A stretch of DNA of 64,000 bases, taken from positions 32,001-96,000 of the IMG/VR virus record IMGVR_UViG_3300042868_009121. One strand, written 5' to 3'. Numbering within the stretch: the first letter of the stretch is position 1; every line of letters starts with the position of its first letter. The position numbers were made by a program, and so were the translations under genes. The stretch is from a virus. Below are positions 1-64,000 of this stretch, piece by piece. The notes below the pieces were generated by a model. The model was not told the origin of the DNA, searched no databases, and worked only from the letters and a program-made list of their open reading frames with translations.

Positions 1-120
1 TGCTGCACCTATTGTTTCATCTAGTTCTAAGTCTAAACTATATTTCTTTTTATTTTTATAGTCTTCTTCTGAATGTACAAAATCAGATACGTAGTGATCT
101 CCTATTTTAACTATTTTCAT
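1..120 (-). CDS. Partial gene (5' end only), possibly an NDP-sugar C-methyltransferase-like protein
   Basis: ATG at 120 overlaps the gmd stop. Translation MKIVKIGDHYVSDFVHSEEDYKNKKKYSLDLELDETIGAA resembles the N-terminus of sugar C-methyltransferases. Runs off the window. Confidence 0.4.
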   Translation of the reverse strand, partial: MKIVKIGDHYVSDFVHSEEDYKNKKKYSLDLELDETIGAA

Positions 121-1073
121 TGTAGTAATTTTAAATCGTTATTAACCATTAATTTAATCATATCTTCAAAACTTGTTTTAGGCTCCCAACCAAGTTTGTT
201 TTTTATTTTACTATAATCGCCTTTTAAATTATCAACTTCATTTGGTCTGATGAATTCAGGATTTATTTTTATATAATCTTTATAATTAGATATTCCAACA
301 GTATTAAAAGCTATTTCTAAAAGATATTTTAATGTATGAGACTTATTAGTTGCAATTATATAATCATCTGATATTTTATCTTGTAGCATCATCCACATAG
401 CCTCAATAAAATCTGGGGTATATCCCCAATCTCTGCTAACATTTATATTCCCTAATTCAATAAAATCTTTTTTACCTAATGAAATTTCAGCTACAGATTT
501 AGTTATTTTTCTTGTAACAAATTTAGGATCTCTTCTTTCTGATTCATGATTAAAACTAATTCCATTACATGCATATATTCCATAAGATTCTCTATAATTT
601 TTTATTATCCATTGAGCATATAATTTAGCACACCCGTAAGGAGACTTTGGATTTAATGTTGTATCTTCATTAGCAATAATATTTTTTAAATTTCCAAATA
701 TTTCACTACTAGATGCTTGATATAATTTTATATTAGGATTAATATTTTTTATTATTTCTAATATTTTTAATACTGCTACACCATTAACATCAGCAGTATA
801 TTCTGGGAAGGTCCAACTATTTGGAGCAAACGATACTCCTCCAAAATTATAAATTTCATCAGGATTACTTAATTCTATTGCATTAGCTATTGATTTTTTA
901 TCACTTAAGTCCGCTTGCAGTAAATGAATTTTATGTTTACAAGCTTCTATATTAGAATGTTTAACATCTATATTTCTAGAGGTTCCATATACTTCATATC
1001 CTTTATTTAAAAGGAAGTCTGCCATATGACTACCAACCATACCATGAATTCCAGTAATTAAAGCTTTTTTCAT
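117..1073 (-). CDS. gmd: GDP-mannose 4,6-dehydratase (paralog 2)
   Basis: KKALITGIHGMVGSH Rossmann motif, YQASSSEIFG, SPYGCAKLY, NHESERR, RDWG. Likely start is MKKALITG at 1073 rather than 1133. Confidence 0.88.
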   Translation of the reverse strand: MKKALITGIHGMVGSHMADFLLNKGYEVYGTSRNIDVKHSNIEACKHKIHLLQADLSDKKSIANAIELSNPDEIYNFGGVSFAPNSWTFPEYTADVNGVAVLKILEIIKNINPNIKLYQASSSEIFGNLKNIIANEDTTLNPKSPYGCAKLYAQWIIKNYRESYGIYACNGISFNHESERRDPKFVTRKITKSVAEISLGKKDFIELGNINVSRDWGYTPDFIEAMWMMLQDKISDDYIIATNKSHTLKYLLEIAFNTVGISNYKDYIKINPEFIRPNEVDNLKGDYSKIKNKLGWEPKTSFEDMIKLMVNNDLKLLQ

Positions 1074-1104
1074 TTTATAAAATTTAAATAATTTTTTAGT
1101 ATGA

Positions 1105-2085
1105 TTATTTAAATTCTTTTTGCCAATACTCAATCATTTCATCTAACATAGATTCAAAAGTATATTCAGGTTTCCAATCTGTATCTTTTTTTAATTTAGT
1201 TGGATCTCCTTTAAGATCATTTAATTCTTCTGGTCTAAAAAATTTTTGATCTTGTTTAATATAGTTTTCCCAGTTCATGTCTAATCTACTAAAAACATAT
1301 TCTACAAGTTCACGAACAGTGTGAGATATTCCTGTTGCACATACATAATCTCCAGGCTTATCTAATTGAAGAATTAACCACATTGCTTTTACATAATCTT
1401 TTGCATGTCCCCAATCTCTTGATGCATCTAAATTACCTAAAACTAATTCATTAGATAATCCTAATTTTATTTTAACAGCTTCTTTTACTACTTTATTTGT
1501 AACAAAATTGGTACCTCTTCTTGGAGATTCATGATTAAATAAAATTCCATTTGATACAAATAAATTATAAGAATTTCTATAATTTCTAGTTATGTTATAT
1601 CCAAATAATTTAGAACATCCATAAGGAGACACTGGATTCATCGGAGTATCTTCTCTTTGAAAACCATCTTGATCAATACAATTTCCAAACATTTCTGATG
1701 AAGATGCTTGGTACACTTTAGCAAGTGGTGAAACTTCTTTCACAACTTCCATTAAATTTAATACACCCATGCCAGTAGCATTAACTGTATAAATAGGTTG
1801 ATCAAATGATATTCTTACATGAGATTGCGCAGCTAAATTATAGATTTCATCTGGGTTTATTTTATTGACTACTCTGTAAAGAGACGATATATCAGTCATG
1901 TCTGCATATTCTAAATTACTTTTTATTTTAGAATAAATCGTATTAAGTCTTGATGTTTGATTTTCAGAAACAGAATTACGTTTTAATATTCCATATACAT
2001 CATATCCTTTTTCCAAAAGAAATTCTGTTAAATATGCACCGTCTTGTCCATTAATCCCAGTAATTAAGGCTTTTTTATTACTCAT
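1105..2085 (-). CDS. gmd: GDP-mannose 4,6-dehydratase
   Basis: ALITGINGQDGAYL, NLAAQSHV, YQASSSEMFG, SPYGCSK, FNHESPRRG, RDWGHAKDYV. Confidence 0.95.
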   Translation of the reverse strand: MSNKKALITGINGQDGAYLTEFLLEKGYDVYGILKRNSVSENQTSRLNTIYSKIKSNLEYADMTDISSLYRVVNKINPDEIYNLAAQSHVRISFDQPIYTVNATGMGVLNLMEVVKEVSPLAKVYQASSSEMFGNCIDQDGFQREDTPMNPVSPYGCSKLFGYNITRNYRNSYNLFVSNGILFNHESPRRGTNFVTNKVVKEAVKIKLGLSNELVLGNLDASRDWGHAKDYVKAMWLILQLDKPGDYVCATGISHTVRELVEYVFSRLDMNWENYIKQDQKFFRPEELNDLKGDPTKLKKDTDWKPEYTFESMLDEMIEYWQKEFK

Positions 2086-3443
2086 AATTGATTAATAAAT
2101 TTATTAAGAATAGTTTCTATATAGTCTATCTTTTCTTTATTAATTACAGGCGATGTTCCTAAAAAGAATGTATCTGTTGTAACTTTTCTTGCTACAGGAA
2201 ATTTCTCTATTACATCTTTAGGATCCATAAGTCCTTCATATGCTGGTTGTAACATTATATTACCTGCAAAGTAAGGTCTTGTTTGTATTTTATTTGCTTC
2301 AAAGAACTGACAAATATCTGATCTTTTAAATGGAGCATCATCCTTTAAAGTTACTGGGAACGCAAACCAATCTACATCTGCACCAGACTGCGCTTCATGT
2401 AAATGGAAGTACTGCTCATGCTTTTTAAATGCACTAAATAGATTCTTATAGTTTTCTCTTCTTTTTTGTCCAATCTCTTCTAGCTTCTCCATTTGCACCA
2501 ATCCCATTGATGCCTGAAGCTCGATAGGTTTTAAATTATATCCAATTTCTTCATACACATATTTGTGATCAAACAAATCATTTGGTAATGCTGGTAGCCA
2601 ATTATTGAATCTGCAACCGCAAGATCCTTTCTCTAATAAATTTTGTTTACCTATACAATAACAACCACGACCCCATTCTCTAAAACTACGAATGATTCTT
2701 TCAGTTTGTTCATCTTTACATGCAACGAATCCACCTTCTGCCATAGTCATATGATGTGCTGGATAGAATGAGCAACTTGCTAATTCACCAAACGATCCTA
2801 AAGGTTTTCCTTCATAAAAAGATCCTAATGCATCACAACAGTCTTCTAATAAAATTAATTCATACTTTTCAATAATCTTCATTAACTTATTCATATTAGG
2901 AGGGTTTCCTAATACGTGAGCAAATGTAATAATTTTTGCATCAGGATTATTTATACAAGCTTGTTCTACTTGATCAAGATCTAGATTAAGAGTTTCAAGT
3001 TCAATATCAACAAAGATAGGTGTAAATCCCACTTGTAATATAGGATTGATAGTAGTAGGAAAACCTGCGATAGGTGTAATTACTTTTGTGCCTTTAGGTA
3101 AGTTACGACCTCTTTTAGATGTCATAGCTAGCATCATTAATAGGTTTGCACTAGATCCTGAATTGGCTAGTAGTCCATAGTCTTTACCAAATTTTTTAGG
3201 AAATTTAGTTTCAAATTTATTTGCCTCAGCTCCTAATACCAACCATTCAGTAAGTAAACTTTTAACTGCTGCTACATATTCATCAGATGAGAAATATGGT
3301 CCTGCATATTGAACCCAATCTTTTCCTGCTTCCCAACTTTTTTTATAATGTTTTTCTTCTATATATCTTTGTACTAATCTAAGAATTTCTTTTTCTGTAA
3401 ATTGATATCCTTCTAAATCTTGATACGTTTCTGATTTTGTCAT
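2082..3443 (-). CDS. rfbH: RfbH/DdhC-like (E1) PMP-dependent NDP-4-keto-6-deoxyhexose 3-dehydrase, DegT/DnrJ family
   Basis: NSGSSANLL, EDCCDALGS, SFYPAHHMT (His in place of the Schiff-base Lys), WGRGCYC...CGC Fe-S-type cysteines, DHKYVY, GYNLKP. Confidence 0.88.
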   Translation of the reverse strand: MTKSETYQDLEGYQFTEKEILRLVQRYIEEKHYKKSWEAGKDWVQYAGPYFSSDEYVAAVKSLLTEWLVLGAEANKFETKFPKKFGKDYGLLANSGSSANLLMMLAMTSKRGRNLPKGTKVITPIAGFPTTINPILQVGFTPIFVDIELETLNLDLDQVEQACINNPDAKIITFAHVLGNPPNMNKLMKIIEKYELILLEDCCDALGSFYEGKPLGSFGELASCSFYPAHHMTMAEGGFVACKDEQTERIIRSFREWGRGCYCIGKQNLLEKGSCGCRFNNWLPALPNDLFDHKYVYEEIGYNLKPIELQASMGLVQMEKLEEIGQKRRENYKNLFSAFKKHEQYFHLHEAQSGADVDWFAFPVTLKDDAPFKRSDICQFFEANKIQTRPYFAGNIMLQPAYEGLMDPKDVIEKFPVARKVTTDTFFLGTSPVINKEKIDYIETILNKFINQL

Positions 3444-3445
3444 AA

Positions 3446-4045
3446 CTAGATTGTATTATAAAACTGATTTTGTTTTTCTTGTCGTACTATATCTTTAGGA
3501 TGAAATAAGCAGTAACCTTCTTCTTGAGGCAGTAGCGAATACTCTTCAAAACCACTTAGTCTCTCATGTACTTTATTTATCCATTTAATCTTACTATTGT
3601 TTTTCCATATCCTCCATTGATAATCAGGAAAGTTGACCCATCCTTTTTCATCAATTCTCCATCCCCATTTTTGAATATGTTGTTCAGTTAAGTCTGATAC
3701 AGTATTTATTCTAGGTACTAAAAGTACATCAATTGTTTGATTGTATTCTAATATATCTGCCAAGTTGCTAATTAAATACTGATGTGGATATTCATCTGCA
3801 TCTATTTGAAAGATGTAATCTTTAGTGCAATGTTTACTCAAGTTATTTTTAAATGAGGCAAAGTCTTTATTAAGAGGGAATTCTATATAGTCTTTAGCAA
3901 CCTCTCTAACTTCCTTAGTCGCATTAGAGTCTAATTGGACCACGATTTCATCCTCTTGACGTATATTATTACGTAAAACTTCTAATAGAAATGATAGTTC
4001 CCTGTGCTCGTTACAGGCGGTTATAGCATAACTAATTGATGGCAT
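3446..4045 (-). CDS. Glycosyltransferase family 2
   Basis: ISYAITACNE start, FQIDADE DxD motif, VHE. Confidence 0.85.
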   Translation of the reverse strand: MPSISYAITACNEHRELSFLLEVLRNNIRQEDEIVVQLDSNATKEVREVAKDYIEFPLNKDFASFKNNLSKHCTKDYIFQIDADEYPHQYLISNLADILEYNQTIDVLLVPRINTVSDLTEQHIQKWGWRIDEKGWVNFPDYQWRIWKNNSKIKWINKVHERLSGFEEYSLLPQEEGYCLFHPKDIVRQEKQNQFYNTI

Positions 4046-4050
4046 AACAT

Positions 4051-4497
4051 TTATTTTATATCAAAGAAGCCAATATATTCACAAGCTTCAAAATAATCTT
4101 TACCAAAACTTTTTAGTGTCTTAGAATCTGATTTGTACTTTTTTCCTTTAAATTTAGGAAGTTCTTTTTCTTCTTTAGTAAGCTTTACACTTTTAATAGA
4201 ACTCCACTCCCATTCTTCTTTTGAAGTACCATTGGCAAATACAGTTCCTTTACCTTCTATATTAATTACATTAGGATACCAAACTCTCCCATCTTCATCA
4301 GTTTGTTTTATATCTCTATAAAGCTCAGGAAGTTCATTTTCATATTCTTCAAAGTTAAATTCACCTTCACACATTAAATCATTTGTTTGAAAACCACAAG
4401 ATAGACAAACATAAGCTTTGTGAAATTCATTTACAGGCTGAGTGTAACAGGACTCGGGCGCTTTACACTTTGGGCATGTTATTAAATTATCAGTCAT
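4051..4497 (-). CDS. Hypothetical protein with N-terminal Zn-finger (CPKC...CLSCG)
   Basis: ORF with two CxxC pairs. Confidence 0.7.
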   Translation of the reverse strand: MTDNLITCPKCKAPESCYTQPVNEFHKAYVCLSCGFQTNDLMCEGEFNFEEYENELPELYRDIKQTDEDGRVWYPNVINIEGKGTVFANGTSKEEWEWSSIKSVKLTKEEKELPKFKGKKYKSDSKTLKSFGKDYFEACEYIGFFDIK

Positions 4498-4732
4498 TGA
4501 GTTGTTGTTTTGTTGTATATGTTATATTTGTTCCTGATGGTAATGAAGTGACGTCTGTTCTCCCAGATGCATTTAGAAAACCAGTCCCACCTACTCCTAT
4601 AGAAAAGCTTTTGTTATCAGATACTTTTTCTAGAACTTCTTTTATTCTATCCCATTGTTTAGGTGTAGGAGCAAAGTCATTACAAGCTTCTACAAATCCT
4701 TTTAACCATATTGTAAATTCACTTGATGTCAT
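4490..4732 (-). CDS. Hypothetical protein
   Basis: Coupled ORF with a common phage MTSSEFTIWLKGF-type N-terminus. Confidence 0.65.
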   Translation of the reverse strand: MTSSEFTIWLKGFVEACNDFAPTPKQWDRIKEVLEKVSDNKSFSIGVGGTGFLNASGRTDVTSLPSGTNITYTTKQQLND

Positions 4733-6036
4733 TAGTCTACTTTTTTAAGTTTAGGAAGTTCAATCTTCTTTAATTGAGGAAGTTGTAGTCCTACTTGTTT
4801 TGGTATTCTATCTAAATAGCTAGCAAGTAAGTTTTTCATTTCATCAAATGAGAATTTAGTTTTAGATATATGAGACTGTCGTTTAGCAAATTCTTCATAT
4901 TTAGAATATTTTTCATAAACATTTTTTAGGTAAGCACTTGCCTCATTAATATCTGGACTAAACCACATAGACTCTGCCAATATCATATTTTGTACTTGGG
5001 CAGATGGATGAACATTTTTTAATTCTCCGCCAATTAAACAACAGAATTCACGATCAAGAAAATCTATATGTCCAGACCAAGCAGATACTATAATTGGTTT
5101 TTTACTAAGTGTAAACTCTAATAAAGGTCTACCAAATCCTTCACCTTTAGTTAGATTAAACATTGCTTTAACTTTAGGATGGTTGTAAAGATTGTTAATA
5201 TCTTTATCATCTAATTCACCATGAAGTAAATATACACTAGGTAAATCTCCATCAACTGTATTTTTAATAGCATCTATCTTTTTAAGCATTTCATCACGGT
5301 CCATTATACTAGATCCTGCACCAGATGTTTTCATTATTAATGCAGGTTTATTTTTTTTACCTTTAAATGTTTCTAGAAATGTTTTTAGCATTAAGCTAGT
5401 ATTTTTTCTATCTTCACCAATTTCTCCTTGAAGCCAATGTCCTACATATAGAAAACAAAACTCTTCTTTGATTTCGTCTAATTCAAGCACTACGTCTGTT
5501 TCTTCAAGATCTTCATCTTCAATATGAAAGTATTTATTTAAATCTACTCCTTCAAATAAAACTTCAACTGGCTTTTCAAGTTTCACTACTCCAAGAACTT
5601 GATTTTGTTGATCTCTTTTTTCAAATGTAGATTGTTGAAATACTTTTTTAGAGTGTTCTGAAGATACTAAAGTTATGTTCATTCTATTAACTCCTTCAAT
5701 CCAACTAGGATCACAAATTGTTGTTTCAATACCTGCGGTTAAACCTATATTATACTTTCCTATAGATTGAAATTCGTTTGGTACAGTGATTTGAATCCAA
5801 ATATCTGGTTGTCTTGGTAATTGAGGAACTTGTAGAATTAAAGGTTCTAACCAACTATATTCTTGTTTATTGTCTTTAATATATCCCCAAGGAGTAACTC
5901 CCCAACGTTGAGATATGATTTTAATATCATACTCTTCTTTTTTTAATTCATATAGAGCTTTAACAAAGTCTCTAGATCTAGCACCATAACCTGAATACGT
6001 GTCAATAGGACAACTAATTACGCACAACTGTTTCAT
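4732..6036 (-). CDS. Glycosyltransferase, GT-B fold (GT4-like)
   Basis: SGYGARSRD N-terminus, KGEGFGRPLLE (E-x7-E) motif, WSGHIDFL. Confidence 0.85.
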   Translation of the reverse strand: MKQLCVISCPIDTYSGYGARSRDFVKALYELKKEEYDIKIISQRWGVTPWGYIKDNKQEYSWLEPLILQVPQLPRQPDIWIQITVPNEFQSIGKYNIGLTAGIETTICDPSWIEGVNRMNITLVSSEHSKKVFQQSTFEKRDQQNQVLGVVKLEKPVEVLFEGVDLNKYFHIEDEDLEETDVVLELDEIKEEFCFLYVGHWLQGEIGEDRKNTSLMLKTFLETFKGKKNKPALIMKTSGAGSSIMDRDEMLKKIDAIKNTVDGDLPSVYLLHGELDDKDINNLYNHPKVKAMFNLTKGEGFGRPLLEFTLSKKPIIVSAWSGHIDFLDREFCCLIGGELKNVHPSAQVQNMILAESMWFSPDINEASAYLKNVYEKYSKYEEFAKRQSHISKTKFSFDEMKNLLASYLDRIPKQVGLQLPQLKKIELPKLKKVD

Positions 6037-6037
6037 A

Positions 6038-7480
6038 TTAATAAACTAAAGGGTGTACAATTTTTTTTCTTTCTAATTTTTCTGTCTTAATTAAATCAAA
6101 CTGTTTTTTAGGTTTGAATGTATCAATAGTTTCATTTATAGTAGATATAACATTATCACACATATGAGCTGCGCTCATCATAGATTCATTAGATAATACC
6201 CACTCTCTAGCTGACATACCTTTTCTACTTCTTTCATCAGGAGATAAATTATAACAATCTTCAATTGCTTTAGCAACATCTCTAAAATCACATCTATCAT
6301 CATAAATGTAAGGAGTAGGTATAGATCCTACAATACTAATATTAGTAGGAAATACTGGTAACGCCCATTCTCCATGGTTTTTATATTTGCCAAAATGATT
6401 TGAACAGAATTTATCATTGAAGTCAATCCACTTACCATCTTCATCTTCAAATCTCATTTGATCTTGCATTCCTCCTGTAACATTAGCTATAATCATTCTA
6501 CCTGCCATCATAGATTCTGTTAAAGATAATCCCCAACCTTCATTAGATGAAATTAAAGCAGTCACATCAGACATGTTATAAAGCAAGTTTATTTCTTCTG
6601 CATTAAGTCTTGCATCTGAGAAATATACTTTTTGATATTCTGGATTACATATTAAATCTACTACTGCATTTAAGTCAGTTCCATTTTCATCTGCTCTTTG
6701 AGTATGCATTAATAGGGCACATTTGCTAGCCTTTTCTTTTCCTATCTTATCACAGAACATTGCATACGCGGCAATTAAATCAGAAGTACATTTTCTTCTA
6801 ATATTTCTGGCATTATAGAATACTACGAACTCAGGTTTAAAATCACCGAATATTTCTTTTTTCTTTTTTTCTAAAGCCTCATTCTGATTTTGCATAAATT
6901 CAGTAATAGGATAGAATATCTTTTCATTAATTCCATGAGGAACGTATTTAAGAATTTTTCCTTTTACTTTATCTCCTAATACCATTCTATTAATATTAAG
7001 AGTTTGCTTTGATATAGCCATTAAAGTATCACAAGAGTCATAAAATGATTCATTGTATAATGGAGCAGGAAGATCATCCCAAATATTTAAATACACCATA
7101 GGTATTTTTTTCCTAATCTCATTTTCCATTTGAAATAACCAAACCCAATATCTAGGATCTGTAAAAAAGAAAATAGCATCCGGCTTTTCTATTTCAATTA
7201 ATTGTCTAATTAATTCAGGACTTCCATACCCATTAGTAGGATAAATAAAAACAGAAGAATCATTTATGCCCATGATTCTATTTGTATCAGTAGATATGTC
7301 TAACTTTTTTCCTTGATCAGGATGATTAATTGCTCCACCTACATTTACCCAATTAAATACATGAGAACTTCCTACAACTATTTCTCTAGCCATTGTAGAG
7401 ATTCCGCTTGTCATTCTAATATCATCACATAGAAAAAGAATTTTTTTTCTTTGTGCTTGAGGAATATAACCATTTATCAT
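6038..7480 (-). CDS. Glycosyltransferase, GT-B fold (GT4-like)
   Basis: VPHGIN, NARNIRRK, SSNEGWGLSLTESM, NVTGGMQDQ. Confidence 0.87.
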   Translation of the reverse strand: MINGYIPQAQRKKILFLCDDIRMTSGISTMAREIVVGSSHVFNWVNVGGAINHPDQGKKLDISTDTNRIMGINDSSVFIYPTNGYGSPELIRQLIEIEKPDAIFFFTDPRYWVWLFQMENEIRKKIPMVYLNIWDDLPAPLYNESFYDSCDTLMAISKQTLNINRMVLGDKVKGKILKYVPHGINEKIFYPITEFMQNQNEALEKKKKEIFGDFKPEFVVFYNARNIRRKCTSDLIAAYAMFCDKIGKEKASKCALLMHTQRADENGTDLNAVVDLICNPEYQKVYFSDARLNAEEINLLYNMSDVTALISSNEGWGLSLTESMMAGRMIIANVTGGMQDQMRFEDEDGKWIDFNDKFCSNHFGKYKNHGEWALPVFPTNISIVGSIPTPYIYDDRCDFRDVAKAIEDCYNLSPDERSRKGMSAREWVLSNESMMSAAHMCDNVISTINETIDTFKPKKQFDLIKTEKLERKKIVHPLVY

Positions 7481-7487
7481 ATATAAC

Positions 7488-7706
7488 TTATTTTATTGCT
7501 TCAATTAAACTAGATCCTGTATAGTGTGTATTATATTGTTCATGAATACTTTGTCTAAATCCAGAGTCTGTAAGATACATAAACATAGCTCTTTCAACTA
7601 TATCTTGTAAATTTATTTTAGTCTTAACAGATGTTACTTTAAAGTCTTCATATAGAGTCTCCGGTATTTTTACCGATGTTATAACTCTTTTTGATTTATT
7701 TACCAT
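7488..7706 (-). CDS. Small DNA-binding protein, ribbon-helix-helix-like
   Basis: ITSVKIPETLYEDFK...LQDIVERAM pattern. Confidence 0.55.
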   Translation of the reverse strand: MVNKSKRVITSVKIPETLYEDFKVTSVKTKINLQDIVERAMFMYLTDSGFRQSIHEQYNTHYTGSSLIEAIK

Positions 7707-7766
7707 ATTTTCTTTTATAATAAATATACAAGAATATACAAATAAATATGTAAATAAAAAAATATT

Positions 7767-8672
7767 TTATGTAGTTTTATTGCACAAGTCAGGTTTATTT
7801 GTATACGGACAAAACTTACAACTATTAGTATTCTTTGCGTATGATCTTTCCTTATTATGCTTGGCATTAGGATTGAAACACTCTCTTATGAATTTAGAGA
7901 AGTCTTCAAATGCATCTTGCACTTTTTTCTTTCCATTAGCTGGTATAAACTCTTGAACTCTGTATGTTGGATAGTCTGGATTAACAAACACTTTTCTCTT
8001 TACTATAAAGAATTTAACATCAATCTTTTCTTCTGGCACATTCATCGCTTTAGAATAAAACCTTTTATACAGAAGTATTTGATTAATTTTAGTCTGATCC
8101 TTTTTTTCATAATCAGACCATCCTTTAGTTGATGTCTTTATATCATAGATAGTATACTTATCTACAGCCTTTTCATATATTATAAAGTCTATAGATCCAT
8201 TCATAAGAACTCCAGGAATATCATCTATTACTGGGAGTAAGATAGGAATTTCTATGCCTACTAGATCGGATGTCTTTCTTGAAAAGTATTTAGATCTATT
8301 CTTTTTGAACCAATCTAATGTAGCTTGACCATCCGCTAAGAATTCTTTTAACTCATCTTTATTACTAAAATGTTCATTCTTATTGTCTACTAAACTTTGT
8401 TTATAATTCTCTATAAGTCTATCTTCAAGAATCTTATCTAGATCAAGTTCATCAGCAGCTTTACCAGACTTTTCATACATAAGTTTAAGATACTCTTGTA
8501 TAGTCTCGTGCATTGCAGTACCATATACTAAATAGATGGAAGGCTTAAATGAACTCTCTTTCTTTATATAAGTCAAATACCATTGATATTCACATTGCTT
8601 ATAAATAGAATATTGAGAATAGGATACAGGAGTTTGGGTAGCCCAATTGATGTTTAAATTAGGTTTGGGCAT
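7767..8672 (-). CDS. PD-(D/E)XK exonuclease, Cas4/RecB-like
   Basis: SYSQ...C, GTAMHE, GSIDF, YDIKTS, Q..LY, C-terminal CKFCPY...C. Confidence 0.85.
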   Translation of the reverse strand: MPKPNLNINWATQTPVSYSQYSIYKQCEYQWYLTYIKKESSFKPSIYLVYGTAMHETIQEYLKLMYEKSGKAADELDLDKILEDRLIENYKQSLVDNKNEHFSNKDELKEFLADGQATLDWFKKNRSKYFSRKTSDLVGIEIPILLPVIDDIPGVLMNGSIDFIIYEKAVDKYTIYDIKTSTKGWSDYEKKDQTKINQILLYKRFYSKAMNVPEEKIDVKFFIVKRKVFVNPDYPTYRVQEFIPANGKKKVQDAFEDFSKFIRECFNPNAKHNKERSYAKNTNSCKFCPYTNKPDLCNKTT

Positions 8673-8938
8673 TATTTCTTTTTACCTGTAATAATAGATT
8701 TAATTTTCTGTAGGTATAGAATAGCATCCATGTGCTCTTCAATTGCAGCTTCTATCCATTGTTCTAAAGACCAGTCTTCACGATCTAAGGTAACTCCATA
8801 TTTTTCTTTACCTACTCTAGAACGATCTATAAACTTATCTACTATTGAATCTACAATAGAATCAGTTTTAATTACTATTCTACTATTAGAATCATTATAC
8901 GTTGTTATTGTTCCGTATATATCTTTATTCTTGCTCAT
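8672..8938 (-). CDS. Small all-alpha protein, possibly a MazG-like nucleotide pyrophosphohydrolase
   Basis: GKEKYGVTLDR...EEHMDAILYL motif, common in phage nucleotide-metabolism regions. Confidence 0.5.
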   Translation of the reverse strand: MSKNKDIYGTITTYNDSNSRIVIKTDSIVDSIVDKFIDRSRVGKEKYGVTLDREDWSLEQWIEAAIEEHMDAILYLQKIKSIITGKKK

Positions 8939-9158
8939 TAGCTAATTCTTTAGGATAAAAATCTTTATTAACGTGTCCACATTTTGTACATACAAATGTT
9001 GCAATAGGAATGACTCCGTCTTGCATTTCACCTGTTAAAAACTTACTAACCTTACGAAGCATAAGAGCTTCTTGAAATGTTGTATTAGAACATTCTTCGC
9101 ATACTATTGATGTGGTCTTTTTTAAGTCTATGTTGACTTTCATTCTTTGATCCTGCAT
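8925..9158 (-). CDS. Zn-ribbon hypothetical protein
   Basis: CEEC...CTKCGH. Confidence 0.7.
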   Translation of the reverse strand: MQDQRMKVNIDLKKTTSIVCEECSNTTFQEALMLRKVSKFLTGEMQDGVIPIATFVCTKCGHVNKDFYPKELANEQE

Positions 9159-9159
9159 A

Positions 9160-9294
9160 TTATTTGTTTTTAAATAAATCTTTAAGTTTTTTTGCTGGTA
9201 CTATTGTATTGTAATTATCATCTATTAATGGGGCTCTCCATACTTCATAAGCAATCCATAATATAGCTACTACTACAAATAATGCTAAAATCAT
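9160..9294 (-). CDS. Small membrane protein (44 aa; not in ORF track)
   Basis: MILALFVVVAILWIAYEVWRAP... fills the gap between neighbouring genes. Confidence 0.6.
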   Translation of the reverse strand: MILALFVVVAILWIAYEVWRAPLIDDNYNTIVPAKKLKDLFKNK

Positions 9295-9297
9295 AAT

Positions 9298-9549
9298 TTA
9301 TATTTTTTTAGAGCTCCAATAAATTTCTCTTACTTTACCTCCTAATTCTTGATCATTAGGTGTTGAATAAATTAATTCTTCACTAACTGTAATTAGTCTT
9401 CTACTACGTTCTTGGCTACACATATGAGGTTGATAACATCCTTGACCAGCACCTTCAACATATCCTATTCTAGTATCGATGTGATCATTAAATCTGTATG
9501 GTGTGTCTTTACCACACATTACGCATTTGTCGATTGGGTTGTTTTGCAT
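9298..9549 (-). CDS. Hypothetical protein
   Basis: Start moved to MQNNP (9549) because the longer ORF overlaps tRNA-Leu. Contains CVMCG...YVEGAGQ. Confidence 0.7.
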   Translation of the reverse strand: MQNNPIDKCVMCGKDTPYRFNDHIDTRIGYVEGAGQGCYQPHMCSQERSRRLITVSEELIYSTPNDQELGGKVREIYWSSKKI

Positions 9550-9563
9550 AACTATTATTTTAG

Positions 9564-9650
9564 TACCTGAAGTGGGACTTGAACCCACACGAGCTTTTTC
9601 TGCTCACAAGATTTTAAGTCTTGCGCGTATACCGATTTCGCCATCCAGGT
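9564..9650 (-). tRNA. tRNA-Leu(TAA)
   Basis: Acceptor ACCTGGA/TTCAGGT, anticodon arm CAAGA-CTTAAAA-TCTTG, long variable arm, GGTTCAAGTCC T-loop. CCA not encoded. Confidence 0.93.
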
Positions 9651-9658
9651 TTAAAGAG

Positions 9659-9815
9659 CTGTCAGGGGAGGAGTCGAACCTCCATGCTGCAATTCAGTAT
9701 TAGACAAAATAGCCGGCTTTGTGGTCAACCCATATCTAAATACCTATCTTGTTTTTCAGCGCCCACGAGACGAGTGGGTGTGTATGCCGCGTAGCTACTC
9801 TTTCACCACCTGACA
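9659..9815 (-). tRNA. Enlarged tRNA-like RNA (157 nt), GTC (Asp-like) triplet in the anticodon loop
   Basis: Perfect acceptor TGTCAGG/CCTGACA with G discriminator. T-arm GGAGG-TTCGACT-CCTCC. Anticodon arm CCCAC-TCGTCTC-GTGGG. Expanded D-loop and ~75-nt structured variable region. Confidence 0.75.
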
Positions 9816-9819
9816 ATGA

Positions 9820-10038
9820 TTAATAAATTCTATCTTGTTTTTCTTGTTTATATTCTTTGTACTTTCTTACCCAAGTAAAGCTAACATCAACTGCCATTAA
9901 TATTGGTGCCATTACTAATATAGCTAATGTTTCTAATGCAGGAGATGCATATAAAGGATCTTCATTTCTTTTAGCATAACTTGTATACATTTTATATATG
10001 CAGTAAATTATGCTGATAATGTAAATAGTTAATATCAT
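9820..10038 (-). CDS. Small membrane protein
   Basis: Two hydrophobic segments; promoter-like box upstream. Confidence 0.7.
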   Translation of the reverse strand: MILTIYIISIIYCIYKMYTSYAKRNEDPLYASPALETLAILVMAPILMAVDVSFTWVRKYKEYKQEKQDRIY

Positions 10039-10053
10039 AACGTTTTATTTATT

Positions 10054-10095
10054 CAAATATAAAAAGATCTTTTGATATTGATATAATTGATCTTT
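10054..10095 (-). promoter_or_regulatory. Promoter: AAAGATCAATT-N23-TATATTTG (Bacteroidetes -7-like box)
   Basis: The same bipartite motif recurs at 12168-12209, 34277-34317 and 44101-44141. Confidence 0.6.
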
Positions 10096-10175
10096 AGAGT
10101 GATTCATTTTATTGATTTAGAAAGATATTTATTCTTGTACCACAAGGTATATATTTTTAACTTAAATCATTAGAA

Positions 10176-10346
10176 ATGAAAAAAACTGAATTACTAGGCC
10201 TTATCAGACACGCTCTTACTTTTGTCGGCGGTATCGTTGTTGCAAAAGGTTTGATTGATGAGAGCCTATTCCAAGAAGTTCTTGGTGGTGTTATGACTTT
10301 ATTTGGTGCTGGTTGGTCTCTTTGGGAGAAGAAAAAAGCTGCGTAA
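10176..10346 (+). CDS. Small 2-TM holin-like protein (56 aa; not in ORF track)
   Basis: MKKTELLGLIRHALTFVGGIVVAKGLIDESLFQEVLGGVMTLFGAGWSLWEKKKAA. ATATTTAT box upstream and terminator downstream. Confidence 0.7.
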   Translation: MKKTELLGLIRHALTFVGGIVVAKGLIDESLFQEVLGGVMTLFGAGWSLWEKKKAA

Positions 10347-10370
10347 TTAAAAACACTTTATTTAAAACAA

Positions 10371-10400
10371 AAGAGAGCCGGTTTCTACCGGCTTTTTTTA
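10371..10400. terminator. Intrinsic terminator, probably bidirectional
   Basis: AGCCGGT-TTCT-ACCGGCT stem with A/T tracts, between convergent genes. Confidence 0.8.
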
Positions 10401-10427
10401 TTAAAAGACTACTGTTCTTCAACTATT

Positions 10428-10703
10428 TTATTTTTTGTTTGTTAATTTAGTTTCTAATTTATCTAGTCTTGAATCCAATTGTGAATAGATGTCTTTTTCA
10501 AAACCATCAATTCTTGAATGACAGTGTCTATTTTCTTCAGCTATATTCTGATAAATTTCTCCTACAACTGAATCAAGTTGTCTTTGAATATTATCTAATT
10601 GATTTTTCACTTTTATTACCTTAACGAAGGCATAAGTAGCAACTATAGCCAAAGCTATAACCACAACGAATGCTATCCCTAAAACGAATGATAGTGTTTC
10701 CAT
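10428..10703 (-). CDS. Single-TM coiled-coil protein
   Basis: METLSFVLGIAFVVVIALAIVA... with AAGGAG upstream; flanked by a 15-bp inverted repeat. Confidence 0.7.
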   Translation of the reverse strand: METLSFVLGIAFVVVIALAIVATYAFVKVIKVKNQLDNIQRQLDSVVGEIYQNIAEENRHCHSRIDGFEKDIYSQLDSRLDKLETKLTNKK

Positions 10704-10721
10704 GATTTGTTTCTCCTTATA

Positions 10722-10733
10722 TGTCAAAGAACA
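10722..10733 (-). promoter_or_regulatory. BoxA-like antitermination element TGTTCTTTGACA
   Basis: Close to the rrn boxA consensus (TGCTCTTTAACA); sits directly downstream of a tRNA. Confidence 0.55.
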
Positions 10734-10742
10734 GTAGCCTTG

Positions 10743-10816
10743 TTGACCCTCTCGGGCTTGAACCGAGGACCCACAGATTATGAGTCTGTTGCTCTAACCA
10801 ACTGAGCTAAGGATCA
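10743..10816 (-). tRNA. tRNA with CAT anticodon (elongator Met or lysidine-Ile2)
   Basis: TGATCCT/AGGGTCA acceptor, TAGCTCAGTTGGTTAGAGC D-arm, ACAGA-CTCATAA-TCTGT. Lacks the three initiator G-C pairs. Confidence 0.92.
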
Positions 10817-10828
10817 ATCTTGATTCAG

Positions 10829-10900
10829 AGCCCCCGCCCAGAATCGAACTGAGTTATCGTGATTACAAGTCACGCGCATCGCCAGCAATGCTTAAGGGGC
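10829..10900 (-). tRNA. tRNA-Thr(TGT)
   Basis: GCCCCTT acceptor, CGTGA-CTTGTAA-TCACG anticodon arm, GTTCGATTC T-loop. Confidence 0.88.
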
Positions 10901-10902
10901 AT

Positions 10903-10931
10903 AAAAAAGGGAAGTCATTTCTGACCTCCCT
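10903..10931 (-). terminator. Intrinsic terminator after the putative ncRNA
   Basis: AGGGAGGTCA-GAAA-TGACTTCCCT followed by a T tract. Confidence 0.75.
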
Positions 10932-11218
10932 ATAAATTGATGGGAATAACGATTACCCATAATCCATGGACAGACCCCTTTTCACCCATAGTCCACAAAG
11001 ATGATCAGTCTAAGTGTTGAGACTAGTTGGATTGACTACCAACAACGCCTGCGGAGATCGTCATGATTTTCTTCGGCGTATCCAGAGCACTTTTAGGTTG
11101 CGCATTCTACCTTTAGTGTTGGTGGTTTTAACTCATCTGTCTGTGAAACCCAACTCAATAGCTTTTCAGCTATCTTATTAGTGCCTTAATCCCTCTCAAG
11201 GATTTATTCGGCCACATT
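10932..11218 (-). ncRNA. Unassigned structured ncRNA (~285 nt)
   Basis: GC-enriched, no ORF in the track, lies between tmRNA and tRNA-Thr. Several hairpins (GATAGCT-GAAA-AGCTATT, AATCCT/GGGATT, GTTGG/CCAAC, ACGCC/GGCGT, TAGTCT/AGACTG, ATGGG/CCCAT) plus a long-range pairing. Confidence 0.65.
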
Positions 11219-11226
11219 TTTATTTT

Positions 11227-11614
11227 TGGTGGAGATAGTGGGATTCGAACCCACGTCTCCGAAAGAGACAATAATACTAACGTCTCACATGCTTAGTACT
11301 GCTTGCGCTGCACCGTAAGGGCTGACTTGTTATGGTCGGATCCACCACTTGATTTTATGACTATCAAGAAAACAATCTACAGTCCTTATTTAACGAGTCG
11401 ATCGTGAATACTCGGAGTAGTTCTGTTCCTAGGTTACTCACCCGAGTTTGACTAGGCAGCTACTGCGTAGTCAGCACCAACGAAAGACATTGCGTCTTCG
11501 AAAGTGAATGAAGATAATTCTTCAGCGTTTATTGTTTAGTATCTTCTAAGGCAGTATACTCAAATGCCTGCATGTAGTATTACCTCAACATTCGGATCGA
11601 TACCGGTTATCCCC
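11227..11614 (-). ncRNA. ssrA: tmRNA
   Basis: 5' GGGGATA pairs with 3' TATCTCC-ACCA, giving the G3-U alanine identity pair. T-arm GTGGGTTCGAATCCCAC. Tag ORF after ATAAAC reads AEELSSFTFEDAMSFVGADYAVAA* (11526-11452). Confidence 0.93.
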
Positions 11615-11619
11615 ATATT

Positions 11620-11856
11620 TTAAAGATCTACACAGTAAAATACTGCGGTAGGTTTGTGTTCTAAAAAAGTTTCATCTAATGAATCTTCATCACTTGTAAT
11701 AAGAGGAACAAATCTATTAGAGTTAAATGATGTGTATCCTTCTGGAACACTAACTTCTTCTAATATAAAATTGTTACTAACAGTTACTTGAGCTACGGTA
11801 TAAACTTCACCTTCAGTAAGCACATCTTCATATCCATTTATACAGAGAACTTTCAT
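11620..11856 (-). CDS. Hypothetical protein (small beta/SH3-like)
   Basis: MKVLCIN...LTEGEVYTV pattern. Confidence 0.65.
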   Translation of the reverse strand: MKVLCINGYEDVLTEGEVYTVAQVTVSNNFILEEVSVPEGYTSFNSNRFVPLITSDEDSLDETFLEHKPTAVFYCVDL

Positions 11857-11935
11857 ATAATAAGTATTTGATTTTATGTAAAAAGACGTTTCAACGGTAG
11901 TCGTTCCGAGCGTTTCCCTCGACAGCCCATAGTAA

Positions 11936-12142
11936 TTACTTTACTGGAATCTCGTGTGCAGATTGACCGGCACCTACTGCATCATTTAATTGAGCAGAAT
12001 CAGTTACTACATTTACAGAGTCAACTGGAGCTACTACTGAATCTACAGGAGCTACAAGTGAATCAGTGGCAGGAGTCTCACCAGAACCACCACAAGAGGC
12101 AAGCATAACAAGCATTGCCATAGCGATAACCATCTTTTTCAT
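11936..12142 (-). CDS. Small lipoprotein with DS-rich repeats
   Basis: Lipobox LASC followed by repeated (V)APVDS. Confidence 0.75.
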   Translation of the reverse strand: MKKMVIAMAMLVMLASCGGSGETPATDSLVAPVDSVVAPVDSVNVVTDSAQLNDAVGAGQSAHEIPVK

Positions 12143-12167
12143 TTTTCTATTTTGATTTGTTTCAATA

Positions 12168-12209
12168 CAAATATAAGATAGATTTGTTTATTGGATACAA
12201 TTAATCTTT
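12168..12209 (-). promoter_or_regulatory. Promoter: AAAGATTAATT-N23-TATATTTG
   Basis: Recurrent bipartite motif; could drive the lipoprotein-tmRNA-ncRNA transcript. Confidence 0.6.
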
Positions 12210-12226
12210 ATAGTGAACCACTTTTT

Positions 12227-13417
12227 TTATTGTCCCTTACTAGGAAATTTAGTCCAACCATTGATCCAAGTAGGCATAGCTAATTCAGGAATAATAACAT
12301 CAATCTCTTTATTACCTTTTCCTAAAGCTAGTGTTTTAAGTTGATCATTAGTTAGGATTGTTGTTGCTTTACTAATAAAGTTTTGAGTTGGATTGAATGC
12401 ACCTACTGAATTATTTTCAAATATAGATACACCGTCTTTTATTGCTTGAGCTGTTTCATTACTTTCTAAACTTAATCCACCTTTTATCCAACCGTAGATA
12501 GCACTATTCTTTACTGTAAATTGTGTAGCTCTTCTAAACCTTAAACCTAGATTGTGGTTCGCTAATGCGGTTTGATTATTAGGTCCAACTAATACCATTC
12601 CAATTAATTTAGGATGCGTAAATGGTTGTGCCAGTGAGCCCACACCATCATTATCACATTCTACACCATTACCTGCGTCACCGTTGTCTACAAACAAAGG
12701 ATCACGTTTTGCAATACCATTTGTTACAGTTCCAGTGTAACCAAAATCAAAGTCAAAGTCATCATCTGCTGTAGCATACGCATAAAGATTTTTTGGAGAA
12801 ACAGTTCCGCCAAAGAATTCAAATGCATCATCGTTAGCATAGATTGTTTGTACATTTTCAATTATAGTACCAGAACCTACACCACCTAAAGTAAGTGCAT
12901 TAATTTCTGAGTTAGGTAATGCGGCAATTCCTGCATATTCAATACGAACATACTTCAAAATACCACTGTTGTCTCCATCATCATTACCACCAAATGGACG
13001 ACCAATACCACCTTCAATAGTTGGTTCTGATGAACGATTAGTTTTTGCTTTGCCTAATATTACAATTCCACCCCAGTCACCAGGAGACCTCTCGCCGGCG
13101 ATTTTTCCTGAGGTAAAAATGATTGGTTTTGTTGCTGTTCCTTCTGCAATAATCTTTGCACCTCTTTCGATACATAAAGCACCTTTTTCTGCAATATCAC
13201 TTTTAATTACAGTTCCTGCTTGAATAATTAATGTAGCACCTTCTTTAACATAAACGTATCCTCTTAGAGTCCATTCTTTGTCAGAAGTAAGAGTTGTAGT
13301 TATTGTAATGTTACCCGTAATTGTTTTGTCAGTAGGTACATTTATAGGTGGATCTATAGGTTCTTTTTTACAAGCAAATAAACCGATAATTACTAAAAAT
13401 AAAATTAGCTTTTTCAT
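12227..13417 (-). CDS. Surface lipoprotein, beta-helix-like, partner of the TonB-dependent receptor
   Basis: Lipobox LFAC; PGDWGGIVILGKA, DNSGILKYVRIEYAG, EINALTLGGVGSGT, DDAFEFFGGTV, DDDFDFDFG motifs. Confidence 0.8.
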   Translation of the reverse strand: MKKLILFLVIIGLFACKKEPIDPPINVPTDKTITGNITITTTLTSDKEWTLRGYVYVKEGATLIIQAGTVIKSDIAEKGALCIERGAKIIAEGTATKPIIFTSGKIAGERSPGDWGGIVILGKAKTNRSSEPTIEGGIGRPFGGNDDGDNSGILKYVRIEYAGIAALPNSEINALTLGGVGSGTIIENVQTIYANDDAFEFFGGTVSPKNLYAYATADDDFDFDFGYTGTVTNGIAKRDPLFVDNGDAGNGVECDNDGVGSLAQPFTHPKLIGMVLVGPNNQTALANHNLGLRFRRATQFTVKNSAIYGWIKGGLSLESNETAQAIKDGVSIFENNSVGAFNPTQNFISKATTILTNDQLKTLALGKGNKEIDVIIPELAMPTWINGWTKFPSKGQ

Positions 13418-15663
13418 AAATTCAAATTAAATGTTAATGAAATTGATTGTTCGTTATTTGTTTTAATTAAATTGCCTCTTGATTTTTGATAATAAACAGA
13501 TGGTTGGGCAAGTATATCACCTACTGCTAATTTTATTTCTCCTTTACCTACTTTACGTAAGAATACTAAATCTATAACATCTCTAGAGTTTTCAAATATA
13601 TCATCGTATCCTTGAAAACCTACCGCAGATATTCTATCTCCAACTCTGTTATAAGAAATGTTAAACGTATTTTTTCCTTTATGTAAATTCAATCCACCAT
13701 TTACAACATAATTAGATTGTCCTTGTAATTGTCTTTTTCTTCCATTAACAATAACTTCAGATTTAACTATAGAAGTATTAGTATAAGCATCTAACCAATT
13801 AGTTATTTTTTTACGAAATTCTATTTCAAATCCAGCAACTAATGCTTGATCTGGGTTCAAGTAAGTTAATAATAGGTTTGATGGTACAGATCCATCTGCT
13901 ACTATTTGTTCAATTGGCTTTTTAAAGTCTTTAATAAAGAAAGCGGCAGATATATTTTCACCTTGTTTAGGATAGTATTCTAATTTAATATCAATATTGT
14001 ATATATCTGTTTTTTCTAAATTAGTATTACCCAATAATTGAGCATTACGTACAAAATCATAATAAGCAAAATTAGCCACTTCTCTAAATTCAGGTCTTGC
14101 TAATGTTTTACTAGCAGATATTCTATATTTGAATTTATCCCATTCATAAGAAAAGTTTACCGACGGTAAAAAGTCTAAGTACTTCCTATTTACATCAACT
14201 TTTTGTCCACTAAAATCTGCAGTATTAACATTAAACAAATTATATTCTGTTCTTAAACCTGCATTTACTTTCCAACCATTTAACTCGCCTTCATATAAAG
14301 CATACGCACTCGCTAAATCAAAATCTGCTGAATACTTGTCTGTGTTGTTAGTAATTTCATCTAACATGTCTATAGAAGTATATCTAAAGATTCTAGCTTT
14401 GAAAGTTCTATATTTTTTAATATAGCTTGAACCCATTTTAAAATTACCTAGTTGTTTATTCACACTAGCATTTAAACCATTTTCATCCATATCACTCCAG
14501 AAACGATAAGTATCTCTCCATGCTGTTGCATAAGGTTCATTAACACCTAATGATTTAGTTATTGGATTAATTCTATAGTCTGGTTGTTTTCTTATCATTA
14601 AGTTATATCCTACATTAAAATCAAAAGTTTTAATCTTGCCATCAAATTGTGAATTGATCAATGTTTTAATTATATTGTTAGATGCTGTACTTCTTACATC
14701 TTGAACATTATCATAATTTTCACCATTACGAGTTAAATACGTTTGTTCAACTTGATGATTAAATAATGTTTTCCAACTATACTTATTCTTTCCTGTATAA
14801 GTAATATTAGTTAGTGCATTTAATAATTGCACCTTACTAAATGAAGTATCTTTATATTTGTAAGCTAATTCAGTTGAAGATTGATAATCTTGTCTATCAA
14901 TGTAGTTTAATTGGAATGTATTTCTTGTTGTTGAACTAAATAAAAAGTTCCACTTATTTCTTTTTAAACCAAAAGACATTGATCCATTTAAGTTAGGAAT
15001 GGATTTAAATTGTTTGGCGTCTGGAGACTTTATAAGGCTTGTATAATTCCTTTTCTCTGTGTTTGTGCTTACGCGGTAAGTGTATGTGGATGGAAATTGA
15101 GTGGGGACGGTCGTATAATCCACCAATTTGAAATTTTGGGAAGTTGATACGGCCCCGTAGTTCATTCCGAGGCCTAATGAGAAAAAATCATTGGACACAT
15201 CTTTTGTAGTTATTTGAACAATACCTCCTGCAAAATCACCGGGTAAATTAGCTGTAGCTGACTTTGCTACTATGATATTATCTATAAGTCCTGAGGGAAT
15301 AATATCAAATGAGAATGCTCTACGATCAGGTTCTGTTGAAGGTAAAATGGTTTTATTCAACATAGCAGAGTTATATCTGTCTGCTAAACCTCTAACCAAT
15401 ACAAATTTATCGTTCTGTATAGTAACACCATTAACTCTTTTGAGTGCGTCACCTACACTACGGTCAGGAGTCTTTTTTATAAATTCAATAGAAAGACCAT
15501 CAGATATAACAGAACTATTTCTGATACTATTAACAACGGCAATATTGGATTCTTTCTTTTGTACAGAACGAATTGTAATATTGTCTAGTTTTTGATTAAA
15601 AATTGTGTCTTGAGAAAATGACAGAACCGGGAATAGTAAAAATAATAACGTTTTTAATTTCAT
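13414..15663 (-). CDS. TonB-dependent outer-membrane receptor
   Basis: Signal peptide; plug motif ALKRVNGVT...VRGLADRYN...FDIIP...LPGDFAGG; barrel motifs LARPEFRE and GNTNLE; amphipathic C-terminal strand. Confidence 0.9.
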   Translation of the reverse strand: MKLKTLLFLLFPVLSFSQDTIFNQKLDNITIRSVQKKESNIAVVNSIRNSSVISDGLSIEFIKKTPDRSVGDALKRVNGVTIQNDKFVLVRGLADRYNSAMLNKTILPSTEPDRRAFSFDIIPSGLIDNIIVAKSATANLPGDFAGGIVQITTKDVSNDFFSLGLGMNYGAVSTSQNFKLVDYTTVPTQFPSTYTYRVSTNTEKRNYTSLIKSPDAKQFKSIPNLNGSMSFGLKRNKWNFLFSSTTRNTFQLNYIDRQDYQSSTELAYKYKDTSFSKVQLLNALTNITYTGKNKYSWKTLFNHQVEQTYLTRNGENYDNVQDVRSTASNNIIKTLINSQFDGKIKTFDFNVGYNLMIRKQPDYRINPITKSLGVNEPYATAWRDTYRFWSDMDENGLNASVNKQLGNFKMGSSYIKKYRTFKARIFRYTSIDMLDEITNNTDKYSADFDLASAYALYEGELNGWKVNAGLRTEYNLFNVNTADFSGQKVDVNRKYLDFLPSVNFSYEWDKFKYRISASKTLARPEFREVANFAYYDFVRNAQLLGNTNLEKTDIYNIDIKLEYYPKQGENISAAFFIKDFKKPIEQIVADGSVPSNLLLTYLNPDQALVAGFEIEFRKKITNWLDAYTNTSIVKSEVIVNGRKRQLQGQSNYVVNGGLNLHKGKNTFNISYNRVGDRISAVGFQGYDDIFENSRDVIDLVFLRKVGKGEIKLAVGDILAQPSVYYQKSRGNLIKTNNEQSISLTFNLNL

Positions 15664-15725
15664 ATAAATAGATATTTTGGAAATTTATTCCAAATGATAT
15701 CTTAATATTACTAAATTATTAATTA

Positions 15726-16025
15726 TTACTTACTGCTTTTCTCCTTAGTGCCAAAATAATAACTAAAGATCATTAGTACTAGCGTCTTTATTAGATCAAA
15801 TAACTCTTTATTTTGCTCAGGAGATATTAAATTAATTTTCCAAGCTATAGTTTTATCAACAATAAATAAAGCAACTAAAGCAGTAAATATCATTAATATA
15901 AATCTAACTAATATTTCTTGAGTATTTTGTGCAAATAGTTTATACGTAAAATAAACAGACATCATTATAAACCCTAAAGCCGCAAATATCCCTAGAATCA
16001 TTGTTAATCCACCTTCTGAAAACAT
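15726..16025 (-). CDS. 3-TM membrane protein, holin-like
   Basis: Three hydrophobic helices ending in YYFG plus a basic tail, a pattern common in phage holin-like proteins. Confidence 0.55.
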   Translation of the reverse strand: MFSEGGLTMILGIFAALGFIMMSVYFTYKLFAQNTQEILVRFILMIFTALVALFIVDKTIAWKINLISPEQNKELFDLIKTLVLMIFSYYFGTKEKSSK

Positions 16026-16029
16026 AACT

Positions 16030-16431
16030 TTATTTTAATTGGTTTTGACTTGTATCTATTTTTTCAGTGATTACACTATCAGATTTTATAGTAGTATTTG
16101 TTTTTTCTTTACCCCAAAAATTCTTTTTAGTCTCAATATAAACAGTATCTATTTTATATACAATTTTTTCAGTAGCTATTGTTTGTTTACTTAATACTTC
16201 TTTATATTTTTCAACTTCAGTATTTAAATAGCTTATTTCTTTAACTATTTTAACTACTTGTTCTTTAGCAGTTGAATCTGATTGGTGGTAAACTAGAACT
16301 GCTGTATCAAAGTGTTTTTGGCTACTTTCAAGTATATTATCTACTTCTATCATTTGTTTAGTTATAACCTCTTGATCTTGGTTTTTACAACTAAATAAAA
16401 ATAAAAAAGATAATAGTAATAATTTTTTCAT
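16030..16431 (-). CDS. Coiled-coil lipoprotein (o-spanin-like?)
   Basis: Lipobox LFSC; lies in the lysis-like cluster. Confidence 0.5.
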   Translation of the reverse strand: MKKLLLLSFLFLFSCKNQDQEVITKQMIEVDNILESSQKHFDTAVLVYHQSDSTAKEQVVKIVKEISYLNTEVEKYKEVLSKQTIATEKIVYKIDTVYIETKKNFWGKEKTNTTIKSDSVITEKIDTSQNQLK

Positions 16432-16432
16432 A

Positions 16433-16735
16433 TTATTTAATTTTACCTAATTCTTGTAACAATGTAATTTTAGAAACAGCAGAAGCTAAAGCGCTATCAG
16501 ATCTACGAAGTTGATTTGATAATATATCAACTTTGGTTTCTAATACTACAATTTTAGCGTCTTGTTTAGTTACTATTTCTTTATTTGATAATTTAATATC
16601 AACATAAAGATATCCAATTGCAATTAATACAATAAATAATAATCCTTTAACAGGATCTTTGCTAAATTCTTTAAATGAGATTGGAGGTTTAATTGTTCCT
16701 GCCAATGATTCTACCGCTGTTTTTTTTGGTGCCAT
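16433..16735 (-). CDS. Single-TM coiled-coil protein (i-spanin/holin-like?)
   Basis: One TM (GLLFIVLIAIGYLYV) followed by a coiled coil. Confidence 0.5.
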   Translation of the reverse strand: MAPKKTAVESLAGTIKPPISFKEFSKDPVKGLLFIVLIAIGYLYVDIKLSNKEIVTKQDAKIVVLETKVDILSNQLRRSDSALASAVSKITLLQELGKIK

Positions 16736-16736
16736 G

Positions 16737-17852
16737 TTATTTTTGATTTTTACTACCTTCTTGAGTGGCGTATTTTATACCCATAATTGTTCCAACTATT
16801 GAAAACGCATTTGTCAATAATACACTAAACATGTTACTCCAAGTAGAGCCAATAATCTGTGTATCCTTACCAGTAAGCATTGCCATCCAATACAATGTAG
16901 TTGTTACAACACCTACGCCAATAATAACTGCTAATGCAACTTTTACAATCACCTTAATTAACTCGGATTGACTTTTTTTCATTACCACATCTAAATCATT
17001 TAACGCAGCATTTTTTTCTATTTCAATTGCGTCTTTCAGTTTTTTAGAGTTATCCAATTCAATTTGTAAATCTTTTGATAGGGCATCTATCTTGTTTTTA
17101 CTATTGACAGCTTCAGTAACATCAGTAGCAATTTTGATTACATTTGTAACATTTCCTTTGCTGTCAAAGACTGGATTATAGGTGGCTTGTAAATAGATAG
17201 TAGAGCCATCCACTTTTTTTCTTTCAAATATTCCGTCAAAAAACTTGCCGCTTTTTAAGGATTTCCAAAACTTACTATACTCATCTGATTTTGAATACTC
17301 ATAAGTTACAAAAATACTATGATGCTTTCCTATCACTTGGCTTTTTTCATTTGATCTATATCCCATGGTTTCTAAAAACACAGAATTAGCATCTACAATA
17401 AAACCATTAATATCAAAAGTAATAGTTGCAGTACTCTTATTAATTGCGTCTATCTGTTTTTTACTATTTACAATCATAGTAATGTCAGTAGCAACTTTCA
17501 TTACTTTAGTAATTGTACCACTCTCATCGTAAATAGGATTGTATGTTGCTTGTAAGTTGATAAGACTACCGTCTCTTTTCCTTCTTTCAAATTCTCCTTG
17601 ATAGTATTTACCACTTCTTAATATATCCCAGAACTTTTCATATTCCAATGATCTTGCATAATCTTCACATACAAAAATACTATGGTGCTTACCAATAAGT
17701 TCTGCATGCTCATCTGCACCATATCCCATTGCTTCTAAAAATATTGCATTAACACCTAAAATTTTTCCAGTTAGGTCAAAATAGATGATAGCATTGCTAC
17801 GATTAATCGCTTCAAGCCTACTTAGTAATTCTTCTTTAGATAGATTTTTCAT
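16737..17852 (-). CDS. Tandem PAS/PAC-domain protein with C-terminal coiled coil and two TM helices
   Basis: Two BdlA-type PAS repeats (AIIYFDLTGKILGVN..FL..MGY...IGKHHSIF...FW..L..G....GEFER...DG..I.LQATYNPI.D..G....V.K.ATDIT). No MCP or kinase output domain. Confidence 0.88.
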   Translation of the reverse strand: MKNLSKEELLSRLEAINRSNAIIYFDLTGKILGVNAIFLEAMGYGADEHAELIGKHHSIFVCEDYARSLEYEKFWDILRSGKYYQGEFERRKRDGSLINLQATYNPIYDESGTITKVMKVATDITMIVNSKKQIDAINKSTATITFDINGFIVDANSVFLETMGYRSNEKSQVIGKHHSIFVTYEYSKSDEYSKFWKSLKSGKFFDGIFERKKVDGSTIYLQATYNPVFDSKGNVTNVIKIATDVTEAVNSKNKIDALSKDLQIELDNSKKLKDAIEIEKNAALNDLDVVMKKSQSELIKVIVKVALAVIIGVGVVTTTLYWMAMLTGKDTQIIGSTWSNMFSVLLTNAFSIVGTIMGIKYATQEGSKNQK

Positions 17853-18122
17853 TTATTGAGTTACTACAGTATCTACAACTTCAATAGCTAAAGTATCTAT
17901 AGGCTCTACAGGAACAATTACACTATTAATAGGAGTATCTGGAAAAGCATCGCTTACAACATTAATAATTGCTTCAAAATTCAATGATTCTTCAGCAATA
18001 TATCCTTTTTGAACAGCAAATATTCCAGCGGCAATTGCTACTACTGATAAGATGATTACAATTTTCTTTTTACCTTTAAATTTAGTTATTAAAGGAATTA
18101 GTTTTGATACTACGTTTTTCAT
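17853..18122 (-). CDS. Single-TM hypothetical protein
   Basis: Basic N-terminus then IVIILSVVAIAAGIFAV. Confidence 0.65.
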   Translation of the reverse strand: MKNVVSKLIPLITKFKGKKKIVIILSVVAIAAGIFAVQKGYIAEESLNFEAIINVVSDAFPDTPINSVIVPVEPIDTLAIEVVDTVVTQ

Positions 18123-18247
18123 TAATCTTTTTTTATATGGTTTTCTATATTTTTTATAACCTTTATATTTTGATCAATTAATTTACGATCTTTAAGGCCG
18201 TTCCTTCTAGACTTCATAGGTCTTGGTTTCGGTGATTTTTTTGCCAT
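18122..18247 (-). CDS. Small basic protein (41 aa; not in ORF track)
   Basis: MAKKSPKPRPMKSRRNGLKDRKLIDQNIKVIKNIENHIKKD, TAATG-coupled on both sides. Confidence 0.6.
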   Translation of the reverse strand: MAKKSPKPRPMKSRRNGLKDRKLIDQNIKVIKNIENHIKKD

Positions 18248-18522
18248 TATAACTCCTCCTCTACCGGCTCTTCTTTAGCTCCAGCTTTTTTATTTACAAA
18301 CTTATCAATTGAAGCTATACCAAAGCATCCTAATACTAACCACATGAATGCATCGAATATAAAATCATTAATTACTAATGGCTTACCTAAATATCCGGTT
18401 ACAATATCTGCTAATGCAAATCCTACCATCATTACGAAAGCTAAAAAGCCTACTACAGACTTTTCATTAATATCATTGTTGTCTTTAAACAACTTGATAA
18501 AAAAAGATTGTTTTGATTTCAC
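18247..18522 (-). CDS. 2-TM membrane protein, holin-like
   Basis: Two TMs, charged C-terminus, directly downstream of the endolysin. Confidence 0.6.
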   Translation of the reverse strand: MKSKQSFFIKLFKDNNDINEKSVVGFLAFVMMVGFALADIVTGYLGKPLVINDFIFDAFMWLVLGCFGIASIDKFVNKKAGAKEEPVEEEL

Positions 18523-18568
18523 TTGTTATACTTTTAATTAATAAATGTACAACCATTATGAAACTAAA

Positions 18569-19168
18569 CTACTTCAATAAGCTATAATACTCTTTGAAAT
18601 GCTTGATTCTGTCAGGAAGACCTATGGTACCACCATTTACTCTTTTGGTAACTGAAGTAACTACAGCATCTGTAGCACCTTGATCTGCAATTTTATGAAG
18701 ACCATTTTTATGGAAAAACCATGCAGCAGAAAGTAGAGGATACTTTGTTGCAACTAAATCTGGATTATCAATGATTGATTCGGCTACTACTGCATCGAAT
18801 GCTTTATAATTATCTTTTCCGGTTAATTGAATATAGCCTCTGCCACGAAATCTATAACCCTCTCCAGAAGCTTCAGGGCCATTACCCATTCTAGCTCCAT
18901 AAACTAGATTAGCAATTTTTTCTGGCTTGCGCTCATACAATTTAGCTTTTTCTTCTGTTGGGAAATACTTCTTGAATATACTCAATAGACCTTTTGCTCC
19001 GTAATTTAAATTTTCGTTAACTGCTTTAAATCCACCGGATTCGTGGCCTGCTTGAGCAAGAAAATGTGCTAAACGAAGTGGAGTGTTTAATTCAAATTTA
19101 GCAATTGTGTCTGGTAGCTGTGTAATAACAGCATCAGGGATATGCCCTTTAAGTTTGCTTATGTCCAT
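18569..19168 (-). CDS. Endolysin, glycoside hydrolase family 19
   Basis: RLAHFLAQAGHESGGF, ENLNY, YRFRGRGYIQLTGKDNY, SAAWFF, VTKRVNGG..GL.DR. Confidence 0.92.
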   Translation of the reverse strand: MDISKLKGHIPDAVITQLPDTIAKFELNTPLRLAHFLAQAGHESGGFKAVNENLNYGAKGLLSIFKKYFPTEEKAKLYERKPEKIANLVYGARMGNGPEASGEGYRFRGRGYIQLTGKDNYKAFDAVVAESIIDNPDLVATKYPLLSAAWFFHKNGLHKIADQGATDAVVTSVTKRVNGGTIGLPDRIKHFKEYYSLLK

Positions 19169-19218
19169 AGTATATAAATAATTTACTTAATTTATTTACA
19201 ACCTAGATTCAAAAACAA

Positions 19219-19362
19219 TTAAAGTATTATTTTGATTATGTCTCTTATTAAATCTTCTCTTCCTAAAAATTCTAAAGCTATTAAAGATACTCCTAGTGCC
19301 AATCCAAATAATTGCGCTATAATTATAAACTTTAAAGAAAACTCTATTAGGCGGTTTTTCAT
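19219..19362 (-). CDS. Small membrane protein (47 aa; not in ORF track)
   Basis: MKNRLIEFSLKFIIIAQLFGLALGVSLIALEFLG... with GTTATG start and ATATTTAT box. Confidence 0.55.
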   Translation of the reverse strand: MKNRLIEFSLKFIIIAQLFGLALGVSLIALEFLGREDLIRDIIKIIL

Positions 19363-19376
19363 AACATTTATAAATA

Positions 19377-19634
19377 TCATTTAAATTGGTTCAAAACTCT
19401 AGAAAGTTGATCTTTTGCCATAACTCCTGAGTTTCTGTATGCTACTTGACCTTGTCCATCTAGTATGATCAAAGTAGGTACTGATGTTACAGAATATCTT
19501 TCTGCAAAAGAAGCATCATAATCAACATTAATGTAGTTTATATTAACTCCCAATTCTCCAGATACCATTTCTACAACTGGTTTAAACATCTTACACGGTC
19601 CGCACCAAGGTGCTGTGAAATACAAAACTTGCAT
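19377..19634 (-). CDS. trxA: Thioredoxin
   Basis: WCGPC active site, SVPT cis-Pro loop. Confidence 0.92.
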   Translation of the reverse strand: MQVLYFTAPWCGPCKMFKPVVEMVSGELGVNINYINVDYDASFAERYSVTSVPTLIILDGQGQVAYRNSGVMAKDQLSRVLNQFK

Positions 19635-19635
19635 A

Positions 19636-20280
19636 TTAATTTATTTTAAATTTAAAGTTAGTTAATTTTTCTATTTCTTTTATATCTACTTCATTATTTT
19701 CAATTCCATCAGCTTTAGACTGATCATTATTAAATATATAAGCTTTCCATTCATTTTTGCTCTTTATATAAATAACTTTCCAACACTTATCAGGAACCGA
19801 TACTCTACCTATTTTTCTTTTTTCTCCTACTGAGCCTGTCCATACTTTAACTGAATCTAATGATTTAGCTAATTCTCTAGTACGCATTTCTAAAGTCTTC
19901 CAATCCCCTCTATTTAATTGTCCATATTGTGGAACCATATTAGAGAAATAAAAAGACTCTATCATAGCATCTTTACCAGAACACTGATTATCAGCTGCTG
20001 GAGCCATATGGCCACGATCAAAACCTGATTTGATATAATCACTAGCTAAATCGGTATAGGCGGCCAGAAGTGGGTCTGGTACAAATCTATCATGTCTTGG
20101 TATGGCTTTGTCACATTGAACCTTATTCTTTGTCACCCACCATTCAACTAGTACAGGATACTTTAAAGATTTTGAAAATACAGTAATATACTCTTTATGG
20201 AACAATCTCACTGTATCTTGTGCCTTTAATGACACACTAAGGAAAAGAACTATCGTTGTGGATAATAATGTTCTAAACAT
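19636..20280 (-). CDS. DNA/RNA non-specific endonuclease (NucA/EndoG family) with signal peptide
   Basis: FDRGHMAPAAD, SFYFSNMVPQ...LNRGDWK.LE; N-terminal signal-like segment. Confidence 0.9.
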   Translation of the reverse strand: MFRTLLSTTIVLFLSVSLKAQDTVRLFHKEYITVFSKSLKYPVLVEWWVTKNKVQCDKAIPRHDRFVPDPLLAAYTDLASDYIKSGFDRGHMAPAADNQCSGKDAMIESFYFSNMVPQYGQLNRGDWKTLEMRTRELAKSLDSVKVWTGSVGEKRKIGRVSVPDKCWKVIYIKSKNEWKAYIFNNDQSKADGIENNEVDIKEIEKLTNFKFKIN

Positions 20281-20450
20281 TCTTTATTATAAATATCTTT
20301 TGTCCTCATATACCTTTTAGGTGTAAAAGTATACGAATGCTTAGGCCTATTCTTTTTTTCCCACTCTGCATATTGATCTTCTTTAAGCCAGTGATCTGTT
20401 TGTTTTTTCATTGTTTTAAGTAATAAGTCCCGTCTTTGTTCGTACGTCAT
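20250..20450 (-). CDS. Hypothetical protein
   Basis: ORF just downstream of a TATATTTG box (20455-20462). Confidence 0.55.
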   Translation of the reverse strand: MTYEQRRDLLLKTMKKQTDHWLKEDQYAEWEKKNRPKHSYTFTPKRYMRTKDIYNKECLEHYYPQR

Positions 20451-20531
20451 ATATCAAATATAAGCAAATTTTATTATCGTATGATAAAAATGTTTATAGT
20501 AATAGTGTATTAGGTTGATATTTATTTATAT

Positions 20532-20780
20532 ATGATGTTAGTAGAAGAAATACCGTGGTTGCACTTTGTAAAACTAAATCACATTAGAAAAATGTCTTTA
20601 AATGAGCAGGTTAGTGCTTATAGACAACATCTTTGTGATATTGAACAGATACGAATGTGTGGAGGAAAATCAAAAACTAAAGTAATTGGAAATATAGGTT
20701 ATCTTCAACAAGAAGATTTAAATTATATTTTACAAGAAGACGGATCAAAAATATTTGTAACAGGAATAAAAGAAGTATAA
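20532..20780 (+). CDS. Hypothetical protein
   Basis: ATATTTAT box upstream; C-terminal LQQED..ILQEDGSKI motif of the kind seen in virion proteins. Confidence 0.6.
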   Translation: MMLVEEIPWLHFVKLNHIRKMSLNEQVSAYRQHLCDIEQIRMCGGKSKTKVIGNIGYLQQEDLNYILQEDGSKIFVTGIKEV

Positions 20781-20781
20781 A

Positions 20782-21429
20782 ATGCCAGATTTACCAATAT
20801 CAGGATTACCAGCAGCAAATTTACCTTTAGATGGAACAGAATTATTTGCGACAGTTCAAGGAGGAATAACTAAATACTCAACATTAAATTCAGTAAACTA
20901 TATTCCTGGTAATAGCTATGGATTATATGCTCAAATAGTAAATAGCACTCCTGTAACTGCTACAACATCAGAATTATCTTTAATAAATAGTACTGATGGT
21001 ATAGGTACATTAACTGTTCCTGCTAATGGTTTTAGAGTCGGAGATAGTTTTAGAGCGGATTTTGGTGGTCAGTTTTCTTCTAAGAATAATGATACTATAA
21101 GAATTAGAGTTAAAACAGGAAATGTAATCTTAGCAGATAGTGGAGTACAAACTATGTCAGCAGCAGTTGATGACATTTGGCAACTCTCTATTAATTTTAC
21201 AATTAGAGAACTTGGAGCAGCAGGAGTAGCAGATATTGTTTCACTTGGTGTATTTCATACTACAAAACAATCTAACGGTGCTCCGCAAGGATTTGCTTTT
21301 AATACTATTAATAATACAACATTTAGTACTACAGTAACAAATGTTTTAGATGTTACAGCTCAGTTTAGTTCAAATAGTCCTTTAAATTCAATATTTACAG
21401 ACATATTCGTATTGAATAAAATCTATTAA
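20782..21429 (+). CDS. Putative virion/fibre-associated beta-rich protein
   Basis: MPDLPISGLPAA start; T/S/G/N-rich composition. Confidence 0.6.
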   Translation: MPDLPISGLPAANLPLDGTELFATVQGGITKYSTLNSVNYIPGNSYGLYAQIVNSTPVTATTSELSLINSTDGIGTLTVPANGFRVGDSFRADFGGQFSSKNNDTIRIRVKTGNVILADSGVQTMSAAVDDIWQLSINFTIRELGAAGVADIVSLGVFHTTKQSNGAPQGFAFNTINNTTFSTTVTNVLDVTAQFSSNSPLNSIFTDIFVLNKIY

Positions 21430-22502
21430 TTACTTAAGGGAGCTTTTATTTTTGAATGCGATTGATAATTTATTAACTCAAAACAATCTGGTCTGTAACT
21501 TAGTATTTTTTCGCTAAATGTTTTTTCTCCAAGATGTTCTTTAACTGCTTCATGCATATACCAATTCCTTTCAGTTATTTGAACTTTAGGTAATTCATAT
21601 GGAGTTCTAGTAATTTGTTCTTTAGCTTGTTCAATATGGTTATTATACAAATGAACGTCACCTAAATTACCAATTAAATCTTCAGGCACCATGTTTACTT
21701 CTTTAGCAATAATCTCAAGTAGTAGTGCATATGAAGCAATATTGAATGGTAGACCAAGGAATGTATCTACTGAACGTTGATTCCACATTAGAGAGATTGC
21801 TCTTCTTGGAATGTTTCGTTGTTCTAAACGATTTATAGCTACATTATGTAAACCATCTGGCGGCCAGTCGTATTTGGCAATGCTATACCTTTCTTTTAAA
21901 CTCAACTTTCTCGTATAAACTTGAAAACCATAATGACAAGGCGGAAGTACCATTTGATTTAATTCACCTACATTCCAAGCACTAACCATTAATCTTCTAC
22001 TATCTGGATTTATTTTGAGTTCTGAGATTAGGTTTGCGATTTGGTCTACGTGTTCAGTACCTTTATAGAATACGCTTCTACTATTCCAGTTTCTCCATTG
22101 CTTACCATAGATTGGTCCTAACTCCCCCCACTGTTTAGCAAACTCATCATCTGTTTTTATTTTTTCTACAAATGCTTCTTCCTTTGTAACAAACGGACCC
22201 CAATCAATTTCGCCGTTATATTTTTCATAGTTCTTAATTGCATCACCATTCCAAATATGACAACCATTATCAACAAGGTATTTGATATTAGTATCACCTC
22301 TTAGGAACCATAGTAACTCTGTTACCATAGTTTTCCACGCCATCTTTTTTGTAGTTAGCAATGGAAAGCCTTCTTTCATATTGTGCCTAATTTGCCAACC
22401 AAAGATTGATTTAGTGCCTGTACCTGTACGGTCTTTCTTATCTATACCAAAATGTAAGATATGTTCTAATATTTCTTTATACTGACGGTCTATATTATTC
22501 AT
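21426..22502 (-). CDS. thyA: Thymidylate synthase
   Basis: DRTGTGT, FPLLTTKK, ELLWFLRG, LGPIYGKQWR, LPPCH, QRSVDTFLGLPFNIASY. Confidence 0.96.
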   Translation of the reverse strand: MNNIDRQYKEILEHILHFGIDKKDRTGTGTKSIFGWQIRHNMKEGFPLLTTKKMAWKTMVTELLWFLRGDTNIKYLVDNGCHIWNGDAIKNYEKYNGEIDWGPFVTKEEAFVEKIKTDDEFAKQWGELGPIYGKQWRNWNSRSVFYKGTEHVDQIANLISELKINPDSRRLMVSAWNVGELNQMVLPPCHYGFQVYTRKLSLKERYSIAKYDWPPDGLHNVAINRLEQRNIPRRAISLMWNQRSVDTFLGLPFNIASYALLLEIIAKEVNMVPEDLIGNLGDVHLYNNHIEQAKEQITRTPYELPKVQITERNWYMHEAVKEHLGEKTFSEKILSYRPDCFELINYQSHSKIKAPLSN

Positions 22503-22825
22503 TATTCAGTCATTGATAAGCGCTTATTAAATTCAGATGCTGCTGCATAGTTTTCATCTTCTAACATCTCAAGAGCAATATAATAGCGATTTAATTGAGT
22601 TTCATATACAAATAATTCACTTTTAATACTATCTGCAAAATTTTCTGCTTGTAATACTCTAGTTTGTAAACTATCACAAATTGATTGAACTTCTTTTAGT
22701 TGCTTTTGTGAAGATGATGTAAAATAAACTTGAATAAATAGCATTGCCATAGCTACTATGACAGCCGTAGTTAAAACCTTTACCATATTTAATTGTTTAG
22801 TATATTTCGTCGTAGATGTTTTCAT
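22502..22825 (-). CDS. TM plus coiled-coil hypothetical protein
   Basis: ORF with one hydrophobic segment. Confidence 0.6.
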   Translation of the reverse strand: MKTSTTKYTKQLNMVKVLTTAVIVAMAMLFIQVYFTSSSQKQLKEVQSICDSLQTRVLQAENFADSIKSELFVYETQLNRYYIALEMLEDENYAAASEFNKRLSMTE

Positions 22826-22988
22826 CGGCCATCTCCCTACCTGCTACTCTATTTACAGCTTCTCTTTCATCTAAAAAATCTTCTCCTTTATAATCTGGGT
22901 GTTTTTTCTTCATATAGTCAATACCTCCTACCCACAGCCATACAAGTGCTGCTAATAGAGTGAAAGCGATAGCATAAATTATAAACAT
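22797..22988 (-). CDS. Small membrane protein
   Basis: TM followed by GIDYMKKKHPDYKGEDFL. Confidence 0.6.
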   Translation of the reverse strand: MFIIYAIAFTLLAALVWLWVGGIDYMKKKHPDYKGEDFLDEREAVNRVAGREMADENIYDEIY

Positions 22989-22999
22989 AGTATATTATT

Positions 23000-23575
23000 T
23001 TAGTCCCACCAGGTTCTAAGATCTGATCCATCCCAATCTTTGTATTCCTTATACTTCTTTCCATGGATGATCTCGCAAAACTCTTTCCACTCTTTTTGCT
23101 CTAACCTATGAGCTTCTTTATATACTTTTCTTTGATGATCTTTCTCTTCAGGAGTGTCATCATCAGCTAGCATATAAAAGTCTTCATTTCCTGTTTCTAT
23201 AAATCTGAGTGGTTTATAGTTAATTTGTCCGTGAATTTTTTCCGCCATCATGATATAGTTTGAATCAACTATGTTATCAATAATTTGACAGAGCCTCCTC
23301 ATTTTTATTATCTTTTTATCACTGGACTCTTTAACTTCATAACCTTTTGTTTCCATTCCGTTAGCCTGTATTTCTACAGACTTTCTCAGCATCATTAGAG
23401 TAAAGCTATGATCCCACCATCTATGAGACCACAACTCACGGCGAAACCTCCATACGTTCTTAAAGAACTCAGGAAGTTGTTTCACTATGGTATTATAAGT
23501 CCTATAAATAAGACTAGACTCCCACGTTAACCTCTTCAGACTTTGAAAAAAGGAATTTTTTGCTTTGACTTCCAT
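23000..23575 (-). CDS. Hypothetical protein
   Basis: Trp-rich ORF ending in WWD. Confidence 0.7.
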   Translation of the reverse strand: MEVKAKNSFFQSLKRLTWESSLIYRTYNTIVKQLPEFFKNVWRFRRELWSHRWWDHSFTLMMLRKSVEIQANGMETKGYEVKESSDKKIIKMRRLCQIIDNIVDSNYIMMAEKIHGQINYKPLRFIETGNEDFYMLADDDTPEEKDHQRKVYKEAHRLEQKEWKEFCEIIHGKKYKEYKDWDGSDLRTWWD

Positions 23576-23626
23576 AACCTTTCTTTTGATAAATATATAA
23601 TAATAAAATTAAAGAAAAAAATATTT

Positions 23627-24121
23627 TTATAAAGCTATTTTTGGCATAGGTTTAAGGTTTTGAGTAACTGTTCCCTTTAACTCTTTCATGTATTCATAGA
23701 GCTCTAATGTTGTACCATTAAAAGATTCCATGATAGAATCTAACTCTTCTTCAGATACTTTAAATTCTTTCTTGAAGTCTTTCTTCATGTTTTTAATTAT
23801 CTCTGTTTCTTCTTTTAGGAAGTCTTCATGAAGCTTTTTGTATCTGGCTCTAAATAAACTTATCTTGTCTAATTTTTCTTCGTAACTCTTTAAATGCTGA
23901 GTAGCGTCTTCAAGTAAATAGTTTTCGTGTTCTGCCTGATAATAGTAGTCAGATGTTTCATAATCACCATTAAGTATCTTCTCATAAAGAGTGCGATAAG
24001 GATGCAGGGTTTGCCTTTGTTGATAGCGTCTCCACCAAACAAATTGATTGTAAGTTTTTCTTGACAATTGAGAGAGTCTTTTTTCAATATGCTCTCTCTC
24101 CATTTTAGTTTCGAATATCAT
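23627..24121 (-). CDS. Hypothetical protein
   Basis: ORF with GTTATG start. Confidence 0.7.
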   Translation of the reverse strand: MIFETKMEREHIEKRLSQLSRKTYNQFVWWRRYQQRQTLHPYRTLYEKILNGDYETSDYYYQAEHENYLLEDATQHLKSYEEKLDKISLFRARYKKLHEDFLKEETEIIKNMKKDFKKEFKVSEEELDSIMESFNGTTLELYEYMKELKGTVTQNLKPMPKIAL

Positions 24122-24138
24122 AACCTTTATTTTTTTGT

Positions 24139-24786
24139 TTAGTTGAACATGTCGTAATGCCTAGGATAAACGTGTAGATTTGTAATAAACCAATGCATTT
24201 GACCTACTGGATAGCCTGTCTTTTCTGAAACTAATTCCATTAGTTTAGCAAATGTGTATTGGTCGTTACAGAAACCAAACACAAGATCAATGGATCTAGC
24301 AAAGACTGTAAGATGTAGTTTATCGTTTTTGATATAGAAATTAAGTACGTCATTACAAGGTGTATCATATTTGTATCTATCTATTTCGTGTAGAATATAA
24401 TGTACAACAATTGCTCGACGTGTTTCTTTATTTCTTTTTAGTTCGCTAATAACTTTGTTAAGTTGTTCATTATAATTCCAGAAGTATCCGTAATTAGAGT
24501 TTACCTCTGTAGTATATGGTATCATCATTTGGTTCCATATCTTAGCACGTTCTGCAATTTGTTTAGCATCTCTATCTCCTTTAACATACCATTCCCATTC
24601 ATATTCTGCATAATCTTGGTTAAACTTACGTCTAGGAGTTGTAATTACTTTATCTGCTGGATTATCGACTGTAAAAGAAACATTGAACTTAGCTTTAGTA
24701 TTAGCAAAGTCTTCACCTGTATCTATGATATAATGAAATAAGTTTTCAAATGCACTAGTAGGGGTCGAATAAATTTTATTGTCCAT
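24139..24786 (-). CDS. Thymidylate-synthase-fold dCMP hydroxymethylase-like enzyme (T4 gp42-like)
   Basis: NSNYG, TRRA, catalytic PC, and RSIDLVFGFCND with Asp at the position that is Asn in dUMP-specific ThyA. Confidence 0.8.
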   Translation of the reverse strand: MDNKIYSTPTSAFENLFHYIIDTGEDFANTKAKFNVSFTVDNPADKVITTPRRKFNQDYAEYEWEWYVKGDRDAKQIAERAKIWNQMMIPYTTEVNSNYGYFWNYNEQLNKVISELKRNKETRRAIVVHYILHEIDRYKYDTPCNDVLNFYIKNDKLHLTVFARSIDLVFGFCNDQYTFAKLMELVSEKTGYPVGQMHWFITNLHVYPRHYDMFN

Positions 24787-25243
24787 ATTGTTCTACTTGT
24801 ATAAATTGTGATAAAAAGTCTATGCCTTGAGTATTTCGATATACATTCAAATATACAACTTTTTTTATTCCTGATTGCAAAATAAGTTTAGAGCAGTCTA
24901 AACAAGGACTAAGTGTTAAGTACAAAGTGGAACCATCTACAGAGTTGCCTGTTTTTGCTGCTTTAAGAATGGCATTAACTTCTGCATGGATAACATGGGG
25001 CAGAGTGACATCATCTTTCTCACAAGTGTTGTCCATACCTGCAGGAGTGCCATTATATCCAAATGATATTATATTGCCATCTTTAACTAAAACTGCGCCG
25101 ACTTTTGATCGAACGCAGTGTGACAGAGTAGAAGTTTCCTTAGCTATGTTAATAAATACTCTGTTTAGTATTTTTTGCTTAAAGTCCTGTAGAACCGAAT
25201 CCACCTGAGCCTCTTTGTGTATTTCTGTTTGGTAATTCATCAA
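24776..25243 (-). CDS. dCMP deaminase (ComEB-like)
   Basis: KVGAVLV, GYNGTP, HAEVNAI, SPCLDC. Start uncertain because it overlaps dUTPase. Confidence 0.92.
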   Translation of the reverse strand: MMNYQTEIHKEAQVDSVLQDFKQKILNRVFINIAKETSTLSHCVRSKVGAVLVKDGNIISFGYNGTPAGMDNTCEKDDVTLPHVIHAEVNAILKAAKTGNSVDGSTLYLTLSPCLDCSKLILQSGIKKVVYLNVYRNTQGIDFLSQFIQVEQYGQ

Positions 25244-25607
25244 CTTCTAATATATCTAGGTAACCAACTGGAATTAAAACGAACTGAACTAATTTTTGTC
25301 CTGTAACAATAGTTTGATCTTTATCAGATGTATTAATCATGTGGAGATGAACTTCTCCTTCATAGTCTTCATCTACTACGCAAGCACCTACTGATAGTCC
25401 TTGCTTAACAGCTACACCTGATTTATTAAATGCTACTAGAGCATAGCCTCTAGGAACTTGTACTCTAACACCTGATGGGATCAATACTGATTCACCTGGC
25501 TTTAGTATTGTAGTTTCAAAATCCTCAGGTACATAAAAATCAATTCCTGCTGATGCTTCTGTGCCCCTATTTGGGGTCTTTACGTTTCGTAACTTTTGTA
25601 TCTTCAT
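25179..25607 (-). CDS. dut: Trimeric dUTPase
   Basis: AGIDF, KSG, VDEDYEGE, Q motif, RGSGGFGSTG. Likely start MKIQK at 25607. Confidence 0.93.
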   Translation of the reverse strand: MKIQKLRNVKTPNRGTEASAGIDFYVPEDFETTILKPGESVLIPSGVRVQVPRGYALVAFNKSGVAVKQGLSVGACVVDEDYEGEVHLHMINTSDKDQTIVTGQKLVQFVLIPVGYLDILEVDELPNRNTQRGSGGFGSTGL

Positions 25608-25872
25608 TTTGAACATTGTTTTGATAATCATTTAGTGAAGCAATATACGCAACACAATCTAATAAATTGTCTTCTTTATGGTTGTAAGCTTGTCTTGATA
25701 ACTTTAATGCAATCATTGCGTTATACATATCAACTGCAGTTAGTTCTTTACGACTTAATAACGATGCAATTTTAGCTGCTTCTTGCATACCTTCTTGCAT
25801 TGGCCCATATTGACGGGCTTTCTCTTCAGATCTCTTGTAGATAATCTCGTTTGCTTGTTCTAGTATATTCAT
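25567..25872 (-). CDS. DUF6378-like all-alpha protein (possible dNTP pyrophosphohydrolase)
   Basis: ILEQANEII...RQYG...MIALKLSR...HKEDNLLD..AY. Confidence 0.6.
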   Translation of the reverse strand: MNILEQANEIIYKRSEEKARQYGPMQEGMQEAAKIASLLSRKELTAVDMYNAMIALKLSRQAYNHKEDNLLDCVAYIASLNDYQNNVQNEDTKVTKRKDPK

Positions 25873-25908
25873 GGAATAAATATAAAACAGAATTAATAAA
25901 TGGTAAAA

Positions 25909-26796
25909 CTATTCTCCTAAGTACTTAATAATATCAGACTTATCACCCCACTCTCTTTGAGAGTCTACATCACTTGGTTTAATTGTAGGCTTAGGCATAT
26001 TTCTAGCAACATTCCAGAACCAATTTCCAGAGTGACCATAACGTTTCATATAATCCCAACCTTTTGCATCATAGGTTTTGATACAATCAAATGGAGTATC
26101 GATGTCACAATCTTTAAGGAACTCTTTATGATACGCATAAAATTTAGCTCTACCTAATTCACCTGGTTGCACATTTCTTGCAACTGCTACTGCATTAAAT
26201 TTAGTATCTGGAAGTGCAATCTGAAGCGTTCTAGATAATACGCCTGTTGAGAATACACTCCACAATTCATCTATATTTTTATCTTTAAATGCTTCATGAA
26301 ATATCTTAACTCCGCCTGCTACAACTTGTTCATGTTTAAGACCGAATGGTAAATATTTTGCACCGATCTTTTTTGCAAAATCTTTTGCCCAACCATTAAT
26401 AGTAGGCATAGCAGGAGTTTTCAAGAATATAGGAGTCGCTCCATCTTCAATAACACGTAGTTGATGCTCAGATGCTTCTTTAGATGCTGGCATAAATAGT
26501 ATCAACTTTTTATTATACTTTTTAGCAAGATATGTTAATGAGTATGGAGCGTACCCTGTTCTAGGTGCAACATAAACTAAAGCATCTTCTTTTACTTGAC
26601 TAATCATAAAGTCTCCCATCTTTGCCTTACTACCATATTGAAACTCACCATCATCGATTATATTAAAACCTTCTGCTTGTTTTAATTTAAATTCAAAATC
26701 TGGTTTGTAGTTTTTCGTCATTTCAAGATAGTAGTTTAAATCTCTACCATCTGACATGTCTAAGTTAGATTGATCTGTTGCTTTGTTTATGAACAT
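25909..26796 (-). CDS. PLP-dependent enzyme (fold type II-like) in the DNA-modification cluster
   Basis: GSKAK PLP-lysine region, LVYVAPRTGYA, LPFGL.H, FSTGVL, YDAK.W. Confidence 0.7.
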   Translation of the reverse strand: MFINKATDQSNLDMSDGRDLNYYLEMTKNYKPDFEFKLKQAEGFNIIDDGEFQYGSKAKMGDFMISQVKEDALVYVAPRTGYAPYSLTYLAKKYNKKLILFMPASKEASEHQLRVIEDGATPIFLKTPAMPTINGWAKDFAKKIGAKYLPFGLKHEQVVAGGVKIFHEAFKDKNIDELWSVFSTGVLSRTLQIALPDTKFNAVAVARNVQPGELGRAKFYAYHKEFLKDCDIDTPFDCIKTYDAKGWDYMKRYGHSGNWFWNVARNMPKPTIKPSDVDSQREWGDKSDIIKYLGE

Positions 26797-26798
26797 TT

Positions 26799-27485
26799 TT
26801 ATTTCTTTTCTTGAAGTTCTTTACTTAAATTACTAACCGGAACTGGTGTTCCTACAGGATATGGGAATCCTTCTTTAGCTGCAGTAATAGACGTCATTCC
26901 TGTTTTAACCGGAATAGCTTTACGTAGTGGAACTGCTGCTTCATTAAGTGGACCGTATACTTTTGCCAATACAATACCTGTAGATGTTGTATCAAAGATA
27001 ATTCCTGGCATAGCAAACATATTACTTTCACTTGTACTTGGATTATCAAGGTTTATAACAAATGCACGATTTACTGGAGGTAGTAATTCCCACTCTTTAG
27101 TTTCAGGATTAAACTGAGGTACTACCGTTGTTGAATCAAAATACCAGAATAGAGACCATGCTGTACCATTAGTTCCATCAGGAGTTTGAAAGTTTTCAGC
27201 TACATTGAATTTTCCATAAGTTCCACTAATGCCTTCCATTGCTAAATTAGAAATAGATGGTCCGTCTAATACAGGGCATATTGCACATCCTTCATCATAT
27301 TCAACTCCTTGAACGATAATCTTTTTTCCAGTAGGAATTGCTCCAGATGCACCGCAAAAAGCAAAAGATCCTTCGTGTACCTTTACTATTTTATCAAATT
27401 TAAGATCTTCAACTATCTCAGTGTTTGTCTTACAACTAACTAACATTACTAGTAGACTAACTACCATGAGTGCGCTTTTTTTCAT
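26799..27485 (-). CDS. Hypothetical lipoprotein
   Basis: Lipobox LVSC; several cysteines. Confidence 0.7.
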   Translation of the reverse strand: MKKSALMVVSLLVMLVSCKTNTEIVEDLKFDKIVKVHEGSFAFCGASGAIPTGKKIIVQGVEYDEGCAICPVLDGPSISNLAMEGISGTYGKFNVAENFQTPDGTNGTAWSLFWYFDSTTVVPQFNPETKEWELLPPVNRAFVINLDNPSTSESNMFAMPGIIFDTTSTGIVLAKVYGPLNEAAVPLRKAIPVKTGMTSITAAKEGFPYPVGTPVPVSNLSKELQEKK

Positions 27486-27496
27486 TTTTTTGTTTT

Positions 27497-28540
27497 TTAT
27501 TTTAATTTAATTGCGAAGTCATAATACTTGTCATGACCCCATGTTTGTTTAAGAATTGAATTATTTTTCATTCTATGACCATTATTTTTTATAATATGAT
27601 CTTCAGACTGATATTCTTGGAAATAACGAACCACGTCGCATGCTCTACTATCTTCACAATCAATTGGATTCAAGTTATACCTATTAGACAAGAATTGTAG
27701 TACTTCATTAATATACTCGAACTCTTTTACTTTAGGACTAACTTTAGGAAAAATAGCTTTAATACAACGAACTGCGTTTGTTCCTGCATATACCCAACCT
27801 TTAGGATTTACCATATTAGGAAAATATTCACCTAAGTCAGCAGCAAATGCAGTCAATACAAAGTTTTGTTTTTTAAATCCAACACTATTAAGATATTCAT
27901 TACCAATATCTGTTACTTGATAGATATCTAATCTTTTAGTAGTAACAGCTTCATAAATATGTCTAACTAAACCTTCTGAGTGTTCAAGAATAAAACGTCT
28001 TAAGTGTCCTCTAGTCTCGCCTTCAAAAGTGAATTGTGGAAGTAAGTATCCTTTATTATCTGTAAAAGGCGTGATGCGGTTTCTAAGGTCTTCTTTCCAT
28101 TCTGGCCATGTATATCTTTCTTTTAATATAGAATCTACAATCCAGAAATTACCGAAACCATGCGTACCCAGGATGTCCTTGATATGATCTGTTTTATATC
28201 TAGGTACGTAATTAATACCAGAACCACTTAGTCTAAATAAATAGAATAGCATAAACCAATCAAACTCATCTTTTATATCATGATGTGTAAAGTGATTACC
28301 CATTCCTCTTAAGTCTTTTTCTTTATACCATACGGCTTCAGTAAAAGCGCAGAATGCTGCAAATCTACGATGCGCAGTATCATAAATAGGCACATGATAA
28401 ATTAAATCGTCATTAACATCTGCAAGTAAGTCTCCATCATAAGGAAGCTTAAGACTACCATGTTGTTGCATTAATAAACTACGTTTATCGTATTCATCTA
28501 ATGCTTCAAGGAGTTTTTCGTTTATAATAAATTTAGTCAT
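27497..28540 (-). CDS. Putative amino-acid:DNA transferase / aGPT-Pplase-like DNA hypermodification enzyme
   Basis: LFRL, F..AFAADL, YAGTNA..CI and IDCEDSRACDVVRY line up by eye with aGPT-Pplase motifs; neighbours a PLP enzyme and a hydroxymethylase. Confidence 0.55.
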   Translation of the reverse strand: MTKFIINEKLLEALDEYDKRSLLMQQHGSLKLPYDGDLLADVNDDLIYHVPIYDTAHRRFAAFCAFTEAVWYKEKDLRGMGNHFTHHDIKDEFDWFMLFYLFRLSGSGINYVPRYKTDHIKDILGTHGFGNFWIVDSILKERYTWPEWKEDLRNRITPFTDNKGYLLPQFTFEGETRGHLRRFILEHSEGLVRHIYEAVTTKRLDIYQVTDIGNEYLNSVGFKKQNFVLTAFAADLGEYFPNMVNPKGWVYAGTNAVRCIKAIFPKVSPKVKEFEYINEVLQFLSNRYNLNPIDCEDSRACDVVRYFQEYQSEDHIIKNNGHRMKNNSILKQTWGHDKYYDFAIKLK

Positions 28541-28566
28541 ATATAAATGTATAAAAATTATGTTTA

Positions 28567-29247
28567 TTAATCAAATCTATCTTTGCAGTGATCAAAATGC
28601 CATCGCTGCATAGCATTGTATTGACCTATTTTTTTACAATATGGACACTCCACTTTTTTCCTATCTTTAGCTGATTCTGACATTTTAATTTTAGCTTCTT
28701 CTGATTTAGGTTTGCGCATCTTACTTATAGTATTTTTAGAGTGTTTTTTACCAAATCTCCAGTTTTTTTCTCCTATTCTAGAATTTGATATATTCAATCT
28801 ATGAGATTCAGAAAAAATCTTACCAGTATTAGGTCCTGGTTTGCCTATTTTAGCTTTTGACAGTTTCTTTTTATGATCTTCAGATAAAATTTTGCCTTTA
28901 TGAGAGATAGATATTTTTAATTTAGTTTCATAACTTACAACTTTTTCTCTCATTTTATTTTTACAATACTCATATACTCTAGAACTTGGTTTATATCTAT
29001 TTCCTTTCTCTGTAGGTATTATAGACATCATAGAAAAAGCATAAAATAGACTAGGATTATCAGGATATATTTCATGTAGTAACCAATGACATAAAAAATG
29101 TTCTCTTGCAGTAAGCTCTACTATATTATCTTTATCATTACAACCTCCAATACATTTAGGTATTATATGATGCTTTTCTTTATATCCTTCTACAATTCTA
29201 TTTTTAGCTCTGTATATAATTTGATCATATATTTTTTTATAATTCAT
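28567..29247 (-). CDS. Free-standing HNH homing endonuclease with NUMOD3 repeats
   Basis: EKHHIIPKCIGG...N.V.LTAREHFLCH.LL, repeated (H)SEE.K.K.S motifs, C-terminal CPYC...HFDHC. Confidence 0.9.
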   Translation of the reverse strand: MNYKKIYDQIIYRAKNRIVEGYKEKHHIIPKCIGGCNDKDNIVELTAREHFLCHWLLHEIYPDNPSLFYAFSMMSIIPTEKGNRYKPSSRVYEYCKNKMREKVVSYETKLKISISHKGKILSEDHKKKLSKAKIGKPGPNTGKIFSESHRLNISNSRIGEKNWRFGKKHSKNTISKMRKPKSEEAKIKMSESAKDRKKVECPYCKKIGQYNAMQRWHFDHCKDRFD

Positions 29248-29358
29248 AAAAAAGAAAATGGTCCAAAAAACAGAGGAGCTACTACCTTCCTAAGTTTAAA
29301 GGACCAATAAGTTTATTATAGAATGTTGGTAGTAGCAACTTTCTGTCTATAATAAATA

Positions 29359-29589
29359 TCATAGTTTTTCTATTTCTTGTTTTACTTCTTCTAAATAATC
29401 CCAAACCTTTTTATCATAAAAACCTGCAAGTACTAATAGTTCGCCTATTGCTATTAATGCACATTGTTTAGCTTGTTTCCATGCTTTATATTCTTCAGAT
29501 ATACCTAAAGGCTCATTTATCCAAGCCTCATTAGGTGTTGTTTGGTAAAACTTATCTACTAATTCTTCTGCTTTTTCTTTTGGTGTCAT
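29359..29589 (-). CDS. Hypothetical protein, MTPKEKA family copy 1
   Basis: MTPKEKAEELV...EEVKQEIEKL; paralog of 30393-30647. Confidence 0.75.
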   Translation of the reverse strand: MTPKEKAEELVDKFYQTTPNEAWINEPLGISEEYKAWKQAKQCALIAIGELLVLAGFYDKKVWDYLEEVKQEIEKL

Positions 29590-29882
29590 TTATTATAAGT
29601 TTCATTGTAGTATTTAAAAAATGTTTGCCAATCTTCTTCAGCAATACCTTTTCCTTCAAATCTACCAGCTTGGTGAGCAGCTATCCAGCAATCTTCCATC
29701 TGCTCCATCTCCATTAATTTGGCTTGTTCAAATATCTTTTGCCACTCGAGAATATGTGGTTCACTTTTCAATAAAGTTTCAAAAAACCATTCTACTGCTG
29801 TTTGTTGTTTTGTTATTTGTGTAAATGTACCATACACAGGATAGCCATTTTCGTCTAGTGGATTGTCTGTTTGTCGTGCCAT
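29586..29882 (-). CDS. Hypothetical protein, KQQTAV family copy 1
   Basis: KQQTAVEW...EQAKLME...YYNETY. Confidence 0.7.
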   Translation of the reverse strand: MARQTDNPLDENGYPVYGTFTQITKQQTAVEWFFETLLKSEPHILEWQKIFEQAKLMEMEQMEDCWIAAHQAGRFEGKGIAEEDWQTFFKYYNETYNK

Positions 29883-30121
29883 ATTTTATCTTTAAATGTT
29901 TTATTATAATAATCTTCAAACGAATCACCATGACCTGTGTCTAACAATGCTAACATAGCGTGTTCATAACATGCTTTCATTTGCTCCCTCCCCATTGCTT
30001 TGGCTTTTTCAAATAAATACTCAAACAAAAACTGATTAGCCTCATACGCATTACCTATTTCTTTAGGAAACTTATTTTGTAATTCTATTAAAATCCAATT
30101 AACTGCTGTTTGTTGTTTCAT
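29855..30121 (-). CDS. Hypothetical protein, KQQTAV family copy 2
   Basis: MKQQTAVNW...EKAKAM...YYNKTF. Confidence 0.7.
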   Translation of the reverse strand: MKQQTAVNWILIELQNKFPKEIGNAYEANQFLFEYLFEKAKAMGREQMKACYEHAMLALLDTGHGDSFEDYYNKTFKDKIWHDKQTIH

Positions 30122-30429
30122 ATATCATATGATTTAGGTGAAGGTAAGCCACTATAATGACAATCCAAACCATTAATCAACATCTCTGCAATATTCTTAT
30201 GTTTACGATCTATTTGATCATTTAGATTATCTATTCTAGTACTTAAATTATCCATGCTATTACTTAAATTATCTACTCTAGCATTTAAATAACCATGTAG
30301 AAATCCGTTAATCCAAAATCCTTTATCATTCTTATCACAACCATGACATCCTTCCCACTGGGTTTCAGCTAGTTGTTCTATTTCTTTTCGTGTCATAGTT
30401 TTTCTATTTCTTGTTTTACCTCTTCCCAA
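30118..30429 (-). CDS. Hypothetical protein
   Basis: Ends CHYSGLPSPKSY; real start is probably MTRKE at about 30396. Confidence 0.6.
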   Translation of the reverse strand: MGRGKTRNRKTMTRKEIEQLAETQWEGCHGCDKNDKGFWINGFLHGYLNARVDNLSNSMDNLSTRIDNLNDQIDRKHKNIAEMLINGLDCHYSGLPSPKSYDI

Positions 30430-30647
30430 TAAGATTTAGCCATTCTCCAATCACCACTATCAGACATTATCCCCATAGATAGTATTTCATCTACTGCAAC
30501 TAATGCATATATCTTAGCATGAATAACGGAATTAATTATTTGAATTGGAACTACTGTCTGTTCACCACTACTGTCTTCTATACGCTCAGTATGATATACA
30601 GTAAGAAACTTACTTACGAGTTGCTCTGCTTTTTCTTTTGGTGTCAT
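30393..30647 (-). CDS. Hypothetical protein, MTPKEKA family copy 2
   Basis: MTPKEKAEQLV...ALVAVDEIL...YWEEVKQEIEKL. Confidence 0.75.
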   Translation of the reverse strand: MTPKEKAEQLVSKFLTVYHTERIEDSSGEQTVVPIQIINSVIHAKIYALVAVDEILSMGIMSDSGDWRMAKSYWEEVKQEIEKL

Positions 30648-31573
30648 TTTACAAATTCGTTTGCGAACATATAATATTTAGGCTTCAAGTGTACTGATTG
30701 TTTAGGTTCCATGTATTCAAACATCTTCATTCCATCTTCATCAATCCATTCATTTGGCCATTGAAGTGTTTTAAGTCCTGAATTATTCATGATCCTATTT
30801 GCTGTATCTACCAATCTTGCTCTTTCTTGTCTTGTGCCAAAATAAGCTTGTTTTAGATATAAACCTGTACCAGGTAATTTACGACTTTCATGCTCAACTG
30901 GTAACAAATTAACTAGAGTTGCATTATTTAGTTTCTTAGCAAATTCTACATAACGTCTAATAAGATCTCCTACTGCTTCAGCAGGATTATCTTGCCTCAT
31001 TAAGTGAAAACGAATATCAATATTACCAAAGTAAAGAACTACTTCGTCATATTTTTGATTCCACTCTTCAATTAAAGAGTCGGCATCTTTTAAGAATCCA
31101 AACAAAGTTTTACCGTCTGTTCTATCAAGACCAAAACCAGGTCTCCATGCACTAAGCGAATGAGAATCACCTCTTACTAACTTCTTTGTATTATTTGCAT
31201 GTAGTCTAGCAAAGTCAATACAGTTGATTGCAGTAAACTGATGATCAATATTAAATCTTTTATTGAACACATTAAGATCAATAGGAACATTAACTGCAAT
31301 AGCTAAACCTTTATAATTAGCCATAGCTTCAAGCTTAGCTCTATGTTCAGGTTGTGGTCCTCCAATAAAATTGAATACGTTCTCTTGATAGTTAACTCCT
31401 TCTAGAATGTAGAGTCTTTCATATTCATTCCATGTTGAAGGATCTGGATTAACATCTAAATCTCCTGGGTGTTCTGATTTTAGTATGTTCAACATAACAT
31501 GATAATAGCCGCCGCCGTGATGGCTTTGGCTACTACCAACATTATTGAGCATACCTACTACGGCTGCTTTCAT
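30644..31573 (-). CDS. Protein with SGNH-hydrolase-like C-terminal domain, near the DNA-modification genes
   Basis: GDSH (block I), FGNID (block III) and SVH (block V) motifs. Confidence 0.55.
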   Translation of the reverse strand: MKAAVVGMLNNVGSSQSHHGGGYYHVMLNILKSEHPGDLDVNPDPSTWNEYERLYILEGVNYQENVFNFIGGPQPEHRAKLEAMANYKGLAIAVNVPIDLNVFNKRFNIDHQFTAINCIDFARLHANNTKKLVRGDSHSLSAWRPGFGLDRTDGKTLFGFLKDADSLIEEWNQKYDEVVLYFGNIDIRFHLMRQDNPAEAVGDLIRRYVEFAKKLNNATLVNLLPVEHESRKLPGTGLYLKQAYFGTRQERARLVDTANRIMNNSGLKTLQWPNEWIDEDGMKMFEYMEPKQSVHLKPKYYMFANEFVK

Positions 31574-31593
31574 AACTTATTGTTTTTTAAATA

Positions 31594-33225
31594 TTACATT
31601 CCCATAGTCATGTCCATCATAGGATCTGACTTGTCATTTTTTTCTTTCTTTTCAAATACAACAGATTCAGTTGTCAAAATAGTTCCTGCTACTGATGTTG
31701 CATTCTTAAGTGCTGTAATAACAACTTTAGCTGGATCAATGATGCCTGATTCAAACGCATCTACCATTTTATGATTCTTTGCATCATAAATTTTATTTTT
31801 TACTAATTCGCTTGGAATATAATTCCACCAGTCTTCTACACCAGCATTAGATAAAATCTTAATAAATGGTGCTTGTAAAGCATTGCGAACAATATCTCTA
31901 GCGATTGCTACATTGCTATTGCTTTCTGCTCTATGATTAAGTGCTACTCTATAAAGTGTTGCACCACCACCAGGTACGATACCGTCAGCAAGAGCTGCTT
32001 TAGTTGCAAATAATGCATCTTCTACACGATCTTTCTTTTCTCTAATCTCAATATCACTATTACCACCTACAGAAATAATTGCAACACCACCAATCAACTT
32101 ACCAAGTCTTTCTTGCAACTTCTCTTTCTCGTAGAACGATGTAGCTTTTTCAATTTGCTCTTTTATTTCTTCTGCTCTAACTTCAATCGCTCTCTCATTA
32201 CCTTTACCATCAATAATAGTAGTCTCTTCTTTAGATACAGTTACAAGTCTTGTTGTACCAAGATATTGAGCGAGTTGCTGTGTAGATAATTTATCAAGCT
32301 TCAAACCTTTATCTTTAGAAATAACTTGTCCACCTGTCAAGATAGCAATATCTTCTAAGATTAATGTTTTACGCTCACCAAAGTCTGGTGCTTTAACTGC
32401 GCAAACTTGTACAATACCACGCATTTTATTTACAATTAATGTAGCAAGAGCTTCATCACCAATATCTTCAGCGATAATTAATAAAGGTCTATTCTCTGAA
32501 TTTGCTTTAGTCAATACTTGTAACAACTCTTGTGCAGTTGAAATACGTCCATCATATAAAAGAATATATGGATTATCAAGCACAGATTGCATTGTTACAT
32601 TGTTAGTTACAAAGTAAGGTGATTTGTAACCACGATCAAATTGCATACCTTCAACAATCTCTAATGTAGTTTCACCAGTTTTAGATTCTTCAATAGTTAC
32701 TACACCTTCACGACCTACTTTATCAAGTGCTTCAGCAATTAAGTTACCAACTTCAGGATCATTATTACCTGAGATAGTTGCAACTTGTTTAATTTGCTCT
32801 TCTGAAGAAATTTCTGTTGCTAATTCTTTAATTTCTTTTACTACTTCATTAACGATATTGTCAATCTCATTCTTAATCTCAACAGCGTTAACGCCTTGAC
32901 GAATTTCTTTAAGACCTTGTTTAATCATTTCAGTAGCAAGAAGTGTAGATGTTGTTGTACCATCACCTGCTTCATTTGCAGATTTAATACTAACTTGCTT
33001 AACAAGTTGTGCACCAAGATCTTCAATATCATCTTCAAGTTTATGAAATGCTTTAGCTACTGTTACACCATCTTTTGTAACTTTAACTTCACCATTTTGT
33101 TCACGAATTAATACTGTGCGACCACCAGGACCTAATGTTGATGATACTGATTGATTTAACTTTTCTATACCGGAAAGTAACTTTTCTTTAAGCTCTGTTC
33201 CAAAAACGTTTTTTGTTGTACTCAT
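31594..33225 (-). CDS. groEL: Chaperonin GroEL
   Basis: [55 protein letters not shown]. Confidence 0.97.
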
Positions 33226-33238
33226 AGTCTTTTTTAAT

Positions 33239-33529
33239 TTATTCGATAACTCCTAAAATATCTGATTCTTTACAGATGAAATAGTCTTGTCCTTCAAATA
33301 CGATTCTTTGTGAACCAAGTTTAGGGATTAATACTACTTCTCCTTCTTCAAGAGTCGAGATAACTAGTTTATCTGTGTTGTAATTATAAACATTAGATGT
33401 AGCTACTACTTTTCCCATTTCAGGTCTTTCTTTACCAAGATCTGGAATAATAATGTTACCGAATGTTTCTTCTTCTGTTTCGATTGGCTTTAATACTATA
33501 TAGCCATTTAGTGGGGTTATTTTATTCAT
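33239..33529 (-). CDS. groES: Co-chaperonin GroES
   Basis: ITPLNGYIVLK, GNIIIPD..KE.P..G.VVA, ESDILGVIE. Confidence 0.92.
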   Translation of the reverse strand: MNKITPLNGYIVLKPIETEEETFGNIIIPDLGKERPEMGKVVATSNVYNYNTDKLVISTLEEGEVVLIPKLGSQRIVFEGQDYFICKESDILGVIE

Positions 33530-33533
33530 ATTG

Positions 33534-33728
33534 CTAATTTAATATTTCTAATTCATCTACTTTAATACAAAAATAGAGTAAGGCATCTTTTTTAAAGACT
33601 GCATCTACTCCAAACCATATTTTAAAATCATCAAGGTTTTTACCTTGTACAAACTCTTCTTTTAGAGTTCTTTTGATTTCAAACAAGTCTCCATTAATGT
33701 TAATGAAATTTCTGTGTAATTGAAACAT
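33534..33728 (-). CDS. Hypothetical protein
   Basis: ORF between hsp20 and groES. Confidence 0.65.
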   Translation of the reverse strand: MFQLHRNFININGDLFEIKRTLKEEFVQGKNLDDFKIWFGVDAVFKKDALLYFCIKVDELEILN

Positions 33729-33735
33729 AACTGGT

Positions 33736-34263
33736 TGTAGGTAGGCCTTTTATTTATAACTTATTTTAATTGTTTTTTTGGAGTTGAGATCTCAATCTTC
33801 CTTATTGCTTTACCTTCAGCAGTTGGAATGTCTAGAGTAAGAAGACCTTTATCTAACTGCGCTTCTAGTTTAGAAAGATCAAACTTAGTACTAATTTTCC
33901 AAGTTAAATCAAAGCTAGAACGCTTGATACCTTTATAAATGACTGCCTCTTCAATTTCTGTTTGAGGCTTTTCATACTTAATACGAAGTTGATCATTATC
34001 GATTTGAATATCGATATCTTTTGAATCAAGACCTACAGCGGCTACTTCAAATTTAATGCCACTAGGTGTTTCGTAAATGTCTACTGGATGTGTTACTTTC
34101 TGCGTAATTGCAGAGAATCGTGAATTGTTTTCGAATAAGTCTCGCCATAATAAATCAAATGGGTCGAGCTCAAATGGTCTAAATGTTCCCATATTTTTTG
34201 TTTTGTGTTCCCTTACGGTGAACGGTTAATAATTGTTTATTTTATAACCTTGGCCTACCTACA
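33736..34263. repeat. Perfect 12-bp inverted repeat enclosing the Hsp20 gene
   Basis: TGTAGGTAGGCC at 33736-33747 and GGCCTACCTACA at 34252-34263. Confidence 0.8.
33761..34192 (-). CDS. Small heat-shock protein (Hsp20 family)
   Basis: PVDIYE...EVAAVGL...DIDI, YKGI.R.SF, A.LDKGLLTLDIP. Confidence 0.9.
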   Translation of the reverse strand: MGTFRPFELDPFDLLWRDLFENNSRFSAITQKVTHPVDIYETPSGIKFEVAAVGLDSKDIDIQIDNDQLRIKYEKPQTEIEEAVIYKGIKRSSFDLTWKISTKFDLSKLEAQLDKGLLTLDIPTAEGKAIRKIEISTPKKQLK

Positions 34264-34321
34264 GTGCCATTTATTATAAATATATACAAATATAAAATAG
34301 TGGAAAAATTAATCTTTAGAG

Positions 34322-34645
34322 TTACTTATTTTTCTTGTCATCCTTTTTAGGAAACTCTCTTATTGGTGCAGTTCTAGGACTTCTTGGTGCTGGTGGTGGA
34401 GCCGTTGGCCCAAATGCATTTCTCCTAGGTTGTTGAGGTTGTCTAGGAACCGGGACATATCTATCTCTATAAATTATAATCGGAGGTTCTCTTCTATAAA
34501 AGAAAGGATCTACATAACCTGGTACATAGTAGATCGGATCCCAATCATACATTCTTCTTTGTCTATAGTCTATATAACCTGTTGGTTCAGTTATATAACA
34601 ACTTGATAAAGATACTAAAAATAAAATTATAAGTGCCTTTTTCAT
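34322..34645 (-). CDS. Pro/Arg-rich lipoprotein
   Basis: Lipobox LSSC. Confidence 0.65.
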   Translation of the reverse strand: MKKALIILFLVSLSSCYITEPTGYIDYRQRRMYDWDPIYYVPGYVDPFFYRREPPIIIYRDRYVPVPRQPQQPRRNAFGPTAPPPAPRSPRTAPIREFPKKDDKKNK

Positions 34646-34657
34646 ATTAATAAATAT

Positions 34658-36961
34658 TTAGTGTCCATCACGAAGATTGTGTGCCAATGCAGGAGGCGCT
34701 TTTAAATCAATACTAAGTTTAGTAGTGTTCTCCATCAAATCCTGGACGATCCTGGCCGCTTCTTCTGATCTGGCTTGTTCTACCTCAATAACTAACTGGT
34801 CATGGATCTGAGCACATACCCAGCCACGTATACCTAGTTCTATGAACTTTCTATTGATAGCCAATGCTGCACGATTAACTATTGATGCTGCGAGACCTTG
34901 GATCTGTACATTACAAGAGTTGTTTAGTCCATTAATATAGTCTCTACTAAGATTCTTAATTTGATCTACGCCATACTGTCTTTCCATTTCTTTCTTGATA
35001 TTCCAATCAAGTAAGTCATCACCAATCTTATCGTAAATAGCTTTTACTTTAGGAAGATGTCGAATACGTCCAACTTGAGTACTAACGTATCCTTTTTCCT
35101 TAGCTTGCTTTTTAGATCTTTCCATCCAGTTTTTAAGTTCAGGAAACCCGTTTAAGTAACCATCAACAAGCTTCTTAGCTTCTTTAGTAGGAATACCAAG
35201 AGTCATGCCAAGTGCATAAGCTCCCATACCATAAGGAATACCTAAAGCATAAGCCTTTGCTTTATTTCTTAACTTAGGTTCAAGTTTACGAAGGAAGTTA
35301 GGTGCTTTTTTATCTGGTGAATATTGGTTCAGCTTTTCTGTTTTAATTGCGATAGTAGAGTAGAAGTCCCAGTTGTTTCTAAAAATATCTTTTAGTCCTT
35401 CATCGCCAGATACGTGAGCAAATGTGTGAGGTTCGAGTGATTCATAGTCGCAGTCTACAAATATGTTTCCTTCATCATGAATAAAGAATGCTCGAATCAA
35501 GTTATTGTATTCAATTACAATTGGTTCATCATCACCTTCTTCTTTAGGTCTAGGAAGCTGTTGTGCATCAGAACCATAACGGCCTGATACTGTGCCATGT
35601 TGTTTATAATAAAAGTAGTATCTGCCATCTTCTTGAGCATCTAAGAAACGATCCATATAAGTACTCTTAATCTTAAGTAGTCTATTATAAATGCGTAAGT
35701 TCTTTGCCCACTCATATTTGCCTGCTATTGATTGAACAGTATCATCATCAAATTGAGGTTTACCTGTTTTTGTAGTAGATAAAGGTTTAATACCTAATAC
35801 ACCAAAAGCAATCTCACCAAGTTGATCTTTAGACTGAATATTAAAATACGCTCCATCATTATCTTCTCTCCATAACTTCATACTAATCTTCATACTAACA
35901 TCACGATCTAATACAGCAGCATCACCATGAAGTAAAAAGTGTTTAGCAGAACATTCTGGTAATCTCATCAATGCAGATTTAGTTACGGTATATTTACCTG
36001 TTTTAGCAGATTGTTCTAAATCAAACTTCATTTCTTTAACTAGCTCTTGAGCAAATGTACCTTTGTTATTTGGTGGATATGCATCTTGAGCTTTATATAC
36101 TACCCATGCTCTAACATCTGGATTCTTAAGTAATTCTTTTGTTACTGAATCAGCATACTCTTTTAGCTTTTCTGTAATTTTAGTACGGCTAGACTTTATA
36201 AGTTCCATGTCAAGCTTGATACCAACTTGTTCCATAGGAATAGTAACCTCTTTGTAAAGAGGCATTACTTCATCTTCAAAGAAGAACTTTTCAAGGTTTT
36301 CATCTTTAAGTGTTTTAATAAAATGATTATAGACTCTAAGAGTTAAGTCAGTATCTGCTGATGCATATTCTGAGAGTAGTTCAAGGTCTGCTTTCCATAT
36401 CTCATAATTCTCACGTGTTATCTGACCTCCATTTCTTTTTATCGATTCTTTAAGAGCGACTTGCTCTTCGTTAGCGGCTTTTTCTACATCTAGACCAATA
36501 TCTTTTTGAATCATCTTAGCAATATCTTTAAGACCAAATGCAGAACCTCCCATAAAACCAGCACCTTCTTCTTTTACAGTATGAACAAGAAGCATTGTAT
36601 CTACATAAAGACTTGATAATAAATCTACATTATAAAAACACTTAACGAATTTAACGTCAAATGATGCGTTATGCATGATTAGTTTTTTACCAACAAGTAA
36701 AGAGATTGTTTTCTTTGCAAGATCATGCGCTAGTTTACCTTCAATAACAGCATCTTGAAGCTCATCATCTTTGAATATCATGGTTGGCATATAGTATCCT
36801 TTACCAACTTCACCAGAGACAGAAAAACCAATGATCTTACCTTTACGAGGATTAAGACTATTGGTCTCAGTATCAAATGCAATTATTTCACACGACTTTA
36901 TATGTTCGATAAGATCTTTAAGTTTATCTATCGAATCAACTGTAACATAACTTTTATTCAT
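34658..36961 (-). CDS. polA: DNA polymerase family A (3'-5' exonuclease plus polymerase)
   Basis: AFDTET, HNASFD, YASAD exonuclease motifs; TVSGRYGS, DYESLE (A), R..AKAYALGIPYG (B), QIHDQ (C). Confidence 0.93.
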   Translation of the reverse strand: MNKSYVTVDSIDKLKDLIEHIKSCEIIAFDTETNSLNPRKGKIIGFSVSGEVGKGYYMPTMIFKDDELQDAVIEGKLAHDLAKKTISLLVGKKLIMHNASFDVKFVKCFYNVDLLSSLYVDTMLLVHTVKEEGAGFMGGSAFGLKDIAKMIQKDIGLDVEKAANEEQVALKESIKRNGGQITRENYEIWKADLELLSEYASADTDLTLRVYNHFIKTLKDENLEKFFFEDEVMPLYKEVTIPMEQVGIKLDMELIKSSRTKITEKLKEYADSVTKELLKNPDVRAWVVYKAQDAYPPNNKGTFAQELVKEMKFDLEQSAKTGKYTVTKSALMRLPECSAKHFLLHGDAAVLDRDVSMKISMKLWREDNDGAYFNIQSKDQLGEIAFGVLGIKPLSTTKTGKPQFDDDTVQSIAGKYEWAKNLRIYNRLLKIKSTYMDRFLDAQEDGRYYFYYKQHGTVSGRYGSDAQQLPRPKEEGDDEPIVIEYNNLIRAFFIHDEGNIFVDCDYESLEPHTFAHVSGDEGLKDIFRNNWDFYSTIAIKTEKLNQYSPDKKAPNFLRKLEPKLRNKAKAYALGIPYGMGAYALGMTLGIPTKEAKKLVDGYLNGFPELKNWMERSKKQAKEKGYVSTQVGRIRHLPKVKAIYDKIGDDLLDWNIKKEMERQYGVDQIKNLSRDYINGLNNSCNVQIQGLAASIVNRAALAINRKFIELGIRGWVCAQIHDQLVIEVEQARSEEAARIVQDLMENTTKLSIDLKAPPALAHNLRDGH

Positions 36962-36967
36962 AACTAT

Positions 36968-37162
36968 TTATTGTTGGTTTTCGTCTTTCTTTTTATAAGG
37001 AAACAATTCATTTAGCTTTTCTCTGCGTCTATTACATCCGCAGTCTTCTTCACCCATAGCATTAGCAACTTTTTCTGCTAATACATCTAGTTTAAGAGCG
37101 TGAGTAACTTTAGCAATAGTATCTCCTAAGCCTTTCGATTCTTCATTTGTCTTGTTTTCCAT
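36968..37162 (-). CDS. Hypothetical protein
   Basis: GLGDTIAK...CGCNRRREKLN, a common phage small-protein pattern. Confidence 0.7.
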   Translation of the reverse strand: MENKTNEESKGLGDTIAKVTHALKLDVLAEKVANAMGEEDCGCNRRREKLNELFPYKKKDENQQ

Positions 37163-37346
37163 CTAGATCTTTTTTTATTTTATCTAACATGCCTCCAGCA
37201 GACATAGCTAATATACCAATTTGTGACCAAACGTCTTCTAATTCTCTTTTTAGTTTAGCCATTTTTCTCCACTGAATTACTTGAATAAGCATTAAAATTA
37301 AAGTAACAGTTAAATATAAGTATTCTGAAGTTATCGTAACCGTCAT
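37143..37346 (-). CDS. Small membrane protein
   Basis: TM followed by a coiled coil. Confidence 0.6.
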   Translation of the reverse strand: MTVTITSEYLYLTVTLILMLIQVIQWRKMAKLKRELEDVWSQIGILAMSAGGMLDKIKKDLDGKQDK

Positions 37347-37348
37347 AT

Positions 37349-39392
<2,044 letters not shown>

Positions 39393-39505
39393 TTTAGTTT
39401 TTGTTTTATATAAGTTTAAAAAATAGTTTAGCCTCTAGAAGGTATCTTTTCCTTCTAGTCTAGTCATAACCTAATTAATTTAAGATCTGTTGTGTTTTGA
39501 ACTAA

Positions 39506-39727
39506 TTACTTAGCTCCTGGAAGTACTGAATTGCCTGATGTATTTTGCGTAGGCGTTGGCTTAGTCTTCTGAATCTTATTGATCGTATTAGTATTCAATT
39601 TGCTAGCTTGGTTAGGGTTAACCGAGTTAAGCTGTGCAATTTGGTCATTATACTTAATAGGAGACGCTGTAGGTCTGAAATTATCTCCTTTAATTGCTTT
39701 TCTAAATAAATCGATCAAAAAATTCAT
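39506..39727 (-). CDS. Hypothetical protein
   Basis: ORF with an ATATTTAT box upstream. Confidence 0.55.
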   Translation of the reverse strand: MNFLIDLFRKAIKGDNFRPTASPIKYNDQIAQLNSVNPNQASKLNTNTINKIQKTKPTPTQNTSGNSVLPGAK

Positions 39728-39770
39728 AGTAGTCTATTTTCTTTAATAAATATAACCTTTTTGGGTTAAT

Positions 39771-41156
39771 TTATAATCCTAGCTCAAAAAATTTACCTGC
39801 TAAATAAGCCTTCTCATCTTTATCTAAACCTGAGTTAAAAGATTTGTTAGATCCTGATGTTGGAGTAGATGTTTCGAATGTTAATTCATCATCATCCATA
39901 CTATCTGGGTTAATCTCTATGTACCCATTATTAGTACTTATCTTGGCTGCATAAGTCATGCCGTCCATACCATATCGATTCTTCATAATATGAATACGAC
40001 CTGTTCCATTTACCTTATCCTGTCTTTTTCTGGATAGAGACATTGCAAAGTCTGCAATCATCATTTTATTGTAGGATCCTGCTGCCTTGTCTCCTTCAAT
40101 TACATCGTCTTTAGCACCAGCACGATTAACCTGTGATACTGTCCAGATAGGTACTTTAAGTTCTCTTGCCATACCTTTTGTAGCAGTATATACATCATCA
40201 ATTGCATCTTTAGGATCTATTGACTTAGTTTTACTTTTTAGTAAGTCAACATAGTCAATAATAACTAAATCAGGAGGATATCCTAAATCTCTACACTTTT
40301 GAATATGTGATTCAATTGTATGTGTAGTAGCTTTTCCCATAGGGAATTCTTTAATGATAAGCTTACCTTTAATTTTGCTAACAGTATCTTCAATAGTTTG
40401 TCTATTTTTTTGTACGCTTTGTACATCAATACCTGTAAACAGTGCGTCATAACGTTTACCTACATAGTACTCAGATAATTCTAATGTATAGTGACAAACA
40501 GTATATCCTCTTTTTACTGCTTCAGCTCCTATATTAACAAGCATCCATGACTTACCTCCACCAGGATTACCAAATATAATACCTAGATCGCCTACACCTA
40601 AACCTCCCATTAGCAACTCATTAATGTGTGGCCAGAATGTTGGCATTGGAGCTCTTTCTTCTTCACGATATCTTGTTTCAATATCTTTTTCGTATTCGTG
40701 TCCTATAGACTTCTCTTGTCCTGCTTTTAAAGCTTGATCTATCATGTACTTGATATCATCGTATTGACCTTTTTCAAGTAAAGATACTGAACTTAAAATA
40801 GCTTTTTTGATTTGTTGATTTTTACAGAAACTACTAAACTCTTGCTCTACATAATCTCTATCTTCATTAGAGCTCTTTAATGCTTCTTTTAATTGCTCTA
40901 CTACACTAATCTTTAATACTTCATTTTCTATCTTTCTTACTTCAACTTGTAAAGCATCAGTTGATGGCGTTGTATTATACTTGTAGTAGTATCTTAATAT
41001 CTCACCGACAATCCATTTGTGTGCTGGGTTATCAAACATTTCTGTATCAAGTATATCATGTATGTTTTGTAGAAACTCTTTATGTTTTAATAAACTTGAT
41101 AATACCTTGATTTGAAAACTAATACCGTACTGCTGTAACTGATTTAATGACGACAT
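39771..41156 (-). CDS. Replicative DnaB-like helicase (T4 gp41-like)
   Basis: GNPGGGKS Walker A, TLELSE, IIDYVDLL, SQVNR, MKNRYG. Confidence 0.92.
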   Translation of the reverse strand: MSSLNQLQQYGISFQIKVLSSLLKHKEFLQNIHDILDTEMFDNPAHKWIVGEILRYYYKYNTTPSTDALQVEVRKIENEVLKISVVEQLKEALKSSNEDRDYVEQEFSSFCKNQQIKKAILSSVSLLEKGQYDDIKYMIDQALKAGQEKSIGHEYEKDIETRYREEERAPMPTFWPHINELLMGGLGVGDLGIIFGNPGGGKSWMLVNIGAEAVKRGYTVCHYTLELSEYYVGKRYDALFTGIDVQSVQKNRQTIEDTVSKIKGKLIIKEFPMGKATTHTIESHIQKCRDLGYPPDLVIIDYVDLLKSKTKSIDPKDAIDDVYTATKGMARELKVPIWTVSQVNRAGAKDDVIEGDKAAGSYNKMMIADFAMSLSRKRQDKVNGTGRIHIMKNRYGMDGMTYAAKISTNNGYIEINPDSMDDDELTFETSTPTSGSNKSFNSGLDKDEKAYLAGKFFELGL

Positions 41157-41159
41157 AAC

Positions 41160-42170
41160 TTATTTATATTTTTGTAGATCGTGAAAATGATTAAATAACC
41201 ATGATTGAACATTAGGTATCGAATTCCCTAATTGATCTTCATGATACAAATTTAAGAATTCCTGTGAATCATATATCTTTTTTGGATCTAGTAAAACACT
41301 ATTTATTTCTTCTATTGCTTCTTCAGGAATATTAGGATCTTTTAAGTCCATCAACTTTTTATTTATTCTAAGTTGAAATTCATAGTTCTTAATAGATTCT
41401 AGTATTTTATGCTTACCTTCACATTTTTGTAATACATCATCTAGAGTGATTTGTTTATCTGATCCTAGTTCAGGAAAATGTTTTAACATTGTCTTAGATC
41501 CCAAACCTTTTACCCCAGGAACATTATCTCCTGAGTCACCTAATAGTATTTTTTGTGTTAAAAAGTTTTTAGGTGTTACTCCAAATTCTGTTAAAACAAG
41601 ATCTTCATCATAGAATCTTTTTTTTGTAGGAGAATAGATTGTTATTTTATCTGATACTAACTGTAGATAGTCTTTATCACTAGACATAATAGTTACTTCA
41701 CCATCTAATTTACCTGTTATATATCCTATTACATCATCTGCTTCAATTTTATCGATAGATATAAGATCAACAGGAAGTGTTTTTAAATAGTATATTAGTC
41801 TAACAATCTGATGTGTGATAGCTTCTGATTCGTCTTGTTGTGAATCAAATGAATCCCAATTAGTAACTCTATTAAGACCTCTATTTGCTTTATATTCTGG
41901 GTAGATATATCTTTTATTAGTAGATGATCCTTGTCCATCAAACACGACAATCACTCTAGTCGGTCTAACCAATTTAATTACATACCCTAAAGAACGTAAA
42001 AAACCGGTTAAACCTCCTATATGAGATAGATCTTTATTAACCCAACCAATTGCAGTAAATGCTCTTAGAAAAGTATTTAATCCATCAATAAGTAGAACTC
42101 TACTATTGAGTGATGCTTCGGCTTTCTCTGATTTAAGAGAGTCGAATATTTTTTGATATTCTTTATTCAT
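41160..42170 (-). CDS. 5'-3' exonuclease / RNase H (FEN family)
   Basis: LIDGLN, VFDG, YKANR, EADDVI, SSDKDYLQL, GDSGDNVPGVKGLG.KT. Confidence 0.93.
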   Translation of the reverse strand: MNKEYQKIFDSLKSEKAEASLNSRVLLIDGLNTFLRAFTAIGWVNKDLSHIGGLTGFLRSLGYVIKLVRPTRVIVVFDGQGSSTNKRYIYPEYKANRGLNRVTNWDSFDSQQDESEAITHQIVRLIYYLKTLPVDLISIDKIEADDVIGYITGKLDGEVTIMSSDKDYLQLVSDKITIYSPTKKRFYDEDLVLTEFGVTPKNFLTQKILLGDSGDNVPGVKGLGSKTMLKHFPELGSDKQITLDDVLQKCEGKHKILESIKNYEFQLRINKKLMDLKDPNIPEEAIEEINSVLLDPKKIYDSQEFLNLYHEDQLGNSIPNVQSWLFNHFHDLQKYK

Positions 42171-43231
42171 TAATCTTCTGTATCAAAAATGTCAGGAGAT
42201 AGCGCTGTTTCTTCTTCTACAACATCAAATGTACTTGATCCAAGAACTTTTGTCCATTGATCAGAATACTTTTTCTTGTATTCATCAAGCTCCTTTTTAT
42301 CATCTTTGATAAATCCGTGAACTGTCATGATAACTTTGTTAACTGCGGTTACTCCAGTAACGTGGTTTTTATCACAGCTAATTCTAGTTCTCTTAGCAAA
42401 TTCTACTTCCTTACCATTCTTTGTAGCTTTAATTTTATTTGTACCAGCTCTAGCAATGTTACCAAATGTAACTACTAGTGATGAGTCAAAATACATTGTG
42501 TTACCACCTTTGTTATTAAGCGTAGGTTGTCCCATTGGGGAATCAGGTTTTGCTACCCAAACTTTATTAATTGCTACAAGTGTATTAGTATATGGTTGCG
42601 ATGCCTTACGAGACAATACAATTCTTTGATTAATAAAATTACCAAATTGTTGAGACATTGCTCCTGCATTCCACTCATTATTGTTTGTTGATTTTTCAAC
42701 ACTCATTCTACAAGGAATAGATCCTACAGAATCCCAAAAGAAACAAATGTCATGAGGTAAAGTTCCTCTTTTTTGCTCATCAAGAATATCTGCAATAAAT
42801 GCTGATACATCTTCGATAGACTCTAGCTTCTCTCGATCAATATATAAGAAGAAACCTTTATAATCAATAACTTCACCAGTATTTGGATCTGCTACTTCTT
42901 CATATTCAAATCCCATTTCTTTAGCATGACTCCAATCCCACTTCATTTCTGTAATAATGAATACAGGAAGGATACCCATTTTTTGTGCACTAACAGCTGC
43001 TTCAAGAAGTGCAGTAGTTTTACCTGTATCTGAGTGTCCTCTTAAAAGAGTAATATGACCAACTGGAATACCTGGAATTTGTAGTGTTTCTTGAAATGCT
43101 TGAGAAAGTGGAATCCATCTTTGCTCTTTAAATACTACGCTAGTTGAAAGGTTTTTGCCTTTCTTAAATTTTTCTAAACTTGAAATGTCTTTGATTGCGC
43201 TAGACACAGCGCCTGTAACTGATTTTGCCAT
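42170..43231 (-). CDS. RecA/UvsX-like recombinase
   Basis: GHSDTGKT Walker A, FWDSVGS Walker B. Confidence 0.85.
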   Translation of the reverse strand: MAKSVTGAVSSAIKDISSLEKFKKGKNLSTSVVFKEQRWIPLSQAFQETLQIPGIPVGHITLLRGHSDTGKTTALLEAAVSAQKMGILPVFIITEMKWDWSHAKEMGFEYEEVADPNTGEVIDYKGFFLYIDREKLESIEDVSAFIADILDEQKRGTLPHDICFFWDSVGSIPCRMSVEKSTNNNEWNAGAMSQQFGNFINQRIVLSRKASQPYTNTLVAINKVWVAKPDSPMGQPTLNNKGGNTMYFDSSLVVTFGNIARAGTNKIKATKNGKEVEFAKRTRISCDKNHVTGVTAVNKVIMTVHGFIKDDKKELDEYKKKYSDQWTKVLGSSTFDVVEEETALSPDIFDTED

Positions 43232-43246
43232 ACAAAACTTTTAGTT

Positions 43247-43270
43247 AAAAAACCCCAACCGAAGTTGGGG
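43247..43270 (-). terminator. Intrinsic terminator
   Basis: CCCCAAC-TTCG-GTTGGGG-TTTTTT. Confidence 0.88.
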
Positions 43271-43276
43271 ATTTGA

Positions 43277-44083
43277 TTAGATATCGAAAAGATCATCAAT
43301 TGCCGAATCTACACTTGGCTTAGTAGTATTTAATGTATACTGACCTTGCGCTGGCTTTTCCCATGGAAGATCACCTTGCGGTTTAGCTTCTACGGCATCA
43401 GCTTGTTCTTTCAATTCTTCTTCTGGATTAAGATGTTTAAGAAGTGCTTCTTTCATCTCATCATAAGAATATCTTTTGAACTGACCTAAAGGATCTGGTT
43501 GTGTTTCAAGCCAAAGCTTTACTTTATCTGCATCTTCAGAAAGTGGAGTTGATTTTGTTCTAACCCTAACAGTAGATGTATTATACATCAAGCCTGTTGT
43601 TTCTTTACCAGCAGTTTCAACTGTAATGTCACGACCAGTAATTGGATCAGAATAATCTCCTACATCCTCATCTTCTGCAATAGAAAGCAAATCCATGTAG
43701 ACTTGTTTACCAAATTCCCAAAGACGAACACCTTTGTCTTCTTCACCACGAACAATCACAGGAGCAAATACACGCATTTTTGGTTCAAGCTTTTTAGCTA
43801 GTTGCCAATTGTCACGTTCACTTGACTTGCGAAGTCCTTGAGCAAATTCAACGATAGGATCTTTTTCATTAAAGTTAGACAAACTGATCATGGTACGATT
43901 GTTAATACCATAATGCATGTAGACTTCTTTAAATGGATTTTGTTTATTAAACACAGAAGGTACGATACGTACTGAGTGTTTACCCACGGCAGGCCTCCAA
44001 ATAGTTTGGCTTAGGTCCTTCTTTTGTCCTCCACGTGGATTTTGTAGAGCCGACAATCTTGATTTGATAACTGATATATCCAT
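43277..44083 (-). CDS. Single-stranded DNA-binding protein (T4 gp32-like)
   Basis: W.P..G...VRIVP, PF.E...HY, DPI.E, GV.LWEFGK, DP..GRDI, acidic tail DDLFDI. Confidence 0.85.
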   Translation of the reverse strand: MDISVIKSRLSALQNPRGGQKKDLSQTIWRPAVGKHSVRIVPSVFNKQNPFKEVYMHYGINNRTMISLSNFNEKDPIVEFAQGLRKSSERDNWQLAKKLEPKMRVFAPVIVRGEEDKGVRLWEFGKQVYMDLLSIAEDEDVGDYSDPITGRDITVETAGKETTGLMYNTSTVRVRTKSTPLSEDADKVKLWLETQPDPLGQFKRYSYDEMKEALLKHLNPEEELKEQADAVEAKPQGDLPWEKPAQGQYTLNTTKPSVDSAIDDLFDI

Positions 44084-44145
44084 AATATAACTAATTTCGA
44101 TAAATGTAAGACAAAAAGGCTAGATAGAAAAATTAATCTTTCTAG

Positions 44146-44574
44146 TTAAATAGCAACTATCTTATGGATAGTGGTATTAAGCCTTTTCAGATCTTCTCCT
44201 TGAGTTAACAAGATTGAGTTCTTGTAGTCAGGCCAGTTAATAGGAAAAGTAGAATCTAGAACTCCATTATTTAAAGTCTTAATCAAAGTGTTTAAGGCGT
44301 TTATAGTATATAAAGTATTAGATTCTTTCTTTCTATGAAGTAGAATTGTATTAGGTAAAATTCTAGTTTGCCCTCCTTCTATCTCAATATTATATGTACA
44401 CATATATTCTTCTGAGTCTGGGGAAGCCAAAACAAAAATTTTTTTATATAGGATTGTGTACTCTCTATTTATATCTCTTAAAGTGTCTTCTACAGACTCT
44501 TTTGGAGAGAAAGTACAAAAAAGTTTATTCATAATTGATTCCGATGTTATTTCCAAAAATTCCTCATTTCTCAT
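44146..44574 (-). CDS. Conserved phage hypothetical protein
   Basis: NKLFCTF...NTILLHRKKESNTLYTINALN. Confidence 0.7.
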   Translation of the reverse strand: MRNEEFLEITSESIMNKLFCTFSPKESVEDTLRDINREYTILYKKIFVLASPDSEEYMCTYNIEIEGGQTRILPNTILLHRKKESNTLYTINALNTLIKTLNNGVLDSTFPINWPDYKNSILLTQGEDLKRLNTTIHKIVAI

Positions 44575-44610
44575 AACCTTAATTTACTGTTAATAAATAT
44601 TGATAATATA

Positions 44611-45906
44611 TTAGAAAGCATAGTTTACTCCGTACTTATGTTTGACTACCATGTCATTACCTTCTAGGATCTGTTTAATCTTTTTTAATAGTGTTTTACC
44701 ATCTTCTTGACAAAAGTCAAATAAGAAAGAATCATAGGTAATTAAGATCAATTTTGTCTTCTTTTTACTAAGAAGCTTATTTACCTCTAAGATCTTGTAT
44801 ATATTTTCTTTTGTCTCTAGATTCTGGACAATATAGTTAAATAATTTTAATTTGTTCATTCCTGGTAGCTTCTTTAATATTCTACCGGTAGGCAAAATTA
44901 AAGCTTTATGAGCATTATATTTCTTCCACTCCTGTTCTATGAATTGATCTAATGCCTTAAAGAATTCTATATGTTGGTATTGTTGTTCTATACCACCATA
45001 AAGCTGTTTGAATGTAATAGCCTTTGATTCTTTATACTGTTCATCTGTAAGCTCGGTGGTATTGAAATACGCGCGTCCCAGATAGTTATGCATAGACTCT
45101 TTAGGGGGCTCGAATCCTATAAGGCCAGATATTAATCTTAAATGGTATGCATCAAAGTCAAACTCTACCAAATAGTCATTTTTAGGTACAAAACACTCTC
45201 TGAAGTCTTTATCTTTAGGTATAGCTAGAAAATTAACACTGTTGAATGAGTTAGTAGGTCTAGCTGTTAAATTATAAAGATTATAGTAAGAATAAATTGT
45301 ATCTCCTAAAAGAGAATATTCTTTATGCTGGAATTGATACTTTTTATTTAGGCAGCTAAGATCAACTTTTATTCCTGCTTGTTCAACTGTTTTATATGCA
45401 TCTACTAATTTGTCTTGAAGTTCTATATCCATCTCAAGTTCAAAATAGTCTTTTACCATTTGGTATAAACATTCGCATTTCTCATAGTGCTTAGAAATAG
45501 GAATGATTTCGTTTATAGTAGGTAAAATAGGATGCTTGATATAAAAGTCTCTATGGACTGGTGTGTTACACTCAAAAGAACTATATTCATTATTTTTATC
45601 TAAACAGATAAATTGTATATCAATAGAATTAGGTAGATCTAAAAAATAAGATTGCATTTTTTTATCAAGAAGATAAATCTTATTATGTTTTTGTAAGAAC
45701 TCTTGAACTAATTTAAGATCTAAACTAAATCCTTCACAGTGATTAATTACAAAGACATATCCTTTACTAGAATTATTGTAATAAATTAAACTTACTCTAG
45801 CTAATTTTGGATGGTAATAATCATTTGAAGTAACTACTTGAATAAATGCCTGATCAGACATTTCTAGACGGCTCAACTGTTCTTTATCTTCAATAATGAA
45901 ATACAT
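44611..45906 (-). CDS. Second, short family-A-polymerase-like protein
   Basis: TARP.N, EFDFDAYHLRLI (motif A), SKAITFKQLYG (motif B), NY.VQ..ET, TYDSFLFD (motif C); degenerate exonuclease region. Confidence 0.75.
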   Translation of the reverse strand: MYFIIEDKEQLSRLEMSDQAFIQVVTSNDYYHPKLARVSLIYYNNSSKGYVFVINHCEGFSLDLKLVQEFLQKHNKIYLLDKKMQSYFLDLPNSIDIQFICLDKNNEYSSFECNTPVHRDFYIKHPILPTINEIIPISKHYEKCECLYQMVKDYFELEMDIELQDKLVDAYKTVEQAGIKVDLSCLNKKYQFQHKEYSLLGDTIYSYYNLYNLTARPTNSFNSVNFLAIPKDKDFRECFVPKNDYLVEFDFDAYHLRLISGLIGFEPPKESMHNYLGRAYFNTTELTDEQYKESKAITFKQLYGGIEQQYQHIEFFKALDQFIEQEWKKYNAHKALILPTGRILKKLPGMNKLKLFNYIVQNLETKENIYKILEVNKLLSKKKTKLILITYDSFLFDFCQEDGKTLLKKIKQILEGNDMVVKHKYGVNYAF

Positions 45907-45960
45907 AACCTATTATTAACTACTAATATACAAAAATTATTTGTATATAAAATAATCTAT

Positions 45961-46590
45961 TTACATAGTAGGTCGTGCAAATTTTGTATAATCGCCACCA
46001 ATAAATTCTACTATTCCTAAAAAGTTTTTATTTGCTGCTTCAGTAAGTCTTTTATTTGTTTCAATAATACCTGGTATTATATTATATTGTGACTTTCGTG
46101 TATTATTTAAAGGCCCTGTTAATTTCCAAAGTATAGTAGTTACTTGATATAATCTAATGTCATAATCAGTATCTCCATTTACTATATTATTATATTCTTC
46201 TCTAGATATTTCAATTATGTATCCTTTTTCATTTTCTTTTTTTGTAAAATATCTAGTAATATAACCTCTAATATAATCCTCTTCTAAAGGAGCAGGAAAA
46301 AAAGATAGTGGCTGGCCTTGAGCTCTACTGAAAACTATATTTGTTTTTAATGCTAATTCTTGTTTAAGTTTAAAAGGTAGTAAAACATCATTAAATCCAG
46401 AAGCTCTTTCAATTGCAATTTGTCTAGTTAATTTTTCATTAGGACCTGTTTGAGGATCTGGTCCTGAATAAAACTCATTATCTATTGTTTGATAATATTT
46501 TCCTGCGTACGGTCTTCCATTTAAATAAAAATTTGCTCCATTTGTATTTAGATTAGGTATTATAGCATATGATGGATAATATCTTAACAT
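45961..46590 (-). CDS. Hypothetical protein, probably baseplate-associated
   Basis: Last gene of the tail operon. Confidence 0.6.
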   Translation of the reverse strand: MLRYYPSYAIIPNLNTNGANFYLNGRPYAGKYYQTIDNEFYSGPDPQTGPNEKLTRQIAIERASGFNDVLLPFKLKQELALKTNIVFSRAQGQPLSFFPAPLEEDYIRGYITRYFTKKENEKGYIIEISREEYNNIVNGDTDYDIRLYQVTTILWKLTGPLNNTRKSQYNIIPGIIETNKRLTEAANKNFLGIVEFIGGDYTKFARPTM

Positions 46591-46600
46591 AATATAAATT

Positions 46601-49600
46601 TTAAACTATCTGAACTCCTACTAGTTTAGCAATTTTTATACCGCCGTCTCTTATTAATTCAAAAGAATTTTGATCTGTATTAGGATATATAATTCTAGTA
46701 TTTAATCTTAAATTAATAAATAATTTAAGTAATTCATCAGTATTTCTTTGTCCTTGATTAAAAGCATTTGTTATTTGGTTTGAAAATCTTTCAAAGTATC
46801 CAGAACCATTCCATGATGCATAAATAAAATTAAAATACAACCTTCCGTCAGTTTTTATTAAATCTTGTAACTCTTTATTTGGTACGTATGAATTAAATAA
46901 ACCCTCAAAATGAGGTTTCATAACTTGTACAGCTGCATTTAAAATTTGTGTTTTTAAAGGATCTTGAGGAATAAAATTATGTTTCCAAGTACGTGCTGCA
47001 TTAGCATCATCTATTAATTTCCAAAAAGCTATTCCAGCAGGAGTTGTATTTATTCTTCCGCCTGCTACTCTATCTATACCAAACATAGTTTCTCCTGATT
47101 TTCCCATTCTAGATCTGTATTTTTCGTCAAGCCTTCCATCTGTAAACATTATTGGATTATAATAACCCCCTTCTAAATTTGCAATTACTTGTTTTGTAAC
47201 TTCTTCAAATGAATTTACGGTTTTAGTTACAGGACCTACCGTTATAACACCAGCCGTTAATCCAGAATCTATAAAAGTACCTCCTATAGTTCCACTACCT
47301 ATAGAGATATTAGAAGCATTAATTCCAAATTGACCTGATTTTGCTTCTATTTTTTGAACACTTCCACTAAATTCTCCTTTATTTTTTAAAAATATCATAT
47401 TAGCTCTAATAGAAGTATCCCATTGATTATTTTCTATTTTATGAGTTAATCCAACTGCAACAAATCCTACATTACGTACTCTATCTTTAGAAAAACCCTC
47501 TGTCTTTCTTGTTGTATATGTATAAGGCAATAATTTATCAGGTATACTAAACGCTTGACCCATATTAAAACCAGATATTCCATCTGTAGTAAGATTAACA
47601 GAAACAGGAATCATAAATGATGCTCTTGTTGCATAGTCATCATTTTTTAAAGTAGTCATTTTTTCTATATAATAGTTAGTTGCATGAGCTACAGTAGTTT
47701 GTGATGGATTAATTTTACTATAAAAATCAGATATTGTACTATTAAATTGAGCCGCAGAATTTTTTATTGCTTCATTATTTTTTTTGTCTAGATTACTACC
47801 TGTAGGCTCTAATTTATCTGTTATGTATCTATCAATAAAATTAGTATTTATAAAACCGAATGAGTCTCCATTAGTAGATAGCGTAGCTTTATTAGGTATT
47901 GTAGAATTTGCAGATATTGCAAGCATATTAGATAGCTTACTACTAATTTCTGATTTTATTTCTATAGATTTTGCTATAGAATATTTTCCTAATAAAGGAA
48001 GTTCTGTTGTATTATCTTTATTTTCTGGAAGTGCGGTTAATTGATCTTCATTTCCAAGAGTTGGTAGTATTTGATCATCAATTATTTGATATGTATTTGC
48101 TTGATCATTGTAAGAAAGTCTAAATGCATTAAAATTACCTAAAGATTTATTTACATCTGTAAGTACTTGTTCTAAAAATGTTTTTAAATAAACTGCATTA
48201 CTTCCATCTTTATGACTATATTGTTGAACTAATTGAACTAAATAATCTATATTCAATAATATATTCATTAATTTTCCTCTATAAACATTTCCAATTTCTT
48301 TAGTTGATTCTCCTGATATTGGTTGTTCATCAAATTTAAGTTTAGGCAATTTTCCACTTAAAAGGTCTTGAGTTTCAGGATTAAATAAAGTAACAGGCTC
48401 TTTTAAGTTTATAGATGCTCCATTATCAGAAAGTATATCTCTATCAAATAAAGCTTTGAAATCTTGAAAACTACCCTCAAAAGGAATTAAACAAGTCCAT
48501 GGATCAGTACTTAAATGTTTATTATTAGTAAGACAAAAATTTAATTCAGGATTAAAATCTATATAAATTAAAGGTGTTTGAAATTGAGAATCTTTTTTTG
48601 TATCATATATAGTACATGCATGATTTAAAATCATTAGTAATTGTCCTAATGTTATATATACTGGATGGTTGGCAACTGTTCCTTTTATTATCTCTTGATT
48701 AATTTGATAAGGAACTACATATGCTTTTAATAGTTCTTTAAAATTAACAGGTTCTAAATCGCTTAAAAACGCTTTATTACCCATTAAACTAGTAGCAAAT
48801 CCATACTTAGCATTTATTTTAAATCTAGTTATAGGATCCATTACTCCTACTTGTGTATATTCAGAATCTTTTATCTCTTCACTATTTACTAACTCATTAA
48901 TAAAAGTAGAAAATATACCAGAAGAAAATATTTGGTTTAAAAAAGGTTTTTTTGATTTAGTATTATTAACATCTATCACACTAACTTTATCTTTAGGATC
49001 CCATAAATCTAATACATGAGTAGTCTTACCTATATCTAAATCAGGTGCACCAGTTTTATTTATGGCTTTATTTAAAGCATGAACTTGAATAGTTCTTAAT
49101 ATTATTTCTAATGAAGATTGATAGTTAAGAGATTGCTTTATTTGTGTAGCTATAGCATTTATATCAGGTTTAGGAATTTGAGATTGGGCACCAGGACTTG
49201 GTGTTGGTGTTTGTGTTGGTGTTTGTACTTGATTTTGTAAATTTAATTTTTTTAAATATTCTTCTCTTTCAACTAAGTTATTTTGTTCAGTTGTAGATAT
49301 ATCTTTTATTATTGCTGTATCATTTGTTGAAATTTTAAATGTACCTTTTACAACTTTAGCAATTTTATTTGTTTGTGGTGTTGAAGCAGGGACATCTCCA
49401 CCTGATAATGCACTTTCAACTTCATTTTGGTTATCTTTAACTTCTGTTCTGTAGCCGGTAATTTCATATTCACCTCTAAAATCTACTCTAAGTCCGTCAT
49501 TTTGTCCTTCATAAACAGATATTTTTAATTCTTTACTTAATGCAGTTCTAATAGCGGGAAGTATATAATCTTTAACTAAATCAAAACCTGCAGGCGTTTT

Positions 49601-51106
49601 TAAAACAACATCTACAAATTCAAATGTAATATATTTTTCAAGTTCTCCTATAGTTCCATTATCTTCTTTTCCTTTTGTTTTATAAGTAAATTTAAATTGT
49701 CTAGCATTTTTATCTCTTACAGATCCTATTGCATAAACTTTAGTTCCATTTGCAGTTTGTTCTAATACTAGATTAGATAAAAATTTTCCTATTTTATCAT
49801 TATCAAAAAGAGTTAAATTACTTCTAACTGTATCTAATTGATCAATATCAATAAGTCCATTATAAGATGAATTACTATCATATTTAATTACTTGACCAAT
49901 TCTTGTTATGTATATATATCTTTCATCATTTTTAGTTCTTACAATTGTATCAGGTTTAGGAAATTGTCCAGTAAATTCTTGAAATCTCTGTCTTTGATAT
50001 GTAGTTTTATTTCCTTCTGTTACAGTTGCAGTAATAGTCGTTATTTCTTCTGGTGCCGATGGTTTTATCTTTAATACCGTGCCTTTAATTTCTCCTGCTG
50101 CAGATAGATCTCTTAATGTTTGTTCTATTGTTTTTAATTTTCTATCTTGTACTGGCTCACTTCCTGTGGGAGGTTGGCTAGCAGCTATTTCTCTAGCTAA
50201 TTTGGCTTGCTCAATTTCAATTAAAGTTTTATTTAATCTCAATATTTCTTCTTCTAATAAAGAAGGGAGCGCTCCTGAATTATTTATTTTTATTGAGTCA
50301 CCTAAATATCCTAATCCTAATAATTTTATAGTGCAATCAAAACCTCCGTCTTGGTTATAAGAAAAATTAAAATTAGTAACCATTCCTAACATAGCATCGT
50401 AGTTACCTTCTGAGTCTCTTGAGTTTTGTGATATCTTTATATTAATATCTTCTTTAGTAAGACCTTGTTGAAATGGATCTATACTATACAACTCAGTAGA
50501 CATTATTTTGTCAGGAGTTTTATTTTTTGTGCTACCAGGATTAGGATAAAAATATGTATGCCCCCATTCAAGAAACATAGTAAATCCTAATTTAAAATAA
50601 AGAGCATCTATAATATCTAATTGATCTTTATCCCAGCATTTAAAATTAATTGTAGCTGCTCTTACTGATCCAAGCCTACCTTGAGTATCAATAGTAACAC
50701 TAGTAATACCTGGCATTGGTCTATAGCCAAAGTCTTGTATTTCTTTATTTCCTAACATTCCATAAGCTCCGTCTTTACCTAAACCTGATCTTAATTGATA
50801 TGAATTTTTATCAAGATATTTAGAAGTACCTCCAAATAAAATAAAATTTTTTGCAAGACTAGTTGAATCTTTTATATATTCATCTCCTACTAATCTTTTA
50901 AAATAATTAAGATCTTCTTGTGATTGCACATCTATTGAAGATACTAATCTAATCCAAGCTGTTTTGTTTGCTATAAATAAAACATTATCCGTATCTCTAG
51001 AGTCTGAAGCATTTTTCCTAGATCTAGTTTCTAATTGTTTTAATACCCAACTAGGTATCTGAGCCCCTATTATATTTGATATTTTGTTGTCTAATCCTTG
51101 TGCCAT
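46601..51106 (-). CDS. Large baseplate hub/spike-like protein with a possible C-terminal lysozyme-like domain
   Basis: RPMPGITSV...LEWG...NYDAMLG hub-like N-terminus; C-terminal LEGGY...GET.FGID; follows the tape measure and LysM-like genes. Confidence 0.6.
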   Translation of the reverse strand: MAQGLDNKISNIIGAQIPSWVLKQLETRSRKNASDSRDTDNVLFIANKTAWIRLVSSIDVQSQEDLNYFKRLVGDEYIKDSTSLAKNFILFGGTSKYLDKNSYQLRSGLGKDGAYGMLGNKEIQDFGYRPMPGITSVTIDTQGRLGSVRAATINFKCWDKDQLDIIDALYFKLGFTMFLEWGHTYFYPNPGSTKNKTPDKIMSTELYSIDPFQQGLTKEDINIKISQNSRDSEGNYDAMLGMVTNFNFSYNQDGGFDCTIKLLGLGYLGDSIKINNSGALPSLLEEEILRLNKTLIEIEQAKLAREIAASQPPTGSEPVQDRKLKTIEQTLRDLSAAGEIKGTVLKIKPSAPEEITTITATVTEGNKTTYQRQRFQEFTGQFPKPDTIVRTKNDERYIYITRIGQVIKYDSNSSYNGLIDIDQLDTVRSNLTLFDNDKIGKFLSNLVLEQTANGTKVYAIGSVRDKNARQFKFTYKTKGKEDNGTIGELEKYITFEFVDVVLKTPAGFDLVKDYILPAIRTALSKELKISVYEGQNDGLRVDFRGEYEITGYRTEVKDNQNEVESALSGGDVPASTPQTNKIAKVVKGTFKISTNDTAIIKDISTTEQNNLVEREEYLKKLNLQNQVQTPTQTPTPSPGAQSQIPKPDINAIATQIKQSLNYQSSLEIILRTIQVHALNKAINKTGAPDLDIGKTTHVLDLWDPKDKVSVIDVNNTKSKKPFLNQIFSSGIFSTFINELVNSEEIKDSEYTQVGVMDPITRFKINAKYGFATSLMGNKAFLSDLEPVNFKELLKAYVVPYQINQEIIKGTVANHPVYITLGQLLMILNHACTIYDTKKDSQFQTPLIYIDFNPELNFCLTNNKHLSTDPWTCLIPFEGSFQDFKALFDRDILSDNGASINLKEPVTLFNPETQDLLSGKLPKLKFDEQPISGESTKEIGNVYRGKLMNILLNIDYLVQLVQQYSHKDGSNAVYLKTFLEQVLTDVNKSLGNFNAFRLSYNDQANTYQIIDDQILPTLGNEDQLTALPENKDNTTELPLLGKYSIAKSIEIKSEISSKLSNMLAISANSTIPNKATLSTNGDSFGFINTNFIDRYITDKLEPTGSNLDKKNNEAIKNSAAQFNSTISDFYSKINPSQTTVAHATNYYIEKMTTLKNDDYATRASFMIPVSVNLTTDGISGFNMGQAFSIPDKLLPYTYTTRKTEGFSKDRVRNVGFVAVGLTHKIENNQWDTSIRANMIFLKNKGEFSGSVQKIEAKSGQFGINASNISIGSGTIGGTFIDSGLTAGVITVGPVTKTVNSFEEVTKQVIANLEGGYYNPIMFTDGRLDEKYRSRMGKSGETMFGIDRVAGGRINTTPAGIAFWKLIDDANAARTWKHNFIPQDPLKTQILNAAVQVMKPHFEGLFNSYVPNKELQDLIKTDGRLYFNFIYASWNGSGYFERFSNQITNAFNQGQRNTDELLKLFINLRLNTRIIYPNTDQNSFELIRDGGIKIAKLVGVQIV

Positions 51107-51108
51107 AA

Positions 51109-51414
51109 CTATTTTAAAATATTTATTTGTTTATATTGATTAATAACACTAGCTAAATCTGATGGAATTCTTAATTGAGTTCCGGGTTCTAAATATAAAG
51201 AATCTCCAGGCAAAGAATTTGCAGATGCTATTACCCACCAAAAACTAGTATCTCCATAAAAATCAAAAGATAATAGATCTAGTCTATCTCCTAATACTGT
51301 TATTACATAACTATCATCATTAGATAGAGGTATATCTGGATAAATATTATTTGAATAATATCTTTCTCCTGTATTATCTTTTGTTATTTCTATATTTTGA
51401 TATCTGTAGTTCAT
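51109..51414 (-). CDS. LysM-like baseplate wedge protein (gp53/TailX-like)
   Basis: GDRLDLLS..FYGD...WWVIA.AN. Confidence 0.8.
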   Translation of the reverse strand: MNYRYQNIEITKDNTGERYYSNNIYPDIPLSNDDSYVITVLGDRLDLLSFDFYGDTSFWWVIASANSLPGDSLYLEPGTQLRIPSDLASVINQYKQINILK

Positions 51415-51415
51415 T

Positions 51416-53311
51416 TTAACCTAATGATGATGGTGTATTTGGTGATTGAAATTGTCTAGTTAAATCACTACCTTGTTTTGTTGACTTTAATAATATATTT
51501 TTTTTATCTTCAAGTATTTTTTGAAATGGAGTTTTAAATTCTTGTTTAGGTATTGATTCTAATAAATTATAACTATTTGATCTAAGAACAGTTCTTTGAG
51601 ATACAGTTTGAGATAGTGTTGTTCCAGGATTAATAAAGCTAGCTTGACTTTCAGGAGGACCAAATTTTATATTAGCTATTAAAGCAGGAATATTTGTTGA
51701 AATAGTTGTTTCATCTGTATAAACTTCTGCTCCTAAAGCATCAGAAGATAAAGTATTTCTAGTAGATCTAGTAACAGAATCAATACTAGCTCTTTTAGGA
51801 AGTATATCCATAATAGGTTTAAATGATATAGATATATCTAAAACTTGCGGTAATTGAGCTACATCTCCTAATTGACTTTTCTCTAAATTAATTTCCCAAG
51901 GATAGTTATTATCAACAGTAACATTTACACTTTCTAAAAATCCTGGTACTCTGTAAAGATAATCTCCTATTGTAATTCTAACTACAGGAGCTCTCATAAT
52001 TCCAGTTTGCGCACTATAATCTGGATATACTTGACTAATTAAGGAATTTACTTTATTATACAAAGGTTTTAATTCACTTTTAGAACCTGCTGCAACTCTA
52101 AATGCAAAACTTATAGTTCTATCAAAACCTTGATAAGTATAAAAGTTTTCACCTCTACCTATATATTTAAAACCATTTAATGCGGCTGAGTTATTATCAG
52201 TTAGTCCAGCAGTTAAAAAAGCTCTAAAAAATAAAGCTGTTGAAAGAGATGTATTATCGTTAGATATTGCTTCAAAAACAAATTTAATTAAATCGTCTGT
52301 TTCTTTTCCACCTGTTTCCCAAGGAGCTTGATTATTATTAAAAATACGTGGTCCTAAAAGGTTCATCCTATCTTGATATAAACCAGGAGATACGTAAAAT
52401 CTATCATGTATTTGATTATTTCCCCAAGGAGTATAGTTTACAAAAAGAGGAAGTTGATCTCTAAAATCTTGTATTCTAGGTTTTGCATTTTCAAAATTAG
52501 AATTTTGAGTTCTAAGTTGATCATAAGTCATAGCACTAAATGATAATAACTTAGTAGTATCAACAACTCTCTTTACAGTAGTTACACCTATACCATAAGT
52601 AGATCCAGGACCTCCCCAATATTGAAATATAAAATTTTTATTTAGTGATATTCCTAAAGTATTTACTGTGTTTATATTTCCTACTTCATTTGCATTTGCT
52701 ATTTGTTCTAAATTACTACTCATTTTAAGATTATTTAAAATAAGTAGCCTATTATTTACAGATTGGTTATCTACATTTTGAGAATTAACTATATCATAGT
52801 AATGTTTTTGAAAAGGATTAAAAGGCATTAAACCGTGTCTAATAGCATGCGCTCCTGTTCCAGAAGCTCCTACTTGTGCTAATGTATTTAATCCTTTATT
52901 ATAAACTCTAGTATTTTCTAAAAGTCCAGGAAGTGTTGCTGATTGGCCAAAACCATATAAGGTATTTCCTGTTTCTATTTTAGGATTAGATAATTGTAGA
53001 CCGATTTGTTTTTCTATAAAAGCTTTACCTCTAGGAGCATCTTCAAAAAATTTTCTAATTCTTGTTTTATCTATTTGAGTAGATAAAGTAAAAGTCTGTG
53101 TTCCTATATTAAATTTAATATCTCCACCACGAATAGGAAAATCTAAATTGCCAGTAGATCCTGGTCTAAAAATAGGCTTAAATGTTCCTGTTGCATTAAT
53201 TAAATCAGGAATAGCCGTTTGAATATAAGGTAGGCCTGAAGAACCATATCCTGGTTGATCATTGCCAAACCTTAAGGTTTTTAGATTAGTTTTTAAATCT
53301 ATTAGTGGCAT
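51416..53311 (-). CDS. Baseplate/tail-tube-initiator-like protein
   Basis: FRAFL...D, YIGRGE.FY.Y.GF.R.ISF.F, P.VRITIGD; position after the tape measure gene. Confidence 0.6.
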   Translation of the reverse strand: MPLIDLKTNLKTLRFGNDQPGYGSSGLPYIQTAIPDLINATGTFKPIFRPGSTGNLDFPIRGGDIKFNIGTQTFTLSTQIDKTRIRKFFEDAPRGKAFIEKQIGLQLSNPKIETGNTLYGFGQSATLPGLLENTRVYNKGLNTLAQVGASGTGAHAIRHGLMPFNPFQKHYYDIVNSQNVDNQSVNNRLLILNNLKMSSNLEQIANANEVGNINTVNTLGISLNKNFIFQYWGGPGSTYGIGVTTVKRVVDTTKLLSFSAMTYDQLRTQNSNFENAKPRIQDFRDQLPLFVNYTPWGNNQIHDRFYVSPGLYQDRMNLLGPRIFNNNQAPWETGGKETDDLIKFVFEAISNDNTSLSTALFFRAFLTAGLTDNNSAALNGFKYIGRGENFYTYQGFDRTISFAFRVAAGSKSELKPLYNKVNSLISQVYPDYSAQTGIMRAPVVRITIGDYLYRVPGFLESVNVTVDNNYPWEINLEKSQLGDVAQLPQVLDISISFKPIMDILPKRASIDSVTRSTRNTLSSDALGAEVYTDETTISTNIPALIANIKFGPPESQASFINPGTTLSQTVSQRTVLRSNSYNLLESIPKQEFKTPFQKILEDKKNILLKSTKQGSDLTRQFQSPNTPSSLG

Positions 53312-53323
53312 TTTATTAATTTA

Positions 53324-56083
53324 TTATTTAAGACGCATCATTTCATATGTTTGCTCATCAACTTGTTTTTCTATAGTTTTTCCTGTTACAGGATCAATAA
53401 AAATAATATTATATACTTTTGTATTATTTTCTTTCCCTCCAGCCATACTCATACTATTGTCTTCTTTTTTAGATGTTGTTTCTGATTTATATTTATCATT
53501 AGCAGCTGCGTCTTGTACTGTAGTTGCGCCATAATCTCCGGTTCCTTTAATTCTACTGGACATTTCTACTGATCCTTCCCTTACTTTAGCTGCTATTCTA
53601 TAAGCTTCGGCTTCTCTTTGATCTCCTTTTTCTCCAAAAGTAAAAAAGTTTGCTATTTCTCCACCAACTTCAATAATATCAGCTAACATTTCTCCAGCGA
53701 ATTCTACAAAAGTTGAAATTGTATCTCTTATAGTTCCTATAATACCTCTAATAGTTTCTGGTTTAGAGAGTTTATCTACAAATGCTTCTACTTTTTCTAT
53801 TATTCCACTACGTTCAATAAATTCTACAATAGATTGTTTTATTTTTTCTATAGTTAATGCAAGTTTTTCTTGTGCTGATGCTCTAACTAAATCATTATAA
53901 GCTGCTTCTCCACCTGCTTTATTTATAGCCTCTTGCTCTCTACCAGATTGCCTTAATAAATCTACTTGTTTTAATAAATCTTCTCTATTCTTAACACCAA
54001 ATTTAGAATACAACTCTTGTTGTTTAAGCATATCTGCCATTTGGTCTCTAGACATTCCCATTGCTTCTGCTAAAGACTCCTGCTGTATTCTATTCATATT
54101 AGAATATCCTGCAGCATCGCCAGTATACTTTGCAATTTCTGCAGCAGCTCCTGCTAAATCATTATTTAAAAATAATTCTCTTGCTTTATTTAAATTAATA
54201 TCTTTTCCTGTTAAAAGTTGGGCTTCAAATTCTTTTGATATAGATGATTCAAAATCTAAGAATGAACTTGCCATTCCATCTAATTGCTTTAGTTCTAAAC
54301 CTAAAGCTTTACTAGTAAGAAATGCTTTTGTTAATTTTTCAGGATATTTTGCAAATTGAAGTCCTAAATATCCTCCAAGATTTGATACTTCTTTTAATAC
54401 TTGTTGATATTGAAAGCTTACGCCTATAGCTCTTTGTAAACCTTTAACTTGACCAAGTACAGATTTAACAGTTCCTTCAGCACTTTTACCAGTTATTTGA
54501 GCAGATTCTGCAATTTTAGCTCTAGTATCTGCTTCTAAACCTGCAAACTCTTTTAATTTAATATTAGTTCTTAATATTTCCCCACTTAAAATATTTGTAA
54601 TTCCAGTTTGTTGAGTTAATTCTAATTGAGACTGAAGTAATTTTTTACCGGTAGTATAGATATCACCTGCTGCTTGAGATGATGCAGCAAGACCTCTATA
54701 TAAACCCCTTGCACCTTCTGCTGAAAGATTTAATTGTCTTCCAGTTTGAACAATCATATTATCTACACCAAGAACTAAATCTAATAAAGCAGAAAATCCA
54801 TCTATTAAACCACCTACTAACCCACCTACTAAAGGTATTTTTCTTGCTAAATCTGAAATTCCTCCTGTAAGACCTCTTACTACATTTCCAGAATCCTCAG
54901 ATAAACCAGCTAAAAAATCTCCTGTTTTAGCAGCTGCATTACCTACCATATCAAAGCCTGCAGATACTCCTTTATAAGCAAGTCCTACGGCTCCTAAAGC
55001 TGCACCGTATTTAAATACAGGATCTGTTTTAAAATTATCTATTGCTCCTTTTCCTATAGCCTTTACACCAACTTTTGCTACACTTAATTTATCTTTAAAA
55101 GTGCCAGATTTTCTTCCCGATGCTAGTGCTTCTGCAGCTAATTCTTTTTGGCGCAAAACCATTTGAGCTTGAACTTCTTCAGAAACTTTAAATTTCTCTG
55201 CTAAACCTCCAACTAATTTTCCAAGAACTCCAGCATTTTTTTGTGATCTTTTTTCAAAATCTTCTTGAGATTTTAGTTTCTGGTTATTTGAATCGTATAA
55301 ATCATTTGTTTTTTTAGCCTGGATATATGCTGCTTGTTCTAAGTTTAATCCTTGTTGTATAGTAGCAATCTCTTCTTCTTTTTTCTTTATAGTTTCAGAA
55401 GCTTGAGTTAAAATATTTTTTCCATTAATAAACTCTTGTTGATCTACTGAAAAAGAACCTTCTTGTAAAGTTATTTCATCTTTTAATTTAGATAATTTTT
55501 GTTTATTAAACTCTAAATCTTTTTGTGCATTTTTACCTTTTCTTTCAGATAAACTAGCAATATAATCTTCTAATTTTCTTTGATCTTCTAATTTTTTAAA
55601 ATAGCTATCTACAGAATCTAATTCTTCTTTTTTTGTTGTCTTTAATTTATTTTCTAAAGTAATAAATTTAGACCTTTCTTTAAGAAATGAATCTTCTAAA
55701 GTACTTCTTTCTTCTAAAGATTTTAAATATTGATCTGCTACTTTAACTTGTTCTGACTGGGCGCCGCCTAATTTTAATGCAAACTCAGTAAGCTTTCTTT
55801 TATTTACATTCTGCTCAATTAAATTTTTAGTTATTTCATGCTGAACTTGTTTTATATTAATTGTTGTATTACTATATGATTCTAATTTAGCAGCGATGGT
55901 ATCATGTTGCTTTATAGATTTCTGTAATTCTCTTACAGAGTCTCTTAAAATGTCTCTATAATCACCTTCTAATCGAAGTTGTTCTTTTAGACTATCTAAA
56001 AGTTCTTTGCCTGTAGATCTAAGTTGATTAGATCCTTGATTAGGCCCTTGTGCTCCTGGTGTGTTTTGATTCTCGTTAGACAT
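53324..56083 (-). CDS. Tape measure protein
   Basis: Long helical Ala/Gly/Leu-rich protein, LDFESSI..E.EAQLLTGK..NL..AR; follows the tail chaperones. Confidence 0.8.
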   Translation of the reverse strand: MSNENQNTPGAQGPNQGSNQLRSTGKELLDSLKEQLRLEGDYRDILRDSVRELQKSIKQHDTIAAKLESYSNTTINIKQVQHEITKNLIEQNVNKRKLTEFALKLGGAQSEQVKVADQYLKSLEERSTLEDSFLKERSKFITLENKLKTTKKEELDSVDSYFKKLEDQRKLEDYIASLSERKGKNAQKDLEFNKQKLSKLKDEITLQEGSFSVDQQEFINGKNILTQASETIKKKEEEIATIQQGLNLEQAAYIQAKKTNDLYDSNNQKLKSQEDFEKRSQKNAGVLGKLVGGLAEKFKVSEEVQAQMVLRQKELAAEALASGRKSGTFKDKLSVAKVGVKAIGKGAIDNFKTDPVFKYGAALGAVGLAYKGVSAGFDMVGNAAAKTGDFLAGLSEDSGNVVRGLTGGISDLARKIPLVGGLVGGLIDGFSALLDLVLGVDNMIVQTGRQLNLSAEGARGLYRGLAASSQAAGDIYTTGKKLLQSQLELTQQTGITNILSGEILRTNIKLKEFAGLEADTRAKIAESAQITGKSAEGTVKSVLGQVKGLQRAIGVSFQYQQVLKEVSNLGGYLGLQFAKYPEKLTKAFLTSKALGLELKQLDGMASSFLDFESSISKEFEAQLLTGKDINLNKARELFLNNDLAGAAAEIAKYTGDAAGYSNMNRIQQESLAEAMGMSRDQMADMLKQQELYSKFGVKNREDLLKQVDLLRQSGREQEAINKAGGEAAYNDLVRASAQEKLALTIEKIKQSIVEFIERSGIIEKVEAFVDKLSKPETIRGIIGTIRDTISTFVEFAGEMLADIIEVGGEIANFFTFGEKGDQREAEAYRIAAKVREGSVEMSSRIKGTGDYGATTVQDAAANDKYKSETTSKKEDNSMSMAGGKENNTKVYNIIFIDPVTGKTIEKQVDEQTYEMMRLK

Positions 56084-56110
56084 TTATTAGTATTACCTAC
56101 GAATAAATAT

Positions 56111-56368
56111 TTACTTTTTCTTTTTTACTTTGGAAACAAATGAAGGCTGTTCTAAGTTATTTTTTACAACATCCGGAATTTTAAATTTATTCATATCAGT
56201 TTTTTCGGTAACCTGCTGACGACTTTCGTCGCGCATCTGTTCAATCTTTTCTAGATATTCAGATATCTTTTTAAGATTGAAACGCCTTTTAGGAATATCC
56301 ATATTCCAAACTTCAGAATATGTAAATCCCCCACCACCGTGATATGTAAGCTCAAAAACTTCTGTCAT
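56111..56368 (-). CDS. Tail assembly chaperone C-terminal ORF (likely frameshift extension)
   Basis: HGGGGFTYSEVWNMDI..RRF; in the +1 frame relative to the upstream chaperone. Confidence 0.7.
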   Translation of the reverse strand: MTEVFELTYHGGGGFTYSEVWNMDIPKRRFNLKKISEYLEKIEQMRDESRQQVTEKTDMNKFKIPDVVKNNLEQPSFVSKVKKKK

Positions 56369-56378
56369 GAATGCGGAC

Positions 56379-57146
56379 CTATAGTCCGCTCCCGGGAAAA
56401 AAGAAGTCTATTGTCATTGGTAAGTCTAAATCGACTTCACTACCATCGGACAATACGACTGTAGTATTCATTAGTATATCTGGTGTAACAGAAGCTATAT
56501 ATTTACGGAGTTCAATAGAATCCATAGAAAGCAAATATCCTTGATCAATAAAGTCTCTAACTGTTTTAACTGAATAATCTCCATTAATAGCAATAATCTG
56601 GTGTTTAAGCCTTGTTGAAACTGCTCCGGCTTCTAAACCTAAATTCTTTTTTACACCTTTAATTTCTTCATCAATTTTTTTATCATCTGATACAGTTAAT
56701 ACTTTGAATGTAACTGTATTTCCTGATTTTGGAAGTTTAAATTCAAATTCGTTTTTATTATTAAATAAAGACCAATCTAATTCTTTATACTTAAGATTTT
56801 GTAAATCTATAGTTAACTTCTCTTCTTCACCTGTATTAGGATTTTTATACATAAAAGAATAATCTTTTCCATATGCTAATATCCTAGCAGCGATCAGTAA
56901 GCCATTCCTGTCACCTAAGGTTAGGTCTTCATAATTAATTGGTGCTTTGATTAGGCTCTTAAGCATCTTCTCAATGGCGAGGCCCTGGCGCAGCAGGTTG
57001 ACATTTGTAAGGATGTCTTCCTCTTTAGCCGTCATATACTTCATTTCAATTTGACCAGATGATAGAGTATTTTCTTTAGGATAGATAAGACCTTTAGAAG
57101 GTAGGTCGATTAATTCTGTTGGTACTGTAAACTTTTGTTCAGACAT
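56379..57146 (-). CDS. Tail/baseplate assembly chaperone (T4 gp26-like)
   Basis: LPSKG..Y, MTAKEEDIL, GDRN.LL.AARI..YG..Y, F.LP.S; ends FFFP. Confidence 0.8.
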   Translation of the reverse strand: MSEQKFTVPTELIDLPSKGLIYPKENTLSSGQIEMKYMTAKEEDILTNVNLLRQGLAIEKMLKSLIKAPINYEDLTLGDRNGLLIAARILAYGKDYSFMYKNPNTGEEEKLTIDLQNLKYKELDWSLFNNKNEFEFKLPKSGNTVTFKVLTVSDDKKIDEEIKGVKKNLGLEAGAVSTRLKHQIIAINGDYSVKTVRDFIDQGYLLSMDSIELRKYIASVTPDILMNTTVVLSDGSEVDLDLPMTIDFFFPGSGL

Positions 57147-57192
57147 AAAACGTATTTATTTATAAATATAAGAATAATTAATTTTATAAAAT

Positions 57193-57217
57193 AAAAAAAG
57201 CCTCTAGTAATAGAGGC
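57193..57217 (-). terminator. Intrinsic terminator after tail tube gene
   Basis: GCCTCTA-TTAC-TAGAGGC followed by T7. Confidence 0.8.
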
Positions 57218-57241
57218 CTTTCTTTTAAATATATAATTATT

Positions 57242-57727
57242 CTAGTAGTTAAGTACACAATAATCCATTCCTATTGAAATAGTTAATTCAGTTGGATCAG
57301 ATGTTGACCAGTCGTAGTTTCCAAAAGTAGCTTCTTTAATGAAAGCGCCTTTAACAATCCACTCACTCACAATATCACCTACTGGACCTAAGATAGACAA
57401 GTTAAGATCTTTCTTATAAAAGTCAGAATAACCATCACGACCAGTTACTGATTCATGGTGAAGACGTACCCATTCCATTACAGCTTGTTGTCCTGAAGGA
57501 GATACTGGGTTATAAAGTGCTAAGCTCATATCTCTCCATTCAGCTTTACCTTTTATCTTACGATAAACATTGATATGGTCGAGTTTGATCTCATTTAAAG
57601 TTACACCTGGGGCGTCTGCCTTCTTAATCATGTAAGAAGGAATACCATCAATATACATCACAAATCTATTTGATACTGTAGGTTCAAACGCTGTGAACAT
57701 TATTTCATTAGGATCCAATACTGGCAT
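57242..57727 (-). CDS. Tail tube protein (T4 gp19-like)
   Basis: FEP...NRF, W..M...LY.P..PSG.QAVMEW, L.PVGD.V.EW...GAF; follows the sheath gene. Confidence 0.88.
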   Translation of the reverse strand: MPVLDPNEIMFTAFEPTVSNRFVMYIDGIPSYMIKKADAPGVTLNEIKLDHINVYRKIKGKAEWRDMSLALYNPVSPSGQQAVMEWVRLHHESVTGRDGYSDFYKKDLNLSILGPVGDIVSEWIVKGAFIKEATFGNYDWSTSDPTELTISIGMDYCVLNY

Positions 57728-57771
57728 TGTATGTTAAGTTTTATTCTACTTATAAATATTCGACAACGAAT

Positions 57772-58281
57772 TTATTTATCTTCTGCGTCTTTTTTCTTCT
57801 CTTCAAAAAAACTAGTATCTGTAGATCCAGCACCTGTTTTTTGATCAAGAGATTTTCTAGCTTCAGGATCTTGTTTAATTTTATCAGCAATCATTTTTGC
57901 AATACCAGTAATACCTCCAACACCCGCAAGAAATCCTGCGTTATCTTTTGCAAAATCTACTATTTGACCAATAGCATCCATTATTTCAGGACTAACAGCT
58001 TCTTCTACGCTTGCTTTTTTATCAGAAGTTTCCATCTCTTGAATTTTTTTATCAAGAGCATCTTTAGCTTTTTTTAATTCATCTAAAGATCTATCTTTTT
58101 TATCATGTTTCATTTCTTCTACTTTTTTCATTCCGTCTTTAGGAGCTTTCTTTTCTTTCACAACTGTCCAGTCACCATAGGTTTTACCACCTTTTTTGGC
58201 TTCAGTCAATGTTAATTGCTTCTTTACACTCTCGTATAAGTGAGCAGGTACTTTAATTCTTAAAATTGTATTATCGTTCAT
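57772..58281 (-). CDS. Hypothetical Lys/Glu-rich protein
   Basis: ORF between sheath and tube genes. Confidence 0.65.
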   Translation of the reverse strand: MNDNTILRIKVPAHLYESVKKQLTLTEAKKGGKTYGDWTVVKEKKAPKDGMKKVEEMKHDKKDRSLDELKKAKDALDKKIQEMETSDKKASVEEAVSPEIMDAIGQIVDFAKDNAGFLAGVGGITGIAKMIADKIKQDPEARKSLDQKTGAGSTDTSFFEEKKKDAEDK

Positions 58282-58298
58282 CTTAAGGTTGTTTTATT

Positions 58299-60332
58299 TT
58301 ATTGACCAAACGTTGTGCCAGTTGGAAGAATGTTGAAGTCAAGTTGAATGAATTCCGCAGTCTTTGTAGGCTGTAAGTATATTGTACCAACTAATTGGTT
58401 ACGATCTACTACATCTGGTGTGTTATTAGTCTCATCCATTACTACTTGGAATGCATAAAGACCTTGTCTTTGTTGTACTGATTCTAAGTATGGATTAACT
58501 TGATTTAAGAATTTATTTCTTGTTACCTGAGTATTTGGTTCGAATACAATTGTTTCGCCAATTTGACCAATGTAATCTTTAAGAGCAATCAATAATCTTC
58601 TTACATTTACACGATCAAGTGCAGATGGTTTTTGTTGAAGAGTCTTTTGACCATATATTACTGTACCAACTCCAGGGAATGTAGCGATTGGGTTAACTTT
58701 ACCTTGATAAAGTAAGTTCCTATCGTTAACTGTTAATTTTCTTTCTGGTTGAAGTACTGTAGAAAGTGCGCCTCTGTTAAGACCTGCAGGTGCAAACCAC
58801 TCAGCAGCAACTTTATCATTATATTCGTAAACTGCTGGTACTAATGTAGAAGCAGGAACAAAGTTTATTTTACCAGTCTCACGGCTTCTAACTTGTACCC
58901 ATGGCCAATAAGTTGCACCATATGAATTATCGTATAAGTTTGCTTGAGTAAGAACTGCGTTTATTTGTTGTCCATAAGAAGCCATATCTACTACTGCAAT
59001 TGCATCTCCTCTACCTTGAACAAGAGTTAATAAACTACTTACTGTAGTAGCCGCATTTTGGCTATTTAATCCTGGAGCGTATACTACATTTACGTTATAA
59101 GAATCTTGATTTTCAAGAAGATTAATTGCTATTGCATAATCTTCAGGATGTATACCTTGAATATTAGTTGCTGGGGCGGCTATTACTGAGTTTGCAACTG
59201 GTATTGCTTCAAACATATTTAAAGCTGCTTTACCAAATGAACCGAATATAGCACCGCTAGCACCTCCAAAAGCTCCATTAATAGATCCAGATCCTATAAT
59301 AGGAAGTGAAGATGTATATTGATTTTGAGGAAGTCCTGTTTGATCAAAATATCCAGGAGTAGGAAGACTAACAGATTTAACTCTTATATAACGGCTCTTA
59401 TTTTGATAAGATCCAGTTGTTTGTAAGTAATAATCATTTGTTGAATCTTGACGAATTGCTTGTGTTTGATCACCAATTACATATGCAATGTAATTATTTT
59501 GATTTGGATCTAATGAAAGATTATTCCAAGTCTCAAGAATAGTTTTACTATTATTATAATCATCACCACGACGAATAATGATACTAAACACACCAGAACC
59601 AGTGTCAACTCCAGTTACTTCCCAACGAATGTTAGCAGAAGATCCTGATGGTAAAGAACCATCTACAGAAGTTCCACCTACATTATTCATTAAATTACCA
59701 ACAGATAATGTTTCTAGTTCAAAAGAAGCTACTGATGCTCCACCAGAGTAATAAACAGTATTAGATCCTGATGTATAATAGTAACTATTTCCTACTATTC
59801 CTAATGTTTTTGAAGTTAGCGTCATAGTGCTTGAAGCAAGAGACGCTGATGAATTCGCTGTTGAACTAGCTAATATAGAAGATGTTACTCTATTATAAAC
59901 ATCTTGAGCACTAGATCCAGATAAAGTAAAACTAGCTCCATTAATAGATAATACATATTGAGCAGTTACCGCATTTGTTAAATCTAATGTTGCAGATGCC
60001 GCTATAGTTCCATTATTAGAAGCTACAGAAGCAGTTGCTGGTGTATAAGAACCAGAAGCTACTCTAGTAACAAGAAGAGAATCTCCGCCTTGTTCAAAAT
60101 AGTTAAGTGCTGCAATTGAAGTTAGATATTCAAAGTTAGCTCCACCAGAAACAAACGCAGCTCCAAAAAGAGCTTTGTATTCTGAGTATGAAGTTACTAA
60201 TGTTGGAATATTTACAGGTCCAATTACTGTAGGTCCTAAAAGTGCTGCTCCAGCAGTAATAGGTCCTTGTGTTATTTGGGATAGATCGTTTTCACTTAAG
60301 AAAACTCCTGGGCTAATAAGTGTTTCGGCCAT
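58299..60332 (-). CDS. Tail sheath protein (T4 gp18-like)
   Basis: SPGV...E.D, YWPWV, WFAPAG..RG, VNPI..F, GQKTL...SALDRVNVRRLL, FEPN, P.KTAEFI. Confidence 0.94.
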   Translation of the reverse strand: MAETLISPGVFLSENDLSQITQGPITAGAALLGPTVIGPVNIPTLVTSYSEYKALFGAAFVSGGANFEYLTSIAALNYFEQGGDSLLVTRVASGSYTPATASVASNNGTIAASATLDLTNAVTAQYVLSINGASFTLSGSSAQDVYNRVTSSILASSTANSSASLASSTMTLTSKTLGIVGNSYYYTSGSNTVYYSGGASVASFELETLSVGNLMNNVGGTSVDGSLPSGSSANIRWEVTGVDTGSGVFSIIIRRGDDYNNSKTILETWNNLSLDPNQNNYIAYVIGDQTQAIRQDSTNDYYLQTTGSYQNKSRYIRVKSVSLPTPGYFDQTGLPQNQYTSSLPIIGSGSINGAFGGASGAIFGSFGKAALNMFEAIPVANSVIAAPATNIQGIHPEDYAIAINLLENQDSYNVNVVYAPGLNSQNAATTVSSLLTLVQGRGDAIAVVDMASYGQQINAVLTQANLYDNSYGATYWPWVQVRSRETGKINFVPASTLVPAVYEYNDKVAAEWFAPAGLNRGALSTVLQPERKLTVNDRNLLYQGKVNPIATFPGVGTVIYGQKTLQQKPSALDRVNVRRLLIALKDYIGQIGETIVFEPNTQVTRNKFLNQVNPYLESVQQRQGLYAFQVVMDETNNTPDVVDRNQLVGTIYLQPTKTAEFIQLDFNILPTGTTFGQ

Positions 60333-60382
60333 TTATATTATTTTTATCTAGTAATAAATATCTATCCTTTATTCAAAACACT

Positions 60383-60619
60383 TTATTGGAATTCTCCAGT
60401 TTCGATATTTATGTTGATGTTTCCGTATTTGTCTTTTAGTTCTTCAAACAATAGACCTTCAGATTTTTTTAAATCTTTAATTTTTTGTTTTTGATCTTCC
60501 ATCAACAATTCTAAAACTGTTTTTTGATATTGTAATTCTCCTAAAGCAGATGCAATTTCTAAAGAGTCTTTTCTAACTTGATGTAACCTTTCTAATTCGT
60601 TTTCTGTAAGCTTTGCCAT
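60383..60619 (-). CDS. Coiled-coil hypothetical protein
   Basis: KYG...I..ETGEF C-terminus. Confidence 0.7.
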   Translation of the reverse strand: MAKLTENELERLHQVRKDSLEIASALGELQYQKTVLELLMEDQKQKIKDLKKSEGLLFEELKDKYGNININIETGEFQ

Positions 60620-60718
60620 AACGTTATTTTATAATAAATATGTAAACTAATGTGAGAAATAAAATGGCCCTCTAATTACAGAGAGCCTATTTTTTTATAT
60701 TAAAAAAACAAAGTCAAT

Positions 60719-60988
60719 TTATTTAGTAGTTTTCTTTTTAGGAGCAGCTTTTTTCTTTATTACTTTTTTTGCTTCTTTAAGCTCTTCTACTTGTTGTACA
60801 CTAGCGATTGGTTCAACTTTAACAGGAACTTCTTCTACTGGTGTTGGAGCAGGAACTACTGGATCAAATATTGGATTTTTTGGGGCTGGTGTATCTTTAC
60901 TTACTTCTTCTACTTTGCTTTTTCTAGAAGTGACGATGAAGTATGCAGCAACACAAGCGACTGCAAGAACTAGAATAATCTGTAACAT
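60719..60988 (-). CDS. TM-anchored Pro/Lys-rich protein
   Basis: N-terminal TM and low-complexity tail. Confidence 0.65.
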   Translation of the reverse strand: MLQIILVLAVACVAAYFIVTSRKSKVEEVSKDTPAPKNPIFDPVVPAPTPVEEVPVKVEPIASVQQVEELKEAKKVIKKKAAPKKKTTK

Positions 60989-61038
60989 AAAATAGTTGTT
61001 TATTTATAAATATACGAAAATAAGAGAAAAATAAATTT

Positions 61039-61218
61039 TTATCCAATTTGTACTACTCTATATTGACGATCAGTAGGGTCTGCTAATTTAAGTTCGTCAG
61101 CTTTTAACTGCGCTTCTTCTTGAGTAGGATATTCATAGATTGGATCATCTGGATTTAGTCTAGCTACCCAAATTTGATCACTCCCTGGTATAAACTGCAT
61201 TTGTACTTGATAAATCAT
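61039..61218 (-). CDS. Hypothetical protein (59 aa; not in ORF track)
   Basis: MIYQVQMQFIPGSDQIWVARLNPDDPIYEY...RQYRVVQIG with an ATATTTAT box upstream. Confidence 0.65.
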   Translation of the reverse strand: MIYQVQMQFIPGSDQIWVARLNPDDPIYEYPTQEEAQLKADELKLADPTDRQYRVVQIG

Positions 61219-61242
61219 AAATTATTTTTTATTATAAATATA

Positions 61243-61542
61243 TTAACTACATCCATTACAATTTATATTTGATGTACAATCAACAGTAGATGTACATGCA
61301 AATATTGTAGGTATTGCACCACTAACATAAACAGGAGTATCTCTAGAACAAACGTATCCTGTTTCACCAGATAAAACTTCTAAATTAATTGTAGCACCAT
61401 CACTGCATCTTGAATATGATATTGTTGTAGTTCCACTATCTGCAAGTATTGTATAACAATAACATGGAGGTGCTGTTGTCGTAGTTGTTGTAGTTGTTGT
61501 TGTTGTTGCACAAGGAATATTAAATCTAAAATATGGAGCCAT
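61243..61542 (-). CDS. Cys-rich virion-associated protein with poly-Thr linker
   Basis: Run of about 11 Thr followed by a Cys-rich domain. Confidence 0.6.
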   Translation of the reverse strand: MAPYFRFNIPCATTTTTTTTTTTAPPCYCYTILADSGTTTISYSRCSDGATINLEVLSGETGYVCSRDTPVYVSGAIPTIFACTSTVDCTSNINCNGCS

Positions 61543-61553
61543 AAAACATTATT

Positions 61554-62348
61554 TTAACAGTTTGCATACAGAGATCCTACTACGGCTGTACTTGAATTTA
61601 TATTATAAATACTACCACCTTCATCTCTAACATAATTAAATCCGGTAATTAAGGCATTTGTTCTAGGATTTAGTAATGCAGATGAATTCGCTGAGGCCGC
61701 TGCTAATGTAGGATCATTATTTGACGTTACTACTGCTCTAATATTATCAACATTTCCACATGACGGAGTTGTCATAAAATATATAGGAGTTAATATATTT
61801 TGATCTTGACTACCTTCTTTCCACATTACTAGATATAAAACTTCAGAAGTTGAAGATAAAGTATAATTATATGTTTGTGAATTAGTATTACTAAAAGTTC
61901 CGTCAAATACAGGAAATCCTGTTAATGTTCCTGTATTAGTAAATGGATATGAGGTATATATTTGAAACCTCATAGTAGATAAATTTGGAACTACATTATC
62001 AGGAGAACTTATAGTTATACTAGAACCTGCTCCAGAACTTCCTGTTACATTTACTCTATAATATAAATAACTACCTAATAAAATAGGAGTGTCTATATCT
62101 CCTGTTGCACAATTTTGATTTGCTGTATGATTATAACTATACCATTCTGATATTGCTGATGGAACTACATCATCTGTAGGTTTTGTAGGAGCGCTTCTAT
62201 TAACAGGAACGTATCCAGAACCAGTATTAGCATCGCTACCTAATAAACTACCAATTTTAGACAATTCTATATTGCTAGTACGACCAGTATTTTCAAGCTC
62301 TGTTATGAGCATACTCATTGATATAATCCCACTAGCTGGTAATGCCAT
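61554..62348 (-). CDS. Putative tail fibre/adhesin-like protein
   Basis: MALPASGIISMS N-terminus and SEWYSY motif, typical of fibre-tip adaptors. Confidence 0.6.
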   Translation of the reverse strand: MALPASGIISMSMLITELENTGRTSNIELSKIGSLLGSDANTGSGYVPVNRSAPTKPTDDVVPSAISEWYSYNHTANQNCATGDIDTPILLGSYLYYRVNVTGSSGAGSSITISSPDNVVPNLSTMRFQIYTSYPFTNTGTLTGFPVFDGTFSNTNSQTYNYTLSSTSEVLYLVMWKEGSQDQNILTPIYFMTTPSCGNVDNIRAVVTSNNDPTLAAASANSSALLNPRTNALITGFNYVRDEGGSIYNINSSTAVVGSLYANC

Positions 62349-62362
62349 AACTAATTATAGTT

Positions 62363-62830
62363 TTAACACGTTTCTGATTGTTCTTGATTTACTGTAAATG
62401 CAAGATTTCTAGTAGGAACGTTAGTTAGTACTGGCCAAGTACACGCATCAGAACCTGCATCCCATGTAGGACATGTAGTTGATGCATTAGTTCTATTAGA
62501 TGAATAAATAGCATTAATATTACTAGGAGATCCAGCTCTTAATACTAAACTTGTTCCTTGAGGTACAGTTATTGTAGTTAAATTACTGCATGTTTCACCT
62601 ATAGAAACACCGACAAAATTCCACGTACTTCCACCGTCTGTAGAATAATGAAAATCTAAAGGCGTTGTTGGAGCTATTTGCCTAGCATATATAGTAATTG
62701 CTGCCTGAGCAACAGTAGTAGTTGAAGTTGTTCCAGGACCTCCTTCTCCAAATACTGCGCGTCCTGAATTATTTACATTTGTGAATCTAGCTCTTCCTGA
62801 ATTATTTACGTTTATAAATCTTGCTGGCAT
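62363..62830 (-). CDS. Putative fibre-associated protein
   Basis: Duplicated RFxNVNNSGRA, Thr linker and YSTDGGSTW Asp-box. Confidence 0.55.
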   Translation of the reverse strand: MPARFINVNNSGRARFTNVNNSGRAVFGEGGPGTTSTTTVAQAAITIYARQIAPTTPLDFHYSTDGGSTWNFVGVSIGETCSNLTTITVPQGTSLVLRAGSPSNINAIYSSNRTNASTTCPTWDAGSDACTWPVLTNVPTRNLAFTVNQEQSETC

Positions 62831-62840
62831 AAAAATATTA

Positions 62841-63194
62841 TTATGGTGTGATCATTAATGAACCTGTTGGTAGCCAAGGAGCTTGTTCTATTAACACAGG
62901 AGGATTGATTTGATTTTGTATTTGTTGAGCAACTGTTGCTTCATAATTTTGCATACTAGCTGTACCCATTGAAGCAGTCATCCAATTATAAACTATATCA
63001 TAAGTAAGATCATTAAAAGGAGTAAATGCAGAACCTGATTCGTAAGTAACTGGTTGAACTCCTATTACTGTAGATTGATATGATCCTGTAATTCCATGAA
63101 GTTGCCAATGTACGTTGAATACTACATTTGTTTCTCCAGATGCAGTTGGATATGCTTCTAGTGGATTAAAATTCCAATTGTAATTAATTGCCAT
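62841..63194 (-). CDS. Tail-fibre-associated small protein
   Basis: Y.W...L...VF.VHW...FTPF.DLT...V..W...PW; follows the fibre gene. Confidence 0.65.
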   Translation of the reverse strand: MAINYNWNFNPLEAYPTASGETNVVFNVHWQLHGITGSYQSTVIGVQPVTYESGSAFTPFNDLTYDIVYNWMTASMGTASMQNYEATVAQQIQNQINPPVLIEQAPWLPTGSLMITP

Positions 63195-64000
63195 TATTTT
63201 TTCTTTTTCTTATTTTCTAATAAATATTTGAGTTCTTCTATTTGTTTCTGTTGTTCTTTAACTGCTTCAATTAATAATCCTACCATATTACCATATGATA
63301 CACTATAATTACCATTTTGATCTTTAGATACAACCTCAGGTATTATTGGAAGTACTTCTTGGGCTATTACTCCTATCTTACGTGATTTATCATCAGTGTC
63401 TTTTCTATTATAGCTTACTCCTCTTAATGATATTACTTTTTCTAATGCATTTTCAATTGGCTCTACATTATCTTTTACTCTAGCATCAGAATATGCAATA
63501 ACATCTCCAGTTGCACGAATTGTACCTAATACATCTAATTTATATGCAGGAGAAGACGCTCCTATACCTATACTTCCAAGTGAGTAATAAGCATTTGCAC
63601 CATCTCTAACAAAAGTATGGGCTGCTGTATTACTTACTGTTGCTGTAACATTACTAAACGCGCTTGCTTCAAATCCTACACCCCAATTATTATTTCTCCA
63701 TGTAGAACTTACTCCACTATATCCTAATCCTACTTCTTCTATAAATACTTGAGGATAACTCCAAGTAGAACTTAATTCACCTATATAAACAACCATGTAA
63801 GTTCCATCATAACCGAATCTTACATTAAAGTTTCTATCTATAGCAGGATTTCCTTCTATATAAGCAAAGCAATTATACCAAGATGGAGTATCAGAGTAAT
63901 TATATCCTCCAAAAGTAATTGTAAATGATTCATTAGTTACATACTCATAAACTTTTAATTTTACAGTATGCATTGTATTTGTATACCCAACAGGATAAGT
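63194..64000 (-). CDS. Tail fibre C-terminus with peptidase S74 intramolecular chaperone domain (partial)
   Basis: G.IGIG...P..KLDV.G, YSDARVKDN, LRGV.Y, GVIAQEV...PEVV, V.YGNMVGLLIEA.KE. Gene probably extends beyond the window. Confidence 0.88.
   Translation of the reverse strand, partial: TYPVGYTNTMHTVKLKVYEYVTNESFTITFGGYNYSDTPSWYNCFAYIEGNPAIDRNFNVRFGYDGTYMVVYIGELSSTWSYPQVFIEEVGLGYSGVSSTWRNNNWGVGFEASAFSNVTATVSNTAAHTFVRDGANAYYSLGSIGIGASSPAYKLDVLGTIRATGDVIAYSDARVKDNVEPIENALEKVISLRGVSYNRKDTDDKSRKIGVIAQEVLPIIPEVVSKDQNGNYSVSYGNMVGLLIEAVKEQQKQIEELKYLLENKKKKK

Follow-up and report, generated by a model that had tools for sequence, protein, structure and literature searches.

A probable enlarged relative of the manA RNA in the tmRNA/tRNA clusters of Bacteroidota-type myoviruses

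The stretch of viral DNA considered here, referred to as the window, encompasses 64,000 nucleotides (positions 32,001 to 96,000) of the IMG/VR record IMGVR_UViG_3300042868_009121. Its minus strand harbors a 78-aa ORF, a tmRNA gene (11614..11227, called by ARAGORN and by Rfam at 69.7 bits), a gap of 326 nt without annotated feature, the genes for tRNA-Thr (10900..10828) and tRNA-Met (10816..10742), a 99-aa ORF and, further on, tRNA-Leu. The initial annotation had described the gap, between tmRNA and tRNA-Thr, as a GC-enriched and ORF-free stretch that ends at a terminator, and these points are confirmed. The GC content of 0.42-0.45 exceeds that of the flanks (about 0.30), none of the ORFs on the RNA strand exceeds 33 aa, and the stretch folds more stably than its shuffled versions (z -3.2). 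A second GC-rich segment of the window (9650-9815; 0.44-0.48) is found just upstream of tRNA-Leu on the minus strand and carries no Rfam or ARAGORN call.

The gap contains a genuine and conserved gene that specifies a folded non-coding RNA about 290 nt long. Its core, as delimited by conservation in the family alignments, begins with the 5' strand of a closing helix, P1, and ends with the 3' strand of that helix (11222..10932, minus strand), with the tmRNA gene directly upstream and probably on the same transcript. A terminator scan places an intrinsic terminator at 10931..10903, consisting of a GC-rich hairpin of 10 bp, capped by a GAAA loop (10931..10908), and a U run. The terminator begins 1-3 nt after the P1 3' strand, and tRNA-Thr starts 1-2 nt past the U run. 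Across the family the sequence of the terminator stem varies freely yet stays paired, and a U run follows it in most members; the hairpin is missing in L082 and L114, and the U run behind it in L088 and L089.

The phage itself is a myovirus, and encodes a tail sheath, a GroEL, a DNA polymerase of family A and a ribonucleotide reductase. Among cultured phages, Flavobacterium phage immuto comes closest, with 56.6% in the polymerase, and no manA-type match was found in it. The genes that neighbor the RNA in related phages include Bacteroidota-style lipoproteins and a T9SS-sorted protein, and the carriers as a group are probably myoviruses of roughly 170-185 kb that infect Flavobacteria or other Bacteroidota. 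Other genes of the window phage encode a TonB-dependent-receptor-like protein (Plug plus beta-barrel; 12227-15663), a double-PAS protein (16737-17852) and the GroEL (31594-33225). Small lipoprotein genes are scattered as inserts, one at 11936-12142 of the window and another between tmRNA and RNA in a relative (L087:12804-13202).

Among 50,697 phage records the stretch has no blastn match in a cultured phage, and of 80 related contigs collected via the neighboring 396-aa protein only one carries the RNA. Homologues were sought by short conserved motifs, in four scans of viral contigs and one of metagenomes, each checked by nhmmer, and amount to about 58 loci with full or partial copies, all in phage or metagenome contigs and mostly from lake metagenomes. 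When 185,579 bacterial and archaeal genomes were scanned for the pattern, nine matches came up, all of them chance by nhmmer. Two complete relatives with terminal repeats (G001 and G002, 173 and 174 kb) hold one copy of the RNA each. A non-redundant set of 47 family sequences makes up the alignment (A5) that is used below. This manA-like RNA is absent from Rfam and from the literature searched, and with the family missing from Rfam its genes go unannotated in phage genomes.

A coding function does not fit this family. The core lengths of its members span all three modulo-3 classes and the window copy differs by a 1-nt indel from a relative that is 96% identical, so there is no conserved reading frame; an antisense 55-aa ORF (11014..11181, plus strand) is not kept among the relatives. 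It might instead be supposed that the stretch is a functionless trailer of the tmRNA or the remnant of decayed tRNA genes, given how quickly the content of tRNA arrays changes, but this is scarcely credible for an element that is maintained over the roughly 58 loci, down to about 70% identity, that contains long invariant stretches as well as compensatory changes in almost all of its helices, and that shows nothing of a neutral substitution pattern.

The structure model that was tested on the 47-sequence alignment comprises 88 pairs, these being the RNAalifold consensus together with one pseudoknot. Within it paired cells make up 97.5%, and in 37 of the pairs both sides have changed, a number that none of 500 shuffles reached and that falls to 3-10 when the partner is slid by 1-3 columns. 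Many pairs also switch state repeatedly on the family tree, up to 15 times. The initial annotation had proposed a complex, multi-stem RNA and had named its hairpins, and the conservation and covariation found in the 47 homologues bear out most of what it listed: GCC/GGC around AATCCTT..AGGGATT, the GAAA hairpin, CACT/AGTG with GGT/ACC, ACGCC/GGCGT, GTTGG/CCAAC and ATGGG/CCCAT. The hairpin TAGTCT/AGACTG, in contrast, finds no support, since covariation pairs TAGTC (11025..11021) with GACTA (10993..10989) around a hairpin with the loop CTGATCA. Of the two long-range pairings that had been offered for one loop, that with GTCTGT is upheld by complementary swaps in relatives, whereas that with TCATCTTTGTG is without support.

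All features of the fold lie on the minus strand. P1 joins the A-rich 5' strand UAAAAA (11217..11222) to the 3' strand AAUUUAU (10932..10938), which follows right behind the terminal hairpin, in the same place as the ]]]]] strand of the manA model. In a cognate-duplex test, duplexes between the 5' flank and the 3' tail of the same member are stabler than non-cognate ones (permutation p 0.0005), with clear swaps in L114, L134/L147, L105, L141 and L131, all but the last of them complete. Next to P1 stands the P2 module (11183..11215), in which GUG, a 3-bp GCC/GGC stem, a GAAUA internal loop, a 7-bp hairpin and UAA succeed one another, and which cmscan places on manA positions ~18-60. Its pairs 23-25/50-52 and 31-37/41-47 are 100% paired, seven of them with changes on both sides. 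The following stem, CUAAU/GUUGG (11150..11181; helices 4-5), bears a hairpin capped by a GAAA tetraloop of the GNRA type; it has seven both-side-change pairs, and on the tree pair 64/75 in this region has undergone 15 or more state changes.

A long-range helix between GACAGAU (11135..11141) and GUCUGUC (10969..10975) closes a five-way junction. This helix (columns 94-101 with 279-285) is 99.7% paired and occurs as GACAGA/UCUGUC, GACGGA/UCCGUC or GACGAG/CUCGUC, all three complementary, with at least 3-4 independent switches between them. Within the junction, hairpin H4 (CACU..AGUG with inner GGU/ACC; 11088..11118; helices 10-11) is replaced in the most distant members, as by the swapped CGUU..AACG hairpin in L114, L116 and L127. 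Hairpin H5 (ACGCC/GGCGU; 11045..11079; helix 13) holds a loop of 26-28 nt, and hairpin H6 (GUUGG/CCAAC; 11026..11043; helix 16) the loop UAGUCAAU, with at least seven state changes at pair 211/226. The stem H7 (UAGUC/GACUA; 10989..11025; helices 17-18) surrounds hairpin H8, whose 7-nt loop CUGAUCA (11008..11002) contains the self-complementary UGAUCA; GAUCA is invariant in the 47 sequences, and UGAUCA is present in all but one.

The terminal hairpin AUGGG/CCCAU (10940..10960; helix 20), which cmscan places on manA positions ~163-183, carries the 11-nt loop UAAUCGUUAUU. AUCG in this loop (10953..10950) pairs with CGAU in the H5 loop (11060..11057; YGAU across the family), and this pairing represents the pseudoknot helix 15 (columns 193-196 with 301-304). 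Its pair 193/304 is C-G in 12 sequences and U-A in 35, is unpaired in 0/47, and has switched at least three times. Covariation does not separate contacts within a molecule from contacts between molecules, and this one could equally be an intramolecular pseudoknot.

The RNA belongs to a gene cassette that is variably present among related phages. A contig near-identical to the window phage (L002; 97% in the 396-aa protein) lacks the RNA together with tRNA-Thr and tRNA-Met. Blastn blocks and an alignment of the junction show that a 488-nt cassette (11228..10741, minus strand) is precisely absent, such that the tmRNA 3' end is joined to the base after tRNA-Met (L002:11905-11920). Each edge of the cassette coincides with the 3' end of a tRNA-like acceptor stem, a pattern suggestive of tRNA-type genes being gained or lost as modules. 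Relatives without the RNA retain the same tmRNA.

Among the 53 loci with enough flanking sequence, 39 have a tmRNA on the same strand within 500 nt upstream, 28 of these within 100 nt; in five others the tmRNA is further off or downstream, and in nine there is none. The spacing between RNA and tmRNA ranges from 0 to 430 nt, and in L082, L131 and L147 the RNA lies upstream of the tmRNA. The link to the tmRNA could represent gene order inherited within one phage lineage and not function. Where a gap precedes the RNA, many relatives (such as L133:900-945, L154 and L167) have a conserved box, formed of a small hairpin (UGCGG..CCGCA) and then TATATTTATATAC, 10-20 nt before the RNA. The TATATTTATATAC box has a promoter-like look and recurs after the RNA terminator in many relatives. 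In the window phage, the upstream box TATATTTATATA, which precedes many members, was considered as a promoter and rejected, as it is not enriched in the window (6 found, 5 expected). Some members have a further conserved hairpin, about 46 nt long (GUACUUAGC...GCUAAGUC, inner CCUGG/CCAGG), directly 5' of the RNA, as at L081:1107-1152 on the minus strand; it is carried also by L084, L099, L116 and L156, and is found behind the TATATTTATATAC box in L099, L116 and L156 and behind the tmRNA in L081 and L084.

What stands downstream differs among members and may be tRNAs, the 99-aa ORF, lipoprotein genes, the gene of a T9SS-sorted protein or else ORFs that run on the opposite strand, and such variety makes a cis-regulatory role unlikely. 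If the RNA were a cis-acting riboswitch or attenuator, its ligand-dependent folding would set read-through into tRNA-Thr and tRNA-Met, a notion to which the tight abutment of P1, terminator and tRNA-Thr lends itself, as does the listing of the manA motif as a riboswitch candidate (PMC2864571, Weinberg et al. 2010). Nevertheless, we regard it as quite improbable: besides the changing downstream content, the terminator hairpin or its U run is dispensed with in the four members named above, no conserved alternative pairing was seen between the RNA and the terminator arm, and manA RNAs are reported to form cages and not to bind a known ligand (10.64898/2026.07.01.735769).

A catalytic RNA, either a permuted RNase P-like molecule or a self-cleaving ribozyme, might be expected to process the tmRNA-tRNA precursor, as the RNA stands between genes whose ends need processing. 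Within it, GGGUGAAAAGGGG and GUUAAAACCACC resemble, to the eye only, the conserved purine-rich joints of RNase P RNA. This proposal is nonetheless very improbable. Models of RNase P, introns and small ribozymes all fail to match, even when E-values up to 10 are admitted, many members lie 40-430 nt from the tmRNA behind their own conserved upstream box, and the same tmRNA is kept in relatives without the RNA. Identity with RNase P RNA itself finds no support, as its models give no match at that threshold and the GGAAAGUCC core is absent from the sequence.

The initial annotation had left the RNA unassigned. This holds insofar as Rfam gives no match at gathering score in the window stretch, but it does not hold for the family, in which the manA motif (RF01745) recurs in 15 of 16 members with its modules in the same order. 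The window copy scores 12.9-15.3 bits against RF01745, below the gathering cut-off of 55.2, and 15 of the 16 other members tested match the model at 17.1-32.8 bits, always on the RNA strand and over the full model. The best E-values are 6e-7, when L149 is searched by itself, and 5e-5, in a search over 31 kb. None of these relatives reaches the gathering score, and for comparison the true manA RNA of P-SSM2 scores 181.6 bits.

The cmscan alignment of L149 matches the 5' module of manA, composed of the GUG-C-UGAAUAA internal loop, the hairpin and UAAGG, a motif that is invariant or covarying in the 47 members. It also matches the terminal hairpin with its GGG/CCC pairs and 11-nt loop beginning UA, a loop length shared with 80 canonical manA RNAs. 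As in manA, a helix closes the 5' end onto the segment after the terminal hairpin; it is A/U-rich in the family, as opposed to GGGAG/CUCCC in manA. A GNRA-capped hairpin is likewise common to both, and so is the pairing of four nucleotides of the terminal loop with the loop of another hairpin. Each of the 80 canonical manA RNAs examined from IMG/VR contains, in the hairpin region before the terminal loop, a 4-nt segment complementary to loop positions 4-7, and in the ACAU class this segment switches along with the terminal loop, which fits the L8-L9' kissing loop seen in manA by cryo-EM (10.64898/2026.07.01.735769).

The two RNAs differ chiefly in the center and in their setting. The family RNA is about 290 nt long, compared with about 190 nt for manA, and its alignment to the model takes insertions of 41 and 120 nt mid-model, with mismatched central stems. 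Where manA has a six-pair stem that encloses a GUGGUG-loop hairpin and a second hairpin, and then a long hairpin, the family has the five-way junction; one hairpin appears to have become a junction with four extra hairpins, one of them bearing the invariant UGAUCA loop. The central ~170 nt have no manA counterpart, and the mapping of the junction onto the penultimate manA hairpin relies on one cmscan alignment. Both RNAs are borne by phages, which are freshwater Bacteroidota-type myoviruses for the family and cyanophages or Photobacterium carriers for manA. The family RNA has its own terminator and is found behind a tmRNA or among tRNAs, with tRNAs or varied genes downstream, whereas manA is found in the 5' UTRs of protein-coding genes; the P-SSM2 copy, for example, sits between regA and purL in a 5'-UTR-like position. 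A tRNA is present within 1 kb on the same strand at 9 of 106 canonical manA loci. Some canonical manA RNAs are directly followed by a same-strand tRNA, namely tRNA-Asn (L191, L217, L234 and L270) or tRNA-Gly (L206 and L265), so the tRNA link is not unique to the enlarged form.

From the RF01745 matches and the modules that recur in the same order within a covarying P1, we infer an enlarged relative of a known motif and not a new class. The RNA is thus likely to be an uncatalogued, stand-alone structural relative of manA, carried by phages, in which the penultimate hairpin has been expanded into a five-way junction of about 170 nt. The alternative, that an independent class of RNA acquired two manA-like modules by convergence or shuffling and not by common descent, is consistent with several observations. 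All RF01745 scores remain under the Rfam cut-off, the central junction has no equivalent, the sequence-only nhmmer profile of the family does not detect the manA RNA of P-SSM2, and in the reciprocal test, for which a covariance model was built on 46 positions of the P2 module, the true manA site came only second, with 9.2 bits and a non-significant E of 0.48. The host range, habitat and genomic setting are also unlike those of canonical manA. We nevertheless consider independent origin unlikely, since 15 of 16 members match the model on the same strand and at full length with significant best E-values, the modules keep their order inside P1, the principle of loop-loop pairing is common to both, and canonical manA loci likewise include those with a nearby tRNA.

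GOLLD and ROOL are phage RNAs that are found near tRNA islands and form RNA-only cages, and the env-38 GOLLD is located downstream of tRNA-Met (PMC12286853). The initial annotation had drawn an analogy with these RNAs, and it stands as far as the setting is concerned, in that a complex, conserved phage RNA is encoded within a tmRNA/tRNA cluster; no relation to either RNA is detectable, however, as neither of their Rfam models gives a match with E-values up to 10. All three are phage-encoded and ornate, often lie by tRNA islands and have no known protein partner, a likeness of setting only, and GOLLD and ROOL are two to three times larger, with other folds and no similarity in sequence or model. 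The phage T4 also encodes small stable RNAs, C and D (species 1 and 2), which are processed along with its tRNA cluster and whose function is unknown. These are shorter than the family RNA, at about 120-140 nt, and to our knowledge are unrelated to it in sequence.

A mode of action can be proposed as follows. Starting a few bases past the 3' end of the tmRNA, the RNA is most likely made on the tmRNA transcript; it would be released upon trimming of the tmRNA 3' end, with its own 3' end set by its intrinsic terminator. In the fold, P1 encloses four elements, the manA-type GAAUAA hairpin, the GNRA hairpin, the five-way junction and the manA-type terminal hairpin, the junction, closed by its long-range helix, occupying the place of a single manA hairpin. 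The molecule may then act in trans as a folded particle, and not as a switch for a neighboring gene. In vitro, manA RNAs assemble into decamers and into a cage of 60 copies (a 60-mer) via kissing loops and a GNRA-receptor contact (cryo-EM preprint 10.64898/2026.07.01.735769). By analogy with the assemblies of manA, GOLLD and ROOL, the family RNA probably self-assembles too, its copies joining through loop-loop contacts, for which the H5 CGAU/terminal AUCG pairing, the self-complementary UGAUCA loop and the GAAA loop of the GNRA hairpin are candidates. It is a tentative suggestion, less likely to be right than wrong, that in infected cells the RNA forms an RNA-only ring or cage whose work is tied to the tmRNA and tRNAs that are made with it. 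Such a cage might shelter or concentrate phage tRNA-type RNAs or parts of the ribosome and, if so, self-assembling RNAs of tRNA islands would constitute a general phage device built on at least three folds, GOLLD, ROOL and manA-like.

For 15 years manA has been filed as a possible riboswitch of cyanophage metabolic genes, until the 2026 preprint reported RNA-only cages. Its core now appears also in a larger, stand-alone RNA that has a terminator of its own and lies within the tmRNA/tRNA clusters of freshwater Bacteroidota phages. This setting is the same as that of the cage-forming GOLLD and ROOL, which argues against a purely cis-regulatory role, and it would bring to three the cage-type RNAs linked to phage tRNA islands, the assembly of the family RNA being proposed by analogy. 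For structural biologists, the family offers a larger natural variant of manA with clear candidate contact loops.

The tmRNA that accompanies the RNA has features of its own. The two complete relatives, G001 and G002, contain no SmpB gene, so their tmRNA would depend on the SmpB of the host. In the window, the tmRNA (11227-11614) encodes a long tag of 24 residues that ends in YAVAA.

Follow-up and report, generated by a model that had tools for sequence, protein, structure and literature searches.

Lysis timing decides the burst size and the fitness of a phage. To our knowledge, the sole understood case of signal-dependent timing is the lysis inhibition of the T-even phages and ICP1, in which superinfection is sensed from the periplasm. 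Is phage lysis also timed by the physiology of the host? This question is made directly testable by a single protein of 371 amino acids (aa), encoded in a 64,000-nucleotide stretch of viral DNA (the window) from an uncultured lake-water myophage that is apparently lytic. The protein joins two PAS sensor domains to a two-helix membrane hairpin, and its gene lies in a cluster of lysis genes. We consider it slightly better than an even bet (probability roughly 0.55) that it is an accessory regulator that lets a sensed signal shift the time of lysis, with sensor and effector in one polypeptide.

A putative sensor of intracellular state, tied to a lysis-cassette membrane protein through either of two interchangeable wirings, is found in hundreds of uncultured phages from lakes and the sea. 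Should this reading be true, the protein would be the first regulator of phage lysis in which a ligand or redox sensor can be recognised, and its sister form, described below, would be the first two-component system from a phage to have a defined output. The compact, portable arrangement of sensor, rigid helix, and membrane hairpin would also serve studies of inside-out transmembrane signalling. An initial annotation of this DNA knew of no PAS-holin, and we likewise found no description of such a protein, or of a sensor-hairpin system, in the literature; the Rec domain in a jumbo-phage survey (PMC7824862) is different and NAD-linked.

Architecture of the PAS-PAS-hairpin protein

Full-length relatives of the open reading frame, 79% to 95% identical, occur on 159 viral contigs; it is therefore not a chance frame (Table 1). 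Two PAS domains had been claimed for the product and both are present: Pfam places them at residues ~33–120 and ~148–247 (PAS_3, E 5.3e-27; PAS_9, E 1.1e-21), the NCBIfam matches are of the PAS type only (TIGR00229, E 9e-31), and the AlphaFold2 model (pLDDT 80.3) contains two PAS folds. The model proceeds from an N-cap helix through PAS-A (21–123), a linker helix, and PAS-B (142–244) to a continuous helix (246–327), a 4-residue turn, and a last helix (332–365), such that a single unbroken helix of ~80 residues joins PAS-B to the membrane hairpin. The two hydrophobic helices of the initial annotation are both real, although its second one was shifted by three residues. The hairpin is probably N-in/C-in, because a signal peptide is missing from the 300-aa PAS head and the cytoplasmic flanks of the hairpin carry Lys residues.

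Table 1. Features of the PAS-PAS-hairpin gene and of its neighbours in the window.
Feature	Position	Strand	Basis
99-aa multi-TM protein, last gene of the run	15726..16025	(-)	sequence; cluster c40
100-aa protein with N-terminal TM and coiled coil, and 133-aa lipoprotein (lipobox LFSC)	16030..16735	(-)	sequences
PAS-PAS-helix-hairpin gene, 371 aa	16737..17852	(-)	ORF; Pfam PAS_3 E 5.3e-27; AlphaFold2 model; viral-contig relatives
TM2, W338-I359	16776..16841	(-)	23 invariant columns; fixed DLD-to-W distance
TM1, V305-L326	16875..16940	(-)	sequence; model; invariant residues
Cytoplasmic signalling helix, residues 247-304, invariant D286-L287-D288 motif	16941..17114	(-)	model; motif spacing
PAS-B, residues 142-246, ending in the D244-V245-T246 junction motif	17115..17429	(-)	Pfam; model
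PAS-A, residues 21-123, preceded by N-cap helix (6-19)	17484..17792	(-)	Pfam; model
41-aa basic peptide and 89-aa single-TM protein, abutting/overlapping, upstream of the PAS gene	17853..18247	(-)	ORFs
91-aa 2-TM protein with charged C-terminus, tm91 family	18247..18522	(-)	sequence
GH19-type endolysin	18569..19168	(-)	Pfam Glyco_hydro_19 E 1.4e-7; phrog_181 endolysin E 2.5e-66

Pfam and NCBIfam agree with the earlier observation that MCP, kinase, and GGDEF output domains are absent, and Pfam reveals no other output domain. The protein is not a histidine kinase, as Pfam detects neither a DHp His box nor HATPase_c. It is a one-component protein: input and output reside in one chain, without phosphotransfer, and the output is the membrane hairpin.

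JGI labels many orthologues "methyl-accepting chemotaxis protein", and PAS domains followed by a coiled coil recall the N-terminal part of soluble chemoreceptors. The protein is nonetheless very improbable as a chemoreceptor-like or BdlA-like signalling protein: the lack of the MCP signalling domain (PF00015) in Pfam and NCBIfam scans refutes MCP membership, the C-terminus is instead a membrane hairpin, and the hairpin family is confined to phages. The label "BdlA-like" is not borne out by sequence and fold searches either, in which the closest solved relatives of the PAS part are MmoS (phmmer E 5e-9; Foldseek E 4e-16), Aer, NifL, and DosP. Flavin PAS domains make up 3 of the 5 solved relatives detectable by sequence (3ewk, 8dik, 2gj3), and the heme PAS proteins DosP and FixL reach similar fold scores in Foldseek. 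From these likenesses, the PAS pair seems most like flavin- or heme-binding sensors of redox or oxygen.

A phage-only hairpin with exchangeable heads

The hairpin belongs to a phage-only family, with 95 cluster representatives among 1.84 billion proteins and carriers on more than 453 viral contigs. Among 185,579 species genomes it has 8 matches only, all on MAG contigs, and its look-alikes in the Atlas are 100% viral. Unique hairpin proteins bear 4 types of head: 135 a LEGN head (a small knob), 61 a PAS-PAS head, 6 a single PAS domain, and 3 a GAF domain (identified at E 2.5e-17). The tail, a LEGN protein, and 2 divergent members gave no match even at E ≤ 1 in tblastn against 50,697 deposited phages, a search whose low-complexity filter may mask coiled-coil and TM segments.

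Across 51 tails, all head types included, 23 columns are invariant; the TM2 motif, W-S-N ... L-L-T-N-x-F-S-I-x-G-T-I-M-G, is almost invariant and contains a GxxxG and a mid-membrane Asn, while the invariant residues of TM1 are I302, V303, A306, V313, G314, T317, and Y321. Spacing along the helix is strict as well. The D(I/V)T junction lies exactly 42 residues from the DLD motif in 58 of 59 PAS-PAS forms and in all 6 PAS forms, and the distance from DLD to the Trp of TM2 is constant at 52 residues. Helix lengths vary by whole heptads: those of LEGN forms are 54, 61, 68, 75, 82, and 89 residues, and 102 of 121 fall in one mod-7 class. In the models of a LEGN-type protein and of the window protein, the helix runs unbroken into TM1. 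Through this continuity, its heptad-stepped lengths, and its fixed spacers of 42 and 52 residues, the long helix shows the features of a signalling helix.

What of known families? The tail had been described as holin-like, which is true of its topology only. Neither the protein nor its tail matches a holin or antiholin family in Pfam, PHROGs, or NCBIfam above noise, and when the tail is compared by hhalign with the co-resident families holin_4_1 and tm91, the probabilities are 0.4% and 0.8%. The TM hairpin does lie beside an endolysin, as in a functional holin, but at 371 aa the protein is not small. Kinship to Phage_holin_9 was considered and rejected: 6 of 51 and 5 of 59 members match at E 0.001–0.01, no stronger than coiled-coil noise in the same scans. 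Kinship to MotA/ExbB was also rejected, as its signal (E 0.05 in one divergent member, together with a "GT-x-x-G" likeness) does not recur in the 51 tails. Positions ~124–189, at the C-terminus of phrog_1544, a family of unknown function, are matched by 43 of the 51 tails with a best E of only 6e-4. Against the PDB, the LEGN-type model has no Foldseek match at E ≤ 0.001 and the tail profile has no sequence match below E 4.8. The 95 representatives include no receiver-tail fusion, and we found no convincing stand-alone tail of holin size; short matches are truncated gene calls or genes at contig ends.

Position in the lysis cassette

The initial annotation placed the gene in a tight group of small membrane genes, a lipoprotein gene, and a GH19 endolysin gene, and so it stands. 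In order of transcription, the endolysin, the 91-aa protein, the 41-aa peptide, and the 89-aa protein precede the PAS gene, which is followed by the 100-aa protein, the lipoprotein, and the 99-aa membrane protein. A 46-bp gap lies behind the endolysin gene, and all later genes, starting with the 91-aa gene, are spaced by −1 to 4 bp. No terminator-like sites occur within positions 15400–19700, and promoter-like sites in the cassette are no commoner than in shuffles. Every lysis cassette needs its holin, and the 91-aa protein is a candidate holin or holin partner by its sequence features. Its family, tm91, is present in 45 of 80 PAS-type and 34 of 79 LEGN-type loci; the window member has no match in Pfam, PHROGs, or NCBIfam. 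The 100-aa protein and the 133-aa lipoprotein, likewise matchless in these 3 libraries, may form a spanin-like pair. The cluster of the 99-aa protein recurs across PAS-type loci.

Linkage to endolysins extends well beyond the window, as a survey of the neighbourhoods of homologs makes clear: an endolysin lies within 6 genes in 33 of 38 PAS-type loci, or for 24 of 28 unique proteins. For fused forms, the nearest endolysin is within 1 kb in 20 of 21 cases, and the median gap is 28 bp (p 2e-13, which overstates the support, as the loci come from related phages and are not independent samples). The linked enzymes belong to 5 classes: GH19, M15, amidase_2, PG_binding, and phrog_7 lysozyme. LEGN forms have one of 5 endolysin models within 6 genes in 51 of 84 loci. 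The hairpin gene often lies between a tm91-family gene and an endolysin or holin_4_1 gene.

Comparison of loci with conserved flanks reveals that the hairpin gene is accessory (dispensable) within or beside the lysis cassette. It is present in L372 and absent from L368, and likewise differs between L354 and L384. The cassettes without it, L368 and L384, keep the endolysin, tm91, and 89-aa genes, and L368 keeps the 41-aa gene as well. In L372, the hairpin gene has been gained or lost as a block with genes for a TonB-dependent receptor and a 400-aa protein, whereas L354 and L384 swap the hairpin gene alone, inside the cassette. Orthologues of the window endolysin have the hairpin gene in only 7 of 35 contexts.

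These comparisons bear on whether the protein is itself a holin or pinholin-like pore, whose hairpin oligomerises into a depolarising lesion while the PAS head gates assembly. Such a pore would suit a 2-TM, N-in/C-in hairpin with a short basic C-terminus directly beside endolysins, and a near-invariant TM2 with GxxxG, a polar Ser/Thr/Asn stripe, and the mid-membrane Asn suits self-assembly over binding to variable partners; adjoining holin-type genes come and go as the hairpin stays constant. The window carries no holin_4_1 gene, and the sequence of its endolysin has no N-terminal signal or TM segment. The presence and absence of the gene between near-identical or syntenic cassettes mean, however, that it is not the essential holin there. 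Many loci have the hairpin gene beside a Pfam-recognisable holin_4_1, and the lack of both a holin-family match above noise and a convincing holin-sized hairpin protein also count against the pore, which we regard as quite unlikely.

A second alternative is a membrane-anchored sensor with a job apart from lysis, such as superinfection exclusion or an action on host respiration, transport, or the envelope, which rides in an accessory hot spot. Accessory genes commonly land in the surroundings of lysis genes. Together with the joint gain or loss with the TonB-dependent receptor, this makes location by itself a potentially misleading guide. That the gene is optional, that it is infrequent beside orthologues of the window endolysin, and that about a third of LEGN loci lack all 5 endolysin models nearby fit this alternative, and TM2 invariance could mirror a conserved membrane target in the host. 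Yet the linkage outlasts many rearrangements and 5 non-homologous endolysin classes, the gene is often found within the cassette and not at its margin, and the swap between L354 and L384 concerns that gene alone. We judge a non-lysis job unlikely, and a regulator of lysis timing remains our preferred reading.

A kinase–receiver sister system

In front of the LEGN-head form come genes for a PAS/GAF histidine kinase of the phage and for a receiver that stands alone. Of 109 LEGN forms, 104 have a receiver at most 6 genes away, against 0 of 46 fused forms (Fisher p 4e-34, a value that overstates the support, as the phages sampled are related); a kinase is as near in 107 of 109 LEGN forms and in no fused form. 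The 64-kb window contains neither. The kinases have intact H, N, G1, and G2 boxes behind PAS, PAS-PAS, GAF-PAS, or GAF-PAS-PAS sensors. The DD, D66, S/T, and K119 residues of the receiver are invariant, and it has no output domain. This three-gene form is also embedded between holin_4_1 or an endolysin and tm91, equally an argument against a role apart from lysis.

The heads of the fused forms probably derive from such kinases. Residues 1–256 of the window protein are collinear, from residue 1, with the PAS-PAS region of the kinases (50% to 52% identity, E 1e-90), and PAS-A shares 55% to 58% of its residues with PAS domains from histidine kinases of phages. The "KIATDxT" junction, at least 90% conserved ahead of the DHp helix in 110 phage kinases, recurs in the window protein. 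For the GAF and single-PAS heads, the match to kinase sensors is 57% to 72%. Since GAF, single-PAS, and PAS-PAS heads each match kinase sensors, at least 3 independent fusions are implied. The initial annotation was thus right that a sensor is joined to a membrane output module, and the same hairpin pairs elsewhere with a kinase and receiver. It also wrote that the phage has replaced an output domain; the arrangement is better put as the sensor module of a phage kinase fused to the membrane target of the relay.

Proposed function

We propose that the two cytoplasmic PAS domains read a signal inside the infected cell, conceivably the redox, oxygen, or energy state at which the initial annotation guessed. 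This signal would pass through the D-V-T junction into the register-locked helix and along it, without a break, to the inner membrane. In the membrane, the almost invariant hairpin would alter its packing, and this repacking may either restrain or trigger permeabilisation by the resident holin or holins, shifting the time of lysis. On this view, the window protein is the fused counterpart of a relay in which a PAS/GAF histidine kinase would signal to a stand-alone receiver and the receiver to a hairpin protein whose small head would serve for docking. A point against this reading is that TM2 hardly changes across phages in which the adjoining holin-type genes (holin_4_1, tm91) vary in presence, a pattern more in keeping with self-assembly, or with a constant target in the host, than with binding to a single phage holin.

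A broader and more tentative possibility is a dedicated, modular lysis-signalling pathway in aquatic phages. PAS/GAF sensors, acting via kinase and receiver or by direct fusion, would switch a phage-only hairpin whose action on the inner membrane is either to depolarise or to seal it, creating a post-translational lysis clock set by host redox state, energy, oxygen, or light. The window protein would be its minimal, single-chain "sensor-trigger".

Relation to known systems

Lysis inhibition is the closest functional parallel. T4 employs holin T with antiholins RI and RIII (PMC11413866, PMC8385771), and ICP1 employs holin TeaA with antiholin ArrA, a TM protein whose gene is non-essential (PMC7182436). 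In these phages, as proposed here, a non-essential accessory protein encoded with the lysis genes couples holin triggering to a sensed signal, and T itself bears a large regulatory domain. Neither system has sequence or fold kinship with the hairpin protein. RI senses in the periplasm, where it binds the periplasmic domain of T, and the signal is superinfection; the window protein has a cytoplasmic, cofactor-type PAS pair in one chain with the membrane part, and its putative signal is intracellular. In the sister form, input comes instead from a phage two-component system.

The sensor half resembles MmoS, NifL, DosP, FixL, and LOV-PAS histidine kinases in its tandem PAS domains, N-cap helix, D-I/V-T junction, and long helix (Foldseek E 4e-16 to 1e-12). 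The helix here enters a membrane hairpin, not DHp/CA, GGDEF/EAL, or another enzymatic or DNA-binding output, and signalling would go from the inside towards the membrane.

In Firmicutes, LytS/LytR (LytST) adjoins and controls the holin-like LrgAB/CidAB (PMC6997555). The sister system is likewise a two-component system beside small holin- or antiholin-like membrane proteins. LytST is bacterial, however, and acts on transcription via a LytTR DNA-binding regulator, whereas the phage receiver lacks an output domain, and control must therefore be protein to protein; in the window, direct fusion replaces the relay.

VqmA has a PAS-type ligand domain. VqmA-Phage of vibriophage VP882 provides a precedent for a phage-encoded small-molecule receptor that sets the time of host lysis (PMC7790227). 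It is a soluble transcription factor that serves a lysis-lysogeny switch through Qtip, whereas the window protein lacks a DNA-binding domain, is predicted to insert into the membrane, and has its gene in the lysis cassette of a myophage that is apparently lytic.

The pinholin S21-68 of phage 21 is a class II, 2-TM holin of ~70 aa, without a sensor, and the essential holin of its cassette. It shares with the window protein an N-in/C-in two-helix hairpin whose TM2 is rich in small and polar residues, in the manner of a glycine zipper. There is no homology between the two, and hairpins of the window type are optional and always accompanied by a cytoplasmic helix and a head.

A minor observation concerns one-component proteins in general: their usual output is a DNA-binding or enzymatic domain, and here it is a membrane hairpin.

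Architecture of the sensor protein and its cassette

The open reading frame described by the initial annotation was recovered by translation, Pfam and sequence; its product has the two PAS domains claimed for it, and neither Pfam nor NCBIfam recognises a further domain. In the AlphaFold2 model (pLDDT 80.3), an N-cap helix is followed by PAS-A, a linker helix, PAS-B, and a single helix (246-327) that holds both the entire segment annotated as a coiled coil and the first transmembrane segment, TM1 (V305-L326). A four-residue turn then leads into helix 332-365, which contains TM2 (W338-I359). Below, the C-terminal helix and two-TM hairpin are called the tail, and the N-terminal part the head.

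The gene is densely embedded. Neighbors in the run from the 91-aa gene (family "tm91", a candidate holin or holin partner) to a 99-aa gene, PAS gene included, are separated by no more than 4 bp where they do not overlap; the GH19 endolysin precedes this run by 46 bp, and no terminator-like site was found across the cassette stretch. The putative spanin pair has no match in the Pfam, PHROGs, or NCBIfam libraries. A thioredoxin-type gene lies upstream of the endolysin, and its closeness to a putative redox sensor could be chance or could be meaningful. Across related contigs (loci L001-L080) compared with the window, the PAS-PAS-hairpin protein is more conserved (median identity 82%) than its neighbors GH19 (68%), tm91 (46%), and the lipoprotein (39%); strong constraint, recent spread between phages, or both would account for this difference.

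Features of the window with their positions and strand
Feature	Position	Strand	Description
tRNA and tmRNA cluster	9563-11614	-	tRNA-Leu, tRNA-Met, tRNA-Thr; tmRNA with a tag of 24 codons ending YAVAA
Receptor gene pair	12227-15663	-	just downstream of the cassette; 749-aa TonB-dependent receptor (Plug, OMP_b-brl_3) and 396-aa lipoprotein-like gene
i-spanin/o-spanin-like pair	16030-16735	-	directly 3' of the PAS gene; 100 aa (N-terminal TM, coiled coil) and 133-aa lipoprotein (lipobox LFSC)
PAS gene	16737-17852	-	371 aa; PAS-PAS head and tail
tm91 gene	18247-18522	-	91 aa, two TM segments
Genes directly upstream of the endolysin	19377-20280	-	85 aa with WCGPC thioredoxin-type motif (from translation); 214-aa DNA/RNA non-specific endonuclease, N-terminal hydrophobic leader (Pfam E 2.7e-44)

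The tail is a viral family

A search with residues 261-371 against 1.84 billion cluster representatives returned 95 matches (70 with E <= 1e-10), every one with the tail at the C-terminus, in proteins of 371 aa at most. The family is viral: it occurs on more than 453 IMG/VR contigs, its ESM Atlas look-alikes are 100% viral and without a Pfam family, and among 185,579 species genomes it appears on only 8 contigs, 8/8 of them MAG contigs. No member was found among 50,697 deposited phages. Curated libraries hold no named family for it, and phrog_1544, whose function is unassigned, matches weakly but consistently (43/51 tails, best E only 6e-4). By sequence, the tail appears to be a family of its own, unrelated to the two adjoining holin-type families, Phage_holin_4_1 and tm91 (hhalign probability 0.4% and 0.8%). 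TM2 is extraordinarily constrained: 51 tails with an overall identity of only 52-95% share 23 invariant columns. The adjoining tm91 family has none.

Exchangeable heads and a kinase-receiver relay

To survey the heads, 320 loci were annotated with local HMMs and counted by unique tail protein. The census comprises 135 small "LEGN" knobs, 61 PAS-PAS, 6 PAS, and 3 GAF heads (Pfam E 1.5e-10 for PAS, 2.5e-17 for GAF). LEGN forms have a histidine kinase in 107/109 cases and a stand-alone receiver within six genes in 104/109, immediately upstream in 90/109 (median gap 0 bp); for the fused forms (PAS-PAS, PAS, or GAF), a receiver or kinase is nearby in 0/46 (Fisher p 4e-34). The relay is intact: all phospho-acceptor residues are invariant in 59 receivers, and the H, N, G1, and G2 boxes are retained in 110 kinases. 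PAS and GAF domains serve as inputs, which leaves the tail as the output.

The kinases sense through PAS, PAS-PAS, GAF-PAS, or GAF-PAS-PAS, modules that also occur elsewhere as heads fused to the tail. Window residues 1-256 are collinear, from residue 1, with the PAS-PAS of three relay kinases (50-52% identity, E 1e-90); kinase GAF domains share 57-60% identity with the GAF head, and kinase PAS domains up to 72% with one single-PAS head. These matches imply that a kinase sensor was fused to the downstream membrane protein of the relay on at least three independent occasions. In some phages, both wirings take the same genomic slot. In L027 the order is DnaB, RNR, RNR, PAS-PAS-tail, a 108-aa 2-TM gene, tm91, and lysozyme; in L125 it is DnaB, RNR, RNR, a small TM gene, kinase, receiver, LEGN-tail, one further gene, tm91, M15 endolysin, and holin.

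The relay has further recurrent partners in marine LEGN-type loci (L082-L160; for example, L082:1-14585). A 62-66-aa 2-TM gene (cluster C4) lies just upstream of the kinase, and a 160-aa 2-TM gene (C12) sometimes stands between receiver and hairpin. Downstream of the hairpin is either C7 (350-415 aa, four TM segments and a coiled coil) or C8 (176 aa, soluble). None of these 4 partners has a library match. In freshwater LEGN-type loci L173 and L180, a GAF-PAS(-PAS) kinase and a second kinase of 463-500 aa without a recognised sensor stand in tandem upstream of a single receiver and hairpin, which suggests that two inputs converge on one output.

The helix between head and membrane looks like a signaling helix. 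In a LEGN-type model (pLDDT 89.9), a knob of 37 residues leads into one helix (38-158) that continues into TM1; a turn and TM2 complete the structure. Its output geometry matches that of the window protein. The distance from the LEGN head motif to the invariant DLD-x-LQKK motif is 54, 61, 68, 75, 82, or 89 residues, and 102/121 share one mod-7 class. The spacing between DLD and the TM2 tryptophan is 52 residues in 118/121 LEGN, 59/59 PAS-PAS, and 6/6 PAS forms. The PAS D(I/V)T motif precedes DLD by exactly 42 residues (six heptads) in 58/59 PAS-PAS and 6/6 PAS forms. Whole-heptad length changes with fixed spacers are expected if helical register must be kept from head to membrane. The same PAS junction, "KIATDxT", also precedes the DHp helix of the phage kinases.

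An add-on to the lysis cassette

Tail genes accompany lysis genes. Of 38 PAS-type loci flanked on each side by 3 kb or more, 33 have an endolysin within six genes (24/28 by unique protein, local HMMs). Among fused forms with 5-kb flanks, 21/25 have one within 5 kb, 20/21 of these within 1 kb (median gap 28 bp), where a uniform spread would place about 20% (p 2e-13, the loci being related phages and not independent samples). Five endolysin classes are involved: GH19, Peptidase_M15, Amidase_2 with PG_binding_1, PG_binding_1 alone, and the phrog_7 lysozyme. The Pfam-recognisable Phage_holin_4_1 is frequent in these loci, and the tail gene often sits inside the cassette (for example, tm91, tail, endolysin, holin). 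Among LEGN forms, the five endolysin models place an endolysin within six genes in only 51/84.

A search anchored on the window endolysin rather than on the PAS gene gives the converse view: a tail gene lies within 4 kb in only 7/35 unique contexts of its orthologues. Loci L372 and L368 share 90-100% protein identity on both flanks; in the position of the 4.6-kb block of L372 (PAS-PAS-tail, TonB-dependent receptor, 400-aa protein), L368 carries other genes amounting to 1.5 kb. Between L354 and L384, the 1.1-kb tail gene alone is exchanged within conserved flanks. Both pairs keep the endolysin and tm91, and L368 also keeps the 89-aa gene. As these stay while the tail gene comes and goes, the tail protein is an add-on, like antiholins, and not an essential holin. 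The antiholin gene arrA of phage ICP1 is likewise dispensable (PMC7182436).

The receptor and 400-aa genes of the L372 block match the window's pair in size, and that pair is matched by tblastn in L004, a locus from the contig that also yielded L372. Since the two genes are gained or lost with the PAS gene as one block, the lysis cassette may end in an accessory island.

Proposed mechanism

We propose that the cytoplasmic tandem PAS would read an intracellular cue; its nearest solved relatives bind flavin (MmoS, Aer, NifL) or heme (DosP, FixL). The D-V-T junction and register-locked helix would transmit the change to the hairpin, whose invariant TM2, with its polar stripe, GxxxG, and mid-membrane Asn, would repack with itself or a partner, and so advance or delay permeabilisation by the resident holin(s). 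Because TM2 stays invariant while the holin-type genes nearby vary, self-assembly or a host target that is itself conserved seems slightly more likely than binding to a single phage holin. For the same reason we retain a sensor-gated pore, in which the hairpin itself forms the membrane lesion and the PAS head gates it, although we consider this unlikely.

The closest known systems share the idea and not the parts. T/RI/RIII of T4 and TeaA/ArrA of ICP1 sense superinfection from the periplasm and have no homology to the window system. LytST-LrgAB is bacterial and acts by transcription, and VqmA-Phage, a soluble transcription factor, acts on lysogeny. We found no published description of a PAS/GAF-hairpin or kinase-receiver-hairpin system in the literature.

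Source phage and host

The window derives from a large uncultured freshwater myophage. It has a G+C content of about 31%, with nearly all genes on the minus strand across 64 kb, and encodes a tail sheath, a family-A-type DNA polymerase, ribonucleotide reductase, DnaB helicase, GroEL, three tRNAs, and a tmRNA. Cassette DNA is present in lake-water metagenomes from about 20 studies. The endolysin is the sole region common to the window and its nearest deposited phages (66-76% DNA identity); the two best matches are uncultured metagenomic phages, and the named ones are Flavobacterium phages. The phage probably infects a member of the Bacteroidota, judging from these relatives of its endolysin and from an adjacent outer-membrane protein of Bacteroidota type.

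Follow-up and report, generated by a model that had tools for sequence, protein, structure and literature searches.

Does an uncultured lake-water phage encode a pathway that hypermodifies cytosine in its DNA, and which of its clustered genes would take part? The original prediction for a 64-kb window (the whole stretch of DNA analysed here) had proposed such a pathway, built from a dCMP hydroxymethylase, a PLP enzyme, an amino-acid:DNA-transferase-like protein and an SGNH-like protein. All elements named in it were found at their coordinates, every one on the minus strand; with the genes lying between them they are:

21426-22502, minus strand: canonical ThyA (Pfam Thymidylat_synt, E 1.2e-93)
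24139-24786, minus strand: thymidylate synthase (TS) homolog, predicted dCMP hydroxymethylase (5hm-dCMP synthase), 215 aa (Pfam Thymidylat_synt, E 4.7e-27)
24776-25243, minus strand: dCMP deaminase (Pfam dCMP_cyt_deam_1, E 3.1e-26; phrog_174)
25179-25631, minus strand: trimeric-type dUTPase (Pfam dUTPase, E 6.8e-25)
25567-25872, minus strand: DUF6378 protein, 101 aa, conserved module member (Pfam DUF6378, E 2.3e-12)
25909-26796, minus strand: fold-type-II PLP enzyme P0002, 295 aa, homolog of M6 gp52 (phrog_7093, E 3.6e-27)
26799-27485, minus strand: lipoprotein-type gene, inserted, not a module member (signal peptide ending in Cys18 in the translation)
27497-28540, minus strand: HhH-glycosylase-fold protein P0004, 347 aa, new family (AF2 model, pLDDT 93.3)
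28567-29247, minus strand: HNH/NUMOD3 homing endonuclease, mobile insertion, not module (NUMOD3, E 4.4e-14; phrog_655, E 3e-55)
29359-30647, minus strand: five small ORFs (76-103 aa, from the ORF list), arrived with the HNH insertion, not module
30644-31573, minus strand: two-domain SGNH-like protein P0005, 309 aa (AF2 model, pLDDT 90.6)

A conserved unit of five genes

Relatives with the same gene set number in the hundreds, and 80 viral contigs were sampled from IMG/VR with the protein encoded at 27497-28540 as query. This transferase-like gene is, as the query of the retrieval, present at all 80 loci; homologs of the PLP gene were found at 79, of DUF6378 at 75, of the SGNH-like gene at 74 and of the TS homolog at 65 of them. 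The order of these five genes is constant across the 80 loci, down to 50% identity, and their other neighbours change between loci. Homolog counts and fixed order together show that the co-occurrence of the module genes is not due to chance. The five genes thus form a new conserved unit in 80 viral contigs, and the gene cluster claimed for this locus is present, with its module genes linked at 65 to 80 of the 80 loci.

The proposed extent of a single cluster from 24139 to 31573 holds for the module genes only; the segments 26799-27485 and 28567-30647 are inserted DNA. Neither belongs to the module, and both are missing from a relative that is approximately 96% identical. The lipoprotein-type gene occurs at only 18 of the 80 loci and is missing from L041 and L002, both relatives of about 96% identity. 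The HNH/NUMOD3 gene, found at 7 of the 80 loci and missing from L041, and the five small ORFs (each at 1-5 of the 80 loci) make up a variable block; in L041 and L002 the entire stretch corresponding to 28535-30645 is missing, and the SGNH-like gene directly abuts the transferase-like gene.

The dCMP deaminase and the dUTPase (each at 46 of the 80 loci) are present in the cluster as proposed; like ThyA, they belong to ordinary T4-style nucleotide metabolism and are not dedicated components of the pathway. The matches of deaminase, dUTPase and DUF6378 all exceed the Pfam cut-offs. DUF6378 is the fixed fifth member of the module, with invariant residues R14, E17, K18, R20, Y22-G23-P24, K57-L58-S59-R60, D68-N69 and D72. 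A profile search against the PDB gave no relative for it, and a function as nucleotide pyrophosphatase, for example as dCTPase, is only a guess.

The dCMP-type TS homolog and the PLP enzyme

The window encodes two TS-fold enzymes, as had been noted. The normal ThyA contains RSVDTFLGLPFN and has Asn at the position of E. coli N177; the phage still makes thymine. The second enzyme contains RSIDLVFGFCND, its best solved relative in the PDB is the T4 dCMP hydroxymethylase gp42 (1b49, E 6.5e-18), and its dCMP-type Asp aligns with gp42 Asp179 (RSNDVVFGFRND). Identity to gp42 is only about 30%, but the catalytic Cys, the Asp residues at the N177 and L143 positions and D169 are all kept. At the equivalents of E. 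coli L143, C146, R166, D169 and N177, all 62 module-linked homologs carry D, C, R, D and D. Diagnostic residue rules for a dCMP substrate and for a hydroxymethyl versus a 5-hydroxy product have been published (PMC13326640), and by these rules the residue set predicts that dCMP is the substrate and that the product carries a hydroxymethyl rather than a 5-hydroxy group. The 5-hydroxy-dCMP synthases of RB69, DLP3 and RL38JI share the dCMP-type Asp and are likewise acidic at the L143 position, but have Asn at the D169 position (PMC13326640), where the enzyme studied here and 62 of 62 module-linked homologs have Asp; the 5-hydroxy-dCMP synthase signature is absent from all of them. With regard to a possible use of dUMP, the residues found are likewise of the dCMP type. 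The combination of dCMP-type and hydroxymethylase-type residues therefore predicts 5hmC, not 5hoC.

As in the T-even 5hmC pathway, dCMP deaminase, ThyA and dUTPase accompany this enzyme. In contrast to that pathway, no T4-type glucosyltransferase adjoins it, and the downstream genes are of the transferase/PLP kind instead of sugar transferases. These resemble the thymidine hypermodification systems of M6, ViI, PaMx11 and PhiW-14, which comprise a dUMP hydroxymethylase, a 5-hmdU DNA kinase, an amino-acid:DNA transferase and a PLP decarboxylase (PMC8989533; structures in PMC11472151, diamine transferase in PMC13458397). In both cases a TS homolog would make a 5-hydroxymethyl pyrimidine and further enzymes would act in DNA after replication; here, the dCMP-type TS homolog points to cytosine as the target, and the module lacks radical-SAM, FAD and acetyltransferase (GNAT) genes.

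The PLP enzyme P0002 and M6 gp52, the demonstrated PLP decarboxylase of glycinyl-thymine in DNA (PMC8989533), are true homologs. M6 gp52 falls in the same phrog_7093 (E 2.2e-159), and hhalign aligned both proteins over 188 columns (probability 86.7%, E 4.4e-6), including a C-terminal motif common to both. In alignments with cysteine synthases, the invariant K57 of P0002 falls on their PLP lysine. P0002 scores 0.97 to viral Trp-synthase-beta-like PLP clusters in the ESM Atlas, and its alignment with Erythrobacter phage R6L gp1 covers the part of that protein with a significant Pfam PALP match. In addition, PLP-domain relatives of P0002 are fused to DNA methylase domains. The PLP enzyme named in the original prediction is thus homologous to a DNA-conjugate decarboxylase, and is predicted to decarboxylate, or tailor in another way, an amino-acid:base conjugate in DNA.

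The HhH-fold protein and its SGNH-like partner

P0004 had been described as aGPT-Pplase-like, with the HhH fold as a test, and its structural model shows an HhH, amino-acid:DNA-transferase-like fold. By sequence it has no match in Pfam or the PDB; unlike its counterparts in thymidine pathways it matches none of the Pfam models of the aGPT-Pplase/HMUDK_hel group, and it lacks profile similarity to M6 gp51. Its family comprises 363 homologs. A scan of 185,579 species genomes gave no relative, and the family therefore appears to be phage-restricted within the reach of that scan. In BFVD, the model matches AADT-domain, HMUDK_hel and Pplase1 proteins with probability 1.0; among named proteins, amino-acid:DNA transferases come closest to it in fold. 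The best 22 matches of a wide structure search all belong to the HhH-GPD superfamily, and beyond them Z does not exceed 4.6. The solved PaMx11 gp46 (8z2n) gave a VIA Z of 9.7 (rmsd 4.1, 208 aligned); the queuine-salvage protein DUF2419 ties with gp46 (Z 9.2 versus 8.6-9.7), values that are modest for an all-helical protein. The invariant D297-S298-x-x-C301 of P0004 has the same spacing as the gp46 active-site motif E243-T244-x-x-C247 and lies at that motif's end of the structural alignment. On the basis of fold alone, P0004 thus appears related to amino-acid:DNA transferases, aGPT-Pplase and HMUDK_hel proteins, and it is predicted to serve as a base-flipping transferase subunit with 5hmC in DNA as its substrate.

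The SGNH-like call on the gene at 30644-31573 was borne out. P0005 consists of an N-terminal alpha/beta domain of no recognised kind and a C-terminal SGNH/GDSL-fold domain (residues ~120-306), for which 50 of the 50 best structure matches are SGNH esterases and acyltransferases such as PatB, OatA and sialate O-acetylesterase (Z up to 11.8). G135-D136-S137-H138, D186, R188, H190, R231, R251, E289 and H295 are invariant: of 150 cluster representatives, 147-149 carry them. The protein retains the Ser of block I, the Asn of block III and the His of block V. Unlike in known SGNH/GDSL enzymes, there is an extra N-terminal domain, the block-V Asp is absent, many Arg and His residues are additionally invariant (which would also fit other chemistry or simple DNA binding), and the protein is associated with DNA-base enzymes. 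Neither a Pfam Lipase_GDSL match nor an ATP-binding motif was found. To our knowledge, no SGNH enzyme has been demonstrated to act on DNA bases.

P0005-type domains are fused N-terminally to P0004-family proteins in at least 8 distinct clusters defined at 50% identity, and also at locus L079. Moreover, such a domain is fused to an HMUDK_hel-type domain in P0195 (where the latter is Pfam-significant) and in ORF233c of Aeromonas phage 44RR2.8t. In these fusions the SGNH-like domain occupies the slot of the P-loop kinase domain of known 5-hmdU DNA kinases (P-loop plus HMUDK_hel, PF18723). Both architectures place a catalytic domain ahead of an HhH-like helical domain, and the helical domains belong to one superfamily; the catalytic domain here, however, is not a Walker-A kinase but SGNH-like, and carries GDSH plus an invariant His. 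P0005 is thus predicted to be the catalytic partner of P0004, and the finding that is new here is that an esterase-like SGNH protein, fused to transferase-like or HMUDK_hel domains, probably replaces the usual DNA kinase. T4-like Aeromonas phages of the 44RR2.8t type encode the fusion protein and lack the PLP enzyme; the product may therefore differ between lineages.

A proposed pathway and its alternatives

With moderate confidence, we read the module as a conserved phage system that hypermodifies cytosine through a dCMP hydroxymethylase, an SGNH-like/HhH enzyme and then a PLP enzyme. The diagnostic residues suggest that, before replication, the TS homolog would make 5-hydroxymethyl-dCMP from dCMP like T4 gp42; this would be phosphorylated and 5hmC incorporated into DNA by the phage polymerase. 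After replication, as folds, synteny and gene fusions suggest, a two-part enzyme (27497-28540 and 30644-31573) would work on 5hmC in DNA. P0004 would bind DNA and flip the base as PaMx11 gp46, an amino-acid:DNA transferase, does, and P0005 would provide the activation that the P-loop 5-hmdU DNA kinase performs in thymidine pathways, most likely by O-acylation of the hydroxymethyl group via Ser137/His295 to create a leaving group, so that an amino acid or amine could be joined at the C5 methylene. Finally, given the homology to M6 gp52, the PLP enzyme may decarboxylate or otherwise trim the attached amino acid.

The absence of a visible kinase was confirmed: the 64-kb window contains no P-loop kinase and no 5-HMUDK, its only Walker-A ORFs being a DnaB-like helicase and a RecA/UvsX-like protein, and within ~10 kb of the module no Walker-A kinase was found at 20 distant loci, save a small P-loop ORF at L046. 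An unlinked P-loop kinase might nevertheless phosphorylate 5hmC in DNA, with P0004 substituting the amino acid and the SGNH-like protein acting only as a late tailoring O/N-acetyltransferase or esterase, which we take to be comparable to the PaMx11 gp48 acetyltransferase. Such tailoring occurs in known pathways (PMC8989533), PatB and OatA among the fold matches are acetyltransferases, and the relative G001 (95% complete) encodes a Zeta-toxin-family kinase (ORF 29275-30060; Zeta_toxin E 5.2e-10, above the Pfam cut-off) that could be the DNA kinase. However, this ORF lies ~96 kb from the module, has homologs neither in the window nor at any of the 80 module loci, and might just as well be the dNMP kinase that 5hm-dCMP requires. 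The repeated fusion of the SGNH-like domain at the kinase-domain position also speaks against mere tailoring; we know of no such fusions among the tailoring enzymes of described clusters. We therefore consider this explanation unlikely.

Alternatively, the dCMP deaminase adjoining the TS homolog might convert 5hm-dCMP to 5hm-dUMP, and 5hmU in DNA would then be processed by the transferase-like and PLP enzymes as in M6, ViI and PaMx11; indeed, all characterised AADT and PLP enzymes use 5hmU-derived bases (PMC8989533). This seems improbable, as 34 of the 80 loci have no deaminase, the dCMP-type Asp is found in all 62 TS homologs, a normal ThyA is kept and a 5-HMUDK is absent. T4 has the same set of deaminase, ThyA and gp42, yet makes 5hmC. 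Very improbable is a T4-like plain 5hmC without sugars, with the PLP, HhH-fold and SGNH-like proteins (none of which passes any Pfam model) serving amino-acid or lipid metabolism, DNA repair or, given the equally good DUF2419 match, nucleoside salvage, because the linkage of the three genes to a dCMP-type TS homolog stays tight over deep divergence, the PLP protein has a proven DNA-conjugate decarboxylase as homolog and also has PLP-domain relatives fused to DNA methylase domains, and SGNH-like/HMUDK_hel fusions exist.

The reading as a hypermodified cytosine is thus supported by sequences and structural models, and none of the computational tests run that could have refuted it went against it. 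The module probably converts the 5-hydroxymethylcytosine of phage DNA to an amino-acid-derived base of greater complexity, and the likely benefit is a shielding of the phage DNA from host nucleases.

Composition and setting of the module

Every gene that the original prediction had named was found where it had been placed, and the following five genes constitute the module:

24139-24786, minus strand: TS homolog, a predicted dCMP hydroxymethylase
25567-25872, minus strand: DUF6378 protein
25909-26796, minus strand: PLP enzyme (295 aa)
27497-28540, minus strand: transferase-like protein (347 aa)
30644-31573, minus strand: SGNH-like protein (309 aa)

Among 80 IMG/VR loci fetched via the transferase-like protein, homologs of the PLP enzyme were present in 79, of DUF6378 in 75, of the SGNH-like protein in 74 and of the TS homolog in 65, and the gene order SGNH-like, transferase-like, PLP enzyme, TS homolog was kept down to 50% identity. 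The dCMP deaminase and the dUTPase were each found at 46 of the 80 loci, and replication and chaperone genes were neighbours in closer relatives only. dCMP deaminase, dUTPase and DUF6378 all score above the Pfam cut-offs. The dCMP deaminase ORF (24776-25243, minus strand) has TTG as its listed start and shares 65 bases with the end of the dUTPase gene (25179-25631, minus strand). DUF6378, the constant fifth member of the module, shows an invariant pattern of acidic and basic residues; a profile search against the PDB yielded nothing useful, and our guess is that it represents a nucleotide pyrophosphatase of small size, for instance a dCTPase.

In a relative that is about 96% identical to the window (locus L041), the SGNH-like and transferase-like genes adjoin directly. 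Compared with this locus the window carries two insertions, at 26805-27497 and 28535-30645, which correspond to these features:

26799-27485, minus strand: lipoprotein-type gene between the transferase-like and PLP genes, with a signal peptide ending in Cys18; present at 18 of the 80 loci
28535-30645, minus strand: HNH/NUMOD3 homing endonuclease and five mini-ORFs, a 2.1-kb insertion splitting the SGNH-like and transferase-like genes

Being insertions relative to L041, the lipoprotein, the HNH endonuclease and the mini-ORFs are ruled out as members of the pathway. No family was found for the lipoprotein-type gene, whose PDB matches are designed Kelch repeats and meaningless, and different relatives carry different parts of the 28535-30645 block.

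The window is AT-rich (about 31% GC), with nearly all genes on the minus strand, and derives from a large, uncultured myovirus whose replication genes form a mixed set. It encodes a gp32-like protein, a tail sheath, a T4-type baseplate, a DnaB-like helicase and a RecA/UvsX-like protein, as well as a family-A polymerase, a class II ribonucleotide reductase, GroEL and Hsp20. Megablast against 50,697 phage records returned no near-identical record to the region. IMG/VR contains many relatives, for example G001, a 162-kb contig rated 95% complete, which shows 70-83% DNA identity over most of the window. A sugar-nucleotide cluster at 117-7480 (minus strand) is kept in G001:

117-1133 and 1105-2085, minus strand: two GDP-mannose 4,6-dehydratase-family genes
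2082-3443, minus strand: DegT/EryC1 aminotransferase
3446-4045, minus strand: GT2 glycosyltransferase
6038-7480, minus strand: GT1 glycosyltransferase

This cluster could serve the remodelling of host surface glycans or, alternatively, glycosylation of the phage DNA. As unusual cargo, the phage also carries a gene for an outer-membrane protein that resembles TonB-dependent receptors and contains the domains Plug and OMP_b-brl_3 (13414-15663, minus strand). Together with Bacteroides phages as the best matches of the TS homolog, this gene hints at a Bacteroidota host.

The TS homolog and the PLP enzyme

A second TS-fold gene carrying the dCMP-specifying Asp of T4 gp42 had been proposed for this region, and the alignment bears this out, as FGFCND falls on FGFRND of gp42 with the Asp at D179. 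The encoded protein of 215 aa matches Pfam PF00303 (E 4.7e-27), and its best solved match is the T4 dCMP hydroxymethylase (1b49, E 6.5e-18). The Cys of its YDTPC motif aligns on the catalytic Cys of gp42 and is invariant in 62 homologs. A 2026 study showed that either 5hm-dCMP or 5-hydroxy-dCMP can be produced by TS homologs bearing the dCMP-type Asp; in E. coli ThyA numbering, N177D is diagnostic for dCMP rather than dUMP as substrate, an acidic residue at L143 admits water and leads to a hydroxymethyl or other non-methyl product, and D169N is the mark of 5-hydroxy-dCMP synthases (PMC13326640). The positions of L143, C146, R166, D169 and N177 are occupied by D, C, R, D and D in the window protein and in all 62 complete TS homologs adjoining the module in related contigs. 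These residues lead us to predict that the TS homolog is a 5hm-dCMP synthase of the T4 gp42 type. The retained D169 rules out a 5-hydroxy-dCMP synthase, and the acidic residue in place of L143 rules out a dCMP methylase.

The ThyA of the window (21426-22502, minus strand) is canonical (Pfam E 1.2e-93) and has Asn at the N177 position, within LGLPFN. It comprises 358 aa, of which residues 7-357 are covered by a Pfam model of 266 positions, and thus contains one or more insertions that together add about 90 residues. The closest homologs of the TS homolog in cultured phages (43.7% identity) are those of Bacteroides fragilis phages such as BF503P2 (OP172671.1, locus L001), each of which has two genes annotated as dCMP hydroxymethyltransferase and a dUTPase; homologs of the transferase-like or PLP proteins were not detectable in these phages.

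The PLP enzyme has no direct Pfam match (PALP included) at E up to 10, and it matches phrog_7093 with an E of 3.6e-27. Phage M6 gp52 forms the core of this family (2.2e-159); it is annotated as 'threonine dehydratase' in its own record and was demonstrated by experiment to decarboxylate C-alpha-glycinyl-thymine in DNA to 5-aminoethyl-uracil in a PLP-dependent reaction (PMC8989533). A 28-sequence profile of the PLP enzyme aligned with gp52 in hhalign over 188 columns (probability 86.7%, E 4.4e-6), taking in the distinctive C-terminal motif PF..YD.K.W ... FWN, and these comparisons indicate that the PLP enzyme is a true homolog of gp52. Cysteine synthases make up 13 of the 15 PDB matches of the profile, and in this weak match (E 0.05) the invariant K57 aligns with their PLP lysine. 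The nearest neighbours in the ESM Atlas are viral clusters of Trp-synthase-beta-like PLP proteins (score 0.97), and the enzyme also aligns on the PALP part of Erythrobacter phage R6L gp1 (40.6 bits versus a cut-off of 35). From its sequence the PLP enzyme is thus predicted to be of fold type II with a Schiff-base lysine.

Fusions with N6/N4 DNA-methylase-like domains occur among relatives of the PLP enzyme, namely in R6L gp1 (vB_EliS_R6L, L098:5810-8230), which has the Pfam domains N6_N4_Mtase and PALP, and in protein P0276, in which an SGPPYF motif lies upstream of the PLP part. These fusions may represent a different, undescribed DNA modification enzyme.

The transferase-like and SGNH-like proteins

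The transferase-like protein has no Pfam match at E up to 10, and sequence and profile searches of the PDB gave nothing useful. Only one of 32 relatives matched HMUDK_hel (PF18723), the helical domain of 5-hmdU DNA kinases, with an E of 0.031, and PF18723 had no match in the relative genomes G001 and G002. A tblastn search of 50,697 phage records was negative, so that no close homolog is detectable in cultured phages; no relative was found in 185,579 species genomes, and hhalign against M6 gp51 gave nothing. Metagenomes, in turn, contain 363 homologs.

An AlphaFold model built from a 32-sequence alignment (mean pLDDT 93.3) shows a two-bundle, all-helical HhH-glycosylase-like fold as in PaMx11 gp46, the 5-phosphomethyl-dU glycinyltransferase solved as 8z2m/8z2n. 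The named Foldseek matches in BFVD were 'amino acid:DNA transferase domain' proteins (E 2.3e-12 and 1.6e-3), the helical domains of the PhiW-14 and SP10 5-hmdU DNA kinases and Pplase1 proteins, all with a probability of 0.99-1.0, and the best PDB chain after re-alignment was gp46 (8z2n; VIA Z 9.7, rmsd 4.1, 208 residues). In a search independent of Foldseek the first 22 chains all belonged to the helix-hairpin-helix glycosylase superfamily, led by DUF2419 (Z 9.2) and gp46 (8.6) and followed by AGOG, NTHL1, OGG, Mag1, AlkA, EndoIII and MutY; beyond these, Z was at most 4.6. The HhH/aGPT-Pplase type of fold that the original prediction had expected at 27497-28540 is therefore not absent, with Z values that are modest for an all-helical protein. 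By Pfam the protein belongs neither to HMUDK_hel nor to the aGPT-Pplase clades, which were reportedly defined by Iyer et al. in 2013. It represents a separate, new family within the HhH/AADT/aGPT-Pplase/HMUDK_hel superfamily (AADT, amino-acid:DNA transferase).

The active site of gp46 was compared by means of E243-T244, the base-clamping C247, W146 and K150. In spacing, the invariant D297-S298-x-x-C301 of the transferase-like protein agrees with E243-T244-x-x-C247, and it sits at the equivalent end of the structural alignment; this correspondence of spacing and position is no more than suggestive of a counterpart of the gp46 active site. No equivalent of the W-x-x-x-K formed by W146 and K150 was identified.

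For the SGNH-like protein, neither Pfam (E up to 10) nor sequence and profile searches of the PDB gave anything useful. In a model from a 30-sequence alignment (pLDDT 90.6), all of the top 50 wide VIA matches of residues ~120-306 were SGNH/GDSL esterases and O-acetyltransferases (Z 11.8 to 7.7), and Foldseek assigned a probability of 1.0 to several SGNH matches; the model thus has the alpha/beta fold of SGNH proteins. The N-terminal 120 residues make up a small alpha/beta domain in which His19 and Asn68 are invariant and for which the ESM Atlas returned no usable match. Searched in full with HMMER, 1.84 billion cluster representatives yielded 465 relatives, 292 of them below 1e-30. Over the best 150 of the 465, G135-D136-S137-H138, T156, I185-D186, R188, H190, R231, R251, E289 and H295 are (nearly) invariant. 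SGNH enzymes are expected to have a GDS(x) Ser, a block-III Asn and a block-V DxxH as catalytic blocks; in the alignment GDSH is found in 149 of 149 sequences, the candidate block-III Asn (N184) in 133 of 149 sequences, and the candidate block-V His (H295) in every one of 147. The usual block-V Asp is absent, as the residue three before H295 is Q, R, K or G; E289 is invariant.

Fusions connect the two families. Among the best 150 of the 465 SGNH-like representatives, eight proteins of 560-790 aa bear the transferase-like family at their C-terminus (hmmsearch with the transferase-like profile, E 8.6e-149 to 2.7e-29), and one such fusion also occurs in locus L079. The metagenomic protein P0195 (981 aa) combines an FkbM methyltransferase, a HMUDK_hel domain significant by Pfam (43 bits, E 4.5e-11) and, at its C-terminus, an SGNH-like domain, a triple fusion that suggests further variants of the pathway. 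In cultured phages, ORF233c of Aeromonas phage 44RR2.8t (795 aa; homologs in 38 Aeromonas and 2 Stenotrophomonas phage records) has an SGNH-like part at residues ~1-334. Its C-terminal region is colinear with the HMUDK_hel-bearing part of P0195 (phmmer E 1e-13) and directly matches the Pfam family HMUDK_hel weakly (E 0.0036). A comparison of the transferase-like family with the Aeromonas fusion protein gave nothing by hhalign, and a widened HMM also misses its C-terminus, so that this link came solely through P0195. In known 5-hmdU DNA kinases a P-loop domain is followed by HMUDK_hel; in the fusions described here, the SGNH-like domain takes the place of the P-loop domain. Phage 44RR2.8t also possesses a gp42-like gene with the same 5hm-dCMP-synthase residues and a normal td, and no homolog of the PLP gene was found in it. 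Other cultured carriers of the fusion together with a gp42-like gene are the Aeromonas phages 31, 25, Aes508 and phiAS4.

Proposed activation without a P-loop kinase and its implications

The original prediction saw no kinase in the window, and a Walker-A scan of ORFs of at least 60 aa agrees with it: only the helicase and the recombinase were found, and the window therefore contains no P-loop kinase. No Walker-A P-loop kinase domain lies in or beside the module, and among 20 distant loci with flanks of up to 10 kb a small P-loop ORF was nearby in one only. Neither a dUMP hydroxymethylase nor a P-loop 5-hmdU DNA kinase accompanies the transferase-like gene, the TS homolog of the module being of the dCMP type. 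In a genome-wide search of G001, the Walker-A ORFs included PhoH, a helicase, a recombinase and a homing endonuclease. The sole kinase-like one encodes a Zeta_toxin-family protein of 261 aa (29275-30060, minus strand, equal to L090:9275-10060; E 5.2e-10), located about 96 kb from the module and without a homolog in the window or the 80 module loci. This protein may be the dNMP kinase needed by any 5hm-dCMP pathway, or a DNA kinase. Our literature search found no report of a 5hmC DNA kinase, of phospho- or aminomethyl-cytosine or of an SGNH enzyme in DNA modification.

We propose a pathway of three steps. To judge from its residues and homology, the TS homolog would supply 5hm-dCMP before replication, as in T4. 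The SGNH-like and transferase-like proteins would then act as one enzyme on 5hmC in DNA, with the helical transferase-like partner flipping the base and the SGNH-like partner activating the hydroxymethyl group, most simply by O-acylation via Ser137 and His295; SGNH O-acetyltransferases are known to O-acylate sugars. An amino acid or amine would then be placed at the methylene. More speculatively, no activating group might be needed if the invariant Cys301 attacked C6 covalently and water left directly, in line with the known chemistry of C5-pyrimidine enzymes. In the third step, the gp52-like PLP enzyme would decarboxylate or trim the attached group.

Among known systems, the thymidine hypermodification pathways (PMC8989533, PMC11472151, PMC13458397) come closest; they share this logic, and their PLP enzyme is truly homologous to that of the module. 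The module differs from them in that the predicted base is a cytosine, the DNA kinase is absent and apparently replaced, and the transferase is of a new family. In the literature searched, no description of an AADT pathway acting on cytosine was found, and it is a real possibility that the chemistry of activation is of a categorically new kind. It is conceivable, though on present evidence doubtful, that the SGNH-like protein takes over from the P-loop DNA kinase as a novel type of DNA-base-modifying enzyme. Paired or fused with an HhH-fold base-flipping partner, it would activate 5hmC in DNA through O-acylation or through a different group transfer new to DNA, giving rise to the first amino-acid-derived hypermodified cytosine, and the same pair would modify the DNA of the T4-like Aeromonas phages 44RR2.8t, 31 and 25. 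If this were true, the DNA chemistry of these long-cultured phages would have been overlooked.

To our knowledge, wherever phage DNA has been found to be hypermodified with an amino acid or amine, the modified base is thymine and a P-loop 5-hmdU DNA kinase performs the first step, and we know of cytosine hypermodifications only in the form of sugars or a carbamoyl group. From the module a third class is predicted, in which an amino-acid-derived cytosine arises with no such kinase. The module is not rare, as the 363 transferase-like homologs and 465 SGNH-like representatives illustrate, almost all of them from uncultured phages, and the fusion protein in cultured Aeromonas phages puts the question within reach of ordinary phage and E. 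coli work. Should the prediction hold, the module would provide a new DNA base, a new activation route for a hydroxymethyl pyrimidine in DNA and new 5hmC-labelling enzymes useful in epigenome mapping, and it would explain why these phages resist restriction and, possibly, CRISPR nucleases.
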